From positions 1 through 45,165 of the forward strand of contig CAZMBV010000001.1 of assembly GCA_964564335.1 (NCBI GenBank): DNA of 45,165 bases. The letters are read 5' to 3'. The position numbers were made by a program, and so were the translations under genes. Positions within the stretch are counted from its first letter, which is position 1, and each line of letters begins with the position of its first letter. Source of the stretch: an uncultured archaeon. GTDB lineage: Archaea > Asgardarchaeota > Thorarchaeia > Thorarchaeales > Thorarchaeaceae. Positions 1 through 45,165 of this stretch are shown here, in pieces. The notes under the pieces are model-generated. The model had not been told where the DNA came from and did not search any database. It worked only from the letters and a program-made list of their open reading frames with translations.

Positions 1-60
1 TGTGGAGCAAAAACAGAACAAGGTATTGGCAAGTGTCAGAATTGTCAAGCAGACCTGTAA
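1..60 (+). CDS. 3' end of a CDS entering from upstream (zinc-ribbon-like C-terminus)
   Basis: Frame 1 reads CGAKTEQGIGKCQNCQADL followed by TAA at 58-60. The Cys spacing resembles half a zinc ribbon. Only 19 codons are visible. Confidence 0.3.
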   Translation, partial: CGAKTEQGIGKCQNCQADL

Positions 61-79
61 TTTCATTTGGAAGAACATA

Positions 80-98
80 GTAGGGGTTACTCCCCTAC
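80..98 (+). terminator. Stem-loop after the truncated upstream CDS (candidate terminator)
   Basis: Perfect 7-bp stem gtagggg (80-86) / cccctac (92-98) with a 5-nt loop, followed by a T-rich tract (ctttcttcatttcatatcttttt). Archaeal termination mainly needs oligo-T, so the role of the hairpin is uncertain. Confidence 0.3.
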
Positions 99-186
99 AC
101 TTTCTTCATTTCATATCTTTTTCATTCCAGAACCATCACAAACATAAGGGTAAGTAGTAGTCATATTATCTCACGAGGAGAATGTA

Positions 187-1089
187 ATGGCAGAACCCAA
201 GGAGGACGTCCTTCCAGTTATCCATCTTCGCATTCGTATCTCAAAGCCTCTCGAAGAGGTCTGGAGTGATTTCCTTGACCCGATAATGATGCTTCTATGG
301 CTTGGTAATGAGATTTCAGCAGACGTACGTGTAGGTGGGTCAATCAGATTCCTTGGACCTAATGCGCCTACAACTCCTGAGATAGCTAATTACTGGGAGA
401 TTAAAGAAGTCAAGGATAAGAAAGTGCTTCTCCTCAGCTGGCGTATTATGGGCGTTGATACACTTCTTGTTATTCGTTTCAATCCTATTGGACCTGGTAC
501 AATGATTCAGGTCAATCATGGAGCCGTACCCGTATCAGCCAGAAAATATCATCTTCCAGAACATTGGAATCTATTGCTTGCTAACTTCAAATCTGCTGTG
601 GAATTAGGAGGTCCTGCTTTACGTTTTGATTACTCTGAATATCATCCACTTCGTGTCACTCGCTATGATCCGAAAGATGTCCGTTTAAGTGTAGTTTGTA
701 AAACTCCACCTCAGCTACCTTTTGATGTTTGGACAAATCCTGAAAAGCTTAAGCACTTCATTCGAGCAGATGATCCTGTTGTTGACAGACAGTATGCCGG
801 TATCTACACCTGGTGGGCTGAAGGGAAAGGACCTGTTGTCTTCAAGAAAATGATTCAGGATAAAGAACTAGAATTCTCTTGGGTCCATGGTGATGAACCC
901 GAGACCTTAGTCGATGTTAGATTTGAAGAAGTGAATGAACACACCTTGGTCACCTTACACCATAGCGGATTTGCAAATCCTGAAGCCGCAGTTGGGTATG
1001 ATATAGGGTGGTCTGGTATGCTTGCAGAACTAAAATTGGTCTGTGAGTTAGGTGAATCAGGAATCGAGCGCATCAGTGATTGGGGTTAA
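187..1089 (+). CDS. Tandem SRPBCC (START/Aha1-like) domain protein
   Basis: 300-aa ORF with gaggag 8 nt upstream of the ATG. It has two ~140-aa halves that each open like Aha1-type SRPBCC domains (VIHLRIRISKPLEEVWSDFLDP and SVVCKTPPQLPFDVWTNPEKLKHF). Confidence 0.65.
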   Translation: MAEPKEDVLPVIHLRIRISKPLEEVWSDFLDPIMMLLWLGNEISADVRVGGSIRFLGPNAPTTPEIANYWEIKEVKDKKVLLLSWRIMGVDTLLVIRFNPIGPGTMIQVNHGAVPVSARKYHLPEHWNLLLANFKSAVELGGPALRFDYSEYHPLRVTRYDPKDVRLSVVCKTPPQLPFDVWTNPEKLKHFIRADDPVVDRQYAGIYTWWAEGKGPVVFKKMIQDKELEFSWVHGDEPETLVDVRFEEVNEHTLVTLHHSGFANPEAAVGYDIGWSGMLAELKLVCELGESGIERISDWG

Positions 1090-1095
1090 ACTCAC

Positions 1096-1836
1096 TCAAA
1101 ATACGAATAATGGAATTCCCGGAAATATTAAGAGCCACATAGCTAATGCAGTAACCATTGGAATGAAGAAATTATCAGTCCACCTTACACTCAAGAATTC
1201 GGCAATGGTTGCACATAATGCTACAATCAATATTTGTGGTAGGAAGCATAACCTACAGGTGTCAGGTGAATAGATTATCAACGATGTTATGACTGCTAGA
1301 GTTGTGAATACGAACACACCAATACTTCCCTCGATTGATTTGTCTCTATACCATTTATTGATTAACTTTCCTCCATAAGGACGACCAAAAACTTCACCTG
1401 CGGCATCTCCCCATGCAACTGCAAGTATTGCCGCCACAAAGATTTCAGGTCTAGAAAAGAAAACAAGGAATACAAATCCGAATGATAGCATTGCCATAAA
1501 ACCAGCCATGAATGTATTCTGACTTGATTCACCATCACGACTACCTGCAACTAGCAATTCTCCGATTAGCTCACTCTTATGTGCCCATGAATAAATAAGA
1601 ATGAAGAAGAAAATACCCGCAGCAAATGCAGGACCACTTAGATTAGTATATGCAACTAAGGTCAGACCAACGACAGTTCCCATTGAAATGTGGACAAGCT
1701 TTCTAGGTTTCCATTTTGGCATACCTGACACTGACAGATAGTATGCAGCTGTTAGAACCACTGATACGATGAAACCTGTTGTTATTGCCATAATAACATC
1801 AGTAGGAGCTAGGTCCCCAAATACTAGATCTACCAT
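1096..1836 (-). CDS. Polyprenol (dolichol/phytol) kinase / CTP-transferase family membrane protein
   Basis: Multi-TM ORF. AWGDAAGEVFGRPYGG ... DKSIEGSIGVF matches the GD-x2-A-x3-G ... K-S-x-EGS pattern of the dolichol/phytol kinase family. The track start at 1845 is TTG; I prefer the in-frame ATG at 1836 (MVDLVFG). Confidence 0.6.
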   Translation of the reverse strand: MVDLVFGDLAPTDVIMAITTGFIVSVVLTAAYYLSVSGMPKWKPRKLVHISMGTVVGLTLVAYTNLSGPAFAAGIFFFILIYSWAHKSELIGELLVAGSRDGESSQNTFMAGFMAMLSFGFVFLVFFSRPEIFVAAILAVAWGDAAGEVFGRPYGGKLINKWYRDKSIEGSIGVFVFTTLAVITSLIIYSPDTCRLCFLPQILIVALCATIAEFLSVRWTDNFFIPMVTALAMWLLIFPGIPLFVF

Positions 1837-1906
1837 CTTTGACAACTCTAGATGGGGAACTTTAGCTATTTCATTATTACTGTACTATCCTGATTGTACC
1901 ACATTA

Positions 1907-2863
1907 CTATCCTATAAGGTATCTTGGGTGGGGTTTCTCTGGACGTTTTCTTTCTTCAATGTACATTCCTGACAACGCAACATCTATCATTGCAACTGAA
2001 GGATAAATTATTGGTGCGTGTCTTGCAGGACCAGTTAGTATAAAATCCGCACCGAGAGATACTGACATCAGATTTGTTCCAACTAGTGCTGGTCGCTTTG
2101 CTTGTTTCCCAAACTTTGCTTCAAGTCCTTTCCATGTACTATATGCATTGTGCGCTCCATTGCCTACAGGATATCCATACTTGCTCTTGAGAATGTCCTG
2201 AGTCTTACATGCAATACCAAGCGAGGGTATGTCCAAGACACCAGTATCAATCATTATCTGTTTAATTCCAATCTTCGTTGCTTTCTTGATCAATTCGCCT
2301 GCGGCTTTAGCACGTTTTATTGCAGACACCATTGATGCTGCATTGAATGTAAGAAGTATGACATTGTTGAGGGTTGATTCCTGAATTATTTCATAGAAAT
2401 CGTCCTTGGTGTCTGGAGTCAATGAGTTTAGAATTACTCTATCCATAAATCCTGCATCTTTTGCATATTTTAATCCTGCAGAATTTACTTCAGGTGAATC
2501 TGAACCATCGATAACGAGTGGAAATTTAGTAGCATCAACAAGAAATTCAAGATACCTGATCATTGCATCAGGAGCTGATGCGACAACATCCAACATTGTT
2601 GGATTCCCTGTTTTCTCAGACAATTCAGCAAGCATTGTTAGTATACCCTCTGTTGCTGCCTTGTCAAACTCTCCTTTTTTCGCATCTAAAACCAGTTTAT
2701 CCTTTAAGTGAAAAATGGAATTGATGAGAACTGTAGGATTCAGACCAGGTAATCCACCTATTTTAACACCACCAATCTCGTATGTTTTTTGTGTGGCAAT
2801 ATAATCGAACACTGGAACTTCCTCAGATTCTTGATTTGTACGTCCTGTATTTAAGACCTGCAT
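1907..2863 (-). CDS. mtrH: MtrH-like methyltransferase (tetrahydromethanopterin S-methyltransferase subunit H family)
   Basis: 318 aa with an ATG start. GGVKIGGLPGLNPTVLINSIF, DAKKGEFDKAA, YPVGNGAHNAYSTW and GADFILTGP...YPSVAMIDV align by eye along the whole length with the conserved blocks of methanogen MtrH. Confidence 0.8.
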   Translation of the reverse strand: MQVLNTGRTNQESEEVPVFDYIATQKTYEIGGVKIGGLPGLNPTVLINSIFHLKDKLVLDAKKGEFDKAATEGILTMLAELSEKTGNPTMLDVVASAPDAMIRYLEFLVDATKFPLVIDGSDSPEVNSAGLKYAKDAGFMDRVILNSLTPDTKDDFYEIIQESTLNNVILLTFNAASMVSAIKRAKAAGELIKKATKIGIKQIMIDTGVLDIPSLGIACKTQDILKSKYGYPVGNGAHNAYSTWKGLEAKFGKQAKRPALVGTNLMSVSLGADFILTGPARHAPIIYPSVAMIDVALSGMYIEERKRPEKPHPRYLIG

Positions 2864-2884
2864 TATGATAGTTCAAAAATGAGA

Positions 2885-3727
2885 TTATTTTTGGCATCGT
2901 GGACAAAAGTAGACATGCCCACCACCGTGTGCAATCTTTTCTATCAAAGATCCACATGCAGGGCAATCTTTGTCTTTCATATTCGGACCCATAACTGGAG
3001 TATGTCTGCCTGGTTCACCGTACAGATTTAACCAGTTATCTTTCCCACCAGAACAAATCCGAGCATTCAGTATCTCTTTCATGGCATCATAGACATTCCG
3101 TTTTTCATCGGAAGTGAAAGATGAAGTATTCCTTTTTGGATGGATTCCTGCTTTGTAAATGATCTCCTGAAATGCAGCATTACTCAATCCTACGACAATT
3201 GCAGTTTTCCCCACGATAGCTGCTTTCACATTTTGCCCCTTTGCATCAAGCAACTCTGAGAAATGGTCAAAAGTGAATTCCTGTTCTCCTACTGGTGAGG
3301 GGGTCTCTGAGAAATCCCGTTTGACAACATAAAGGTCTGCAAATTCCGTATCAGTCGCTGAGTAAATAAGACCCATACCTGTCTGTCTTACTGTTAGATA
3401 GGTTCCATCTGAGAATTCTACTTTGAAATGATACTTTTTCGGAAGTGATTCGTCACTTTCATGATACAATATGCTTGCTCCATAATCTGGACACATCACA
3501 ATATTCATTTTCTTACTCATCTGAATGCGAATTGTATTGCCTCTTTGGGAAATTGATTTCACTTTGCATCCTAATAATCGATCATAATCTTTGAGATCTT
3601 TATTCATGAAACCAATTTTCTGAAGTCTCTGTGAGTCCTGAATATCATACTGCTTGATGTTCTTCTCCAGGATTGATATGGTCAATTGTTCAGCGAGAAC
3701 TAGTGCCTCTGGTAGCTCTACACTCAT
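2885..3727 (-). CDS. Fpg/Nei-family DNA glycosylase-like protein (non-canonical N-terminus)
   Basis: H2TH-like IVGLSNAAFQEIIYKAGIHPKR and a C-terminal zinc finger CPACGSLIEKIAHGGGHVYFCPRCQK. The N-terminus is MSVELPEA rather than the canonical MPELPEV. Confidence 0.7.
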   Translation of the reverse strand: MSVELPEALVLAEQLTISILEKNIKQYDIQDSQRLQKIGFMNKDLKDYDRLLGCKVKSISQRGNTIRIQMSKKMNIVMCPDYGASILYHESDESLPKKYHFKVEFSDGTYLTVRQTGMGLIYSATDTEFADLYVVKRDFSETPSPVGEQEFTFDHFSELLDAKGQNVKAAIVGKTAIVVGLSNAAFQEIIYKAGIHPKRNTSSFTSDEKRNVYDAMKEILNARICSGGKDNWLNLYGEPGRHTPVMGPNMKDKDCPACGSLIEKIAHGGGHVYFCPRCQK

Positions 3728-3804
3728 TCCATTCCACTCCTCATGGATTGTATCGAATTACAATTAATTTTGATTATGCGCAATTCTTGATGAGGTTACC
3801 GAAT

Positions 3805-4545
3805 TTACTTTTTCTTATGAAACATGAATGGGATGATGCTGCCAGAAATATAACTACCCGCCTCTGAACAGAGGAAAGCAATACACTCAGCGATGTCTTG
3901 TGGGCTTACATCTTTCCTATCAAACCATTCCTCTTTGTGGTTACAAAACGCTGTAGCTTGTGAAAAGCTCTCAAAATGTGAAACGGGACCTGGTGCTATT
4001 GCATTTATGGTAACACCTTGTTGCCAAGCTTCTTCATAGGCAAGATGCATTGCTTGCAATCTTGCTGCTTTTCCGACATTGTACGAGTATGCGGGGGAGC
4101 TCTGGACCGGGTGCAATGTTATGCCAACAAGACGCCCCCACTTTCTCTCATACATCCCCGGAAGTAATAGTCGCATAAGATGGAAAAACGGGGCGATTTC
4201 CTGAATAAGGTCTTCCAATGCTAGGACTGGATCAAATACATCTAATGGTTCAGGATGCCATCCTGCGCCTGGATTGATGATGCAAATATCAACTTTCTCA
4301 AATTTCTTGAACGCTGCATCAATAAGCTTCTCACATCCATCTTTAACAAAGACATTTGCTTGGACTGATATTGCACTCCCGCCATTCTCTTCGATATGCT
4401 GTACAACTTCATTTGCTCTGTCTCTGCTATTCAGATAATTAACGACAATACTTGCACCTTCACGAGCAAGAGTAAGTGCAATGCTTCTACCCATGCCGTG
4501 ACCTGCTGCTCCGGTCACCACAGCTACTCTGTTATTACAACTCAT
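3805..4545 (-). CDS. Short-chain dehydrogenase/reductase (SDR) family oxidoreductase
   Basis: VAVVTGAAGHGMGRSIA Rossmann motif, and YSYNVGKAA resembles the Y-x3-K catalytic motif. The track start at 4551 is TTG; the ATG at 4545 has caggag 8-10 nt upstream. Confidence 0.8.
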   Translation of the reverse strand: MSCNNRVAVVTGAAGHGMGRSIALTLAREGASIVVNYLNSRDRANEVVQHIEENGGSAISVQANVFVKDGCEKLIDAAFKKFEKVDICIINPGAGWHPEPLDVFDPVLALEDLIQEIAPFFHLMRLLLPGMYERKWGRLVGITLHPVQSSPAYSYNVGKAARLQAMHLAYEEAWQQGVTINAIAPGPVSHFESFSQATAFCNHKEEWFDRKDVSPQDIAECIAFLCSEAGSYISGSIIPFMFHKKK

Positions 4546-4564
4546 TTTCAAAACTCCTGTTTCA

Positions 4565-5377
4565 TCAGTCTAAATCGAAACCATGTCTGCGTAGAATCTC
4601 GATAAGTGGGTTTCCTATCCTGAAGGCACTTCTGAATTTTCGTGAGATATGCTCGGACCATGAATACTTATCAAAGCCTATCGTATCCTCTTTATCTTCT
4701 AATGGTACCTTGGTCTTTGATTTGATATAGTATCCCTGAGAAATATAACCCTCATCCATCTTCTTCATACAAAGATCAATATCATCATCAGAATGGTGCC
4801 GATACTCATTTTCGAATGCAGCCATCTCGAGTGGGAATCTGGGACGTATTTCGGTATTCTCCTCAGGGTCTGGATATCCAATGCTCATTCCAACTACTGG
4901 GAATACACGTTTTGGGACATTGAAGGTTTTGGCAATCTCATCTGCTTTGAGAGGGGCAAGTCCGTAAAGAACAGAACCGAGACCTAGTGCTTCAGCAGCG
5001 ATTGTTAGATTCTCTACCATGAGAGAAACATCTTGCACACCTAACCAGATTGCCATCATATCATCATAACCATAGAGATGTCCTCTCTTGGTCATAATCT
5101 TCTCAAGTCGTACAAGATCGATAAAGTAGATGAGATGAACTTGAGCTGTAGGATATGTCCATAGACCAGCTTCCAGCATTTTGTCTCGATTTCGTGTATA
5201 GATGACCGAACAGAGTTGTGCTGCAAATGGAGCACTGAATCCAGTTTCAAGAATCTGAGTGAGTACCTCATCAGTTACAGGTTTATCTAAAAACTCGCGA
5301 ATTGATCTTCTATTCTTGATTACATCGAGGAATTGCATACCTGTCTTTTCACTTTGCATAGATATAATAGAATGCAA
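4565..5377 (-). CDS. Nitroreductase-family flavoprotein with C-terminal extension
   Basis: VIKNRRSIREFLDKPV is the classic nitroreductase N-terminal motif. About 90 extra C-terminal residues are unassigned. The start is uncertain: TTG at 5377, or ATG at 5359 or 5338. Confidence 0.7.
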   Translation of the reverse strand: MHSIISMQSEKTGMQFLDVIKNRRSIREFLDKPVTDEVLTQILETGFSAPFAAQLCSVIYTRNRDKMLEAGLWTYPTAQVHLIYFIDLVRLEKIMTKRGHLYGYDDMMAIWLGVQDVSLMVENLTIAAEALGLGSVLYGLAPLKADEIAKTFNVPKRVFPVVGMSIGYPDPEENTEIRPRFPLEMAAFENEYRHHSDDDIDLCMKKMDEGYISQGYYIKSKTKVPLEDKEDTIGFDKYSWSEHISRKFRSAFRIGNPLIEILRRHGFDLD

Positions 5378-5457
5378 TCCTCCTCATGAGGTTTGTGAAT
5401 TCAAAGAAAAATATTCCATTCTAAATCCGATTCTGAGGATGTTCAAAAGCCATCGTA

Positions 5458-6933
5458 CTAGGTGTCCAACTCGGATTCTAATGGTAGAATGACCCGGAAA
5501 TGCGCTCCCAGATTTTTCTCAGGTATGTATTCTATTGAACCACCAATCGCTTCAAGAATAAGTTTTGAGAGATAAAGACCCAAACCCCCTCCAGTTGTTG
5601 ATGCACCTCGTTCAAATAATTTACCTAAAACAATCGGACTTACTCCAGGTCCATCATCTATAAAGTCAACAATTGCTTTGTCATCATCTTTGTGTATTAT
5701 TAACTCAATCTTCCCCTCTTTTCCTACATGTTTAATTGTATTCGTAATGAGATTAGTAAAGACCATTGGCAATAAGCGACTACCTCGTATTATGAGTGAT
5801 TCTGCTTCATTCTTAGGAATAATCGTTATTGTTAACGCCGGTTCGGTTTTTGAAAATTGACCTGCATAGTATTGAAGAAGAAATACAATGCGTTGTTCAA
5901 TGTCATCTTCAGGTTTCTGCAATGACTTGATTAGTTCATTCATTCTCTCAGCGCTGGAAATTGCTGAGCGCAATGATAAAGACGCATTTTCCGGAAGGTC
6001 ACTGGTACAGAGCTGAATTAACTCTAGTTCGCTAAGAATCAATTGAAGGTCATTTGCCAGGTCGTGTCGCAGTAGAGAATTGTAGATTTCGATTTCTTTC
6101 TGATATTGGTTTCTGATTTCTTGTGCTTTCTCTTCACTAGTTCTATCAATTATTATTACTTCGATGGCATCCTCTCCTTCCCATTTCACGATTGCAGAAG
6201 ATGCTTCAACGGAGCGTAATGTTCCATTAGGTCGAATAATACGGAATTGCGCACGAGGATTCATAGGTATGTTAGATTCATAGTCTGAATATAGTTGAAA
6301 TAGTCGGTCACGATCCATTGGATGGATGCAATTCCAAATCTTTTCCTGAGAGAATTTCAGAATCTGGTCAATTAGATAACCAAAAATGTCCGAAGTTGAT
6401 TTATTTGCATATTTGATTCCATCTTCCATCATAATGATAATGCCCTGGGGCGATTCCTCGGCTAATACTCGAAATCTAATTTCACTCTCTTGCAAAGCAC
6501 GCTCAGCTTCATTCTTTTGTCTGAGTAAAGCTTGCCTTTCAAGGGTATTTGACACGGTTATCAATAGTTTATCTATATCAAGAGGTTTGGTGATATAAGC
6601 TACAACATTTTTGTTAATTGCCTTTATTGCAGATTCTACACTTGCATGACCGGTTACCATAATGACCATGAGTTCTGGTCGAATTGTTACTATATGATCG
6701 ACAACCTCAGAGCCGCTCATGTCAGGTAACTGAAGATCAAGTATAACCAAATCAAATTGAGTGCTCTCCAAGAGATTAATCGCTTCTTTCCCAGAATTAA
6801 CTATTTCTACATAAAGCCCTTTCTTGTGAAATATCTTCTTAAGGGTGCTACAAAAGTTAGGATTATCATCTACAACAAGAATATTGGTTTGCGGATTAAT
6901 ACCTGATGCTACGTCTTCAGATAATGCTTTCAA
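5458..6933 (-). CDS. Hybrid sensor kinase: N-terminal receiver - PAS - histidine kinase
   Basis: REC domain (ILVVDDNP ... DLVILDLQLPDMSG ... ITKPLD), a PAS region, H-box RHDLANDLQLI, and HATPase_c motifs (NLITNTIKH, DDGPGV, GGGLGLYLSK). The start codon is TTG. Confidence 0.85.
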   Translation of the reverse strand: MKALSEDVASGINPQTNILVVDDNPNFCSTLKKIFHKKGLYVEIVNSGKEAINLLESTQFDLVILDLQLPDMSGSEVVDHIVTIRPELMVIMVTGHASVESAIKAINKNVVAYITKPLDIDKLLITVSNTLERQALLRQKNEAERALQESEIRFRVLAEESPQGIIIMMEDGIKYANKSTSDIFGYLIDQILKFSQEKIWNCIHPMDRDRLFQLYSDYESNIPMNPRAQFRIIRPNGTLRSVEASSAIVKWEGEDAIEVIIIDRTSEEKAQEIRNQYQKEIEIYNSLLRHDLANDLQLILSELELIQLCTSDLPENASLSLRSAISSAERMNELIKSLQKPEDDIEQRIVFLLQYYAGQFSKTEPALTITIIPKNEAESLIIRGSRLLPMVFTNLITNTIKHVGKEGKIELIIHKDDDKAIVDFIDDGPGVSPIVLGKLFERGASTTGGGLGLYLSKLILEAIGGSIEYIPEKNLGAHFRVILPLESELDT

Positions 6934-6963
6934 TAGATTTCTGCTCCGTCAGGGTAATGATTT

Positions 6964-7731
6964 TCATTTTGATTTCTTCATTTTACTAGAAAGTATCTCA
7001 TCAACAACTGCGAATAACTTAACCATGTCTAGAGGTTTGGCTAGAAAGGAATATGCAGAACTTGATATTGCTTCATCTACGAGTCCTCTCATATCCTTTG
7101 GGTAACCAGTAATCATGACTGCTATTGTTTTGGGTTGAGCAGTTTTAATTGTCAAATAGGTTTCAAGACCATTAATCGTGGGTAATTTCATGTCAATAAA
7201 TAGAATGTCAAAAAAATGAGTTTTAGCTAGTTCGATTGCCTTCTCACCATTTTCAGCTGTCATAACTGTCAAACCACGTGTTTCAAGGATACGTTTGAAT
7301 GAGTCGCTCAAATTTGTATCATCGTCTACAATTAGTACCATTGCTCCTTTCGCATTTTTTCTCGCATCTTCAATGATTCCAATCAGACTGTCAAAACTAG
7401 AAAGATCAAGAGGCTTGTAGAGGACACCATACGCTCCATCACTGAGAGCATCTTGGATTAGGTCATCAACAGCATACGCAGTCATCATAATGATAACAGC
7501 TCCTGGGATAATTACTTTGAGTTTCTTATGCGTTTCTACTCCATTCATTATTGGCATCTTGATATCCATGAAAACTAGGTCAATGTCTTTGTTCTCTTCC
7601 GCTAAAAGTAGAGCCTCTTCTCCATCTGCAGCTGAAATTACTTCATGACCTTTGGTTTTCAAAATTTTTGTCATTGTTATTCTAAGGTTCTCATTGTCAT
7701 CAACAATCATTATTCGACCTTTTTTTGTCAT
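6964..7731 (-). CDS. Stand-alone response regulator with two tandem receiver domains, no output domain
   Basis: Two complete REC domains (IMIVDDNE ... VFMDIKMP ... MMTAY ... YKPLD, and LIVDDDT ... LFIDMKLP ... MITGY ... AKPLD). Confidence 0.85.
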   Translation of the reverse strand: MTKKGRIMIVDDNENLRITMTKILKTKGHEVISAADGEEALLLAEENKDIDLVFMDIKMPIMNGVETHKKLKVIIPGAVIIMMTAYAVDDLIQDALSDGAYGVLYKPLDLSSFDSLIGIIEDARKNAKGAMVLIVDDDTNLSDSFKRILETRGLTVMTAENGEKAIELAKTHFFDILFIDMKLPTINGLETYLTIKTAQPKTIAVMITGYPKDMRGLVDEAISSSAYSFLAKPLDMVKLFAVVDEILSSKMKKSK

Positions 7732-7950
7732 CTAGATCTTTCCCCGAAAATTTTGTATGTGTTCATAATCTGCTAATTCATCTGTAGAAATCGCAGTGTA
7801 TTCAATATCTCTTAATCTCCTCTCCAGCTGTTGATTCTTAAAATATGGAATTGTATAACCTACCTGAACGAATAGATTTTCAATCAATATAAGTGAATAA
7901 CGCATGAAGATTCTAGGTCTCCAATCCCTTCCGAATTTTTTAATTGCCAA
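7732..7950 (-). CDS. Small hypothetical ORF filling the kinase-to-regulator gap
   Basis: 72 codons with a TTG start. Its TAG stop abuts the ATG of the tandem-REC gene (TAGATG at 7729-7734). It has no recognisable motif and could instead be a promoter-bearing spacer. Confidence 0.25.
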   Translation of the reverse strand: MAIKKFGRDWRPRIFMRYSLILIENLFVQVGYTIPYFKNQQLERRLRDIEYTAISTDELADYEHIQNFRGKI

Positions 7951-7971
7951 TCTTATCAGTCTCCATCACAT

Positions 7972-10900
7972 TTATCGATTGGTTTGCTGAAATAGAGGAA
8001 AAGAGAGCTCAAACGTTACACCAGCACTCTGTACACCAGCAACTCTATCACGTATAGTAATGTTACCAGAGTATTTGTCAACAATGTGCTTTACTTGATG
8101 AAGGCCTACACCGCCATATCTCCGAGTTTTATCAAACAAGAATTTCTTTCTGTCATCTGGAATCCCGGGCCCATTATCCGACACAGACAATAGAACAGAG
8201 CCATTTTTATTTTCAATATTCACCCACACTATCTTATTTGCTTGGTTGTTGTAGCCAATAGCATTTTCAAGCAATGATGTAGTCAGTTCTTTAAGAAAAT
8301 GGTCACCAAGTATTTCTGCACCATTTGAAGAATTCGTAATTTCAATTGTAATATCTTCCCTCTCCCCAAAGAGGTTTTCAATAGTTTCCAGTACTACTTG
8401 GCTTACGTTTATTGGTGCTAGTTCTACTTCGGAAAGTTTTTCGGTCCTCTTTATCGAATATATGATGCGACTGCATTGGTCAGCAGCATTCTGCACATCT
8501 GTGAACAGATCTCCCCTTTCTGACCTATTTAGTTCTGTTTCAATGATTTCAAGCCCCATTATAATTGCCTGCAATTTATTACGAATATCGTGGCTCATAA
8601 TATCAAGATAGAGCATTGATGTATCTCTTTCTGATTGCAGGTTCCGCAGACTATCAATGCGATCAGTAATATCTCGATTAACATGAACTATACCTATACG
8701 GTTTCCACTGGCATCAAGTATGTAAGACATTGCTGAAAGAACATTTAATTTTAAGCCATTGATTCTCGTTTGAATTATCTGCCCATTCCATGCTCCTTTT
8801 TCTTTTAGTTCCTCAACGACTTCAATGAGCGAAATCTCTGAGTACTCATTTGGAAGTATTTGCGTAATATTTTGACCAATGGCTTCTTCTGCTTTCCATC
8901 CATACATTTTTTCAGCAGCGCTGTTCCAACTTATTATCTTGAATTTCATATCTGTAGATATTACCGCGTCAGAAATATTTTGTAAAAGATTAGCTTGATA
9001 TCGGATTTTCTCTTCTTTTAATTTCCTATCAGTGATATCACGTGAGGACAGCATGATTCCTACAATCTCATTATCACTGATTCTGGGTATTGCTTTTGTT
9101 TCATAGAAGATGCGTGAGCTACTAGGAGTGTCGTATGATGTTTCATACGATGCTGAATTTCTAGTTTCTAATATTTTGAGAAGTATATCTCTAACGTATT
9201 CTACTTGTTCGTCAGGCAAGAAATCGAGTATACACTTTCCAATTAGGTCATCTATTAACAACCCTTCTGATGGTCTATTTACAAATAGAATATTGAAATC
9301 ACAATCCAGTATTGTGATATGATCGGGAGATTCTTCTGTGTACGAACGCCACTGTTCTTCACTCTCTCTCAATGCAACATCTGCTAATTTCTGCTCTGTT
9401 ACATCCTGAAATTGGATCATTGTCCCAGTAATTTGCTCATCATCGATTTGAGCAAGAGGCGTTACTACAGTGTCAAGGTATATTATGCCCGATTTCGCTG
9501 TTTCATATAGTCTGTTTTCTATCACATGATTAAATGAAAATGTAGATTCAAATCTATAAGGTTGCCTCTTCCGAATACACTCTTTAACAACCGCTGGTGT
9601 GTTTGGATCAGTGAATACTTCAAAACCAATAAGCTGCTCAACTTCAGATGCGCCGAAAATCACTAAAGCTGCTGGATTTACACCAACAACACGACCATTC
9701 TCATCCAATATCTCGATTCCAATTGGGGATTGCTCAAATACACGCTTGAATCTTTCCTCACTTCTGCGTAAAGCAGCTTCTGCTTGTCTTCGCTCAGTCA
9801 CATCTATTCCAGAGCTAAATATACCGTGTGATTGATTGCTCTCGGTATTTATCAGGGGAGTATTACTCCAGTGAATTATTCTTTCTTCGCCAGTCGATGT
9901 AAGGATTGGATTTTCAAATTCTGTGACAGATGCATCATTACTGGCAATGTTACTATTAAAAATGTCATAGATTTCTTCTCGAAATCTTTTTGGAATAAAG
10001 TTCGAAATCCAGTTCTTTCCAAGCGTTTCTGCACTGGTAGTTTGAAGAATTTCGCAACCTCGTCTGTTGATAAGCGTAATATTCGCATTCTCATCAAGAG
10101 CAACGAACATTACTCCAGCTGTGTCAAGGTAGAGCTTTGCCTTGTCACGTTCTTCCATCATGTCTTGTTCCGCAAGCTTCTTCTTTGTGACATCTATGAT
10201 TTGCACCATATACCCATGAATTTCTGAGGTATCATCGAAAACTAGAGGTGAAATCGCAGATTCTACGTATGCTATATCCAATCTTTTACTCTTGTACAGG
10301 TTAAGCTCTCTAATTATTTTGAAATCGATACTTGATTCAAAAATCAATACTTCTCCATGTTTTAATTTGCACTTCATTTCTTCCGAGAGATTCGGATCGT
10401 CGAATATGTTGAATCCTTCAAGATCTCTCACTTCTGCTACACCTGCAAAATCCAGACACGCTTGGTTTGCATTGATGAAATTCCCCTCTCTATCAAATAC
10501 ATTAATAGCAATTGGTGAATCATTGAATATATTTCGGAACCACATTTCATTCTTACGAAGAGATTCCAGAGCACTTTTCCGTTCAACAATTAGCTTTTGT
10601 CTTTCAATTTCATTGGATATAGTTTTAAGGACTTCATCCATATCTAGTGGTTTAGTAATATACGCACTTGCACCTAATTTTAGGGCATCAACTGCACTCT
10701 TGACAGATGCATGACCCGTAATCATAATCAATGTAGTGTTTGGCGATATTTCAAGTAGCTTGCTAATTAAGTTAGTTCCAATAACATCTGGAAGACGGAT
10801 ATCAAGGAGAGCTACAGTGAATGATTTGCTCATTAAAGATTCTACTGCTTTTTCTCCTGTATGCACATATTCCGTGTAGTATCCAGACGCTTTGAGTATC

Positions 10901-10974
10901 ATCTGAAGTGTACGACAAATACTCTCATCATCGTCAATCACAAGGATATTCTCTTTGTCAGCAATTTCTGTCAT
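7972..10974 (-). CDS. Hybrid sensor kinase: N-terminal receiver - multiple PAS - histidine kinase
   Basis: REC domain (ILVIDDDE ... ALLDIRLPD ... ITKPLD). At least five PAS-like units are separated by DITDRK/DVTERR-type linkers. H-box SHDIRNKLQAI and an ATPase domain (ENAIGYNN, DNGPGIP, GGVGLHQVK). The track start is 11010; the ATG at 10974 (MTEIADKENIL) follows ggagagggggg. Confidence 0.85.
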   Translation of the reverse strand: MTEIADKENILVIDDDESICRTLQMILKASGYYTEYVHTGEKAVESLMSKSFTVALLDIRLPDVIGTNLISKLLEISPNTTLIMITGHASVKSAVDALKLGASAYITKPLDMDEVLKTISNEIERQKLIVERKSALESLRKNEMWFRNIFNDSPIAINVFDREGNFINANQACLDFAGVAEVRDLEGFNIFDDPNLSEEMKCKLKHGEVLIFESSIDFKIIRELNLYKSKRLDIAYVESAISPLVFDDTSEIHGYMVQIIDVTKKKLAEQDMMEERDKAKLYLDTAGVMFVALDENANITLINRRGCEILQTTSAETLGKNWISNFIPKRFREEIYDIFNSNIASNDASVTEFENPILTSTGEERIIHWSNTPLINTESNQSHGIFSSGIDVTERRQAEAALRRSEERFKRVFEQSPIGIEILDENGRVVGVNPAALVIFGASEVEQLIGFEVFTDPNTPAVVKECIRKRQPYRFESTFSFNHVIENRLYETAKSGIIYLDTVVTPLAQIDDEQITGTMIQFQDVTEQKLADVALRESEEQWRSYTEESPDHITILDCDFNILFVNRPSEGLLIDDLIGKCILDFLPDEQVEYVRDILLKILETRNSASYETSYDTPSSSRIFYETKAIPRISDNEIVGIMLSSRDITDRKLKEEKIRYQANLLQNISDAVISTDMKFKIISWNSAAEKMYGWKAEEAIGQNITQILPNEYSEISLIEVVEELKEKGAWNGQIIQTRINGLKLNVLSAMSYILDASGNRIGIVHVNRDITDRIDSLRNLQSERDTSMLYLDIMSHDIRNKLQAIIMGLEIIETELNRSERGDLFTDVQNAADQCSRIIYSIKRTEKLSEVELAPINVSQVVLETIENLFGEREDITIEITNSSNGAEILGDHFLKELTTSLLENAIGYNNQANKIVWVNIENKNGSVLLSVSDNGPGIPDDRKKFLFDKTRRYGGVGLHQVKHIVDKYSGNITIRDRVAGVQSAGVTFELSFPLFQQTNR

Positions 10975-11097
10975 GCACCATTCATCCCCCCTCTCCATTT
11001 TGTGGTGCAAAGTGTATCTTTGAATTCATACTTAGGACTATGGCTTGCGAGTGTTTCGCGAAGGAAGCAACTGTTGAGTTTTTCTTTTTCATGCAGC

Positions 11098-13725
11098 CTA
11101 AACCTCTCCAGTTCGTATAGGCAATGTCATAATGAATTGGGTGCCTTCCTGCTCTTTGCTTTTCACTTCAATGGTCCCTTCGTGGCCTTCAATAAGTGAT
11201 TTGACAACAACAAGCCCAAGACCAATTCCCGTTACTTTTGTTGTGTAAAGCGGTTCGAAGAGATGTATCATTTTATCTTCTGGAATCCCAACTCCAGTGT
11301 CTGCAACTGTGATTCGTATTGTGGCATCTTCAGTTGTTAGAGTAGAAATCGTTAGTAGGCCACCTTTAGGCATCGCTTGAATTGCATTTGATATCAGATT
11401 AATAAAAACGCGTTTAAGTTGATTTTTATCACCTATGAAGAACTTAAGATTATCATCCAATCTAAGGTCTATTTTGATGGAGGTAGGGATTTCGAGACTT
11501 GATACTGCGCTTTCTATAATGTCTGGTATTGTAACCTTCTGGAATGTCGGAGTGTTTGGCCGTGCATAATCAAGAAGACTGGTAATGATTTCCTCGCAGT
11601 TTGTTATCTCTTTGGATAGAATGTCAAGAGTGTCCTTAACATCAGGACTTGGCGATTCCAATACCAGATTCAGGAAATATGATGCATTCTTAATCGATGC
11701 GAGTGGGTTTCTGAGTTCATGTCCCACACTGCCCGATATTTTTCCGAGTGTAGCAAGACGTTCATTACGTATTAATTGTTCTTGAGCTTCATGAAGGTTT
11801 AGTGTTCTCTCTTCGACTCTATCCTCCAGTTCATCATTCAATTGTTGAAGGGCTGCTTCGTTTCTATCACGTTGGAGACGTGCAGCTAAGATCGGTGTGA
11901 CTGTATCTGCAATGTCTTTAAGGACAGCAACATCTCTGTCGTTGTAGTCGTAAGCACCATTGGCGATTTGGAAAAGACCAATTACTTTGCCTTGATGAAT
12001 GAGTGGCACTGAAATATGCCTTTCAATTGGAACACCACCCATTGGGGTCAATTCTGTGGGTTCATTCAACACAATTGTCTTCTTCTCAAGTATTGCCCGA
12101 GTCCAGCTACTGGTGCCCCATGAGTCTCTCTTGAATACGACACGTTTGCCAGTGAAATTGGCGGCTTCCCAGATGGCTTCGCTCATTGATGGGACAACCA
12201 ACGACCCATCTTCATCAAGGTAGCCAAACACTCCGTACTCACTCTTCGTTTCTTCAAGTATTATCCCTAGAATCTCATTGTACATTTCATCATCCGGAAC
12301 AGTCAAGAAGATCTCAGAGAGTTTTTCGCTCTCACGAAGATCTCGCGTCTTAATCTCCAGTTCATCATTCAATTGTTGAAGGGCTGCTTCGTTTCTATCA
12401 CGTTGGAGACGTGCAGCTAAGATCGGTGTGACTGTATCTGCAATGTCTTTAAGGACAGCAACATCTCTGTCGTTGTAGTCGTAAGCACCATTGGCGATTT
12501 GGAAAAGACCAATTACTTTGCCTTGATGAATGAGTGGCACTGAAATATGCCTTTCAATTGGAACACCACCCATTGGGGTCAATTCTGTGGGTTCATTCAA
12601 CACAATTGTCTTCTTCTCAAGTATTGCCCGAGTCCAGCTACTGGTGCCCCATGAGTCTCTCTTGAATACGACACGTTTGCCAGTGAAATTGGCGGCTTCC
12701 CAGATGGCTTCGCTCATTGATGGGACAACCAACGACCCATCTTCATCAAGGTAGCCAAACACTCCGTACTCACTCTTCGTTTCTTCAAGTATTATTCCTA
12801 GAATCTCATTGTACATTTCATCATCCGGAACAGTCAGAAAGATTTTAGAGATACGACCTTTTCGAAACAATGAACCTTCTGATGCTCTAAGCGCATCCAT
12901 CATTTGTTTCCTTACAGTAATATCTTCTACCTGTTCAAACAAGTAACCTTTTCCAGAAAGCTCGTTCGGAATAAAGGCTGTACTCACTTTTACGTCGATT
13001 ATTCTCCCGCTCTTGTGAACATATCTTTTCTCAAAAACTTCTGACGATGTTTCACCATTTATCAATTTAAGAATGGCATCTGCACTGATATTGTAGTCTC
13101 CAGGATATGTAATGTCATGGAAAGTATAATCCAACAATTCATCTTCTGTGTACCCTGTCAGCTCGCAGAATGCTTTGTTTACTCTAATGAAATTTCCATT
13201 GGTTTCTGACCAAACCATTCCAATTGCTGCTTTTTCATACGATAGGTCTTGACTCTTCGTAATATCTTGGAGTTTCGCTTCCGTTTCTTGGCGTTTTGTG
13301 ATATCTTCCATTAATGCCACTATGTATTCTGTGTCATCTTTAACATCTGAAATCTTTATGAGGTTTGAACGAAATGAGAACTCTTTTCCCTGTTTAGTTA
13401 GAATATTATAGTCATAGGAAACAGGAGATTCGGATAACAACACTTCTTCCAGTCTTTTCTTAGCTATCTCACTATCCGCAGAGCTCTCGTAAGAGTGAAG
13501 AGGAATATCAAGAAAATGACTGCCTATGACACTGGCATTAGAAATACCTAATTTCGTTTCTAGGGATTTGTTGGCATAGATGATTATGCCTTCGGTCCCG
13601 AACACGATAACAGGATCATTTAACGATTCGAAAAATGAAATTGATGAGATAGATTCTAGCCTATCAAATGCAGACCGCGAAATTACCGATAAATCATCTA
13701 CCAAAGTACATAACTCCTGAAGCAT
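11098..13725 (-). CDS. Sensor histidine kinase: PAS-PAS-GAF-GAF(duplicated)-HisKA-HATPase
   Basis: Canonical H-box SVGHELRNPLASI, N-box LISNAIQA, and DTGVGIP / GIGLGLVVVK. Two PAS units are followed by two virtually identical GAF-like units. Confidence 0.85.
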   Translation of the reverse strand: MLQELCTLVDDLSVISRSAFDRLESISSISFFESLNDPVIVFGTEGIIIYANKSLETKLGISNASVIGSHFLDIPLHSYESSADSEIAKKRLEEVLLSESPVSYDYNILTKQGKEFSFRSNLIKISDVKDDTEYIVALMEDITKRQETEAKLQDITKSQDLSYEKAAIGMVWSETNGNFIRVNKAFCELTGYTEDELLDYTFHDITYPGDYNISADAILKLINGETSSEVFEKRYVHKSGRIIDVKVSTAFIPNELSGKGYLFEQVEDITVRKQMMDALRASEGSLFRKGRISKIFLTVPDDEMYNEILGIILEETKSEYGVFGYLDEDGSLVVPSMSEAIWEAANFTGKRVVFKRDSWGTSSWTRAILEKKTIVLNEPTELTPMGGVPIERHISVPLIHQGKVIGLFQIANGAYDYNDRDVAVLKDIADTVTPILAARLQRDRNEAALQQLNDELEIKTRDLRESEKLSEIFLTVPDDEMYNEILGIILEETKSEYGVFGYLDEDGSLVVPSMSEAIWEAANFTGKRVVFKRDSWGTSSWTRAILEKKTIVLNEPTELTPMGGVPIERHISVPLIHQGKVIGLFQIANGAYDYNDRDVAVLKDIADTVTPILAARLQRDRNEAALQQLNDELEDRVEERTLNLHEAQEQLIRNERLATLGKISGSVGHELRNPLASIKNASYFLNLVLESPSPDVKDTLDILSKEITNCEEIITSLLDYARPNTPTFQKVTIPDIIESAVSSLEIPTSIKIDLRLDDNLKFFIGDKNQLKRVFINLISNAIQAMPKGGLLTISTLTTEDATIRITVADTGVGIPEDKMIHLFEPLYTTKVTGIGLGLVVVKSLIEGHEGTIEVKSKEQEGTQFIMTLPIRTGEV
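11824..12852. repeat. Near-perfect 531-bp (177-codon) in-frame tandem duplication inside the kinase gene
   Basis: 11824-12305 and 12355-12836 match base for base in my line-by-line comparison, apart from one C/T difference (12265 vs 12796). Similarity decays over the next ~16 nt. The track shows identical 74-aa antisense ORFs at 11999-12223 and 12530-12754. Confidence 0.9.
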
Positions 13726-14112
13726 CCTTAAACACGAATAAGATAGTTTCGGAAAATAAGTGCTAGCCGTCTTTGTAATGAAGATTCAATAACAAATCTA
13801 ACATATCATAGCATGGCGTCCAATATTATCTTATTACCCATAGTAATTATGCACTCGGATTGTTATAAGGAAACAGTTGGGGTATTATTTTTAGTACACT
13901 AGAATGCATTAGATGAAATGAATATTTGCTACTCTTGAATGAAGTATTCAAATTTCCATCTCTAATAATCTATCTCTTACAATCATTGATAGTAGTACGA
14001 CTGGATCCAAAGAATTAGCTTAGCAATGTACAGTCAAGAATTGATACTTATTTCTATCAAACTCAATTGCCGCTCGAATTCAGTAATCGATGATTTTCAT
14101 GTATTCATCAGT

Positions 14113-16341
14113 TCATTTAATATTTCTGGGATGACTTAGGACTTGTATCAATTCGGTCCCCTCATTTTTCAGACTAGTAATAGTGACGTCCGCATCAATA
14201 TTTTCACCATCGGCATTGCGGTACATCCATAGGAAAGATTGAGGATTTCCTTCCAAAGATTGTTTTATTTTTTCTAAGAATAGTCCCTTTGAAAGCTGCT
14301 TGTTTGGTTGTCGACGAGGAGATAATCCCCAAATCGTTTTGCCTAGAATATCCCTTCTCTCATAACCGATGAGTTCTGTGGTGGGAGAATTTGCTTTGAC
14401 AATTTTGTTATTCTCGAGAAGTATGATTGAATCCGAAATTGAATTGAAGAGTATTGAGTAATTTTCCTTACTTATTTCAAGAGCGACACCTGTCTTTTCC
14501 ATCTCAGGGATATGCTCCACGAGTTTCCGATACCTCTGTTCACTCTCCCGCAGGTTTTGTTCCGTCTGATACTTTTCAGTGATATCAATAGCTACAGCTT
14601 CATTGTATCCCTCATCTGGATAAATACGTGAATAAAACTCAACCACTATTTGAGATCCATCCTTTTTCGTCATGAGAGTAGGACCAGAAGAACTTACCCC
14701 TTTCTCTTTCATCTCTTTGAGCAAAGATGCACGAGTATCTGGATTGACGTAATGATATGATGTAATAAAATTAGCAAGTGCGTCATCAATAGAGTCGTAT
14801 CCAAACATTTTAGCACCGGTTTCATTGATTCTCAGAATTTTTCCGTTATCTATTGATGCGTGAAAAATGCCAACTTGTGCGTTCTCAAAGAGATTTCTAA
14901 AGCGTTTCTCACTTCTCCTTAGAGATACCTCTACAGATTTCCTTTCAGAAACATCCTTCAACGCAATAACAATTTTCTCTTTGTCCTCGTGAAGTATCAC
15001 CGTACTTTGCAACCATCTCTTGGTACCGTGTAATTCCAACTCGAATTCGTAAACGACACTTTCACCATTTTCCCTAACTTCTGTTATTATTTTATTATAT
15101 TTATCAGTGATATCTTTCGGGAGGAAATCCTTCTGCTTCTTCCCCTTCATTTCATCCCATGGGCAGAGAAGCAAGGAACTATCTCCAAAATATTCATTAT
15201 ATCTATCTTTTGCATCAAAGGTCAACACGAGGTCACTCATTGCACTAGCAATCATCCTGTTTCGTTGTTCATTCTTCTGAAGTTCGAGTTCTGCTTCCAA
15301 CCTGTCTGTGATATCAATCTCTAGTGTGAGTAATGCTGGTTTTCCCAGATGTTCTGTTAATCTTCCAAATGCCTCAACCCATCTAATTGTACCATCTGGT
15401 CTTATGTATCGAAACCGAATTCTGGGTAGTTCCTTAATTCCCTGGCTCATCTGGTTATTGCGTTGTTGAAGATTCTCGCGATCATCCGGATGAATGAGTG
15501 ACCATACCTCCTCAGTTGACATTTGCTCTAGCTCTCGTTTACTCCTACCTACTGTTTTGGAATATGCCGGATTGAATAAAACGAGGCGACCATTTTGAAT
15601 CACTGCGTATCCTTGAAATGATTCTCCAATTAGTCTACCCAAATCACTTTCTGTCCTTGCTAATTGTTGTTCAAGACTCCGATGGGTTGTTATATCTCGT
15701 ACAACTGCAACAAGATTCATTTTGTCTCGGTGCAAACTCATAGTCATTGACAACCACAGTAGAACTCCATCAAGATTGACCTGGTAATCAAAAGATGCTG
15801 CAGCTCCTGTTTCTCTTACATTTTCTGCAAACTTCAAAAAGCGAGGTCCAATTTCTTCAGGCATAACCGCTGGTCCAGAGTACCCTACAGACGCCTCAAC
15901 AGTGACATCAACAAAGAATTTTGCAGATATACGGAAATATCGACCCCGAACCCGTTTTTTCTTTGTAGGCGAATCTTCTGGGTATTGCTCAAGTATTTCT
16001 TGTTCGTGGAGTTTTCCGAGGTGATAATATGCTTTCGTTGTTGCTAGATTTGTTTTAGGATTTTTCTCTCTCAAAATTTTAAGAATTTCTGGAACTGTCA
16101 TCCAATATCTGCGTGTTGGTGTTTCAACTGTAATTTCTTCAGTAATTCTTGTACCATCATCGAGTACTCTTTGTTCTCTCTTGATTTCTGAAGTGTAATC
16201 CTCATATCCTTCCATTAGTATTCTGATTATTTCCTGTCTAACATGATTATATAGACTCGCTCGCTGTTCATCTGTTTCTATCACTTTGAACGCGAGTCGA
16301 TCATGATTGGGGAATGAGTTATTGATATGTCCATCTGTCAC
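14113..16341 (-). CDS. Multi-PAS protein with putative N-terminal winged-helix DNA-binding domain, no kinase domain
   Basis: The N-terminal ~130 aa resemble an ArsR-like wHTH carrying an insertion (LYNHVRQEIIRILMEG ... MTVPEILKIL ... TTKAYYHLGKLHEQEIL). Four to five PAS units follow. There is no H-box or ATPase motif. The start codon is GTG. Confidence 0.65.
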   Translation of the reverse strand: MTDGHINNSFPNHDRLAFKVIETDEQRASLYNHVRQEIIRILMEGYEDYTSEIKREQRVLDDGTRITEEITVETPTRRYWMTVPEILKILREKNPKTNLATTKAYYHLGKLHEQEILEQYPEDSPTKKKRVRGRYFRISAKFFVDVTVEASVGYSGPAVMPEEIGPRFLKFAENVRETGAAASFDYQVNLDGVLLWLSMTMSLHRDKMNLVAVVRDITTHRSLEQQLARTESDLGRLIGESFQGYAVIQNGRLVLFNPAYSKTVGRSKRELEQMSTEEVWSLIHPDDRENLQQRNNQMSQGIKELPRIRFRYIRPDGTIRWVEAFGRLTEHLGKPALLTLEIDITDRLEAELELQKNEQRNRMIASAMSDLVLTFDAKDRYNEYFGDSSLLLCPWDEMKGKKQKDFLPKDITDKYNKIITEVRENGESVVYEFELELHGTKRWLQSTVILHEDKEKIVIALKDVSERKSVEVSLRRSEKRFRNLFENAQVGIFHASIDNGKILRINETGAKMFGYDSIDDALANFITSYHYVNPDTRASLLKEMKEKGVSSSGPTLMTKKDGSQIVVEFYSRIYPDEGYNEAVAIDITEKYQTEQNLRESEQRYRKLVEHIPEMEKTGVALEISKENYSILFNSISDSIILLENNKIVKANSPTTELIGYERRDILGKTIWGLSPRRQPNKQLSKGLFLEKIKQSLEGNPQSFLWMYRNADGENIDADVTITSLKNEGTELIQVLSHPRNIK

Positions 16342-16427
16342 AACTATCGGTCTCCACTTCTAAACCATCTACATTGATTTATTGTTCAATTCGAATTTAC
16401 AATCAAAACCAATATATTTATATGTTT

Positions 16428-16498
16428 TGTATTACTGTAATACATATATTCAAATTATGTTGAATAACAACGATGGTATTTTAACTTGTGTTGAATAA
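16428..16498. promoter_or_regulatory. Candidate operator elements in a divergent intergenic region
   Basis: A perfect palindrome tgtattac-t-gtaataca lies at 16428-16444. The direct repeat tgttgaataa occurs at 16458-16467 and 16489-16498 (31-bp period). All lie between the divergently transcribed wHTH-PAS gene and the regulator/kinase operon. Confidence 0.3.
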
Positions 16499-16653
16499 TA
16501 ATATGGCATCGGAAAATGAGGCGAAATAATTCGCATACACCAATTCTTGCTAAGTTCTGCATTTTCTTGCCTCTCGAAACCTTCCGAGCTAGCTGATTCT
16601 GATCTATGAATTATATTCAGTATGAAAAGTAAAACCTCGGAGGTGTGTATCAA

Positions 16654-17409
16654 ATGTTGAACAAGGCAAAGATAATGGTTGTTGATGATAATGAACATCT
16701 TAGGAAGACAATGGAACGAGTACTCAATTTGAAAGGGTATGAAGTTGTTACGGCATCCATTGGTTCTGAAGCTTTGGAGAAAGCAAGACTCAATCAAGAT
16801 TTGAATATTATATTTTGGGCTATCGAGATATCGGTTATGGATAGTGTAGAAGTTCACAAACAGCTGAAGATAATTATTCCTGGTGTAGTTGTGATATTGA
16901 TAACTGATTATGCAGCTGAGGATTTAATTAAACAAGCCCTAGATGAAGAGGTTCATAGTTTTGTGTACAAACCTCTGGAACTAGATTATATTGCAAACCT
17001 AATTGTAGCCACTAAAAATGCAAGCACACAATCTCGCGTTTTAGTTGTTGAAGATAACGAAGAACTGCAGACCAAATTCAAGATGATTCTTGAGGAAAAA
17101 GGGCATTCCGTCGTAATAGCTGAAAATGGTGAGGATGCAATTGAAGCTGCAATAAATCAACCATTTGATATTCTCTTAATTGATGTCAAACTTCCGTCAA
17201 TCAACGTGCTTCAAACTTATTCAGCAATAAAAAAGATCCAGAAAGAAGCTGTATGCATTCTCATTTGTGGAGATTTACTTGATATCAATAGCCTAGTGAA
17301 TGGAATAATGGAGAGTTATGATTATTCGTATCTTCACAAACCATTTGATATGGTTCAGGTATTCATGGTAATTGATGATATATTAACCATTAACAAGGAG
17401 GGGTCCTAA
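16654..17409 (+). CDS. Tandem-receiver protein with degenerate (pseudo-receiver) first domain
   Basis: Paralogue of 6964-7731. The first REC has FWAIEIS where the paralogue has FMDIKMP, so the phospho-acceptor Asp is Ala (codon 16819-16821). The second REC keeps the Asp (LIDVKLP) but has ILICGD in place of MITGY. ggaggtg lies 9 nt upstream of the ATG at 16654; the track start is GTG at 16645. Confidence 0.8.
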   Translation: MLNKAKIMVVDDNEHLRKTMERVLNLKGYEVVTASIGSEALEKARLNQDLNIIFWAIEISVMDSVEVHKQLKIIIPGVVVILITDYAAEDLIKQALDEEVHSFVYKPLELDYIANLIVATKNASTQSRVLVVEDNEELQTKFKMILEEKGHSVVIAENGEDAIEAAINQPFDILLIDVKLPSINVLQTYSAIKKIQKEAVCILICGDLLDINSLVNGIMESYDYSYLHKPFDMVQVFMVIDDILTINKEGS

Positions 17410-20400
17410 TGGGCATCCTTACGAATGAAATTGGAGTCGACGACCAAAGCGATGTGGATGAATCTAAAGGCAGTATCCTTGTCGTCGACGATAACGTTTC
17501 TCTATGTAGAAGTCTAACTCTTATTCTTAATAAAGCAGGTTATTCCTCAATTGGAGTTGAAACCGGAGCAGCAGCTCTCTCAGCGTTAGAATTGAACCAT
17601 TTTGACATCGCAATCGTAGACATGCGTCTTCCTGATATGGATGGTACCGAACTTCTTTCTAAGTTAAATGCGATTGATTCAGAGATGGAGAATATCATCA
17701 TAACCGGTCACGCATCTGTTGAAACAGCGATACGCGCGATGGAGAAAAAATCTTCAGCGTACCTTACTAAACCTCTCGATATGGAACGAACTATGGATAC
17801 AATTGCTCGGCTGATGGATAAGCGAAAACTAATCTCTCAAAAGAGGAGAGCAGAACAATCACTGGCAGAGAGTGAACAGTGGTTTCGTTCAATCTTTAAT
17901 GACTCTCCAATTGCTATCAATGTATTCGACGCAGATGGACAAATTCTAGCTGCGAATGAAGCGATGTTACAATTCTCTGGCGTTTCAGGTTTCAGTGAAA
18001 TCTCTACACTAAATCTATTCGATGACCCTAACACACCTGAAGAAGAGAACGCAAGAATTAGGTCTGGTGAGAAGGTATATACGGAAAAAGAATTCAATTT
18101 TGATTTAGTTCGTCAGTTTGGAATTTATCCTACCACGAAGTCTGGAATTGTGTATATTCATTCGGGCATTACACCTCTAAGATATGGAAATTCTGATGAA
18201 ATACATGGATACATTGTTCAGATTGTTGATGAAACTGCCAAAGTTAAAACGAAACAATTGCTCCATGAGAGTGAAGCTCTCTTTCGTGGAATTTTCGAAC
18301 AATCTCCTATTGCAATCGAACTTTTTGATAAAGATGGAAATTTATTACGAGCCAATCAAGCAGCTCTAAATCTCTTTGGTGTTACTTCGGTTGATGATTT
18401 TAAGGGGCTCAATCTTTTTTCTGATCCTAACGCTCTTCCATGGGTTCAAGATGAATTAAAATTGGGAAACGCAACACGGATCGAACAAAAATTTGATTTC
18501 AATAAAACAAAATCCTTCAATGTTTATCCTTCAAGCAAAACTGGCGTCCTCTATTTAGATATAATCAACACTCCAATTGATATCAATAACGATGGCAAAT
18601 ATGATGGATTTCTCTCTCAAATTAGAGATATCACAGAGAATAAGATATCTGAAGACAAACTTACGAAACAAGCGCACCAGCTGAACGAACGAGTAAAGGA
18701 ACTTTCCTGCCTACATGAAACAGCAAGATTACTCATGTCGGGACTTCCTCTTGATGCATTGATAGAGGAGCTTCTACTAGTATTTCAGAAAGCGCTTCAG
18801 TACCCTGAAAATACATCTGTACAAATTAAATATCATGATTCTGTGTACACTTCACCCGATTTTGTTGAAACTGAATGGAGTATTTCTTCAGAAATACAGA
18901 TTTCTAATCGAATAATTGGTGAAATCATTATCTACTATACTGAAGAAAAACCACCAGAATATAAAGGTCCATTCCTAGAGGAAGAAGTCATTTTAATTGA
19001 TGCTCTTGCAGACAAATTGGGAAATTATATAGAGAAGCAGAATGCACAACTTGCATTGGTTGAAAGCGAGAAAAAATATCGAAAACTCTTTGATAATCTA
19101 ACAGATGGTGTGACACTTACAGACTTTAGTGGCAATTTGAAATTATGTAATGATATATTCCTGCAGGTTTTTGGTTATAGCGAAGATGAAGCTATCGGAA
19201 TGAATTTTAGGGAATTCCTTCATCCAGAATGCAGAGATCAGGCACTATCTGAATTTATTACTAGTGTAGATTCTACAAAGACAGCATCTGATGGTATCGA
19301 ACTTACCGGACTGAAAAGGGATGGATCATCATTTTATATTAACATTCAGAACTCAATTGTCTATGAATATGAGCAACCGATTGGATATCAATCTGTTATT
19401 CGTGATGTAACACAAGAAAAGTTGGCTGAAATTGCGATTCTTGATGAAAGAGATAAGGCTCAAAGATATCTCGACATTGCTGGCGCCATAATTGTTGTAG
19501 TAGACCGTGATGGAATCGTAGAGCTGATTAATCGGAAGGGTTCTGAGATACTCGGATGTTCGATTGATAGAGTAGTAGGCAAAAACTGGATTCAGAATTT
19601 TATTCCTCAAAAGAGCCAGAATAAAGCGAGGGATGATTTCTCCAGACTCTTAGAAGGTGTTGAAAGTGCTTTTAGGTCTAAGGAAGGCCCAATACTAACG
19701 AAAAGTGGGTATGAACATATCATTGAATGGCGAAATTCCGCAATTTATGATTCTGAAGAAAACATAATCGGAGTAGTATCATCTGGTGTCGATATTACAG
19801 AGCGAAAACAAGCGGAGGATAATCTAAAAAATACCGCTGATTCAGCACGGCTTTACCTTGATATTATGGGCCATGATATTCGAAATCACCTTCAAGCTAT
19901 TGTGATGGGTACAGATATCATGAGCCATCAAGATCTATCTGTTGAAGATGTTGCGATATTCGAATTAATTGTGGAATCAGTAGAATCATCTCAGAAGCTA
20001 ATTGACCAGGTTCAAGCAACTAGAGAGTTGCTCTCAACTCCGCTTGAATTAGTATCTCTGTCCGAGATATTTATCGAGTTTACTGAAAGTGTTACAAAAA
20101 TCTTTAGTGATGTTGATTTTCACATTGAATCAAATGTTCATAATGAGTTTGTTCTTGCAGATCAATATCTGAAGGTTCTTTGCAGGAATTTGGTCGATAA
20201 TGCGGTTTATCACAATCCTAACACAGAAAGATCTGTTTGGATTCTTCTTCAAAAGACGAAGGATGGCTTTTTGATTTCAGTTAAAGACAATGGAAATGGG
20301 ATTCCTGACTCGCGAAAAGAGTCACTATTTGATCCTGGAAGAAGATATGGTGGCGTGGGAATTCATCAAGCCAAAAATATCGTTGAAAAATATAATGGAC

Positions 20401-20495
20401 ACATTTCTGTTGCTGACCGAGTTGAAGGTAATCCTAGTCAAGGCACCTCGTTTGATGTTTGGATACCAAAACATAAAGAAAACCAAAATCAGTAA
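17409..20495 (+). CDS. Hybrid sensor kinase: N-terminal receiver - PAS x n - GAF-like - PAS - histidine kinase
   Basis: Paralogue of 7972-10974 with long shared blocks (WFRSIFNDSPIAINVFD, ERDKAQRYLDIAG, GKNWIQNFIP, GHDIRNHLQAI, DNGNGIP, GGVGIHQAK). The start overlaps the upstream stop (TAATG at 17407-17411). Confidence 0.85.
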   Translation: MGILTNEIGVDDQSDVDESKGSILVVDDNVSLCRSLTLILNKAGYSSIGVETGAAALSALELNHFDIAIVDMRLPDMDGTELLSKLNAIDSEMENIIITGHASVETAIRAMEKKSSAYLTKPLDMERTMDTIARLMDKRKLISQKRRAEQSLAESEQWFRSIFNDSPIAINVFDADGQILAANEAMLQFSGVSGFSEISTLNLFDDPNTPEEENARIRSGEKVYTEKEFNFDLVRQFGIYPTTKSGIVYIHSGITPLRYGNSDEIHGYIVQIVDETAKVKTKQLLHESEALFRGIFEQSPIAIELFDKDGNLLRANQAALNLFGVTSVDDFKGLNLFSDPNALPWVQDELKLGNATRIEQKFDFNKTKSFNVYPSSKTGVLYLDIINTPIDINNDGKYDGFLSQIRDITENKISEDKLTKQAHQLNERVKELSCLHETARLLMSGLPLDALIEELLLVFQKALQYPENTSVQIKYHDSVYTSPDFVETEWSISSEIQISNRIIGEIIIYYTEEKPPEYKGPFLEEEVILIDALADKLGNYIEKQNAQLALVESEKKYRKLFDNLTDGVTLTDFSGNLKLCNDIFLQVFGYSEDEAIGMNFREFLHPECRDQALSEFITSVDSTKTASDGIELTGLKRDGSSFYINIQNSIVYEYEQPIGYQSVIRDVTQEKLAEIAILDERDKAQRYLDIAGAIIVVVDRDGIVELINRKGSEILGCSIDRVVGKNWIQNFIPQKSQNKARDDFSRLLEGVESAFRSKEGPILTKSGYEHIIEWRNSAIYDSEENIIGVVSSGVDITERKQAEDNLKNTADSARLYLDIMGHDIRNHLQAIVMGTDIMSHQDLSVEDVAIFELIVESVESSQKLIDQVQATRELLSTPLELVSLSEIFIEFTESVTKIFSDVDFHIESNVHNEFVLADQYLKVLCRNLVDNAVYHNPNTERSVWILLQKTKDGFLISVKDNGNGIPDSRKESLFDPGRRYGGVGIHQAKNIVEKYNGHISVADRVEGNPSQGTSFDVWIPKHKENQNQ

Positions 20496-20555
20496 TACAT
20501 AGTTCGTGCTGAAAATTTACAAACCATCAAGGGAACGTTGTCCCCAGATTTGTTT

Positions 20556-22151
20556 CTACTTAGTATCTGGCCTTGACATTCTTTTGATTCCTATTACAGA
20601 AATAATAATTCCGATAACTATCATAGGAGTACTCACTGTTAACATGAAAAGAATTAGATTACTTTCAACCATCATCACCCTAATTCCAATCATTAATGCC
20701 ATTACGACAATACCGATGACCGCAAAAATGGATACGAACGTATTCACCATAAATGCACTGCTTTTTTGATCTTCATACGCAGGATTGTTTGCTGTAACTC
20801 CAATACACAATAAGACTGCTCCACACGTTGACCAATACGCATACGCAATAACCGCTAATGATTCGAGGATATTAAATCCAAAGACAACAGCAGCTACAAT
20901 TGATGGGATTATAGCAACTGGAATTATCAGAATGAAGAATCCAATGATACGAGCTTTCGCAAATTTCCAGACTCCATTTGGAGAGGACTTGATTATCCAG
21001 AGCTGATCCTTTGATTCAAGAAATCCAATTCCTCCAAATGTAATTCCACTAACCATAGCAAGCATCATTCCTAACATCAGAATTGTAATCATCAAAATTA
21101 TTTGATGAACTCCTTCAGGAGCACCTTCAGGCATTGAACCCATAGCATAACTTAGAATGATTGGTAATAGGACAGAGATAATGACACCATAAATGAGTCG
21201 TGACATATTCTGCATTTTACGTGTGAACTCTTTGATTGAATTAACAACTAGAACACCAGGCGCTCCAGGATATAATCGTCTTATCCCTTTTAAGAACCGA
21301 TTCTCCTCTCCAACTGTTGTAATCTTTTCTGTACGCGGGCCAGATCCAAAAGAGAAGATTCTGTCTGCTGATACGTATGCTAGGACTACAATTAGTGTTG
21401 TGAAGCATAGAAGCATAATGAAATCTCCAAAAACGGTCAGCGTCAAAATGTCAACGAACAAGGTCTCTGACAAACCTAGACCATTGAAGATTATAATGCT
21501 CCATGAGATGATGTCAGCTCCCCACGTAAAGGGAAATAGAATGAAGACATCTAAGCCAAGGATTGCTGACATGGCACTTGAGAAGTAGATTAATCCATAC
21601 ATCGGAATGAGAACGACGATAGCAACAACCATTGACAGTGCTTTTGCAATATCGTTCCCACGGGATGATTCACCAAGTTTTGCTTGAATAGCCGTAGTGA
21701 TGAGATTTGAAAAGAATAAGGTACTGAGAGCAACGAAGAACAGAGTAAGATACATGATGATTTGACCGAGTAGGCTAACCTGCATGACTATTGCAAATGG
21801 TGTAAGCATTATTGGTGCAATAAATAACACAAGTAGTCCATAGCTAGGAACCTTTCCTAGGAACATTCCGAACATCATGTCCCATGTACTTACGTTATTA
21901 CTCAACATAATTTCCCATTGGCCGATACGAATCTCTTGTAAGGCGTATGAAATTGGATAGATAAGGAAAATAACCCAGAGAAGCATCATTACTGAGCGCA
22001 TTAAACTTGGAAAGCTGTACATTAGCAATAATTCTACTCCTGGCCCAAATGAATCGAGGATGGATGGCATTATGCCTGGAACAATGAATAATGCCCAGAT
22101 GATCCCAATACATAAGAGAATGATGTTAGCAGGATTACGGTATCTACGCAA
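20556..22151 (-). CDS. ABC-2-type transporter permease (polytopic)
   Basis: About 12 or more hydrophobic helices, located directly downstream of an ABC ATPase. The track start is TTG at 22151, but the reading frame stays open to 22238 and encodes a typical permease N-terminus (see findings). Confidence 0.7.
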   Translation of the reverse strand: MRRYRNPANIILLCIGIIWALFIVPGIMPSILDSFGPGVELLLMYSFPSLMRSVMMLLWVIFLIYPISYALQEIRIGQWEIMLSNNVSTWDMMFGMFLGKVPSYGLLVLFIAPIMLTPFAIVMQVSLLGQIIMYLTLFFVALSTLFFSNLITTAIQAKLGESSRGNDIAKALSMVVAIVVLIPMYGLIYFSSAMSAILGLDVFILFPFTWGADIISWSIIIFNGLGLSETLFVDILTLTVFGDFIMLLCFTTLIVVLAYVSADRIFSFGSGPRTEKITTVGEENRFLKGIRRLYPGAPGVLVVNSIKEFTRKMQNMSRLIYGVIISVLLPIILSYAMGSMPEGAPEGVHQIILMITILMLGMMLAMVSGITFGGIGFLESKDQLWIIKSSPNGVWKFAKARIIGFFILIIPVAIIPSIVAAVVFGFNILESLAVIAYAYWSTCGAVLLCIGVTANNPAYEDQKSSAFMVNTFVSIFAVIGIVVMALMIGIRVMMVESNLILFMLTVSTPMIVIGIIISVIGIKRMSRPDTK

Positions 22152-22210
22152 TTTAGATGTCTGTACAAAGAATTCAGTTTTGGCAATGGCTAACCATTTT
22201 CTGGTCAGAT

Positions 22211-22969
22211 TCAGTCCCTCCAGCTGAGAAGTTTTGATCTATCTACTTGACCTCCAACGATTTTCAGGTAAGCATCTTCCAGGTCCTTTCCTGCAACTTG
22301 ATCTATGATATCTGAGGGTGAACCCAGAGTATTTAGTAAACCCTCATTCAAGATACCTATTACCTCACAGACATCTTCCGCAAAATCGGTCATGTGTGTA
22401 CAGATGAAGAATGTGGTATCCATCTCTTCTGCCATTGCGATGATAATCTCTTTGACCAAAGCGCTTGCAGCTGGATCTAGTCTCGAAGTCGGTTCATCAA
22501 GGAAGACTAGTCGGGGTTCATGCAATACTGTTGATGCTACCAATACTTTTTGTTTCATACCACTGCTATAACTTTCCAGTAGGTCATTTTGTCGCTCCTC
22601 TAAACCCATTAGATCTAGGAGTCTATCAATTCGTCGATGGAGTAACTCTCCACTCATGTCATTAAGTGCACCTATGAATTCTAGAAATTCCACAGCAGAG
22701 AGTTTGGAATAGAGACCTGGGGTTTCTGGTAAGAGTCCAGTGACTGATTTAATTTCTTTTCTTTGAGTATGTACATCAAAACCGCAAACAGTAGCATTTC
22801 CACTGGTCTGTTTTAACAGTCCTGACAAAATACGTACTGCAGTTGTTTTTCCAGCTCCATTTGGCCCAAGAAACCCAAAGACGCTACCTCTTGGGACATT
22901 GAGATTCAAGTTCTGTAATGCTAGAACACTTCCAAAATTCTTTGAGAGACCTTCGGTCTGTATATCCAT
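22211..22969 (-). CDS. ABC transporter ATP-binding protein
   Basis: Walker A GPNGAGKTT, signature SSGMKQK, Walker B LVFLDEPTSRLD. The track start is GTG at 22981; the in-frame ATG at 22969 gives the typical MDIQTEGLSKNFG. Confidence 0.85.
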   Translation of the reverse strand: MDIQTEGLSKNFGSVLALQNLNLNVPRGSVFGFLGPNGAGKTTAVRILSGLLKQTSGNATVCGFDVHTQRKEIKSVTGLLPETPGLYSKLSAVEFLEFIGALNDMSGELLHRRIDRLLDLMGLEERQNDLLESYSSGMKQKVLVASTVLHEPRLVFLDEPTSRLDPAASALVKEIIIAMAEEMDTTFFICTHMTDFAEDVCEVIGILNEGLLNTLGSPSDIIDQVAGKDLEDAYLKIVGGQVDRSKLLSWRD

Positions 22970-23144
22970 ATTCCCTGACACTTGACCACTACCAATTCCT
23001 GTTCGATGCTTGAAGATATAAACGTTTTACAGAATTTTAATTACTCTCCATTTGCGTATTTTTATCACAACCACTCAAACCTTACATGTCTGTTCTCTTC
23101 CTTAGATATACAAAGAAAATCATATTTTGCCGGAAGTTGATTGC

Positions 23145-24395
23145 ATGGCCTCTGACGCAACTAATTCAGATAGAGTTTCAATCACTCGGAGAATCCGCTA
23201 CATATTATTTGAGCCATCAGATGCACTTATTTCTGATGTTGTCAGAGTTAAGGCACGACTGCTGTCATTATCGTTGTTTTTAATTGTAATTCTACTTCCT
23301 TCTATTCAGGTAGTACTGGGAATATTCTTCGTAAGTGCAACGACAATCCTACAAGCAACTCTTATTTTCTTTGCAATTTACATAATCAGTAGGACCAAAT
23401 ACGTTGTTATTGCAGGTGTCTTAATGGCTCTGGCGCTAGCGATAATGCCCTATCTGTTTCTATTGACCCCATTCAATCGGAGTCAAACAAGAATAGTTCT
23501 TAATCTCATTATTTGGCCTGTCATCGCAGCTTTGTATGGTTCGCAGTGGTTCTCATCTCGTCTAGAGGCTCTTTTCATTTCAGGGCAAACAATCGGGCTA
23601 GTGTTATACTCTAGCATTTACCCAGCTATTGATTTACTTATAGCTCTGGAACCAATAATAGATCAAGCCGCAATTAATCTGGTTATCCTAATATTTACAT
23701 GGTCTTTGAATTATTATATTTCTGAACTTGAAGAACACAAGCAGTTCCTTGAACAACGTCAAAGGGAGCTTGAGGTCTATACATCCGTACTGACACATGA
23801 CTTAGGAAACGATATGCAAATTGTCAAAGGTCACATTGAGCTTCTCGGTGAAATTGAGAGGTGGCCAGAGAATATTGAATCATATCTATCAACAACACTT
23901 GCTGTTAGTGAAAGAATGTCACAGGTCATCAAACTATTCTCTGTTGTTGGTAGAGGAAGTGAATACGATTTCCTTGATACTCTTCAGACTATGGCGAAGA
24001 ATGCAAAGCAATCTAGAGGTGGAGCAAATGTGAAACTAATGTACGAGCGAGATGTCCGATCCTCAAATATCCGTCCCGGTATACTGCTTCCCTTAGTTCT
24101 TGAAAATCTGTTAAGAAATACTGCTGACTACGCTGGTAATGGAGCAGTTGTAACTATTCGTCTTGGTTTAGTTGAAAAGAACCTTCTAATTACGTATCGT
24201 GATGATGGGCCTGGAATTGATGAGACTGTACGGGATAGGATTTTTCAAAAAGGTGTGACTACGAGGGGAGAAGGGAAAGGTTTAGGACTGTATCTCTCAA
24301 AGAGAATCATCGAATCATATGGTGGAACAATTGAACTACTGGAATCGCAATTAGGTTCGGGAGCTGCATTTCTTATCTCGGTTCCAGTCCTTTAG
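23145..24395 (+). CDS. Membrane-bound sensor histidine kinase
   Basis: About six N-terminal TM helices, then H-box THDLGNDMQIV and an ATPase domain (ENLLRNTADY, DDGPGID, GKGLGLYLSK). The track start is TTG at 23127; I prefer the ATG at 23145 (MASDATN). Confidence 0.8.
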   Translation: MASDATNSDRVSITRRIRYILFEPSDALISDVVRVKARLLSLSLFLIVILLPSIQVVLGIFFVSATTILQATLIFFAIYIISRTKYVVIAGVLMALALAIMPYLFLLTPFNRSQTRIVLNLIIWPVIAALYGSQWFSSRLEALFISGQTIGLVLYSSIYPAIDLLIALEPIIDQAAINLVILIFTWSLNYYISELEEHKQFLEQRQRELEVYTSVLTHDLGNDMQIVKGHIELLGEIERWPENIESYLSTTLAVSERMSQVIKLFSVVGRGSEYDFLDTLQTMAKNAKQSRGGANVKLMYERDVRSSNIRPGILLPLVLENLLRNTADYAGNGAVVTIRLGLVEKNLLITYRDDGPGIDETVRDRIFQKGVTTRGEGKGLGLYLSKRIIESYGGTIELLESQLGSGAAFLISVPVL

Positions 24396-24407
24396 GGAAC
24401 GTGATAT

Positions 24408-25190
24408 TCATAGTGAAAATTGTTTCTGAAGTTTGCTACTCCGATAACAGGCCTTGATGCATTTTCCACATATGTCCTTCTCGATACCCTTTGACTTTAA
24501 AAACTGAATGTACCTATGGCAATTCTCTCTGTAGTCAGGTAGAATATTGCGATGCCTGATGAATCCGCAGGCATCCTCGCACGCTGTACAAATTCCGCAC
24601 ATCGATTCAATTCTCACTCCATGTTGGAATGGCATTTTAGTAATTATTGATGCGAATCTGATTGCGCAACTATACTTCTCATGGATGATAAGTTGGTTCT
24701 TACCACGCCACCCAATCCCTGAGTTTTCGGCAACGACTCTGTGAGAAACGACCAGCGGCCAGTATTCCCACACATGTTCGACTTCTCCTTTCATATCTCC
24801 AATAGTTGCCTTCAGAGGAATACCGTTGAACTGAGATGCTATTGCAAGAGCCATTCGATTCAGAACTTGATTGATTCTATCGTATTCTCTTCCGTATTCA
24901 TTCCAAAGCGGATAATCTGTTTCACCAGTGTCTTTGTTGTCTATATAATCAATTATGGGATTTCGATAAGCCACACCAATGCATATGATGGAACCGGATT
25001 CGTAGAGATCACCAAATCTTTTTTTAGTTATCTCATGGAGTTTCTTCTTCTGTACATCCATGAGTTCATCATAAACAGCTTTGTAACTTGATATACCAAT
25101 ATCTCCGCGTTCGTTTCCTTCATCAAGAAGCTCTTGGAACACTCTATGTAATTCTAGAGTGTTCTCTTTAGCTTCGGTTTGATGATTCAT
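24408..25190 (-). CDS. QueG-like / reductive-dehalogenase-superfamily 4Fe-4S protein
   Basis: AENSGIGWRGKNQLIIHEKYSCAIRFASIIT resembles the AGLGWIGKN..LI..GS block of epoxyqueuosine reductase. It is followed by CGICTACEDAC and CGKCIKAC. The gene lies 22 nt downstream of the hdr operon, with ggag upstream of its ATG. Confidence 0.5.
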   Translation of the reverse strand: MNHQTEAKENTLELHRVFQELLDEGNERGDIGISSYKAVYDELMDVQKKKLHEITKKRFGDLYESGSIICIGVAYRNPIIDYIDNKDTGETDYPLWNEYGREYDRINQVLNRMALAIASQFNGIPLKATIGDMKGEVEHVWEYWPLVVSHRVVAENSGIGWRGKNQLIIHEKYSCAIRFASIITKMPFQHGVRIESMCGICTACEDACGFIRHRNILPDYRENCHRYIQFLKSKGIEKDICGKCIKACYRSSKLQKQFSL

Positions 25191-25212
25191 CTTATGTTCT
25201 CCATAGGGATTA

Positions 25213-28200
25213 CTAAGAAGATGCTACTTGCTTTTTATGAGCTGCAATAAGTCCTAATATTTCTGCATTGATCTGCTCTGTTGTAAAGTGCCTCCTCTTT
25301 GCTGCTCCAGTAGGGCAAACAACTTGGCATTTCCCGCAACCCGTACAGAGTAGTGAATTAACTACTGAAAGTTGTGGTCCATCTTCACGGTCCTCAAGTG
25401 TGATGGCATCAAACGGACACACTTGCTCGCAAAGGCCGCATCCGATACACAACTCCTCATCAATAATAGCTTTATCCATTTGGACTCGAACCTGACCTTT
25501 GAGTACATGTGATGATGCTGCACTTGCAGCTGCTTTTCCATCAGAAACACAAGATGGAATATCCTTCGGGCTCTGACATGCACCTGCTATGAAGACTCCT
25601 CTAGATTTAGTGTTAACCGGTTCAAGTTTCGGATGAAGCTCTTTCATAAAGCCACCCTCACTCCTGTCGACTCCAAGCATGTGTGCTAGTTCAGCAGCTC
25701 CTTCCGCAGGATCAACAGCCATTGTTAGGACAACAAGATCAAAGTTCAGGCGTAAGAGTTGTCCGATTCCTTGATCAAAGACTGTGAAACTGATAGTTCC
25801 ATCTTCTTCTTCAGTGAAATCACTCGGGAATCCGCGTACGAATTTAGCACCATGTTCTCTCACACGACCGTAGAACTGCTCATACTCTTTTCCTCCAGCT
25901 CTAAGTTCATGGAATATGACCCACTGATCGATTGAGTCATTGTACTCTCGATAAGTCATTTCGACATGACGGAGTGTATACATACAACCGAAATTACAGC
26001 ACCAAGGTCTGCAGTTTTGGTCACGAGACCCTGCACAGTTGATGAACGCAATCTTCTTCGGAGTTTCTTTATATTCTGGAGGAATCAGAACCTTTCCTGC
26101 GGTTGGGCCAACAAGGCTCAATAGACGCCCATATTGCCCTCCAGTGATAACTCGCTTGAATTTTCCGCCACCATATTCAGGAAGCTCTGTCATGCTAATC
26201 TCCTGGAAACCAGTGGCTGCGACAATTGCACCAACTGTAAGCTCGATTTCTTCTTCGACCATACAATGGTCTATAGCATCTTTCTCACAAGCTTCAACGC
26301 ATAATTTGCATTCACAGCAGATAGCACAATTAAGGCATCGCTCTGCTTCCTTAACTGCAATCTTTTCAGAGAATCCAAGTTCCACCTCTTCAAAATTCGC
26401 AGCTCTGGTTTTTGCAGGTAATGTCTTCATTTTTGCACGGGTTCCACCAGGAAGTTCATCCTGTTCAAGTTCAGGTCGTGGAGCTCTAGGTTGCGCCTTT
26501 GGTCTGGTTTCTATCAGATCAAGACCACGAAGGAATAGATCGATAGACTTTGCTGCTTCGTGTCCTGCACCAACAGCTTCTACTGCAAGAGCTGGACCTG
26601 TGACTAGGTCTCCTCCTGCAAATACGTCTTCCATACTTGTCTGCATTGTCACTGAATCTACGATTGGAGTACCCCATCTGGATAACTCGAGTTCTGAGTG
26701 AGGCCCATCTGGATGAACAGACTGTCCAATAGCAATTATGACATTGTCAACATCTAAATCGAATTCAGAACCAGTAATCGGTACTGGACGCCGTCTTCCA
26801 GATTCATCTGGGTCTCCTAGTTTCATCTTGATGCATCTGATTCCAGAGATTGCACCGCCAGAAACAAGCACCTCCACAGGATTTGCGAGCAGTTTTAGCT
26901 TCACGCCTTCTTTCACTGCATCATCAACTTCACTCCTGATCGCAGGCATCTCCTCTCTGGACCTTCGATAAACGAGGGTAACATCAGATCCAAGACGAAG
27001 TGCGACTCGAGCTGAGTCTATTGCAGAATTTCCTCCACCTATCACAGCGACCTTGCTTCCAAGCTGTACTTTTTCTCCCCCATTCACACGATAGAGGAAA
27101 TCAAGGGCATGATAGACACCTTTCGCATCTTCACCGTTCACATGCAGCTTTGAACTTACATAGGCTCCTGTTCCAAGAAAGATTGCATCAAATCCTTGTT
27201 TTCTGAGTGAATCTAGAGAATCAACTCTCTTTCCTGTGATTATCTCAACACCATGCTGCTTTACGTAGTCAATCTCCGACTTCAGGATATCGCGTGGTAG
27301 ACGATGCTCTGGAATACCCCACCTCAGTAATCCTCCTGCCTCTTCACGTTCTTCAAATACCGTGACGGGATAACCTTTCTGGGCAAGGTAAAATGCGCAC
27401 GCTATTCCCGCGGGTCCTGCACCAACTACAGCTATCTTCTCCTTCTTGTCTATTACATTATCAACAGGATCTATCTCTCCTGATTCGAGCTCACGATCAT
27501 GTAGCCACCTGTGAATGTTCCTAATACTCACGCTCTCGTCGTAAGTGCCTCTTTCACATTCGTCTTCACAAAGTGCTGGGCAAACGCGACCTAATGCACC
27601 AGGAAATGGAATTGCTTCTCTGACCAATTTGAGTGCTTCATCGTACTTGCCAACTTTAGTAAGCGTAACGAATCCCTGACAGCTAACATGAGCTGGACAT
27701 GAAATCTTACATGCTGCATGACCAAGTTTCTCTATTGATACGGCACCAGGTACTGCCTGTGGAAATGGTTTGTAGATAGCTGTCCTTTTTGACATTCCAA
27801 GATCGTGATGTTTTGGTGTAAGAACTGGACATACTTTCAGACAATCTCCACAATCATTGCATTTCTCAAGATCAATATACCGCGGGTGTTTGGCAAGAGT
27901 GACTTTGAAATTGCCATAGTCTCTCTCAACCTCTTTAACCTCAGTGGTTGTATAGATATCGATGTTCTTATTCCTATCAATTGCACTTAACTTGGGAGAC
28001 AAAATACACATTGAACAGTCTAGTGTTGGGAATGTTTTTTCCAATTTTGCCATATATCCACCGATTGATACATTACGTTCAATCAAATCCACATGGATAC
28101 CTTTGTCAGCTAGATCAAGAGCAGTCTGGATGCCGGAAATTCCCGCTCCTACGACCATGACACTCTTTTCAACTGGATAGTCTTTGAATCCAATATCTTC

Positions 28201-28617
28201 AAGGAGTTTAGCTCGCTCGACTGCTCCTGCGATGAGTTCGTAAGCTAATTTCTGAGCCTTCTCGGGCTTATCTCCATGTACCCATGTATCGTGTTCTCGG
28301 ATATTAGCTTGCGCTAACCTGAATCTATTGAGACCCTTCTCTTCGATTATGTCACGGAATAGCTCTTCATGTAATTTTGGAGTACAGGAAGCAATCACCA
28401 CACCCGTAAGATCATTTTCTTCTATGCTTTGTGCAATTCTTGATTGCCCTTCCTTTGAGCAAGTGAACATGTTCCATGTTGCAAGAACAACACCAGGATA
28501 ATTATCAAAATCATGGGCAAGCTTATCGACATCTACGACGCCACCAATGTTTGAACCACATGAACAAACAAAGACACCAATGCGATCCTCTTGCTTTTTA
28601 CTACGCTTCTTTGACAT
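25213..28617 (-). CDS. Giant HdrA homologue with nested GltD/NfnB-like NAD(P)H module (HdrL-like)
   Basis: HdrA landmarks: VCSCGSN, GAGISG, FPTLDCSMC, CNDCGDCLKVCP, AIYKPFPQAVP, NCAGSRDQNCRPWCC, CIGCGLCEQVCP and CTGCGKCQVVCP. The internal GltD/NfnB-like block carries GRVCPALCEDECERG, GAGPAGIACA, AGGLLRWGIPEHRLP, VIGGGNSAIDSAR and FAGGD. Confidence 0.8.
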   Translation of the reverse strand: MSKKRSKKQEDRIGVFVCSCGSNIGGVVDVDKLAHDFDNYPGVVLATWNMFTCSKEGQSRIAQSIEENDLTGVVIASCTPKLHEELFRDIIEEKGLNRFRLAQANIREHDTWVHGDKPEKAQKLAYELIAGAVERAKLLEDIGFKDYPVEKSVMVVGAGISGIQTALDLADKGIHVDLIERNVSIGGYMAKLEKTFPTLDCSMCILSPKLSAIDRNKNIDIYTTTEVKEVERDYGNFKVTLAKHPRYIDLEKCNDCGDCLKVCPVLTPKHHDLGMSKRTAIYKPFPQAVPGAVSIEKLGHAACKISCPAHVSCQGFVTLTKVGKYDEALKLVREAIPFPGALGRVCPALCEDECERGTYDESVSIRNIHRWLHDRELESGEIDPVDNVIDKKEKIAVVGAGPAGIACAFYLAQKGYPVTVFEEREEAGGLLRWGIPEHRLPRDILKSEIDYVKQHGVEIITGKRVDSLDSLRKQGFDAIFLGTGAYVSSKLHVNGEDAKGVYHALDFLYRVNGGEKVQLGSKVAVIGGGNSAIDSARVALRLGSDVTLVYRRSREEMPAIRSEVDDAVKEGVKLKLLANPVEVLVSGGAISGIRCIKMKLGDPDESGRRRPVPITGSEFDLDVDNVIIAIGQSVHPDGPHSELELSRWGTPIVDSVTMQTSMEDVFAGGDLVTGPALAVEAVGAGHEAAKSIDLFLRGLDLIETRPKAQPRAPRPELEQDELPGGTRAKMKTLPAKTRAANFEEVELGFSEKIAVKEAERCLNCAICCECKLCVEACEKDAIDHCMVEEEIELTVGAIVAATGFQEISMTELPEYGGGKFKRVITGGQYGRLLSLVGPTAGKVLIPPEYKETPKKIAFINCAGSRDQNCRPWCCNFGCMYTLRHVEMTYREYNDSIDQWVIFHELRAGGKEYEQFYGRVREHGAKFVRGFPSDFTEEEDGTISFTVFDQGIGQLLRLNFDLVVLTMAVDPAEGAAELAHMLGVDRSEGGFMKELHPKLEPVNTKSRGVFIAGACQSPKDIPSCVSDGKAAASAASSHVLKGQVRVQMDKAIIDEELCIGCGLCEQVCPFDAITLEDREDGPQLSVVNSLLCTGCGKCQVVCPTGAAKRRHFTTEQINAEILGLIAAHKKQVASS

Positions 28618-29544
28618 CTATTCTTGCACCTCCGTTTTCACATTAATTGGACTAGGTCCAAGTTTGCGAATTTGCTCAGTGAAATCCTCTACAATTTTTG
28701 CAAATTTGACGCCCATTGCAGCGGATGCAAAGTCGATATTGAGTCGACCACCTAAACCAATCTCTTCGAAAATTTCCGACCAGAATTTCACAAAATCTTC
28801 TTGCATAAAATTACCAGCCTTGGGGCTATCACCACCATAATGACATTCTGACAATAAGCAACCTGTGACCAGTACCCCATCAGCTCCATTTTCCAGAGCT
28901 GTCATAATATGGATTGGTTCAAGTGCTCCACTACATGGAAGTCGAATTGTTCGGATTGATACAGGGTAATGTAAATGCATCAGACCTGCAAGATCTGCGG
29001 CTGCATGTGAACACTCCCAGCAAACAAAACAGATGATGAATGGTTCCCACTCTTTCGATGTGGGTTTTGGTGGAAACGCTTCGATAGGTCCGATTATCTC
29101 AGGAAGCTTGTAGGTCTTCTGTAATGTGAGACAATCCTCTGGACATGCCTCAATGCATTTTTCGCAAGCAATGCACTGCTCTGCACTCCACAATATTGAC
29201 CCATAACCTGGAAGTCCTTGAGGCACTGAAATAGCTTGAACATCACCGGAATCGTAATCGCCTTTGAGATTCTGCAACAGTGTTACTAGTTCTTCTCTGT
29301 TCTTTGATCTGAAACCCTCTTGGGGTATTGTTACTCGCAAGTAATCATGCATATTCAGAGTTTCATCTATATCTAATGCACCAGGTTCACATGCAACTAT
29401 ACATTTCTTACACGCACTGCAAGTCTGCGCTTTGTATTCAATAGTTCCAAACCCTACGACTTTTTCTGGAACCTCCACCTCATTTGTAGGAGTCTTCACT
29501 GCAATCGATCGAAGTGCTTCTAGAAGTTTGATTCGCTTATCCAC
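28618..29544 (-). CDS. 2x[4Fe-4S] ferredoxin fused to MvhD (FlpD) domain
   Basis: CSACKKCIVACEP and CIACEKCIEACPEDC, followed by an MvhD-like block FVCWECSHAAADLAG ... IRLPCSGALEP ... GADGVLVTGCLLSECHY. The track start is TTG at 29553; the GTG at 29544 sits 9 nt after gaggagg and overlaps the upstream stop. Confidence 0.75.
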   Translation of the reverse strand: MDKRIKLLEALRSIAVKTPTNEVEVPEKVVGFGTIEYKAQTCSACKKCIVACEPGALDIDETLNMHDYLRVTIPQEGFRSKNREELVTLLQNLKGDYDSGDVQAISVPQGLPGYGSILWSAEQCIACEKCIEACPEDCLTLQKTYKLPEIIGPIEAFPPKPTSKEWEPFIICFVCWECSHAAADLAGLMHLHYPVSIRTIRLPCSGALEPIHIMTALENGADGVLVTGCLLSECHYGGDSPKAGNFMQEDFVKFWSEIFEEIGLGGRLNIDFASAAMGVKFAKIVEDFTEQIRKLGPSPINVKTEVQE

Positions 29545-31492
29545 GGTGGGCAACCTCCTCTTGCATCTTATTTGGTAACGCTGCTATCATGTATGTTGCC
29601 TTTACACGACTTGGATCTTGACCTATACTTGTCAGCATGTCCTGTGTAAATTGGACAACCAGCTCCGATAGGTGATCTCCAGTCTGATGATGGCAACCAC
29701 CAGGTGGGCAATGAGCTATAGTGATATTCTCAGCTCCCACTACCAAGCCTTTCAAAATTTCAATTGGTGATATCATTCCAGCACAGGGAAATTGAATAAC
29801 GTAATTACCTGTTGGATATCCTTTACCCGTAAATCCCGCTTGATCGATTGATGCATTTGCACACTCGCTACAAGCGTAGACTAGTGAGAAAGGTTTGTCA
29901 CCTTCTAGTTTCTTATGATTCATTGCAATTGCTTCGAGTCTTGCCATCCAGGAATCCTTGTTATGCGATTGGAATTCAATAGCACGCGTAGGACATGCTG
30001 ATACACAAATTCCACAGAATTCACAATTCATTGGTATGTGTTTGATGAGGTCTCCATCACGTCTTAATGCATCATTCGGGCACGTCTTAACACATGCCTC
30101 ACAAACATCGCACAGTTCCTCATCGATTACGGGAATCCACCCTTTACGCTCACCTTCTGCGACTGCATTCTTCAACACTTCAAGTGAAGCGTTTGAAGCC
30201 GATGCCAATGCATCATTTAGATTCATTGGGGTCTTTGCATTGCCTGCAATAAAGATGCCTCTCTTTGAGGTTTGGACTGGTTTCATCTTCGAATATCGAG
30301 TCTTAATGAATCCATTTTGGTCCAACTCCAAGTCAAGTGTGCTGGCAAGGTTTCTTGTGCCAGACCAAGGTTTACGTTCTGGCTGCAGGACAATGTAATC
30401 TACTGTAAATTCTCGTATCTGTGACTCTAGTGTATTTTCGAGTCTACAAACAAGTTGGTCTTTCTTTTTGTCAACTTTCTCAAGAGTTCCTCTTACAAAT
30501 ATGACTCCTGATTCCCTTGCTTTTCGATAGAGATTCTCGTCCTTTGTGTAAATATTGAAGTGTGCAACAATGATAGTATTTCCTTTCTCTGCAGCCTGAG
30601 TTACTTCTCGAAGGAGATAACTTCCCTCGGCGTCACTTTCGTGATATGATGGATCTTGCGCTACAAGAATAGTCTTACCAGATTGATTTGATGTCAGAGT
30701 TGCCAACTCTGAAATAAATACAGTGTTGTCATACTTGCCATAGTGGGCGGTCTTTGCAAGAGATGGCGCAGATTGCTCTGTATTTGTAGCTATGACTATC
30801 GCACCTACAAGCATATCTTTCTCTTTTCCATCTTCAAGTTTCACATCAACAGAATAAAGTCCAGCCCTCCCACTAAGGCTTGTAATTGTTCCATTGAGTT
30901 TCTCAGCATCCTTAGAGGTTGAGAGTAATCCTTTGATAGTTTCTTTCAGGATTTCACTCTCAGCCATGAATTGGTTCAAACCTACATAGGAGTCTTTATT
31001 GAACTCTGGAGGTTCGAGCAAAATCACAGGAATACCAAGCTGAACCAAGTCACTAGCAACTTTCAAGCCAGCAATTCCTCCTCCAACAACTAAGACTTTC
31101 TTTTCAATCTCAAGGTCTACTGCTGTCTTTGGTTCTAGGTGATCGACATGAATTGCACCATCATGGAGAAGTACTATCGCCTTGTTTGTGGCACTATTCT
31201 TATCATCTTTATGAACCCACGCAACATGTTCTCGAATTGGTACAAACAATACCTGTTCACTCTTGAGTCGCCTCTCCATGGGTACTCCAATTATTTGAGA
31301 GGTACAGGCACCAATAACAACTGCATCGTCGTTCGATACTTCAGAGTCTAGATAATCTAACCCTTCTTTCAGACATAAAGAATCATGGACCTGAACCGAT
31401 TCGAAAGTATTACCAAGTTCCTTTTCAATTCGTGCAAAGTCTAGCCACCTGGTGAGCGTCTTATTGCATGTACATAGGAAGAGTTTCTTCAT
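29537..31492 (-). CDS. Degenerate HdrA-like flavoprotein fused to ferredoxin and MvhD domains
   Basis: HdrA-type N-terminal Cys domain (LCTCNKT ... GACTS) and a GGGIAGL fold. These are followed by CDVCEACVKTCP / CEFCGICVSACP and an MvhD-like block YACSECANASIDQAG ... FPCAGMISP ... AHCPPGGCHH. The start forms an ATGA overlap with the upstream hdrA. Confidence 0.75.
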   Translation of the reverse strand: MKKLFLCTCNKTLTRWLDFARIEKELGNTFESVQVHDSLCLKEGLDYLDSEVSNDDAVVIGACTSQIIGVPMERRLKSEQVLFVPIREHVAWVHKDDKNSATNKAIVLLHDGAIHVDHLEPKTAVDLEIEKKVLVVGGGIAGLKVASDLVQLGIPVILLEPPEFNKDSYVGLNQFMAESEILKETIKGLLSTSKDAEKLNGTITSLSGRAGLYSVDVKLEDGKEKDMLVGAIVIATNTEQSAPSLAKTAHYGKYDNTVFISELATLTSNQSGKTILVAQDPSYHESDAEGSYLLREVTQAAEKGNTIIVAHFNIYTKDENLYRKARESGVIFVRGTLEKVDKKKDQLVCRLENTLESQIREFTVDYIVLQPERKPWSGTRNLASTLDLELDQNGFIKTRYSKMKPVQTSKRGIFIAGNAKTPMNLNDALASASNASLEVLKNAVAEGERKGWIPVIDEELCDVCEACVKTCPNDALRRDGDLIKHIPMNCEFCGICVSACPTRAIEFQSHNKDSWMARLEAIAMNHKKLEGDKPFSLVYACSECANASIDQAGFTGKGYPTGNYVIQFPCAGMISPIEILKGLVVGAENITIAHCPPGGCHHQTGDHLSELVVQFTQDMLTSIGQDPSRVKATYMIAALPNKMQEEVAHRG

Positions 31493-32757
31493 TTAGACAC
31501 CTCCATCAAATCAGAGTATACTCTGAGTGCAACAGCATTAGCTTCTGCAATACTGGTTGGAATATCAGCAGGTCCCGTCGCTGTTCCACATGCGTAGACC
31601 TTTCCTTCCTTTACAACTCTTCGAGCGAATCCGTATTCACCTAAAAATTCAGAAACGGGATCACTATTTGGTCCCCATGGAGCCAGAGGTGATGCAAGAA
31701 CAACGAGGTCAGATTCTATCTGCATGAGTTTTTGAGATTGAGTATCTTCGACAATTGTGACTGGTTTGCCGTTGCGAACTACAACTTTATCCGGCTTGCC
31801 TCGCAAGAATTTGACTCCTTTCTCAATTGAGTTAGCCAGATAATGCACACTAGCGTTTGGGACTCGTATATCCATATAACAGATCGTTACGTCGATGCCA
31901 AGATCTCGTAACATCTCTGCGTGCTTCAAGCTATATGTACAACATGCCTGAGAGCAGTACTCGAAAGCAGTCTTATCCCTACTACCGACGCAAAGAATCA
32001 TAGTCACCTTAGATACGTTATCTCCTGTAGAGGTGGTGACTACACCTTTTGTATCTCCAGCTGGATCAATCAATCTTGCTAATTCAGCATGGGATATTAT
32101 ATCGTCTGATGTCCTGTATTCGTAACCAGGAAATTCGAGTGGAATCTTCTCTTCAACGCCTGTCGCTATAATAACTGCATCAGCGTTGATTGTTTTTGAA
32201 CTCTTCTTCTCTTCGAAGTCTATGGCATTGACCTTGCAGACATCTGCACACTTTCCACATTTCGTACAATGCTCCATATCTATTAGAGGAGCATGAGGTA
32301 CTCCTTGAGGAATTGGCCGATAGATAGCTTTCCGTGTTCCTCCACGAACGGCATATTCATCTGGTACTTCTACATCACAGACATCAATGCATTCAAGACA
32401 CACTACACAGCGGTCAAGTTTGACATGGCGTGGCTCCAATTTGATTGAAACCTTGAATCCACCTTCTGCTTCGGTGATTGACTTGACCTCAGCTTGCGTA
32501 TACAACTTGAGATTCTTCTTTTCAGTCACTAAACCACGATACTCACATTTTCTGTGATGTCCATCGTACATCTCATTACTAGCATCAAGACATAATGCAC
32601 AATCGCCGGTTGGAAAGACACGACCTAGATAGGTTGAGAGTCCACCGATGATAGCTTCTTTTTCAATCAAATGAACTGTAACTCCAAGATCGGTTAATTG
32701 TTGAGATATTTGGATTCCAGCCAGTCCCGCACCAATAACAACTGCGTTCTTTGCCAT
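31489..32757 (-). CDS. hdrA: Heterodisulfide reductase subunit A-like core (lacks the N-terminal Cys domain)
   Basis: GAGLAGIQ FAD fold, FPTGDCALC, inserted ferredoxin CVVCLECIDVC / CTKCGKCADVC, and LCVGSRDKTAFEYCSQACC. Confidence 0.8.
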   Translation of the reverse strand: MAKNAVVIGAGLAGIQISQQLTDLGVTVHLIEKEAIIGGLSTYLGRVFPTGDCALCLDASNEMYDGHHRKCEYRGLVTEKKNLKLYTQAEVKSITEAEGGFKVSIKLEPRHVKLDRCVVCLECIDVCDVEVPDEYAVRGGTRKAIYRPIPQGVPHAPLIDMEHCTKCGKCADVCKVNAIDFEEKKSSKTINADAVIIATGVEEKIPLEFPGYEYRTSDDIISHAELARLIDPAGDTKGVVTTSTGDNVSKVTMILCVGSRDKTAFEYCSQACCTYSLKHAEMLRDLGIDVTICYMDIRVPNASVHYLANSIEKGVKFLRGKPDKVVVRNGKPVTIVEDTQSQKLMQIESDLVVLASPLAPWGPNSDPVSEFLGEYGFARRVVKEGKVYACGTATGPADIPTSIAEANAVALRVYSDLMEVSK

Positions 32758-32759
32758 TC

Positions 32760-33665
32760 TTATGCACCTCCAACTCCAGCCTTTACCAGTAGCTCCGTGA
32801 TTTTGACTCGATGGTATCTCCTCTGATTATCAGTGACAATCTCAGTCAAACCCATTGAAAGAGCTAACAATTCTCCTAGGGATAATACTGGAATATTGAA
32901 CTCAGTTTCAGCAATTGCTTCAACTTTCCCTTGCTGTGTTTCCATTTGGGTATAACATGTTGGACAGAGTACTACGATAGCATCTGCGCCTGAGGCTTTG
33001 ATATGCTTCAGATGCTTTGATGTAATTGTCAATGCCTTTTGCTCATCTCCAGGCATAATAGGAGCACCACAACACGCCATCTTATCTTCGAATTCTGCAA
33101 CCTCTGCCCCGGTCGCTTTGATGATTTCATCCATCCATTGTGGGTTTTCTGCGCTATCCATATTTGTTGCTTCCAATGGTCTTACAAGATGGCATCCATA
33201 GTGCGGTGCAATCTTTAATTGCTTCAGAGGATTTGTTACCTGCTTCGCAATAGCTTCTATTCCTATATCGTTGTGAAGTACATGAAGCAGGTTCTTGACA
33301 GCATGCTCTCCAGAAACTTCAAGTCCTGACTTTTTGAGCCGTTTATTGATCCTCTCTTTTAGTTCTGGATCTTCATGGACCATATGATTCGCTACTGCGA
33401 GGGTATGGAAGCATCCGCTACACATTGCTACTGTTTCATTCCCAGTAGCTTCACTCACTGCAACATTTCTTGCTGCTATTGTGACCCAGGCTTCAAAGTC
33501 AACTCCAGTGAAAGTAGTAGGTTCTGGGCAGCATGAATGATCCGAACTTGTTTCTAATTCAACTTCTAGTTTCTTGAGAACCTCTCGCATTGACAATTCG
33601 AAATGTGGTAGTCGGTAAGGTATCATGCAACCTGGAAAGTAAGTGTAAGTTCGAGCTTTACTCAT
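32760..33665 (-). CDS. hdrB: Heterodisulfide reductase subunit B-like (two CCG-type Cys-rich domains)
   Basis: First domain: YFPGC...SCCPEP...MCSGC. Second domain: HYGCH...MACCGAP...LCPTC. The track start is 33692; the ATG at 33665 follows ggaggt by 6 nt and overlaps the hdrC stop (ATGAGTAA). Confidence 0.8.
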   Translation of the reverse strand: MSKARTYTYFPGCMIPYRLPHFELSMREVLKKLEVELETSSDHSCCPEPTTFTGVDFEAWVTIAARNVAVSEATGNETVAMCSGCFHTLAVANHMVHEDPELKERINKRLKKSGLEVSGEHAVKNLLHVLHNDIGIEAIAKQVTNPLKQLKIAPHYGCHLVRPLEATNMDSAENPQWMDEIIKATGAEVAEFEDKMACCGAPIMPGDEQKALTITSKHLKHIKASGADAIVVLCPTCYTQMETQQGKVEAIAETEFNIPVLSLGELLALSMGLTEIVTDNQRRYHRVKITELLVKAGVGGA

Positions 33666-34179
33666 CTTTGGAACCTCCATAGACTGATTCAACTTTTTCT
33701 AAATTTCCAACAATTCCAATATCTGCAAGCATCTCGACAATCTTCTCCATAGGTGGCGTTCCAAGGTCTGGGAGTCCCATCTTCTCACGAGTCTTGAGCA
33801 TTGGTGAGCTTACCTCTAGGCTTCTGCCAATCGATAGGATATTTCTTGCACGATCAAGAGCCGCAGGAGGTACATTTCCTTTCATTAGCCCTCGAACTTT
33901 AGCTAGGATGAGGATATGTGGTATTTTCACATGTTCAGGGCACCGTACCTCACATTGTTCGCATGTAAGGCAATTCCAAACCAGTTGCTCCTCTGCTATC
34001 AATTCATCACTGAGTATTATTTTCTGCAAAAATAATCTAGGATTGAATGCGGGTTCGATATCTGCGACAGGACAGGCACTAGTGCATCGTCCACATTGAT
34101 AACATCTCAGCAGAGTCTTACCCTCTGGTTGATCTAGAAGCCAATTTCTGAAGTTCAGATTTGTATCGTTTGTAACCAT
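33658..34179 (-). CDS. hdrC: Heterodisulfide reductase subunit C-like (2x[4Fe-4S])
   Basis: CYQCGRCTSACPV and CLTCEQCEVRCPEHV. The gene is 173 aa and is the first gene of the operon. Confidence 0.8.
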   Translation of the reverse strand: MVTNDTNLNFRNWLLDQPEGKTLLRCYQCGRCTSACPVADIEPAFNPRLFLQKIILSDELIAEEQLVWNCLTCEQCEVRCPEHVKIPHILILAKVRGLMKGNVPPAALDRARNILSIGRSLEVSSPMLKTREKMGLPDLGTPPMEKIVEMLADIGIVGNLEKVESVYGGSKDE

Positions 34180-34346
34180 TTTAGTTACGACCCATTGGTT
34201 CTCTTCTATTGGGCTGGTAAAAAGGTCAATTTTAAGGCATCGCCCTATACGTAATTTTCCTTAACAATTGCTTATTGAAATGTGGATTGCTGGGGAACTA
34301 TGATGTAAGTTTAATTAGATTGGTTGATGAAGTATATCTGAGGATT

Positions 34347-35387
34347 ATGCTACCTGTAATTAGTAAGTGTGGGAATATGTGCTCAAGCTGTCCATGGGGA
34401 GTTTGGGTCAGAAGAAATCAGACAGAAGAGGAGTGGGAGTCATTTGCTGAGGACGTGAAGAAGTACGTGGGATATTCTCCTACACAGAATCCCTGTCATG
34501 GTTGTCAGACACCGAATGAAAAACTTGCAAAAGATGTTGGAGTCCATAACTTTCTCAGAGGTTGTTCTGCTCGTAAATGTGCATTTCACAATGAAATCAG
34601 AAATTGTGCTTTCTGCTCAAGATATCCCTGTGATAAAATCAACGCATTGAATGTTAGCAATAGCAGAGAACAGGCTGAGCAGCGATTAGGTGGGTCAATG
34701 CCTGATGACAAGTACCAATCATTTGTCCGAATCTTTGAAGGAAAGAAGACACTAGATGAAATTCGTAAGGGTCTAAGTTCGGACCAGATTCAGGAAGTCA
34801 AAACTACTGAACAAAAGCCTCCCAAGATTATAGCATTTCCTACTGTTGAGAAGAAACATCTTAGATACAAGACTCTTCATGATGCACTTTCGACGATACT
34901 TTCATCCAAGCTAGGGTTTATTGACATAGACACATTAGCTGTACAAGAGATGCTTGACTCACGACGTGCTGTTCTTATACGATTACTATGGATACTTGCA
35001 AATTTCGGATTGTTAGATGGTGAGACATTATCAGTAGACTCGATTACAATAAATAATCACAAGAAGGGAACATCGGGTTTTCCAACCACGGAAGGTGGGT
35101 GGATTAGATGGTTGGAGATTCTCTCAAAAACAGGGATTCGCGCAAACTTGATACTTGCACCAATTGAGAAGAGTGAGCTTATTACTCCTATTGGATGGTT
35201 AAGAGATAGATTACCTGGTTCAAATGTCCCTGGGTATCATGTGACCGTGTCTTTTGATAACTTGCTGGGTGGATTAGAATCTTTGAAGTTGCTTCACACC
35301 TTTGCAACACAACTAGATGATGCATATGGAAAGAAAGCATTTGCCGCCTTCAAGAAAGCAGATATGCGATATCTCGAAAAGAAGTAA
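34347..35387 (+). CDS. DUF3795-like Cys-rich domain fused to an unassigned ~250-aa C-terminal region
   Basis: CGNMCSSCPW ... CHGCQ ... CSARKCAFHNEIRNCAFCSRYPCDKI resembles DUF3795. The track start is TTG at 34275; I prefer the ATG at 34347, which is preceded by gagg. Confidence 0.5.
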   Translation: MLPVISKCGNMCSSCPWGVWVRRNQTEEEWESFAEDVKKYVGYSPTQNPCHGCQTPNEKLAKDVGVHNFLRGCSARKCAFHNEIRNCAFCSRYPCDKINALNVSNSREQAEQRLGGSMPDDKYQSFVRIFEGKKTLDEIRKGLSSDQIQEVKTTEQKPPKIIAFPTVEKKHLRYKTLHDALSTILSSKLGFIDIDTLAVQEMLDSRRAVLIRLLWILANFGLLDGETLSVDSITINNHKKGTSGFPTTEGGWIRWLEILSKTGIRANLILAPIEKSELITPIGWLRDRLPGSNVPGYHVTVSFDNLLGGLESLKLLHTFATQLDDAYGKKAFAAFKKADMRYLEKK

Positions 35388-35432
35388 AAAAAAATTCACG
35401 AATACAGGTGACATAATTTGGTATTAGAAATA

Positions 35433-36101
35433 ATGAGCCAGATTCACTCTGAATTAAAAGCAAAAGGTAATCCAGAGCGAAAGGAAAAGATTGCTGGATA
35501 CCTGAAAACTTCTTCTCTAGAATTCATAGGTGTTGAACTTCCAGACATACACAAAATTGTTACAAAGAGCATCAAAGGAGTTAATGTCGATGATATGCGG
35601 GAACTCATGGACGAGCTTTGGAAGATTGAAACTTTTGAAACCCGTCTTGCAGCTATTGACATCATGAAAGAGTACGGAAAGAAGGGGTCGATAGACATAG
35701 CAATGTCGATGGCTGACCGTTGGATTGATGATGTTGACACTTGGGCAATAACTGACCCACTTTGCTCACCAACAATAGGATCAATGATATTACGGGATTC
35801 AAAAGTAGAATTGATTTTAAAATCGTGGAGTAATTCTGAAAATTTTTGGAGACGCCGATGTTCATTTCTTCCATATCTTTACTTGGCACTCAAAACACAG
35901 TACCAACCGGAATTTGCAAAGAAGATACTTGTAGTAGTTACTCCTCATGTCGCTGATAAGGAATTCTTTGTCGGAAAAGCTGCAGGCTGGGTCCTACGAG
36001 AATTGAGCAAAAGAAATCCTGATGTGGTCCGAGAATTTTTCAATAACAATCGAAATAGAATGACGAAACTTGTTATTAGAGAAGGAGAAAAAAAGCTATA
36101 G
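35433..36101 (+). CDS. DNA alkylation repair protein (AlkC/AlkD-like HEAT-repeat family)
   Basis: Family-typical blocks: KAKGNPERKEKIAGYLKT, FIGVELPDI, FETRLAAIDIM, VDTWAITDPLC, NFWRRRCSFL and FFVGKAAGWVLRELSKRNPDVV. The track start is TTG at 35418; I prefer the ATG at 35433. Confidence 0.7.
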   Translation: MSQIHSELKAKGNPERKEKIAGYLKTSSLEFIGVELPDIHKIVTKSIKGVNVDDMRELMDELWKIETFETRLAAIDIMKEYGKKGSIDIAMSMADRWIDDVDTWAITDPLCSPTIGSMILRDSKVELILKSWSNSENFWRRRCSFLPYLYLALKTQYQPEFAKKILVVVTPHVADKEFFVGKAAGWVLRELSKRNPDVVREFFNNNRNRMTKLVIREGEKKL

Positions 36102-36143
36102 ACCTCAGAGAATCATGTTTTACTCTTTCTCACCTCTGAGGTC
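36101..36143. terminator. Bidirectional hairpin between convergent genes
   Basis: Perfect 10-bp inverted repeat gacctcagag (36101-36110) / ctctgaggtc (36134-36143) with a 23-nt T-rich loop. It lies in the 52-bp gap between the stops at 36101 and 36154. Confidence 0.4.
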
Positions 36144-36153
36144 AATGGTTGTA

Positions 36154-37716
36154 TCATCTTCTTAGTTTCAAAACCACTACAATAACTATTATTGAGATAC
36201 TACTTATCCCAAGAAAGAGAACAAGGTTCATATCAATATTGAATCCGGAGGTTGTAGTTGTTGTAGTTGTTGTAGTTGTTGTAGTATTAGTTATCACACT
36301 AGCTGCAGTCACAATGACTTGGACTGTGTCATCAGCATCATATCCTCGCGTATCAATAACTCGTAATTTGAAGGAATAAGTACCCACTGATAGACCATCA
36401 ATAGAATATGAAATGGTTGAACCATCCCAAGTTTCATTGCGGTTCAAGACGCTGTTTTGGTAGATTTCATATCTATCTGGGATTGAGGATGAAGGGCGCC
36501 AGATAATTGAGTAGCCTGTCTGACCATATTTATATGTCATATCCTCTGGTGAATCTATCATTGGTAAGGTACTATAAATTGTTACAATTACTGTATCTGT
36601 CTTATTGTCATTTGATGTTCCATTAACGAATAATGTGTAGTTATACAATCCAAGCGTATCCGTTGACACACTTGTCGAGATATCAGATCCATTCCATACT
36701 CCTGAATCGTGAATCTCTTCATTTCTATAGATTATGAAATAATTTGGTACTTCAGAGAATGCATCCCATATTATCGTAGCAGTTGAACCTATTTCGAATT
36801 TAACATCATCATGGTTTACTAAAACAACAGAGGTGTGTCCCATCGGGTAGTGGTCGACAGAACCCGCTGATCCAGAAATAGAGTAGTTGCCCGATCCACC
36901 ATAATTCGACCACCAATTTCCTGTGGTAACATTGTCATCCCACAAGTTAGTAGCCCCATTATCATGACCTGTCCCAAAACATTGCATGAAATCATATTTG
37001 ATTACATTGTTGTAAATGACATTGTTGTAAGAAACTCCTGTAACATCAATCTGATATATCGAGTTTAGAATAAGCTGGTTGCCAATAATCGTTGAATTTA
37101 CCGTATCTTCCAACCAAATTCCGTTTGCACCACAACTTGAGATATCAGATCCCATAGCTGTTATATTGCTACAATTATCAAGATATATACCATCTCCGGG
37201 TGCACCACTAATTGTACAGTGTGAAATATTGCAGTTGCTGGAATCCTCTATATCAATGCACGAAGTTCCTATCAGACGATCTAATTGAATTCCAGAGCAA
37301 TTATCAATTGTCATTCCCCAGATGAAATTTTCTGTAGAACAATATCGAATCTGACCATTTGTTACATTCTCCAAGGTAAAAGCCGATGCAAATACAGTTG
37401 TATTAAATGAACAGTTCGTAATTTTGAAGTATGCTGTTGTATTGGATATACTTATGCATGGTCCATCTGCTTCAATTGGATCTGTAAACTCAAATAATTC
37501 AATCGTATAGGGATTATCTAGAGTTCCTTCTCCCATCCAACCTCCACTTGCAAAACCATCATTTGAGGTTATGTTGATAGAATCATGAGATAGGTAAACT
37601 TGCTCAGAAATTGTACTTATTTCCAGTTTTCCTTCATCTGATACGAATGTTCTATTAGTTCCATTTGAACAGAGTAATAGTGCTAGTATAAAACACATTA
37701 CTACTATCTTTCTCAT
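36154..37716 (-). CDS. Secreted right-handed beta-helix (NosD/PbH1-like) surface glycoprotein with two Ig-like repeats, poly-Thr linker and C-terminal TM anchor
   Basis: Signal peptide MRKIVVMCFILALLLCSNG. PbH1-like repeats (NCSGIQL, NCNISHCTISG, DNCSNITAMG, GIWLEDTVNSTIIGN) and a NosD-type end GNWWSNYGG...DHYPM. Two ~90-aa internal repeats follow, then T12, then SGF + hydrophobic helix + KLRR. About 20 N-x-S/T sequons by my count. ggaggg precedes the ATG. Confidence 0.75.
   Translation of the reverse strand: MRKIVVMCFILALLLCSNGTNRTFVSDEGKLEISTISEQVYLSHDSINITSNDGFASGGWMGEGTLDNPYTIELFEFTDPIEADGPCISISNTTAYFKITNCSFNTTVFASAFTLENVTNGQIRYCSTENFIWGMTIDNCSGIQLDRLIGTSCIDIEDSSNCNISHCTISGAPGDGIYLDNCSNITAMGSDISSCGANGIWLEDTVNSTIIGNQLILNSIYQIDVTGVSYNNVIYNNVIKYDFMQCFGTGHDNGATNLWDDNVTTGNWWSNYGGSGNYSISGSAGSVDHYPMGHTSVVLVNHDDVKFEIGSTATIIWDAFSEVPNYFIIYRNEEIHDSGVWNGSDISTSVSTDTLGLYNYTLFVNGTSNDNKTDTVIVTIYSTLPMIDSPEDMTYKYGQTGYSIIWRPSSSIPDRYEIYQNSVLNRNETWDGSTISYSIDGLSVGTYSFKLRVIDTRGYDADDTVQVIVTAASVITNTTTTTTTTTTTTSGFNIDMNLVLFLGISSISIIVIVVVLKLRR
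36251..36286. repeat. 9-bp microsatellite (gttgtagtt x4) encoding the poly-Thr linker
   Basis: gttgtagtt occurs at 36251, 36260 and 36269, with gttgtagta at 36278. On the minus strand these encode consecutive ACN Thr codons. Confidence 0.9.
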
Positions 37717-37978
37717 TCTTGAATCCCTCCAATTTCGTTATTATCTGCATCAATGTTTGTCAAATTGTTTACTACAGAATTAGATTAATGGTATAAACCA
37801 TTGTAGCTTCTTATTGATTCTTAATGCGAATTTCCACGATATACAAATTGGAATAGGCTACTATTTATTCCTTTCTTCTAGAAGAGGGTTGTTAGAATAG
37901 AACTAAAGAATATAACTAAGGTAACTCTATGACCACGAGAGATGGAATTATCAAGGGACTATTCTCAAGAGAAACATC

Positions 37979-39202
37979 ATGATTGAGATTTCCATGGATG
38001 ATGCGAGAAGATTTGTATTGGCGGCTCAGGGTCTCAGGACCAGTAATCCCTGCAAGTCTGTTGTGGATGTTGCTAAGCAAATCCATAACATCCAAATTGA
38101 CACAATTTCTGTCGTTTCAAGGAGTCATAATCTTATCACGTTTAATCGATTTTCTCAATATGAAGATGGAACAATCTGGGACTACCAGAAGAAGGGTGAC
38201 TTGTTTGAGTACTGGTCTCATTCGATGTGCATGATGCCTATGGAAACCTATCCCTTCTCTGCTTGGCGACGACAGTTCTATCCAGGGAATCGAACAAAGA
38301 AATGGGCTCTTGAGAATAGAGACGTGATCGACTCAGTATATAGGCATGTGAAGAAGAATGGGATGACGAACAGTGCATCGATTGGTGAACGTAAAGAAGA
38401 TTCAACTGGCTGGTGGGATTGGAAGGTAGAGAAACGTGCCTTAGAATATCTCTATACTATCGGGAAGCTGATGGTTGCTTATCGGAAAGGTTTCCAGAAA
38501 TACTATGATTTGATCGAACGTGTTTTGCCGGCTCACATAGACTCTGAACCTATGAGCGATGTAGAAGCTGCAGAGTATGTAGTTGACTCCTCTCTTGCTT
38601 CTCTTGGAATAGGATGCTATGATGACATCCGGACCTATCACAATAAATTGCCATCTCAGAAACTTTGGAAGGGTAGGAAGGAACTGATTGAAGCATACCT
38701 GGATCAAAGAGTGAAGAATGGAGATCTTGAAGAGGTATCGGTTGATGGTTTCACGGAACGTTACTTCGTTCTTGCCTCTAACACTCAAAAGTTACAATCT
38801 CAGAATAAAGCCTATCTAGATACTGCTCCAGTGAAAATTCTCACACCATTTGACAACATCTTACGAGAACGCGCTTTTCCCAAACGAATCTGGGGATTTG
38901 ATTACAAGATTGAGTGTTATGTTCCTGCCCCTAACAGAGTCTATGGCTATTTTGTTCTGCCAATTCTTGACAAAGCTGAGTTGGCTGGAAGACTTGATGC
39001 GAAAGCTCATCGGAAGGATAGAATTCTCGAAGTGAAATCTCTGTATATCGAGAATGATGAACTTGGGACTGCAAATGGGCTAGAACGCTTACAGAAAGGC
39101 TTGGATGACTTTGCACAGTTTCATGATTGCGATTCAATCAACGTCGGAAAGGTTACGCCAAGGAAATATAGCAAGAAAATCCGCAATCTATTCGACTATT
39201 AG
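37979..39202 (+). CDS. YcaQ/AlkZ-family winged-helix DNA glycosylase-like protein (HTH_42/DUF1006)
   Basis: ARRFVLAAQGL, IQIDTISVVSRSH (a Q-I-D motif as in YcaQ), EYWSHSMC, GWWDWK, ECYVPAPNRVYGYFVLPIL and GRLDAKAHRKDRILEV match the family pattern as I recall it. Confidence 0.75.
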   Translation: MIEISMDDARRFVLAAQGLRTSNPCKSVVDVAKQIHNIQIDTISVVSRSHNLITFNRFSQYEDGTIWDYQKKGDLFEYWSHSMCMMPMETYPFSAWRRQFYPGNRTKKWALENRDVIDSVYRHVKKNGMTNSASIGERKEDSTGWWDWKVEKRALEYLYTIGKLMVAYRKGFQKYYDLIERVLPAHIDSEPMSDVEAAEYVVDSSLASLGIGCYDDIRTYHNKLPSQKLWKGRKELIEAYLDQRVKNGDLEEVSVDGFTERYFVLASNTQKLQSQNKAYLDTAPVKILTPFDNILRERAFPKRIWGFDYKIECYVPAPNRVYGYFVLPILDKAELAGRLDAKAHRKDRILEVKSLYIENDELGTANGLERLQKGLDDFAQFHDCDSINVGKVTPRKYSKKIRNLFDY

Positions 39203-39361
39203 AAATGACCCAATATGAAATCTTAATTATCCTCGAAGCGAACAATCATTAACCTTATTTGTGCAGATTAGAATTCATAATACGGAGAGCCATTTGTGGG
39301 GAATGGATTTCTGATATGTAATGACGGCCTTCATAAATAAGGGCGTGCGGAAGGTAACATA

Positions 39362-39949
39362 ATGAAAGATCAGGACGATGGCAGTAAAATCATGAAAGCA
39401 GTGCTCATCGGTGATGGGGCTGTTGGGAAGACAAGCATTCGCCGCAATTATCTTGGAGAAGATTTCACCGAAGGTCATATTGCTACTATTGGAGTCGATT
39501 TGGCAACCAAGAGAGTTCTATTTGAACAAGAAATCGTCAAATTCATCATTTGGGACCTTGCAGGTCAACCAACCTTCGAAAAAGTTCGAGGACACTATTA
39601 TTCGGGCTGCAATGGTATATGCCTTGTTTATTCCGTGAATAATCGAGAATCATTTGATAATGCAAGTAAGTGGTTGGTTGAGGCATTCAAAAACATGGGT
39701 CCACTTCCACCTACTGTCATTATCGCTAACAAAATTGATTTACGTCATACTAATGACAAAACCAAATATGTTACTCGGGAAGAAGGAGAGGAATTCACCA
39801 AATATTTCATTGAGAAACTCGAAGTTCCTGCAATCTATCGAGAGACCTCAGCTAAGACAGGTTCGGGCATCCAGGACACATTTACGGAATTACTGCGAAT
39901 GATGTCTGAGGTTGCAGGTGAGAAAGAGAGCGAGCACTTTATCGGATAG
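39362..39949 (+). CDS. Rab-like small GTPase (Ras superfamily)
   Basis: G1 GDGAVGKT, switch I ATIGVD, G3 WDLAGQ, G4 NKID, G5 ETSAK, plus a Rab-like YYSGC. There is no C-terminal Cys for prenylation. Confidence 0.85.
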   Translation: MKDQDDGSKIMKAVLIGDGAVGKTSIRRNYLGEDFTEGHIATIGVDLATKRVLFEQEIVKFIIWDLAGQPTFEKVRGHYYSGCNGICLVYSVNNRESFDNASKWLVEAFKNMGPLPPTVIIANKIDLRHTNDKTKYVTREEGEEFTKYFIEKLEVPAIYRETSAKTGSGIQDTFTELLRMMSEVAGEKESEHFIG

Positions 39950-40059
39950 ACACTATCAATAAATAGACATTCAAAGCACAATAGTTATTAGTGGTATTAA
40001 TTATAGTTAAGTGTATTGAGAATCGGATAGATTTCTGAGCAATTGCTACTGGTCAAAGA

Positions 40060-42888
40060 GTGAATTTCATGAGTCAGAAAGTGGATGAACGTAAAGATCG
40101 AATGTCATTGAAAATAGAAGGCATGCATTGCGCTTCTTGTGTGGCAACGATTGAGAAATCGCTTCTGAATGAAGATGGGGTGATCTCTGCAACTGTTAGT
40201 CTCCTTGATGAAAAGGCTGTTATTGAATATGATTCATCTCGCGTGGATAGAAGCCGACTTGAACGTGCCGTAGATTCGAGTGGATATAGATCCAAGAGAA
40301 CTGCGATGACAATAACGATTTCGGGAGCTGAATCCGAAGCTGATTGGGAGTTAATAAAGCAAGAAATGCAAAAGCACAGAGGAGTCATAACAATCAATAC
40401 GTTTCCTGAAAGAAACAAACTACTCTTAGAATATGATGAAGATTTATTGACATACAAGATGGTCAAAAAAGCAATTCGTGAAATGGGATTCGAACCAGAA
40501 GAAAGAGAAGGAACAGACGGTGACCGCGAGACTCTTGCGAGAGAAAAGGAGCGTCGTTATTATCTTGGGCTCTTAGCATTCTCTTTACTTTTAGCCATCC
40601 CCGTAGTTCTCATTCACTTTCATCTATTCGACGCTATCATTCCAGTGGAAGGTACCAAAAAACTACTGATGTTCATACTCGCGACTCCAGTTCAGTTTAT
40701 TGGAGGCTATCCATTCTATAAAGCAGCTCTAAGATCCGCACGACATCTGAAAACAAACATGGATACATTGATTGTGCTTGGTACCAGTGCCGCCTATTTC
40801 TACTCTGTTGCTACAACATTCTTTCTAACTGAATATTCTTCCTTTTATGATACTGCTGTTCTTCTGATAACATTCATCCTACTTGGTCGAACTCTAGAAT
40901 CAATCGCGAAAGGTAGAACATCGAGAGCCATACGAAGTCTGATGGACCTTCAGGCAAAAGTCGCAGTAATTGTAAGAGATGGGGAAGAAGTAACACTTCC
41001 AATTGAAGATGTCGAGGTCGATGATATTGTATTGATTAGACCTGGCGATCGTGTACCAGTTGATGGCGATGTACTCGAAGGAAAGTCTTCAGTAGATGAA
41101 TCGATGATTACTGGTGAGCCTGTACCAGTGAGCAAAAATCCAGGCGATTCAGTAGTTGGTGGAACGGTGAATAAGAATGGAGTTCTACATGTCCGTGCTG
41201 CTAAAGTGGGAGCTGACACAGTATTATCCCAAATTGTACGGATGGTAGAAGAAGCCCAGACAAATAAGCCACCGATTCAGCGTAAGGCCGATTCTATTGC
41301 AAGTTATTTCACACCTGTCGTCTTACTCATTTCTATCGCGACATTTCTATTTTGGACACTGATAATGTCCGTTGAATGGACATTAGCACTTAACTTTACA
41401 ATAGCTGTTCTTGTAGCCGCTTGCCCATGTGCACTTGGTCTCGCTACACCAACAGCTATCATGGTTGGTATAGGGAAAGGTGCTCAATATGGAATTCTGA
41501 TTAAAACTGGAGACGGACTTGAAACCATACCTGTCATCGACACCATCGTTTTTGATAAAACAGGAACCCTGACTATCGGTCGTCCTACAGTCACTGACAT
41601 CATAGTGGTTGGTGAACTATCTGAAAACGATGCACTTGGTTTTATTGCAGCGGTTGAGAAAAACAGTGAACATCCGCTTGCTGAAGCTATCGTCTATGAG
41701 ACAAGGGAAAGAGGAATTGGCATTTCTGATTCAAATGATTTCAGTTATACCCCTGGCAAAGGTGTCAGTGCCTCCATCAATGGCAAGACTATACATGTTG
41801 GAAGCAGTCAGTTCATGATTGACAAGGGTATTGATTTTACAAAAATAGAAGATCAGGTCATAATGCTTCAACAGCAAGGGAAGACTACTGTCTTTGCTGC
41901 CCAAGAACAGAACCCTCTAGCGGTTCTGGCTATCTCTGACAAATTGAAGCCTTCATCTATTCAAGCTGTACACACCTTGAAGCATTTAGGACTTGATGTC
42001 TGGATGATCACAGGTGACAGATTAGAAACTGCAAAGTCAATTGCATCAACTGTGGGCATTGACCATGTCCTCGCAGAAGTACTCCCAAATGATAAAGCTG
42101 AACAAGTTAAGATGCTTCAAAACCAAGGCAAAATTGTTGCCATGGTAGGTGATGGTGTAAATGATGCAGTTGCTTTGGCTCAAGCTGATGTAGGTATTGC
42201 ACTAGGCTCTGGAACAGATGTGTCTGTCGAGTCTGGCGACATAGTCTTGGTAAAAGATGATTTGCTCGATGTTGTCACAGGCATTCAATTAGGTAAGAGT
42301 ACTATGGCGAAGATCAAGCAAGGCTTCTTCTGGGCTTTGATATACAACATCATACTACTGCCTATTGCTGCTGGTATCCTGTATCCTTCATTGGGACTTG
42401 TATTAAGACCGGAATTTGCTGGATTAGCTATGGCACTTTCGAGTGTCAGTGTTGTGACAAATGCATTGACCCTAAACCGCTTCAAACCTGAGAAAACGAC
42501 AAAATCAGAAGAAAGTATTCAAGAATCAGGTGTTCCTGTCCCAGCTTATCTAGAAGGTGATGTTGCTATTGATCCAATCTGTAAGATGAAAGTTGACATT
42601 GCTACTTCGGACCTCTACAGCGATTACAAGGGTAAGAGGTATTACTTCTGCAATCAAAATTGCAAAGAGACATTTGAAGCAAATCCTGAGGAGTATGAAG
42701 AAGGGACAAACGAACCAGGGGTTCCAAAGATTGCAATCGACCCAATTTGTAAGATGGATGTAGACATAGCAACGGCTACACTATCGAGTGAGTACAATGG
42801 AAAAATGTACTACTTTTGTAGTCAATATTGCGAGGACACCTTTGATGCGAACCCTGAAGAATACAAGGATAAAGATTATCGAGATTAA
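40060..42888 (+). CDS. copA: Copper-translocating P1B-type ATPase with N-terminal HMA and twin C-terminal TRASH/YHS domains
   Basis: GMHCASC HMA domain, [24 protein letters not shown], and two C-terminal copies of DPICKM.VD...YYFC.Q.C..TF.ANPEEY. The track start is GTG at 40060; alternative ATGs lie at 40069 and 40102. Confidence 0.9.
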
Positions 42889-43211
42889 TATCTTGATGAA
42901 GTAATTTCCTTGATTTTCTTCACAAGTGTATTCTCTGCAGATGATTCAGATCCCCAATCAAAACCAAAGAGACCTTTGCCTCCTCCTGTGCTTATCACAG
43001 TGACTCTAGTTTTCATGTTGGTTTCTGTTGGTTCAAATATTACAGTAATTGATTGATTACTACTGGTTCTCAATACATACTCTTCATGTACAAAGACTGC
43101 AATTGTGCCGTTACCATAGCTCCACCCTTTGCTGTAATTCTTGCTATAATTTCTTCTTAGAAACTGCAACACAGTTTCATCAAATTCACTATCAAACTCT
43201 ATAATTTTCAA
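42885..43211 (-). CDS. Hypothetical 108-aa protein
   Basis: ATG-started ORF that is convergent with copA, with 4-bp overlapping stops. It has a beta-rich composition and a [13 protein letters not shown] motif. No family recognised. Confidence 0.4.
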
Positions 43212-43324
43212 TTGCTAATGACCTCTGGAGATATAACTCTCACAAGCTCTAATCCCTTTGAAAGCTTATGATATTTCACCCTTAATCGAGCACAACTTTC
43301 TTGAGTAAGTTCTGTGTATTGTAA

Positions 43325-43777
43325 ATGTGGACGTGTAATGTAATGAGTATTCAGGAGAGAGCATTAGTAAGATTTGCGGGTCCTGAAGATCTTGAATGGT
43401 GTGTTGTTGAAGACAGCTATGTGACCGAGAAGATTATCCGTAACAAGATTGTCAATGATGAAATTATTGTAACAGAGCTTGATGGTCAGCTGATTGGATA
43501 CATTCGTTTAGAATATCTTTGGTCTACAACTCCCTACATAGGTCTCGTATTTGTTATTGATGAGTACAGGAAAGCTGGTGTGGGTAGAAAGATGCTTGGA
43601 TTCTTGGAAGAACATCTTCGTACTCATGGACATGACGCACTGATGAGTTCTTCACAAGCAAACGAACCTGAACCTCAAGCTTGGCATAGGGCTTTTGGAT
43701 TTGAAGAATGTGGTATGATTTCGGGTCTAAATGAGGGTGGGATTGGAGAGATCTTCTTCAGGAAACGATTAACGTAG
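43325..43777 (+). CDS. GNAT-family N-acetyltransferase
   Basis: The acetyl-CoA motif A-like block VIDEYRKAGVGRKMLGFLEEHLRTHG and a C-terminal FGFEECG. Alternative ATG at 43343. Confidence 0.75.
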   Translation: MWTCNVMSIQERALVRFAGPEDLEWCVVEDSYVTEKIIRNKIVNDEIIVTELDGQLIGYIRLEYLWSTTPYIGLVFVIDEYRKAGVGRKMLGFLEEHLRTHGHDALMSSSQANEPEPQAWHRAFGFEECGMISGLNEGGIGEIFFRKRLT

Positions 43778-43842
43778 CTTTGCGTTTCTCAAGATGAGGA
43801 ACCAACACATGAAGAAATATGTTAACATTAAAAAGATGATTC

Positions 43843-43865
43843 GATGAGTGGTATTCCCACTCATC
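43843..43865. terminator. Bidirectional hairpin between convergent genes
   Basis: Perfect 9-bp stem gatgagtgg (43843-43851) / ccactcatc (43857-43865) with a 5-nt loop, followed by taattttaat. It lies between the stops at 43777 and 43878. Confidence 0.4.
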
Positions 43866-43877
43866 TAATTTTAATAT

Positions 43878-45165
43878 CTAATTCCGGTCGAGTCTTCCAG
43901 TTATTGCTAGCCACAAGATGACGAACCCAATTGAAATTAATCCATATGAGGGGTCTAGAACCGGGAAGTCAACAAGCATCAACGGGAATCTGATTAATAT
44001 GTAAGCAAGCAATCCGATTGAAATCCCCAACGGCCGCATCCTTCCAGATGTGTCTGATTGTTTCATTCTTCTCCAAACCCTGTAGAAAATGATTACAGGT
44101 ATGAAGAACATTGCCATTACTGGGACAACTAGATAGATCCACCGCATAACTGCAACACTAATAGGTGCAGGATATGCCGACGCCGTAAGCATGATTGCAG
44201 GTATATAGATAATCAGAGGAATAGATGCTGACGTACGATATCCTGCTGCCAATATTGCAAATACTGCAAAGACAACAAGTGCAAACGATGATGCTACTAA
44301 GTCAAAGTAAATCGATATCTCTTTGTCAAAGCTTCCTATACTACCTAATATTCCGACAACTTGCCCAGCTGTAAACGATGCAAAAATAACCATAAGGAGT
44401 GCTGTGGGTGTTTGCTTTGTTTCTCTCCATCTTCCATAGGAATAAGAAGCGGACCCAGCTGTAAACATAATTGCTATTGCACCAACTATTCCTATCGTCA
44501 TGATAGAGATATCCGCTGTATATGCAGAGTTTAACAAAGCAGTGATTACAACTACCGGTGCTGCAAAGCTTGCTCCGTAACCTACTAATTCGCCTGAAAT
44601 TTTCTGGTCTGGTCGCAGAAATGCAAAGGCAATCATAGCAGGTCCCATGAGTGTGAAAATAACGATAATATTGATTATTCCGATAGGAAGCAGCTCATAT
44701 AGACCCGGAATTGCAAATACCTGAACAATCATTGCATAGCCTAACGCTAAGCTTGTGCTCCTTTTTGTATCATAGGCAATCCATGAGAAGAGAAACGCGA
44801 TTGCTCCAAGTAAAATCATTGTGAGCACGTAACCAAAATTAATCAATGAATCTGCATAACTACTAACACGACTTCCTTCAAGGGTTATAACTGCGTTGAA
44901 CATCAATAGATATGCTACAACTAACATAACAATCATGAACACACCGATGAGCCTTTGCTGCATAATGATTGCCGCTGAAATTGCTAAGAAGAATAATTCT
45001 ACGAGGGTAATATAATACAGGAGAAAGTAATACGTATCTGCAACCTCTCCGAACACTGTGATTTGAATCCACGGAACTCGAACTAAAAGTTCCCAGTATG
45101 TTAGTAATAATCCAATTGCGAAGATAATCAAACCTATCGCGAAAAGATAGAGGGGTCTGAATGCT
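43878..45165 (-). CDS. Polytopic membrane protein, unassigned family (5' end beyond the window)
   Basis: About 12 hydrophobic helices. The track starts at a TTG (45131), but the frame stays open to the window edge (AFRPLYLFAIG...), so the gene may continue upstream. Confidence 0.55.
   Translation of the reverse strand, partial: AFRPLYLFAIGLIIFAIGLLLTYWELLVRVPWIQITVFGEVADTYYFLLYYITLVELFFLAISAAIIMQQRLIGVFMIVMLVVAYLLMFNAVITLEGSRVSSYADSLINFGYVLTMILLGAIAFLFSWIAYDTKRSTSLALGYAMIVQVFAIPGLYELLPIGIINIIVIFTLMGPAMIAFAFLRPDQKISGELVGYGASFAAPVVVITALLNSAYTADISIMTIGIVGAIAIMFTAGSASYSYGRWRETKQTPTALLMVIFASFTAGQVVGILGSIGSFDKEISIYFDLVASSFALVVFAVFAILAAGYRTSASIPLIIYIPAIMLTASAYPAPISVAVMRWIYLVVPVMAMFFIPVIIFYRVWRRMKQSDTSGRMRPLGISIGLLAYILIRFPLMLVDFPVLDPSYGLISIGFVILWLAITGRLDRN

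Follow-up and report, generated by a model that had tools for sequence, protein, structure and literature searches.

A probable seven-gene Thorarchaeota operon of the HdrABC/HdrL kind with a core/arm pair of HdrA paralogues and an inserted NADP(H)-type module

Gene content and conservation of the operon

The window analysed here, a 45,165-nt stretch whose source contig belongs to the Thorarchaeota (Asgard), carries six ORFs packed tightly on the minus strand at 25213-34179. The first encodes an HdrC-like subunit of 173 aa (33658..34179) with two CxxCxxCxxxCP [4Fe-4S] motifs and matches to Fer4_8/Fer4_17, and overlaps by 8 nt (33658-33665, ATGAGTAA) with the gene of a 301-aa HdrB-like catalytic subunit (32760..33665, start ATG 33665; an alternative longer ORF of 310 aa spans 32760-33692). 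HdrB contains two CCG domains (PF02754 twice, E 2.5e-33), the site of non-cubane clusters. A 2-nt gap (32758-32759) separates it from a 422-aa HdrA paralogue (core HdrA, 31489..32757), which is joined through ATGA (31489-31492) to a 651-aa HdrA paralogue fused with an MvhD module (arm HdrA, 29537..31492); the latter overlaps at 29537-29544 with a ferredoxin::MvhD fusion (Fd::MvhD, 28618..29544; 308 aa from GTG 29544, or alternatively 311 aa from TTG 29553), and an abutting TAG and ATG (28615-28620) connect this to a 1134-aa HdrL-type subunit (25213..28617). ORFs, coordinates and junctions agree with the original prediction of one six-gene operon, its internal starts ATG 33665 (HdrB) and GTG 29544 (Fd::MvhD) were supported by orthologue alignments beginning at query positions 1 and 3-4, and Pfam and NCBIfam searches backed every domain assignment, leaving the parts list right in each item.

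Upstream of hdrC on the minus strand lies a divergent intergenic region of 95 nt (34180..34274), followed by a DUF3795 gene on the opposite strand (34275-35387); an A/T-rich TTAAAA element, read from the sequence ~50 nt before the hdrC ATG, makes this region a putative archaeal operon promoter. At the other end, a same-strand ORF for a 260-aa QueG/reductive-dehalogenase-like Fe-S protein (24408..25190; motifs CGICTACEDAC and CGKCIKAC; TIGR00276 E 7e-14, under cut-off; PDB 5d08 QueG E 6e-12) begins 22 nt after HdrL. Because the gap is this short and contains no T-run, and a GGAG ribosome-binding site precedes the ORF, the QueG-like gene probably belongs to the operon, which would thus comprise seven genes. 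The gene takes the same position in two relatives (L005 and L015, 81-82% identity), where other Thorarchaeota have a second hdrCB pair; it was not listed in the original prediction.

The search for the same six-gene order found it in about 20 Thorarchaeota species or loci, and gene calls in a 74%-identical relative gave the same order with similar 0-8 nt junctions, so the arrangement is not due to chance. Across 20-22 orthologues per protein (56-92% identity), all the scored Cys residues were kept, namely 8 in HdrC (20/20), 10 in HdrB (21/21), 17 in the core HdrA (21/21), 18 in the arm HdrA::Fd::MvhD protein (21/21) and 15 in Fd::MvhD (22/22). An assembly artefact or a decaying, pseudogenised cluster, for which no support was found, is ruled out: identical proteins are found on up to 6-12 independent contigs, MAGs from many different studies show the same order, no frame is broken and no ligand has been lost.

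Three HdrA paralogues, the inserted module and a proposed mechanism

[quoted passage not shown] The arm HdrA (HdrA2 profile positions 435-761; PF02662 FlpD E 2e-21; PDB matches to HdrA and MvhD) has an N-terminal cluster domain with ligands C7, C9, C40 and C63 and a degenerate flavin domain, in which GxGxxG is kept and the Cys pair, the inserted ferredoxin domain, the CxGSRD..CC motif and part of the FAD-binding segment are lost; its C-terminus consists of a 2x[4Fe-4S] ferredoxin domain followed by the MvhD module (aa 537-647, nt 29552-29884). An N-terminal domain without the Cys pair beside a Cys pair without the N-terminal domain has been read as a heterodimer by Chadwick et al. (PMC9012536), and by cryo-EM an HdrA protomer was found to have its FAD served by the arm of its partner. 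The core/arm split, which recurs in loci L003 and L037, fits this ‘mobile arm’ mechanism; other HdrA pairings are possible, since the Asgard locus L034 and the first block of L037 combine a core HdrA with HdrL and lack an arm-only paralogue.

HdrL, by comparison, is a complete HdrA into which an NADPH/FAD/2x[4Fe-4S] module has been inserted; the N-terminal domain, the Cys pair, the domain cluster and both the inserted and the C-terminal ferredoxin are all present. It aligns end to end with M. wolfeii HdrA (residues 2-290 and 292-649, nothing missing, 40-47% identity per half), matches Fer4_20, Pyr_redox_2 and PRK12771 (497 bits), and its exact sequence is annotated by JGI as ‘heterodisulfide reductase subunit A2’. 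The GltD/NfnB/StnC-like NADP(H) module of 468 aa (26323..27726, minus strand, aa 298-765) sits between the two Cys motifs of the inserted ferredoxin domain. Its nearest solved relatives are 9bov_A, 9n5u_A and 8oh5_C (StnC) (E 1e-102 to 1e-126), with true NfnB ranking behind (1e-85); it carries the NADPH motif YRRSREEMPA and the StnC-type C-terminal segment NFEEV..CLNC, and has His369 at the position of the StnC ligand Lys170 and of Glu in NfnB. Judged by these features, the insert resembles the StnC-type, non-bifurcating NADPH ports. The inserted ferredoxin domain of canonical HdrA is the low-potential exit to ferredoxin, so that NADPH, as a simple donor, would here have to push electrons into clusters that are normally of very low potential, a point against the mechanism proposed below. 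In the adjacent Fd::MvhD, two [4Fe-4S] motifs ~75 aa apart precede a well-conserved MvhD module (nt 28657-29037; PF02662 E 3.8e-36, VhuD profile 120 bits, M. wolfeii MvhD 5odc_D 106 bits).

We propose, with confidence slightly outweighing doubt, that the products of the seven-gene operon make up an Fe-S flavoprotein complex of the HdrABC/HdrL kind, soluble and independent of the membrane. The four parts of this proposal follow, from the most to the least secure. HdrB and HdrC would reduce or oxidise a disulfide/dithiol couple, not demonstrably CoM-S-S-CoB; HdrA, HdrB and HdrC all score under the NCBIfam equivalog cut-offs for CoB-CoM heterodisulfide reductase (TIGR03288: 268.5 bits for HdrB, cut-off 345; TIGR03290: 75 bits for HdrC, cut-off 160), which counts against the reading, as does the loss of part of the FAD-binding segment in the arm HdrA. 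The core HdrA would act as a static catalytic core, contributing the bifurcating FAD with the Cys pair as well as the clusters on the ferredoxin side and the one that leads to HdrC, and the arm HdrA would supply only the mobile arm, i.e. the N-terminal shuttle cluster, the C-terminal ferredoxin domain and the fused MvhD, the two together forming an asymmetric heterodimer with one active site. HdrL would be a complete HdrA served by the adjacent Fd::MvhD, its inserted module binding NADP(H) and passing single electrons via two [4Fe-4S] clusters to the HdrA cluster chain. The whole assembly would then couple NADP(H), ferredoxin and the disulfide by flavin-based bifurcation or confurcation, as proposed for FlxABCD-HdrABC and for HdrABC/HdrL of sulfate reducers, with both MvhD modules, plus the extra ferredoxin domain, probably wiring the HdrL unit to the core/arm unit.

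The reduction by NADPH of a disulfide of about -140 mV is exergonic without any coupling, and the NADPH module is of the non-bifurcating StnC type. HdrL might accordingly serve thiol redox homeostasis or repair by simply relaying electrons from NADPH downhill to HdrBC, with ferredoxin uncoupled; we regard such a simple NADPH:disulfide oxidoreductase as improbable, however, given that the bifurcation hardware of HdrA (flavin, Cys pair, shuttle-cluster domain and ferredoxin-side clusters) is conserved without exception, that three HdrA paralogues and two MvhD modules go far beyond the needs of such a reductase, and that the orthologous operon of a sister clade has no NADPH site.

Operon variants and hydrogenases among the relatives

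This sister clade of Thorarchaeota (type II) possesses the orthologous operon without the NADPH insert, so the basic reaction of the operon does not need the NADPH module, and the pyridine-nucleotide port is an add-on. The original prediction, a bifurcating or confurcating complex of the Hdr type, linked to NAD(P)H and acting on an unknown disulfide, fits all the findings and stands as the best reading, except that the NADPH port does not define its input. A second hdrCB pair, also carried by the type II operons and L001, is gone in the window's clade, and this loss fits a change of HdrL from a second disulfide reductase into an input module.

The same variants bear on whether the operon encodes two separate, co-transcribed enzymes, one of HdrCB, core HdrA and arm HdrA::MvhD, and the other of Fd::MvhD and HdrL (plus the QueG-like protein) with its own acceptor. 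In L001 and the type II operons, the two halves are flanked by divergent hdrCB pairs (29-39% mutual identity), as expected for two units; in L034, L035 and L036, HdrL is accompanied by an hdrCB or MetFV of its own, and an arm-type HdrA is missing; and the window's clade has the QueG/RdhA-like Fe-S protein in place of the second hdrCB. Yet strict co-linearity with 0-8 nt junctions is kept over about 20 species, the MvhD of the arm HdrA and the ferredoxin domain of Fd::MvhD have no other visible partner, and the order of the 3′ half, FeS-MvhD-HdrL, is that of a Syntrophobacter cluster whose proteins were detected together. We thus consider two enzymes a possible but doubtful solution.

As originally predicted, no hydrogenase, FDH or F420 module was found in the 45 kb by Pfam searches of the 26 ORFs of >=195 aa outside the operon, and tblastn of the window with MvhA/G, group 3b hydrogenase, MetFV and FrhB-like queries gave no match either; the 25 kb upstream and the 11 kb downstream of the operon contain neither Mvh nor another hydrogenase. 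One relative does have such an enzyme beside the operon: in L013, a Thorarchaeota locus of 79% identity, four genes for an NAD(P)-dependent [NiFe] hydrogenase of group 3b immediately precede the operon on its strand, which fits NADP(H) as the currency of the operon. Apart from this enzyme, the flanks of roughly 20 Thorarchaeota type I/II loci contained no hydrogenase. In the distant relatives L003 and L037, the same parts adjoin mvhD-mvhG-mvhA. ‘No hydrogenase’ is accordingly true of the window locus only, with L003, L037 and L013 each having one adjoining.

Alternatively, the two MvhD modules could dock a group 3c MvhAG (or another) hydrogenase encoded elsewhere in the genome, giving an Mvh-Hdr variant that is driven by H2 or evolves it and that can use NADP+ in addition to ferredoxin, or in its place, as acceptor. 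Every solved Mvh-Hdr complex has MvhD as its hydrogenase adaptor, and the MvhD of Fd::MvhD scores 106 bits against that of M. wolfeii; in L003 and L037, mvhD-x-mvhG-mvhA comes immediately after a homologous core/arm HdrA pair, and HdrL and hdrBC belong to the cluster too. L037 stems from the same MAG as the type II operon L028, so the lineage does own MvhAG, and the type II operons, lacking a visible external port, would have to obtain or deliver electrons through something encoded elsewhere. On the other hand, only the 3b enzyme of L013 was seen in the flanks of the type I/II loci, MvhD-type modules occur in hydrogenase-free complexes (Methanosarcina HdrA2, MetFV-HdrABC-MvhD and the Syntrophobacter cluster), and the ferredoxin domain of Fd::MvhD is fused exactly where MvhG would deliver electrons, which makes dependence on a hydrogenase rather unlikely.

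Relation to known Hdr systems

The proposed NADP(H)-linked complex has its closest counterparts outside the methanogens. As early as 2009, Desulfobacterium autotrophicum was reported to encode fusions of HdrA with GltD (glutamate synthase), named HdrL (HdrL1-3), with MvhD next in order (PMC2702500), and Syntrophobacter fumaroxidans Sfum_0819-0824 comprises hdrABC, an FeS protein, mvhD and hdrL without a hydrogenase, the latter three in the order FeS protein-MvhD-HdrL, and was seen in the proteome, being made under sulfate-reducing conditions (PMC5947623). By these published descriptions, the likeness extends to a large HdrA fused with a glutamate-synthase/NAD(P)H module, an adjoining MvhD, a ferredoxin-like Fe-S protein, hdrA/B/C, the absence of a hydrogenase catalytic subunit and the proposed reaction, an NAD(P)H-linked bifurcation or confurcation with a disulfide. 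The bacterial clusters differ in that the FeS protein and MvhD, fused in the Thorarchaeota operon, are separate genes, that one ordinary HdrA stands in place of the core/arm pair, that the presumed disulfide is DsrC, whereas no dsr genes occur in the window, and that some of the bacterial proteins contain selenocysteine at residues that are Cys here.

In ANME-1, an NfnB insertion was reported in 2022 for HdrA9/10/11, together with the complementary tandem HdrA5/6 and 12/13, and among the genomes studied it was found only in some ANME-1 (Chadwick et al., PMC9012536). Shared with the present locus are the ~500-aa NfnB-like insertion inside the inserted ferredoxin domain of HdrA, MvhD and HdrBC in the clusters, and hdrA genes outnumbering hdrBC genes. 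Here, in contrast, the insertion is in Asgard archaea and in one operon with the heterodimer pair, both partners carry a fused MvhD, the cluster of the flavin domain is a further loss in the arm paralogue, and FdhAB-like or MetFV neighbours are absent (MetFV is present in L036). The ‘unusual subunit composition’ originally predicted consequently holds only against methanogens, as HdrL clusters (PMC2702500, PMC5947623) and the ANME-1 insertion and HdrA pairs (PMC9012536) were already known.

With MvhADG-HdrABC of methanogens (PDB 5ODC, 9SW2-6), the operon shares the CCG clusters of HdrB, HdrC, the HdrA domain set and MvhD; it differs by lacking MvhA/MvhG, by three HdrA paralogues instead of a homodimer and by the inserted NADPH module, and the window does not come from a methanogen. 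For the NADPH/FAD/2x[4Fe-4S] module, the greatest similarity is to StnC and the ‘NfnA’ of NfnABC, from the StnABC and NfnABC (Bfu-type) transhydrogenases (PDB 8OH5, 9N5U), both of which share the permuted C-terminal segment; in these the NADPH module is a non-bifurcating port on a different bifurcating module, and the same design logic is proposed here, although their bifurcating partner is an FMN module of the NuoF/HydBC type, not HdrA. FlxABCD-HdrABC of Desulfovibrio is likewise an NAD(P)H-linked Hdr system without hydrogenase, in which the MvhD-like FlxD links the pyridine-nucleotide module to HdrA, while here a GltD-type module within HdrA itself provides the NADPH site. FlxABCD had been named in the original prediction as a known partner that would speak against it; proteins of the FlxA/B/C type are missing from the window, where Pfam searches of the 26 ORFs of >=195 aa outside the operon found no NAD_binding_1/FAD_binding_6 protein.

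The operon is thus an archaeal variant of the HdrABC/HdrL clusters known from genomes of sulfate reducers and methane-oxidising archaea. New are the insert-free sister clade, the StnC-like nature of the insert, the match of the core/arm pair to the arm mechanism and the hydrogenase-adjacent relatives. Judged by gene content and motifs, its products most likely form a cytoplasmic bifurcating complex connecting NADP(H), ferredoxin and an unknown disulfide.

Gene content and extent of the operon

Profile searches with Pfam and NCBIfam supported the domains assigned in the original prediction to each of six minus-strand genes, namely HdrC with two [4Fe-4S] motifs (33658-34179), HdrB with two CCG domains (32760-33692; PF02754 twice, E 2.5e-33), a 422-aa HdrA core covering positions 139-558 of the 777-position HdrA2 profile (31489-32757), a 651-aa protein joining the HdrA N- and C-terminal parts to a ferredoxin and an MvhD domain (29537-31492; PF02662, E 2e-21), a 311-aa ferredoxin::MvhD fusion (28618-29553; PF02662, E 4e-36), and the 1134-aa HdrL (25213-28617), in which HdrA lies in two pieces around a glutamate-synthase-small-subunit/NfnB-type module (PRK12771, 497 bits). 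The junctions were likewise found as described, i.e. an 8-nt overlap, a 2-nt gap, an ATGA, an 8-17 nt overlap and an abutting stop/start. For these junctions, both read-through and selenocysteine were rejected, because the frame changes (ATGA, ATGAGTAA) and no in-frame TGA is needed; so was selenocysteine in the HdrA Cys pair, the residues being Cys and not Sec. Exact sequences of the operon proteins are present in public collections, where the close cluster members derive from Candidatus Thorarchaeota; a contig-index look-up of the 651-aa protein gave no match.

On the same strand, 22 nt 3′ of the HdrL gene, lies a 260-aa ORF for a QueG/reductive-dehalogenase-like Fe-S protein, a distant relative of that family (24408-25190), which is preceded by a GGAG site, and no T-run was found in the 22-nt gap. 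A histidine-kinase gene (23127-24395) is convergent with the Hdr operon and leaves only 13 nt between its stop and that of the QueG-like gene, so the transcription unit most likely spans about 34.2 kb to 24.4 kb. The QueG-like gene keeps its position in the closest relatives (L005 and L015), at the site occupied by a second hdrC-hdrB pair in other Thorarchaeota, and its product could be an acceptor-side partner of HdrL in the window's clade.

Pfam analysis of the 26 ORFs of at least 195 aa outside the operon identified PAS/GAF sensor kinases, response regulators, DNA-repair enzymes, an ABC ATPase, a copper-type P-ATPase, a Ras-family GTPase, an MtrH-like methyltransferase and proteins without a Pfam match. 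Together with tblastn, this upheld the predicted absence of hydrogenase, formate dehydrogenase and F420 modules from the 45 kb: no protein with PF00374 or PF01058 (the [NiFe] subunits MvhA/MvhG), no MTHFR/DUF5981 match (MetF/MetV), and no NfnA-like ORF (NAD_binding_1/DHODB_Fe-S_bind) was found in the window, nor any tblastn match to the MvhA/G, group 3b hydrogenase, MetFV and FrhB-like queries taken from related loci. Neither mcr nor CoM/CoB genes were present among the window ORFs by Pfam, again as predicted, and Rfam and tRNA scans of the window were both empty.

Several neighbouring genes were recorded. An MtrH-family methyltransferase gene (1907-2863, minus strand; PF02007, E 3e-74) and an adjoining 249-aa ORF without Pfam match (1096-1845, minus strand) may form a methyl-transfer system in an organism that is not a methanogen. 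A 195-aa Ras/Roc/Arf-family small GTPase (39362-39949, plus strand; PF00071, E 7e-40) is an Asgard-type eukaryotic signature protein, and it is followed by a 942-aa copper-type P-type ATPase (40060-42888, plus strand) that has a heavy-metal-associated domain at its N-terminus and two YHS domains at its C-terminus. Signalling genes are unusually dense at 5458-20495 and 23127-24395, with seven histidine-kinase and response-regulator ORFs, the four largest of which (742-1028 aa) are multi-PAS or PAS/GAF proteins; four of the seven are receiver-domain proteins. Three DNA base-repair genes lie around the operon, for an Fpg/Nei-like protein (2885-3727), a DNA alkylation repair protein (35418-36101) and an AlkZ-like glycosylase (37979-39202).

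Three HdrA paralogues and an inserted NADP(H) module

A joint alignment with Methanothermobacter wolfeii HdrA (PDB 5ODC, chain A) revealed that the three paralogues retain different parts of the canonical protein. HdrL aligned over residues 2-290 and 292-649, with no canonical part missing. In the 422-aa core, the flavin domain keeps GxGxxG and a Cys pair, DCALC, that corresponds to M. wolfeii Cys194/197; the cluster motif CxGSRD…C…CC is also there, as are the two motifs of the inserted ferredoxin, and neither the N-terminal domain nor the C-terminal ferredoxin domain is present. Conversely, the 651-aa protein possesses the N-terminal domain, its four cysteines included, as well as the 2x[4Fe-4S] domain of the C-terminal part, and is fused to MvhD; its flavin domain has lost the Cys pair along with the cluster motif and the inserted ferredoxin domain. 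The FAD domain with its cluster and inserted ferredoxin that define HdrA are thus found in the 422-aa and 1134-aa proteins, while the 651-aa paralogue is devoid of these core features. The same complementarity occurs in the tandem HdrA genes of ANME archaea and was interpreted as a heterodimer (Chadwick 2022, PMC9012536); in canonical HdrA, the cluster of the flavin domain is the route to HdrBC, and the N-terminal cluster shuttles towards the clusters on the ferredoxin side. By analogy with that heterodimer and with the shuttle role of the N-terminal cluster, we infer that the 422-aa protein would be a static core and the 651-aa protein its arm-only partner. A core/arm pair is also encoded in the distant Asgard-type loci L003 and L037, where the arm has not lost the flavin-domain cluster and MvhD is encoded separately. 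Many 50 %-identity clusters contain arm-type HdrA::ferredoxin::MvhD fusions of 650-720 aa, with 26-35 % identity, so the arm fusion is not unique to this lineage.

In HdrL, the 468-aa insert separates one cysteine motif of the HdrA inserted ferredoxin domain from the other (between M. wolfeii residues 290 and 292), which is the insertion point described by Chadwick 2022 (PMC9012536). One polypeptide thus combines HdrA with a GltD/NfnB-type NAD(P)H-FAD module, as in HdrL/HdrA-NfnB fusions. Its closest solved structures are 9BOV (a 1178-aa 'molybdopterin oxidoreductase'), 9N5U (the 963-aa 'NfnA' of NfnABC) and 8OH5 (StnC), with E values of 1e-102 to 1e-126; true NfnB and GltD structures rank behind this StnC group (E 1e-85 and below), and none of the PDB matches has the fused HdrA-NADPH architecture. 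The StnC-group alignment extends over the C-terminal 'NFEEVELGF…CLNC' segment, which is N-terminal in NfnB. The NADPH-type motif 'YRRSREEMPA' is present in the insert, and the unusual proximal-cluster ligand position, occupied by Glu in NfnB and by Lys170 in StnC, is held by His369 (nt 27511-27513). At this position, 18 of 29 HdrL-type proteins have His, 11 have Lys and none has Glu; such a His or Lys may tune the cluster potential.

In Stn, the equivalent module binds NADPH, FAD and two [4Fe-4S] clusters; it no longer bifurcates, and supplies a bifurcating module distinct from it. A classical bifurcating NfnB was rejected as a model of the insert, given the better scores of StnC, the permuted C-terminal segment common to the StnC group, and the lack of NfnA and of the Glu ligand. 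On the same grounds, the insert is probably an NADP(H) port of the StnC/NfnABC type rather than a second bifurcating flavin.

Conservation in Thorarchaeota and contexts of related genes

A scan of one genome per species yielded 28 Thorarchaeota/Promethearchaeota loci, and tblastn with the six window proteins found the same gene order wherever the length of the locus allowed it to be seen. Among 20-22 orthologues at 56-92 % identity, invariant cysteines number 8 in HdrC, 10 in HdrB (21/21), 17 in the core, 18 in the arm::MvhD and 15 in the ferredoxin::MvhD protein; every one of them is kept throughout, and the parts are clearly under selection.

The loci fell into two types. Type I, with the NADPH insert in the last HdrA, comprises the window, L005, L006, L009, L010, L013 and L001/L007; L032 groups here by identity, its contig ending before the insert site. 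In type II (L016-L031, including SMTZ1-45, AB_25 and WORH6; e.g. L025, 7253-16307), the last HdrA is canonical, of ~675 aa and without insert, and no external redox port is visible in the operon. In those type II loci that reach far enough, another hdrC-hdrB pair comes next, which has diverged from the first to 29-39 % identity; L023 (CP070658) has the insert-less HdrA, with which the locus examined ends. L001 (74 % identity) carries both the NADPH insert and the second hdrCB, and in the window's clade (at least 79 % identity) the second hdrCB is gone, the QueG-like gene standing in its place in the closest relatives. Types I and II are sister clades in a neighbour-joining tree of the HdrA part built with one methanogen outgroup and no bootstrap, so that a single event, one gain or one loss, accounts for the pattern. 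The existence of type II operons indicates that the basic machine runs without the NADPH insert, and speaks against the unlikely alternative that the operon encodes a plain NADPH:disulfide reductase.

Another alternative holds that a hydrogenase encoded in trans serves the complex, and the genes around related operons bear on it in both directions. The full HdrL architecture, of 1106-1138 aa or longer, was found in more than 120 clusters at 90 % identity, with named clusters from Thor-, Sif-, Hermod- and Promethearchaeota, Halobacteriota and Thermoplasmat(ot)a. In L003 and L037, with the order hdrBC, HdrL, mvhD, core HdrA, arm HdrA, mvhD, small ORF, mvhG, mvhA, the same parts are coupled to a group 3c hydrogenase. 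In the type I locus L013 (79 % identity, MAG CSMAG_2438), four genes for a group 3b NAD(P)-dependent sulfhydrogenase-type [NiFe] hydrogenase (209-4191, plus strand) end 242 nt upstream of hdrC (4433) on the same strand, suggesting a link to H2 through NADPH; this group 3b hydrogenase is absent from L010, which is related as closely as L013. A Thorarchaeota paralogue (L034) has hdrCB-HdrL-mvhD-core HdrA without hydrogenase, MetF/MetV adjoin HdrL in L035 and L036, and the flanks of the type II locus L025 carry genes for an H+-pyrophosphatase and EtfBA, and neither hydrogenase nor formate dehydrogenase. The EtfB and ferredoxin-fused EtfA of L025 (20583-22593, plus strand), ~4 kb downstream of the operon, are FixAB-like and potentially bifurcating. 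In distant HdrL clusters, an ORF of only 116-121 aa that faintly resembles helix-turn-helix proteins follows the core HdrA in L034 (15137-15487) and L037 (9633-9998) and the second MvhD gene in L003 (17283-17636), and has no counterpart in the window.

Family membership, predicted working and significance

The operon belongs to the HdrL/HdrABC structural family, every feature tested being present: HdrB has two CCG domains and the full set of 10 Cys for its pair of non-cubane [4Fe-4S] clusters, two [4Fe-4S] motifs occur in HdrC, and the ferredoxin::MvhD gene abuts the HdrL start, as in HdrL defined in 2009 as an HdrA/glutamate-synthase fusion followed by MvhD (Strittmatter 2009, PMC2702500). 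Its sequence scores would not place it among the CoB-CoM heterodisulfide reductases sensu stricto, as HdrB (268.5 versus 345 bits), HdrC (75 versus 160) and HdrA (691 versus 1100) all fell below the NCBIfam equivalog cut-offs. It is also distinct from MvhADG-HdrABC, for MvhA/MvhG are encoded in L003 and L037 and not in the window; from MetFV-HdrABC-MvhD, for MetF/MetV stand beside HdrL in L035 and L036 and not in the window; and from the NfnAB transhydrogenase, owing to the missing NfnA partner, His369 at the Glu position and the StnC-type topology.

By architecture and order, one of the closest likenesses is the hdrABC-FeS-mvhD-hdrL cluster of Syntrophobacter, which has the same 3′ gene order as the window and no hydrogenase (PMC5947623), and ANME-1 shares the insertion point and the complementary HdrA pairs (Chadwick 2022, PMC9012536). 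A coupling of NADP(H), ferredoxin and a disulfide has been put forward, as a proposal only, for Syntrophobacter HdrABC/HdrL (PMC5947623) and for ANME-1 HdrA-NfnB, and Asgard genome papers usually give Hdr as MvhADG-HdrABC with an unidentified heterodisulfide. Literature searches (NfnB-like with heterodisulfide reductase; HdrA/NfnB/Asgard) returned no paper on this operon in Asgard archaea. Specific to Thorarchaeota is the combination of a split core/arm pair with HdrL, the fusion of both MvhDs to partner proteins, the loss of the second HdrCB and a QueG-like seventh gene.

To our knowledge, no HdrL-type enzyme has been characterised so far. The operon encodes an intact HdrBC module, one complete and one split HdrA, two MvhD connectors, an extra ferredoxin domain and an NADP(H) module, all co-linear and conserved, with no further catalytic module in cis. 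From these parts, the core and arm HdrAs are predicted to form an asymmetric dimer with one active flavin, joined to HdrBC and ferredoxin, while HdrL and the adjacent ferredoxin::MvhD would make up a second unit exchanging electrons with NADP(H). These could be two separate enzymes, each with its own HdrA and MvhD; no other partner is visible for the MvhD of the 651-aa protein or the ferredoxin domain of the ferredoxin::MvhD protein, which argues for MvhD-ferredoxin-MvhD elements that would bridge the two units. Overall, the bridged complex is predicted to couple NADP(H), ferredoxin and a disulfide. The weak point of this mechanism is the direction of electron flow: as the insert lies in the ferredoxin-side low-potential branch of HdrA, NADP+ as acceptor is as feasible as NADPH as donor. 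Taken in full, a self-contained 'double-HdrA' machine, with an NADPH-fed HdrL wired via MvhD-ferredoxin-MvhD to an asymmetric core/arm heterodimer with a single bifurcating site, is a specific proposal that we judge rather unlikely.

If the double-HdrA reading were true, Thorarchaeota could use NADPH to reduce ferredoxin, or ferredoxin to reduce NADP+, with a thiol cofactor and without a hydrogenase; the complex would join Nfn and Stn as a third means of keeping NADPH and ferredoxin in balance, and the NADPH-less sister operon and the lost second HdrCB would record the acquisition of the port. The operon combines the core/arm division of labour of HdrA with, in one clade, a StnC-like NADPH port, and the orthologous operons with and without the port constitute a natural experiment on the function of HdrL-type fusions. 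Its practical value is that of a compact, well-defined target for heterologous expression and cryo-EM, not of a new principle. No closer relatives of the eukaryotic host cell are known than the Asgard archaea, and models of eukaryogenesis hinge on their handling of hydrogen, ferredoxin and NAD(P)H; in Thorarchaeota, at least one major Hdr system is without a hydrogenase link in cis.

Follow-up and report, generated by a model that had tools for sequence, protein, structure and literature searches.

A circularly permuted GltD/NfnB-type module within the inserted ferredoxin domain of an Asgard archaeal HdrA

Introduction

Four families of flavin-based electron-bifurcating enzymes are known, and HdrA-type complexes make up one of them. 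They are abundant in the Asgard archaea, which among archaea are the nearest relatives of eukaryotes. Several proteins are known in which HdrA carries an additional flavoprotein module. NfnB-like insertions in HdrA's inserted ferredoxin domain, which in canonical HdrA is the branch leading to ferredoxin (PMC9012536), have been published for the ANME-1 proteins 'HdrA9/10/11' (Chadwick et al. 2022, PMC9012536). HdrL was described in 2009 from Desulfobacterium autotrophicum (PMC2702500) and is also present in an HdrABC/HdrL cluster of Syntrophobacter fumaroxidans (PMC5947623), and it has been proposed to confurcate or bifurcate electrons (PMC2702500, PMC5947623).

The inserted module itself has relatives of known structure. 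NfnB/NfnL (4YLF_B, 5JCA_L) has its segments in the canonical order, is free-standing with an NfnA partner and contains a bifurcating FAD. The distal cluster of NfnB is bound by C39, C42, C47 and C100 and the proximal cluster by C51, C90, C96 and E117, and a YRR motif is the determinant for NADP(H) (PMC7596348). StnC and NfnA of the Bfu-type NfnABC transhydrogenases (PDB 8OH5_C, 9BOV_A, 9N5U_A) contain the module within a NuoG/Fdh-like host, inserted after the [2Fe-2S] domain. Their FAD is described as non-bifurcating and is the entry site for NADPH, the bifurcating centre is an FMN in the NuoF-like subunit, and the proximal cluster has a Lys ligand (K170 in StnC, K165 in Tsi NfnA).

Here we describe an HdrA fusion protein from a Thorarchaeota-like Asgard lineage, in contrast to the ANME-1 origin of HdrA9/10/11. 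As far as their descriptions allow comparison, the ANME-1 proteins likewise have NADPH as proposed carrier and are likewise encoded in Hdr gene clusters, and HdrL likewise joins HdrA to a glutamate-synthase-type part in one large protein and has an NAD(P)H site, an adjacent mvhD and hdrABC nearby.

Results

The fusion ORF and its host HdrA

We analysed a stretch of 45,165 nucleotides (the window), which among other genes encodes a Ras-family GTPase. The fusion ORF of HdrA and a GltD-like module (1134 amino acids; 25213..28617) lies on the minus strand, as do all features described below. It has an ATG start and a stop codon at 25213-25215, and it reads through without an in-frame stop, whereas two D. 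autotrophicum proteins, HdrL1 and HdrL3, have been reported to be selenoproteins (PMC2702500). Alignment with solved HdrA (8rvu/5odc) covers residues 3-297 and 764-1128. The four domains of HdrA from the MvhAGD-HdrABC, Fdh-Hdr-Fmd and Elp-Hdr complexes (5ODC_A, 7BKB_A, 8RVU) are all present with their ligands, and hdrB and hdrC are likewise adjacent; the organism is not a methanogen, in contrast to the source of those proteins, and a module of 467 residues splits the inserted ferredoxin domain.

Residues 1-245 (27883..28617) match 8rvu_a and contain the N-terminal domain of HdrA (C18, C20, C53, C78) and the first half of the TrxR-like FAD domain, with the motif G157xG159xxG162 and C201/C204 at the position of the partner-ligand Cys197. 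The first half of the inserted ferredoxin domain follows in residues 246-297 (27727..27882), with C253xxC256xxC259xxxC263P and the AIYKPFPQAVP loop. Its second motif, C767(C768)xC770xxC773xxxC777, is found in residues 765-785 (26263..26325), which match 8rvu 298-337. The rest of HdrA, residues 786-1110 (25288..26262), comprises the remaining half of the FAD domain, followed by the C-terminal 2x[4Fe-4S] ferredoxin domain; the ligands here are those of the C861xGSRD...C873..C878 cluster and, in the ferredoxin domain, C1057-C1067 and C1091-C1101. In the alignment, 8rvu_a 4-298 corresponds to residues 3-297 and 8rvu 298-337 to residues 764-803. The insert thus comprises residues 298-763/764 and the host has lost no residue. 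The module enters the inserted ferredoxin domain directly in front of its second CxxCxxCxxxC motif, and only two residues separate C764 of the module from this motif. The ORF scored below the NCBIfam equivalog cut-offs for HdrA2 (NF040770, 691.5 vs 1100 bits) and HdrA (NF041778, 507.4 vs 1400 bits) and is therefore a relative of methanogen HdrA, not an equivalog.

Permuted order of the inserted module

The module starts with a helical Fe-S part in residues 298-389 (27451..27726), which contains C303, C307, C346, C350, C354 and, at the position of the non-Cys ligand, His369, and which matches Fer4_20 positions 29-111 and NfnB from position 47 onwards. Residues 390-698 (26524..27450) form the FAD- and NADP(H)-binding Rossmann domains (Pyr_redox_2, E 2.3e-44) with the motifs GAGPAG (399-404), GGGNSA (527-532), YRR (550-552) and FAGGD (666-670). 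A Pro-rich linker (residues 699-733; 26419..26523), which is variable in sequence and length and has indels in homologues, leads from the old C-terminus of the module to its old N-terminus. It is followed by the relocated 'N-terminal' GltD segment R738..NFEEVELGF..KEAERC761LNC764 in residues 734-764 (26326..26418), matching NfnB 6-43, gltA 1-43 and Fer4_20 1-37.

A sequence-only reading of this DNA had proposed that the inserted ferredoxin domain of HdrA holds a GltD/NfnB-type module between its two cluster motifs (26269-27711, corresponding to residues 303-783), and that the R..NF.EVE..EA.RCxxC segment follows the dinucleotide-binding domains and continues directly into the second insert motif of HdrA. 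The strings that it quoted are all in the ORF at the places given, including AIYKPFPQAVP (280-290), GKYDEALK...CERG (323-357), VIGGGNSAIDSAR (525-537), NFEEVELGF (741-749), KEAERCLNC (756-764) and CCECKLCVEACEKDAI (767-782), as well as the GAGPAG and FAGGD motifs. The 8rvu and NfnB alignments bear out the nesting, and the NfnB, gltA and Fer4_20 matches bear out the position of the segment. Residues 303-698 align to positions 47-461 of Thermotoga maritima NfnB (4ylf_B) and residues 728-765 to positions 6-43, the latter with an E-value of 3.6e-4 when a 107-aa fragment was searched alone. The gltA profile TIGR01316 is split in the same way, its positions 36-449 matching residues 301-696 and positions 1-43 matching residues 734-778 (E 4.2e-7), as is Pfam Fer4_20 (positions 29-111 at residues 300-379, positions 1-37 at residues 738-778). 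The domain boundaries drawn by these two profiles agree with a permutation, and by their E-values the split matches of the relocated segment are well beyond chance. Hence, the motif order is not the collinear one of GltD, in which the R..NF.EV..EA.RCxxC segment comes first; here the segment comes after the core.

Profiles of the permuted type are collinear with the insert (PRK12771, positions 48-545; PRK12814, positions 102-582). The same is true for the solved permuted proteins: 9bov_A (103-576) and 8oh5_C (103-575) each gave a single collinear alignment, and 9n5u_A gave two collinear stretches (106-503 and 549-603). The module begins with C..CPA and ends with NF.EV..EA.RCxxC between Fe-S motifs of the host, and StnC and NfnA(Bfu) have the same permuted order with a 'pC..CPA' start and an 'EA.RC..C' end. 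Counting residues in the HMMER alignment places the end of the published GltD-like domain of StnC (aa 102-565) at C565 of RC562LEC565. Scores were below the cut-offs of the GltD families (TIGR01316, 343 vs 471.75; TIGR01317, 203 vs 447.7; TIGR01318, 306 vs 482.95 bits), and with 497.1 bits just under the cut-off of 516 for PRK12771, which is of the permuted type. Among solved proteins, NfnA(Bfu) and StnC match the insert best (E 1e-126 to 1e-102), ahead of NfnB (about 1e-85). These comparisons confirm that the insert belongs to the GltD/NfnB type and that, compared with canonical NfnB, its sequence is circularly permuted.

The predicted structure, which had been suggested as a check against solved HdrA and NfnB, agrees with this assignment. 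An AF2 model of the fusion protein had a mean pLDDT of 88.8 and a pTM of 0.77, with pLDDT values of 78-82 in the linker (residues 699-733) and 90-94 in the relocated segment (residues 734-764). In Foldseek the model matched HdrA 5odc_A and 7bkb_A with a TMt of 0.89 over ∼1118 columns, including the insert as a gap (0.89-0.90 across the solved HdrA structures), NfnB 4ylf_B with a TMt of 0.80 and an rmsd of 2.1 Å, and NfnA(Bfu) 9n5u_A over 534 columns with 42% identity. Considering NfnB/NfnL, GltD and the N-terminal part of DPD together, the fold is the same with TMt values of 0.78-0.80 and rmsd values of 2.1-2.4 Å, and NfnB/NfnL/GltD have the same seven Cys, the YRR motif for NADP(H) and two Rossmann domains. 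The folds of both parents are thus shown in a confident predicted model, in which both junctions are confident, too.

Fe-S ligands at the seam

From the NfnB ligand assignments we infer that the FAD-proximal cluster is bound by C307, C346, C350 and His369. The seam probably coincides with the distal [4Fe-4S] cluster of the module, with C761, C764, C303 and C354 as predicted ligands. The polypeptide chain would then enter the module at C303 and exit it at C761/C764, the two ends meeting at the distal cluster. Because the permutation would join both ends at this cluster, the module would fit into a loop of an Fe-S host, and its distal cluster would come to lie beside the host cluster bound by C767/C770/C773. 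The sequence-only reading had regarded the Fe-S motifs as either permuted or shared between the two parents. The profile and NfnB alignments support the first part; as to the second, by homology the motifs are probably juxtaposed and not literally shared, C761/C764 belonging to the module and C767/C770/C773/C777 to the two clusters of the host. A single cluster bound in a ferredoxin-like register by C761xxC764xxC767 is conceivable in principle.

The predicted non-Cys ligand of the proximal cluster differs between the proteins, being His in the fusion protein, Lys in relatives and Glu in NfnB. StnC K170 aligns with His369. The fusion protein and its Asgard-named relatives have His at this position, and thus neither the Glu of NfnB (E117) nor Lys; among the 120 homologues listed, 82 have Lys, 38 His and none Glu. 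To relate the ligand to the order of segments we took a census of motifs, in which a strict regular expression left 26 modules unclassified and a relaxed pattern 14, some of these with variant motifs (for example FTEEQIKAETSRCLGC in L029) and some at contig ends. Within the 60 classifiable modules, the canonical order occurred with Glu in 33 of 34 cases and the permuted order with Lys or His in all 26. The literature that we searched contained no statement of a permutation of NfnB/GltD or of a correlation between topology and ligand. Neither the permuted order nor the seam cluster nor the His/Lys ligand is mentioned in the paper on the ANME-1 HdrA-NfnB proteins (PMC9012536).

Conservation and distribution

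Nine contigs from JGI and three Logan runs (at least 4 samples) encode the identical 1134-aa protein next to the same genes. All of the 120 homologues listed (43-92% identity) have the same junctions, and in all of them the seven module cysteines (C303, C307, C346, C350, C354, C761 and C764) and eight host cysteines are invariant; C767, C770, C773 and C777 are invariant and C768 is variable in this set. The cysteines named above for residues 1-245 are also invariant (alignment A1), so that this holds for the cysteine ligands of all four HdrA domains, as are R738, E744, V745, A754, E757, R760, C761 and C764 in 95 full-length homologues, the YRR motif, and R439 in a G-I-P-E-x-R-L-P motif.

A search with the seam peptide (residues 725-800) resulted in 139 clusters at 50% identity (E<=1e-10). 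The closest 90% cluster (87-88% identical) has Candidatus Thorarchaeota names; for this reason, and in view of the Ras-family GTPase encoded in the window, we rejected an ANME-1 origin. The same junctions are present in loci of uncultured Syntrophobacteraceae, Syntrophaceae and delta-proteobacteria (L007, L061, L053), and also in homologues named Halobacteriota. Bacterial relatives of ∼1460-1565 aa lack the N-terminal domain of HdrA and have a second HdrA unit fused after query residue 937, in contrast to the window protein, which is a single complete HdrA. We considered a second GltD module as the identity of the ∼490-aa second insertion in relatives of ∼1480 aa and rejected it, as BLAST identified this part as the second HdrA unit. 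Overall, HdrA with a permuted insert is a real, widespread and conserved architecture of a large family and is not unusual.

Operon context

The stop codon of the gene upstream abuts the start codon of the fusion gene. It encodes a ferredoxin and MvhD(FlpD)-domain protein of 311 aa (28618..29553; FlpD, E 3.8e-36) and is the neighbour on 4 independent contigs. Next are two HdrA paralogues. The first (651 aa; 29537..31492) has the N-terminal domain, an FAD core without inserted ferredoxin, the C-terminal ferredoxin domain and a fused MvhD. The second is a 'core' paralogue (422 aa; 31489..32757) equivalent to HdrA 144-562, with the FAD domain and an intact, uninterrupted inserted ferredoxin but no terminal domains. 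These are followed by genes for an HdrB-like subunit with two CCG domains (32760..33692; PF02754, E 2.5e-33, 2 stretches) and an HdrC-like 2x[4Fe-4S] subunit (33658..34179; Fer4_8/Fer4_17), and the upstream HdrC-HdrB synteny is kept in L005 and L006. Hence, the operon combines the fusion gene with genes for HdrB, HdrC, two MvhD-domain proteins and two truncated HdrA paralogues. We found no NfnA/NfnS-like ([2Fe-2S]+FAD) partner among the operon genes scanned, a search that covered the small ORFs of the window in part. The locus agrees with the published descriptions of HdrL and HdrA-NfnB in having an NAD(P)H-binding insertion of ∼470-500 aa in the HdrA ferredoxin domain (PMC9012536, PMC2702500), and with that of HdrL in the adjacent mvhD, represented here by the gene for the 651-aa HdrA-MvhD protein and, immediately upstream of the fusion gene, that for the 311-aa Fd+FlpD protein.

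Discussion

The overall architecture of the fusion protein is already in the literature (HdrL in 2009, ANME-1 in 2022), so the gain is incremental, and the permuted order is already present in solved StnC and NfnA(Bfu). We add the assignment of the seam cluster, the His proximal ligand and the co-variation of topology and ligand in 60 modules.

Judged from its sequence, the protein is most likely a complete HdrA with a permuted module of the StnC/NfnA(Bfu) type that serves as a non-bifurcating port for NADP(H), wired to the ferredoxin branch. NADPH would exchange hydride with the FAD of the module, and single electrons would pass via the proximal and the distal cluster to the two clusters of the inserted ferredoxin domain and on to the bifurcating FAD of HdrA, which would bifurcate or confurcate with HdrBC (thiol/disulfide couple) and the MvhD-linked subunits. 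We favour a non-bifurcating port because the nearest solved relatives are StnC and NfnA(Bfu), a Lys/His ligand goes with the permuted order, and the operon genes scanned include no NfnA/NfnS-like partner. The branch concerned is normally the low-potential one, and for forward bifurcation NADP(H), at about -320 mV, is an energetically odd fit there.

Alternatively, NADPH might be a mid-potential donor to the HdrA FAD via the inserted ferredoxin, with ferredoxin reduced elsewhere (at the C-terminal ferredoxin domain, at MvhD or by the other HdrA paralogues), making the complex an NADPH:ferredoxin/disulfide bifurcating reductase comparable to NADH-dependent Flx-Hdr or MetFV-Hdr. A bifurcating flavin is supplied with electrons from NADPH through the same module in StnC and NfnA(Bfu), Hdr complexes driven by NAD(P)H are known (PMC5861303), and the two MvhD-domain proteins and the two complementary truncated HdrA paralogues could supply the other branches. 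However, this requires that the wiring of the inserted-ferredoxin branch is reversed, of which the present data give no sign, and we regard it as a credible but secondary possibility. As the operon has three HdrA paralogues, the methanogen model may in any case not describe the real wiring.

It is rather unlikely that the FAD of the insert is a second, NfnB-type bifurcating site, giving two bifurcating flavins in series, as Chadwick et al. suggested for ANME-1 HdrA-NfnB (PMC9012536). The insert is ∼40% identical to bifurcating NfnB/NfnL with the same fold, and R439, the equivalent of which is important in NfnB, and YRR are both invariant. However, bifurcating NfnB requires a second exit via the [2Fe-2S]/FAD of NfnA, for which no candidate was seen among the operon genes scanned, the proximal ligand is His or Lys and never Glu, as in non-bifurcating StnC and NfnA(Bfu), and the module is nearer to these proteins than to NfnB. 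We see next to no probability that the nested and permuted appearance is an artefact, whether of chimeric assembly, of a frameshift that fused two genes or of an NFEEV...RCLNC segment that resembles GltD by chance: nine independent contigs with the same neighbours and identical junctions in the 120 homologues listed exclude an assembly artefact and led us to reject a chimera, which the sequence-only reading had named as a way to be wrong, and the E-values of the relocated segment (4e-7 to 4e-4) and a model confident across both junctions argue against the rest.

Returning to the permuted NADP(H) port, we tentatively suggest that the GltD/NfnB superfamily might have two mutually exclusive topologies with different chemistry. 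One would be canonical and Glu-ligated, including the bifurcating NfnB type; the other would be permuted, 'insertable' and Lys/His-ligated, with its chain ends meeting at the distal [4Fe-4S] cluster, and the Fe-S proteins that can host it would include the ferredoxin domain of HdrA, NuoG-like proteins and simple ferredoxin-like proteins. The His-ligated HdrA of Asgard archaea might then represent an uncharacterised NADPH-coupled Hdr bifurcation/confurcation system. The correlation of Glu versus Lys/His could provide a sequence marker to distinguish bifurcating from simple NADPH-entry GltD modules. The permutation would explain how a flavoprotein of 470 residues can be spliced into a ferredoxin domain of 70 residues with the Fe-S wire unbroken, and an NADP(H) port on the ferredoxin branch of HdrA would be a testable link of the NADPH pool, the thiol/disulfide couple and the low-potential carriers in Asgard archaea.

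Results

The reading frame in which the sequence-only reading had placed a GltD/NfnB-like module within the ferredoxin insert of HdrA encodes 1134 amino acids from an ATG start (25213..28617, minus strand; residue r begins at nucleotide 28617-3(r-1), and 26269-27711 corresponds to residues 303-783), and every peptide quoted in that reading was found where it had been located. Alignment to solved structures matched residues 3-297 to 4-298 of 8rvu_a, the HdrA of an Elp-Hdr complex, and residues 764-803 to residues 298-337 of 8rvu; thus, no part of the HdrA chain is missing, and only residues 298-763/764 interrupt it. NCBIfam profiles were concordant (HdrA2 1-303 with residues 12-310; HdrA 289-653 with residues 755-1126). 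In HdrA's inserted ferredoxin domain, which has two CxxCxxCxxxC motifs (motif 1, C253-C263; motif 2, C767/C770/C773/C777), the insertion point directly precedes motif 2. All HdrA landmarks outside the insert were found and are invariant across 95 full-length homologues: C18/C20/C53/C78 of the N-domain, GxGxxG, C201/C204, C861xGSRD..C873..C878 and the C-terminal dicluster domain.

The core of the insert (residues 303-698) aligned with 47-461 of Thermotoga maritima NfnB (4ylf_B) and 49-470 of Pyrococcus furiosus NfnL, and a relocated segment (residues 728-765) aligned with NfnB 6-43 and NfnL 18-47. The 107-aa fragment 697-803 matched the NfnB N-terminus on its own (E 3.6e-4). Profile HMMs were split in the same manner, with positions 36-449 of TIGR01316 (gltA) falling on residues 301-696 and positions 1-43 on residues 734-778 (E 4.2e-7), and positions 29-111 of Pfam Fer4_20 falling on residues 300-379 and positions 1-37 on residues 738-778. 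Split matches of this kind mark a circular permutation, with its breakpoint falling within the first cluster motif, between CxxC and xxxxCxxxCP. The old termini of the module are connected by a Pro-rich linker (residues 699-733) that varies in both length and sequence.

Structure prediction, proposed as a check in the sequence-only reading, with 95 homologues as input gave an AF2 model (mean pLDDT 88.8, pTM 0.77) with pLDDT values of 90-94 across residues 731-790 and 78-82 in the linker. A Foldseek search against the PDB matched the model to HdrA (TMt 0.89 for 5odc_A and 7bkb_A) in alignments of ~1118 columns in which the insert forms a single gap, to NfnA(Bfu) (9n5u_A, 534 columns, 42% identity), to StnC (503 columns), these two being NADPH-entry subunits of Bfu-type enzymes, and to NfnB (4ylf_B, TMt 0.80, rmsd 2.1 Å, 419 columns). 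Hence, both parents retain their folds in the model. Together, alignments, profiles and structural matches bear out both what the sequence-only reading observed, a nested module with a displaced N-terminal Fe-S segment, and how it interpreted it.

We then considered the cluster ligands at the seam, the exit junction around C761-C777. PMC7596348, citing Demmer 2015, gives the NfnB ligands as C39, C42, C47 and C100 for the distal cluster and C51, C90, C96 and E117 for the proximal one. Transferred to the fusion protein, the predicted ligands are C761, C764, C303 and C354 (distal) and C307, C346, C350 and His369 (proximal). K170, the lysine ligand of the FAD-proximal cluster of StnC, aligned with His369, which independently supports this map. 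The chain would thus enter and exit the module at the distal cluster, and the exit cysteine C764 lies two residues before C767, the first cysteine of the host motif; this arrangement would allow a large module to fit into a loop of the small ferredoxin domain with the Fe-S wire kept. The Fe-S motifs had been read as permuted or shared: permutation agrees with the NfnB alignment and the profiles, while the predicted ligands place the motifs of the two parents side by side rather than in common. In an alternative register, C761, C764 and C767 may sit together on one cluster.

An assembly artefact was ruled out by the conserved seam in homologues and by the occurrence of the identical 1134-aa protein, with unchanged neighbours, on 9 contigs, among them contigs from a JGI metagenome and from three Logan runs. 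Among the best 120 database homologues (43-92% identity), all retained C253/256/259/263, C303, C307, C346, C350, C354, C761, C764 and C767/770/773, and 119 retained C777, with a gap in the remaining one. The seam spacing C-x2-C-x2-C-x2-C-x2-C-x3-C was ungapped in the 21 representative homologues inspected. The 76-aa seam peptide (residues 725-800) had near-full-length matches in 139 clusters (50% identity) at E<=1e-10, and in 770 clusters at E<=1e-3. The closest 90% cluster is 87-88% identical to the fusion protein and includes proteins named Candidatus Thorarchaeota. Full-length relatives are present in archaeal genomes named Thor-, Sif-, Hermod- and Promethearchaeota, Halobacteriota and Thermoplasmatota, and in bacteria of the Syntrophobacteraceae, Dehalococcoidales, Thermotogae, Thermoleophilia and Bacteroidales. 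The HdrA::GltD architecture is conserved and widespread.

To relate module topology to the ligand at position 369, we surveyed 79 GltD-type modules from 80 related loci (L005-L084) in species-representative genomes. The N-segment lay upstream (canonical order) in 34 modules, 120-155 nt downstream of the core (permuted order) in 26, and at both ends in none of the 79 examined; 14 were unclassifiable and 5 partial. The residue equivalent to 369 is glutamate in 33 of the 34 canonical modules, versus lysine in 24, histidine in 2 and glutamate in none of the 26 permuted ones. Within the 120 best homologues, all HdrA fusions, this position is lysine in 82 and histidine in 38, and all Asgard-named proteins fall in the histidine group. 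Topology and ligand thus appear to co-vary, a preliminary result from a survey biased towards relatives of the query. Two free-standing bacterial proteins without an HdrA host, from Ruminococcaceae (L029, 7149-9857, plus strand, 902 aa) and Collinsella (L050, 6963-9839, plus strand, 958 aa), carry, after a ~300-aa Cys-rich N-terminal region, the order ferredoxin motif 1, permuted GltD module, RCxxC, ferredoxin motif 2. Hence, the nested unit occurs independently of HdrA.

The fusion gene is the sixth in a tightly packed minus-strand operon, preceded by HdrC (33658-34179), HdrB (32760-33692), a 422-aa HdrA FAD core (31489-32757), a 651-aa HdrA (29537-31492) and a 311-aa ferredoxin+MvhD protein (28618-29553). 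The 422-aa protein combines an intact inserted ferredoxin with the FPTxDCxxC (Cys197-type) motif but lacks both terminal domains (N and C). In the 651-aa protein, the N-domain is accompanied by the C-terminal ferredoxin and a fused MvhD, and neither the inserted ferredoxin nor the Cys197-type motif is present. This complementary pair resembles the heterodimeric tandem HdrA of ANME in Chadwick et al. (PMC9012536). Overlaps of 17 nt (29537-29553), 4 nt (31489-31492) and 35 nt (33658-33692), and a stop codon of the 311-aa gene immediately before the ATG of the fusion gene (28615-28620), suggest translational coupling; on other contigs, gene callers picked shorter starts for HdrB (301 aa) and for the ferredoxin+MvhD gene (308 instead of 311 aa). 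The archaeal MAG of locus L005 retains the order HdrC-HdrB-fusion-MvhD-HdrA core. The seventh operon gene, 22 nt downstream from the end of the fusion gene, encodes a 260-aa Cys-rich Fe-S protein (24408-25190, minus strand) that had no match in a Pfam search and matched the profile of the epoxyqueuosine reductase QueG partially and weakly (TIGR00276, E 7e-14). It occupies the same place on the three contigs reaching that far and at the cut end of a fourth, and may serve the complex as an additional Fe-S subunit.

Beside the operon, 5458-24395 (both strands) contains unusually many PAS/GAF/histidine-kinase and response-regulator genes (5458-6933, 7972-11010, 11098-13725, 14113-16341, 17409-20495 and 23127-24395). 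The window, probably from a non-methanogen, also encodes an MtrH-family methyltransferase subunit homologue (1907-2863, minus strand, E 2.8e-74), a small GTPase of the Ras/Roc/Arf family (195 aa; 39362-39949, plus strand, Ras E 7e-40) and a P-type ATPase (40060-42888, plus strand), likely a copper exporter, that carries an HMA domain and tandem YHS domains. The GTPase and the Thorarchaeota-named nearest homologues of the fusion protein suggest that the DNA comes from an Asgard archaeon, probably a Thorarchaeota-like one.

Discussion

The architecture itself has been published. Strittmatter et al. (2009) described HdrL as a fusion of HdrA and glutamate synthase that has an NADH site and adjoins mvhD (PMC2702500), Sedano-Nunez et al. 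(2018) saw the HdrABC/HdrL cluster in Syntrophobacter fumaroxidans proteomes (PMC5947623), and Chadwick et al. reported an NfnB-like insertion in HdrA of ANME-1 (PMC9012536). HdrL-like relatives of ~1460-1660 aa (homologues P0015, P0016, P0026, P0057, P0070, P0089 and P0099; loci L007, L008, L011, L012, L053 and L061) lack the HdrA N-terminal domain, and their second HdrA unit begins past the position of query residue 937. The bacterial ones (~1460-1565 aa) consist of the core::module unit joined to a second HdrA, and the group looks like a fusion of genes that are separate in the window. The permuted topology is likewise visible in three solved complexes, whose subunits are the best PDB matches to the insert: Csac NfnA(Bfu) (9bov_A 103-576, E 1.9e-126), Tsi NfnA (9n5u_A 106-503 and 549-603) and Sporomusa ovata StnC (8oh5_C 103-575). 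All are collinear with the insert through the NF.EV..EA.RCxxC segment, as are NCBIfam PRK12771 and PRK12814, and, by residue count from the alignment, C565 of RC562LEC565 is the last residue of the GltD-like domain published for StnC (aa 102-565). No paper naming the arrangement a circular permutation was found in the literature searched. What is new here is the explicit reading of permutation and seam, the histidine ligand of the Asgard clade and the correlation between topology and ligand.

The YRR motif, which contacts the 2'-phosphate in NfnB (PMC7596348), is invariant in homologues at residues 550-552, making NADP(H) the expected nucleotide. As the inserted ferredoxin domain of canonical HdrA is the branch taking low-potential electrons to ferredoxin, the module would likely couple NADP(H) to that branch. 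By analogy with Stn, NADPH may be the donor to the FAD of HdrA. Alternatively, NADP+/NADPH may terminate the low-potential branch, with confurcation with thiols, as proposed for ANME-1 by Chadwick et al. (PMC9012536). As for the module itself, its closest relatives, StnC and NfnA(Bfu), have an FAD described as non-bifurcating, the ligand at 369 is of the Lys/His type, and no NfnA-like partner gene was found among the operon genes scanned. These comparisons point to a simple NADPH two-electron/one-electron converter rather than a second bifurcating flavin.
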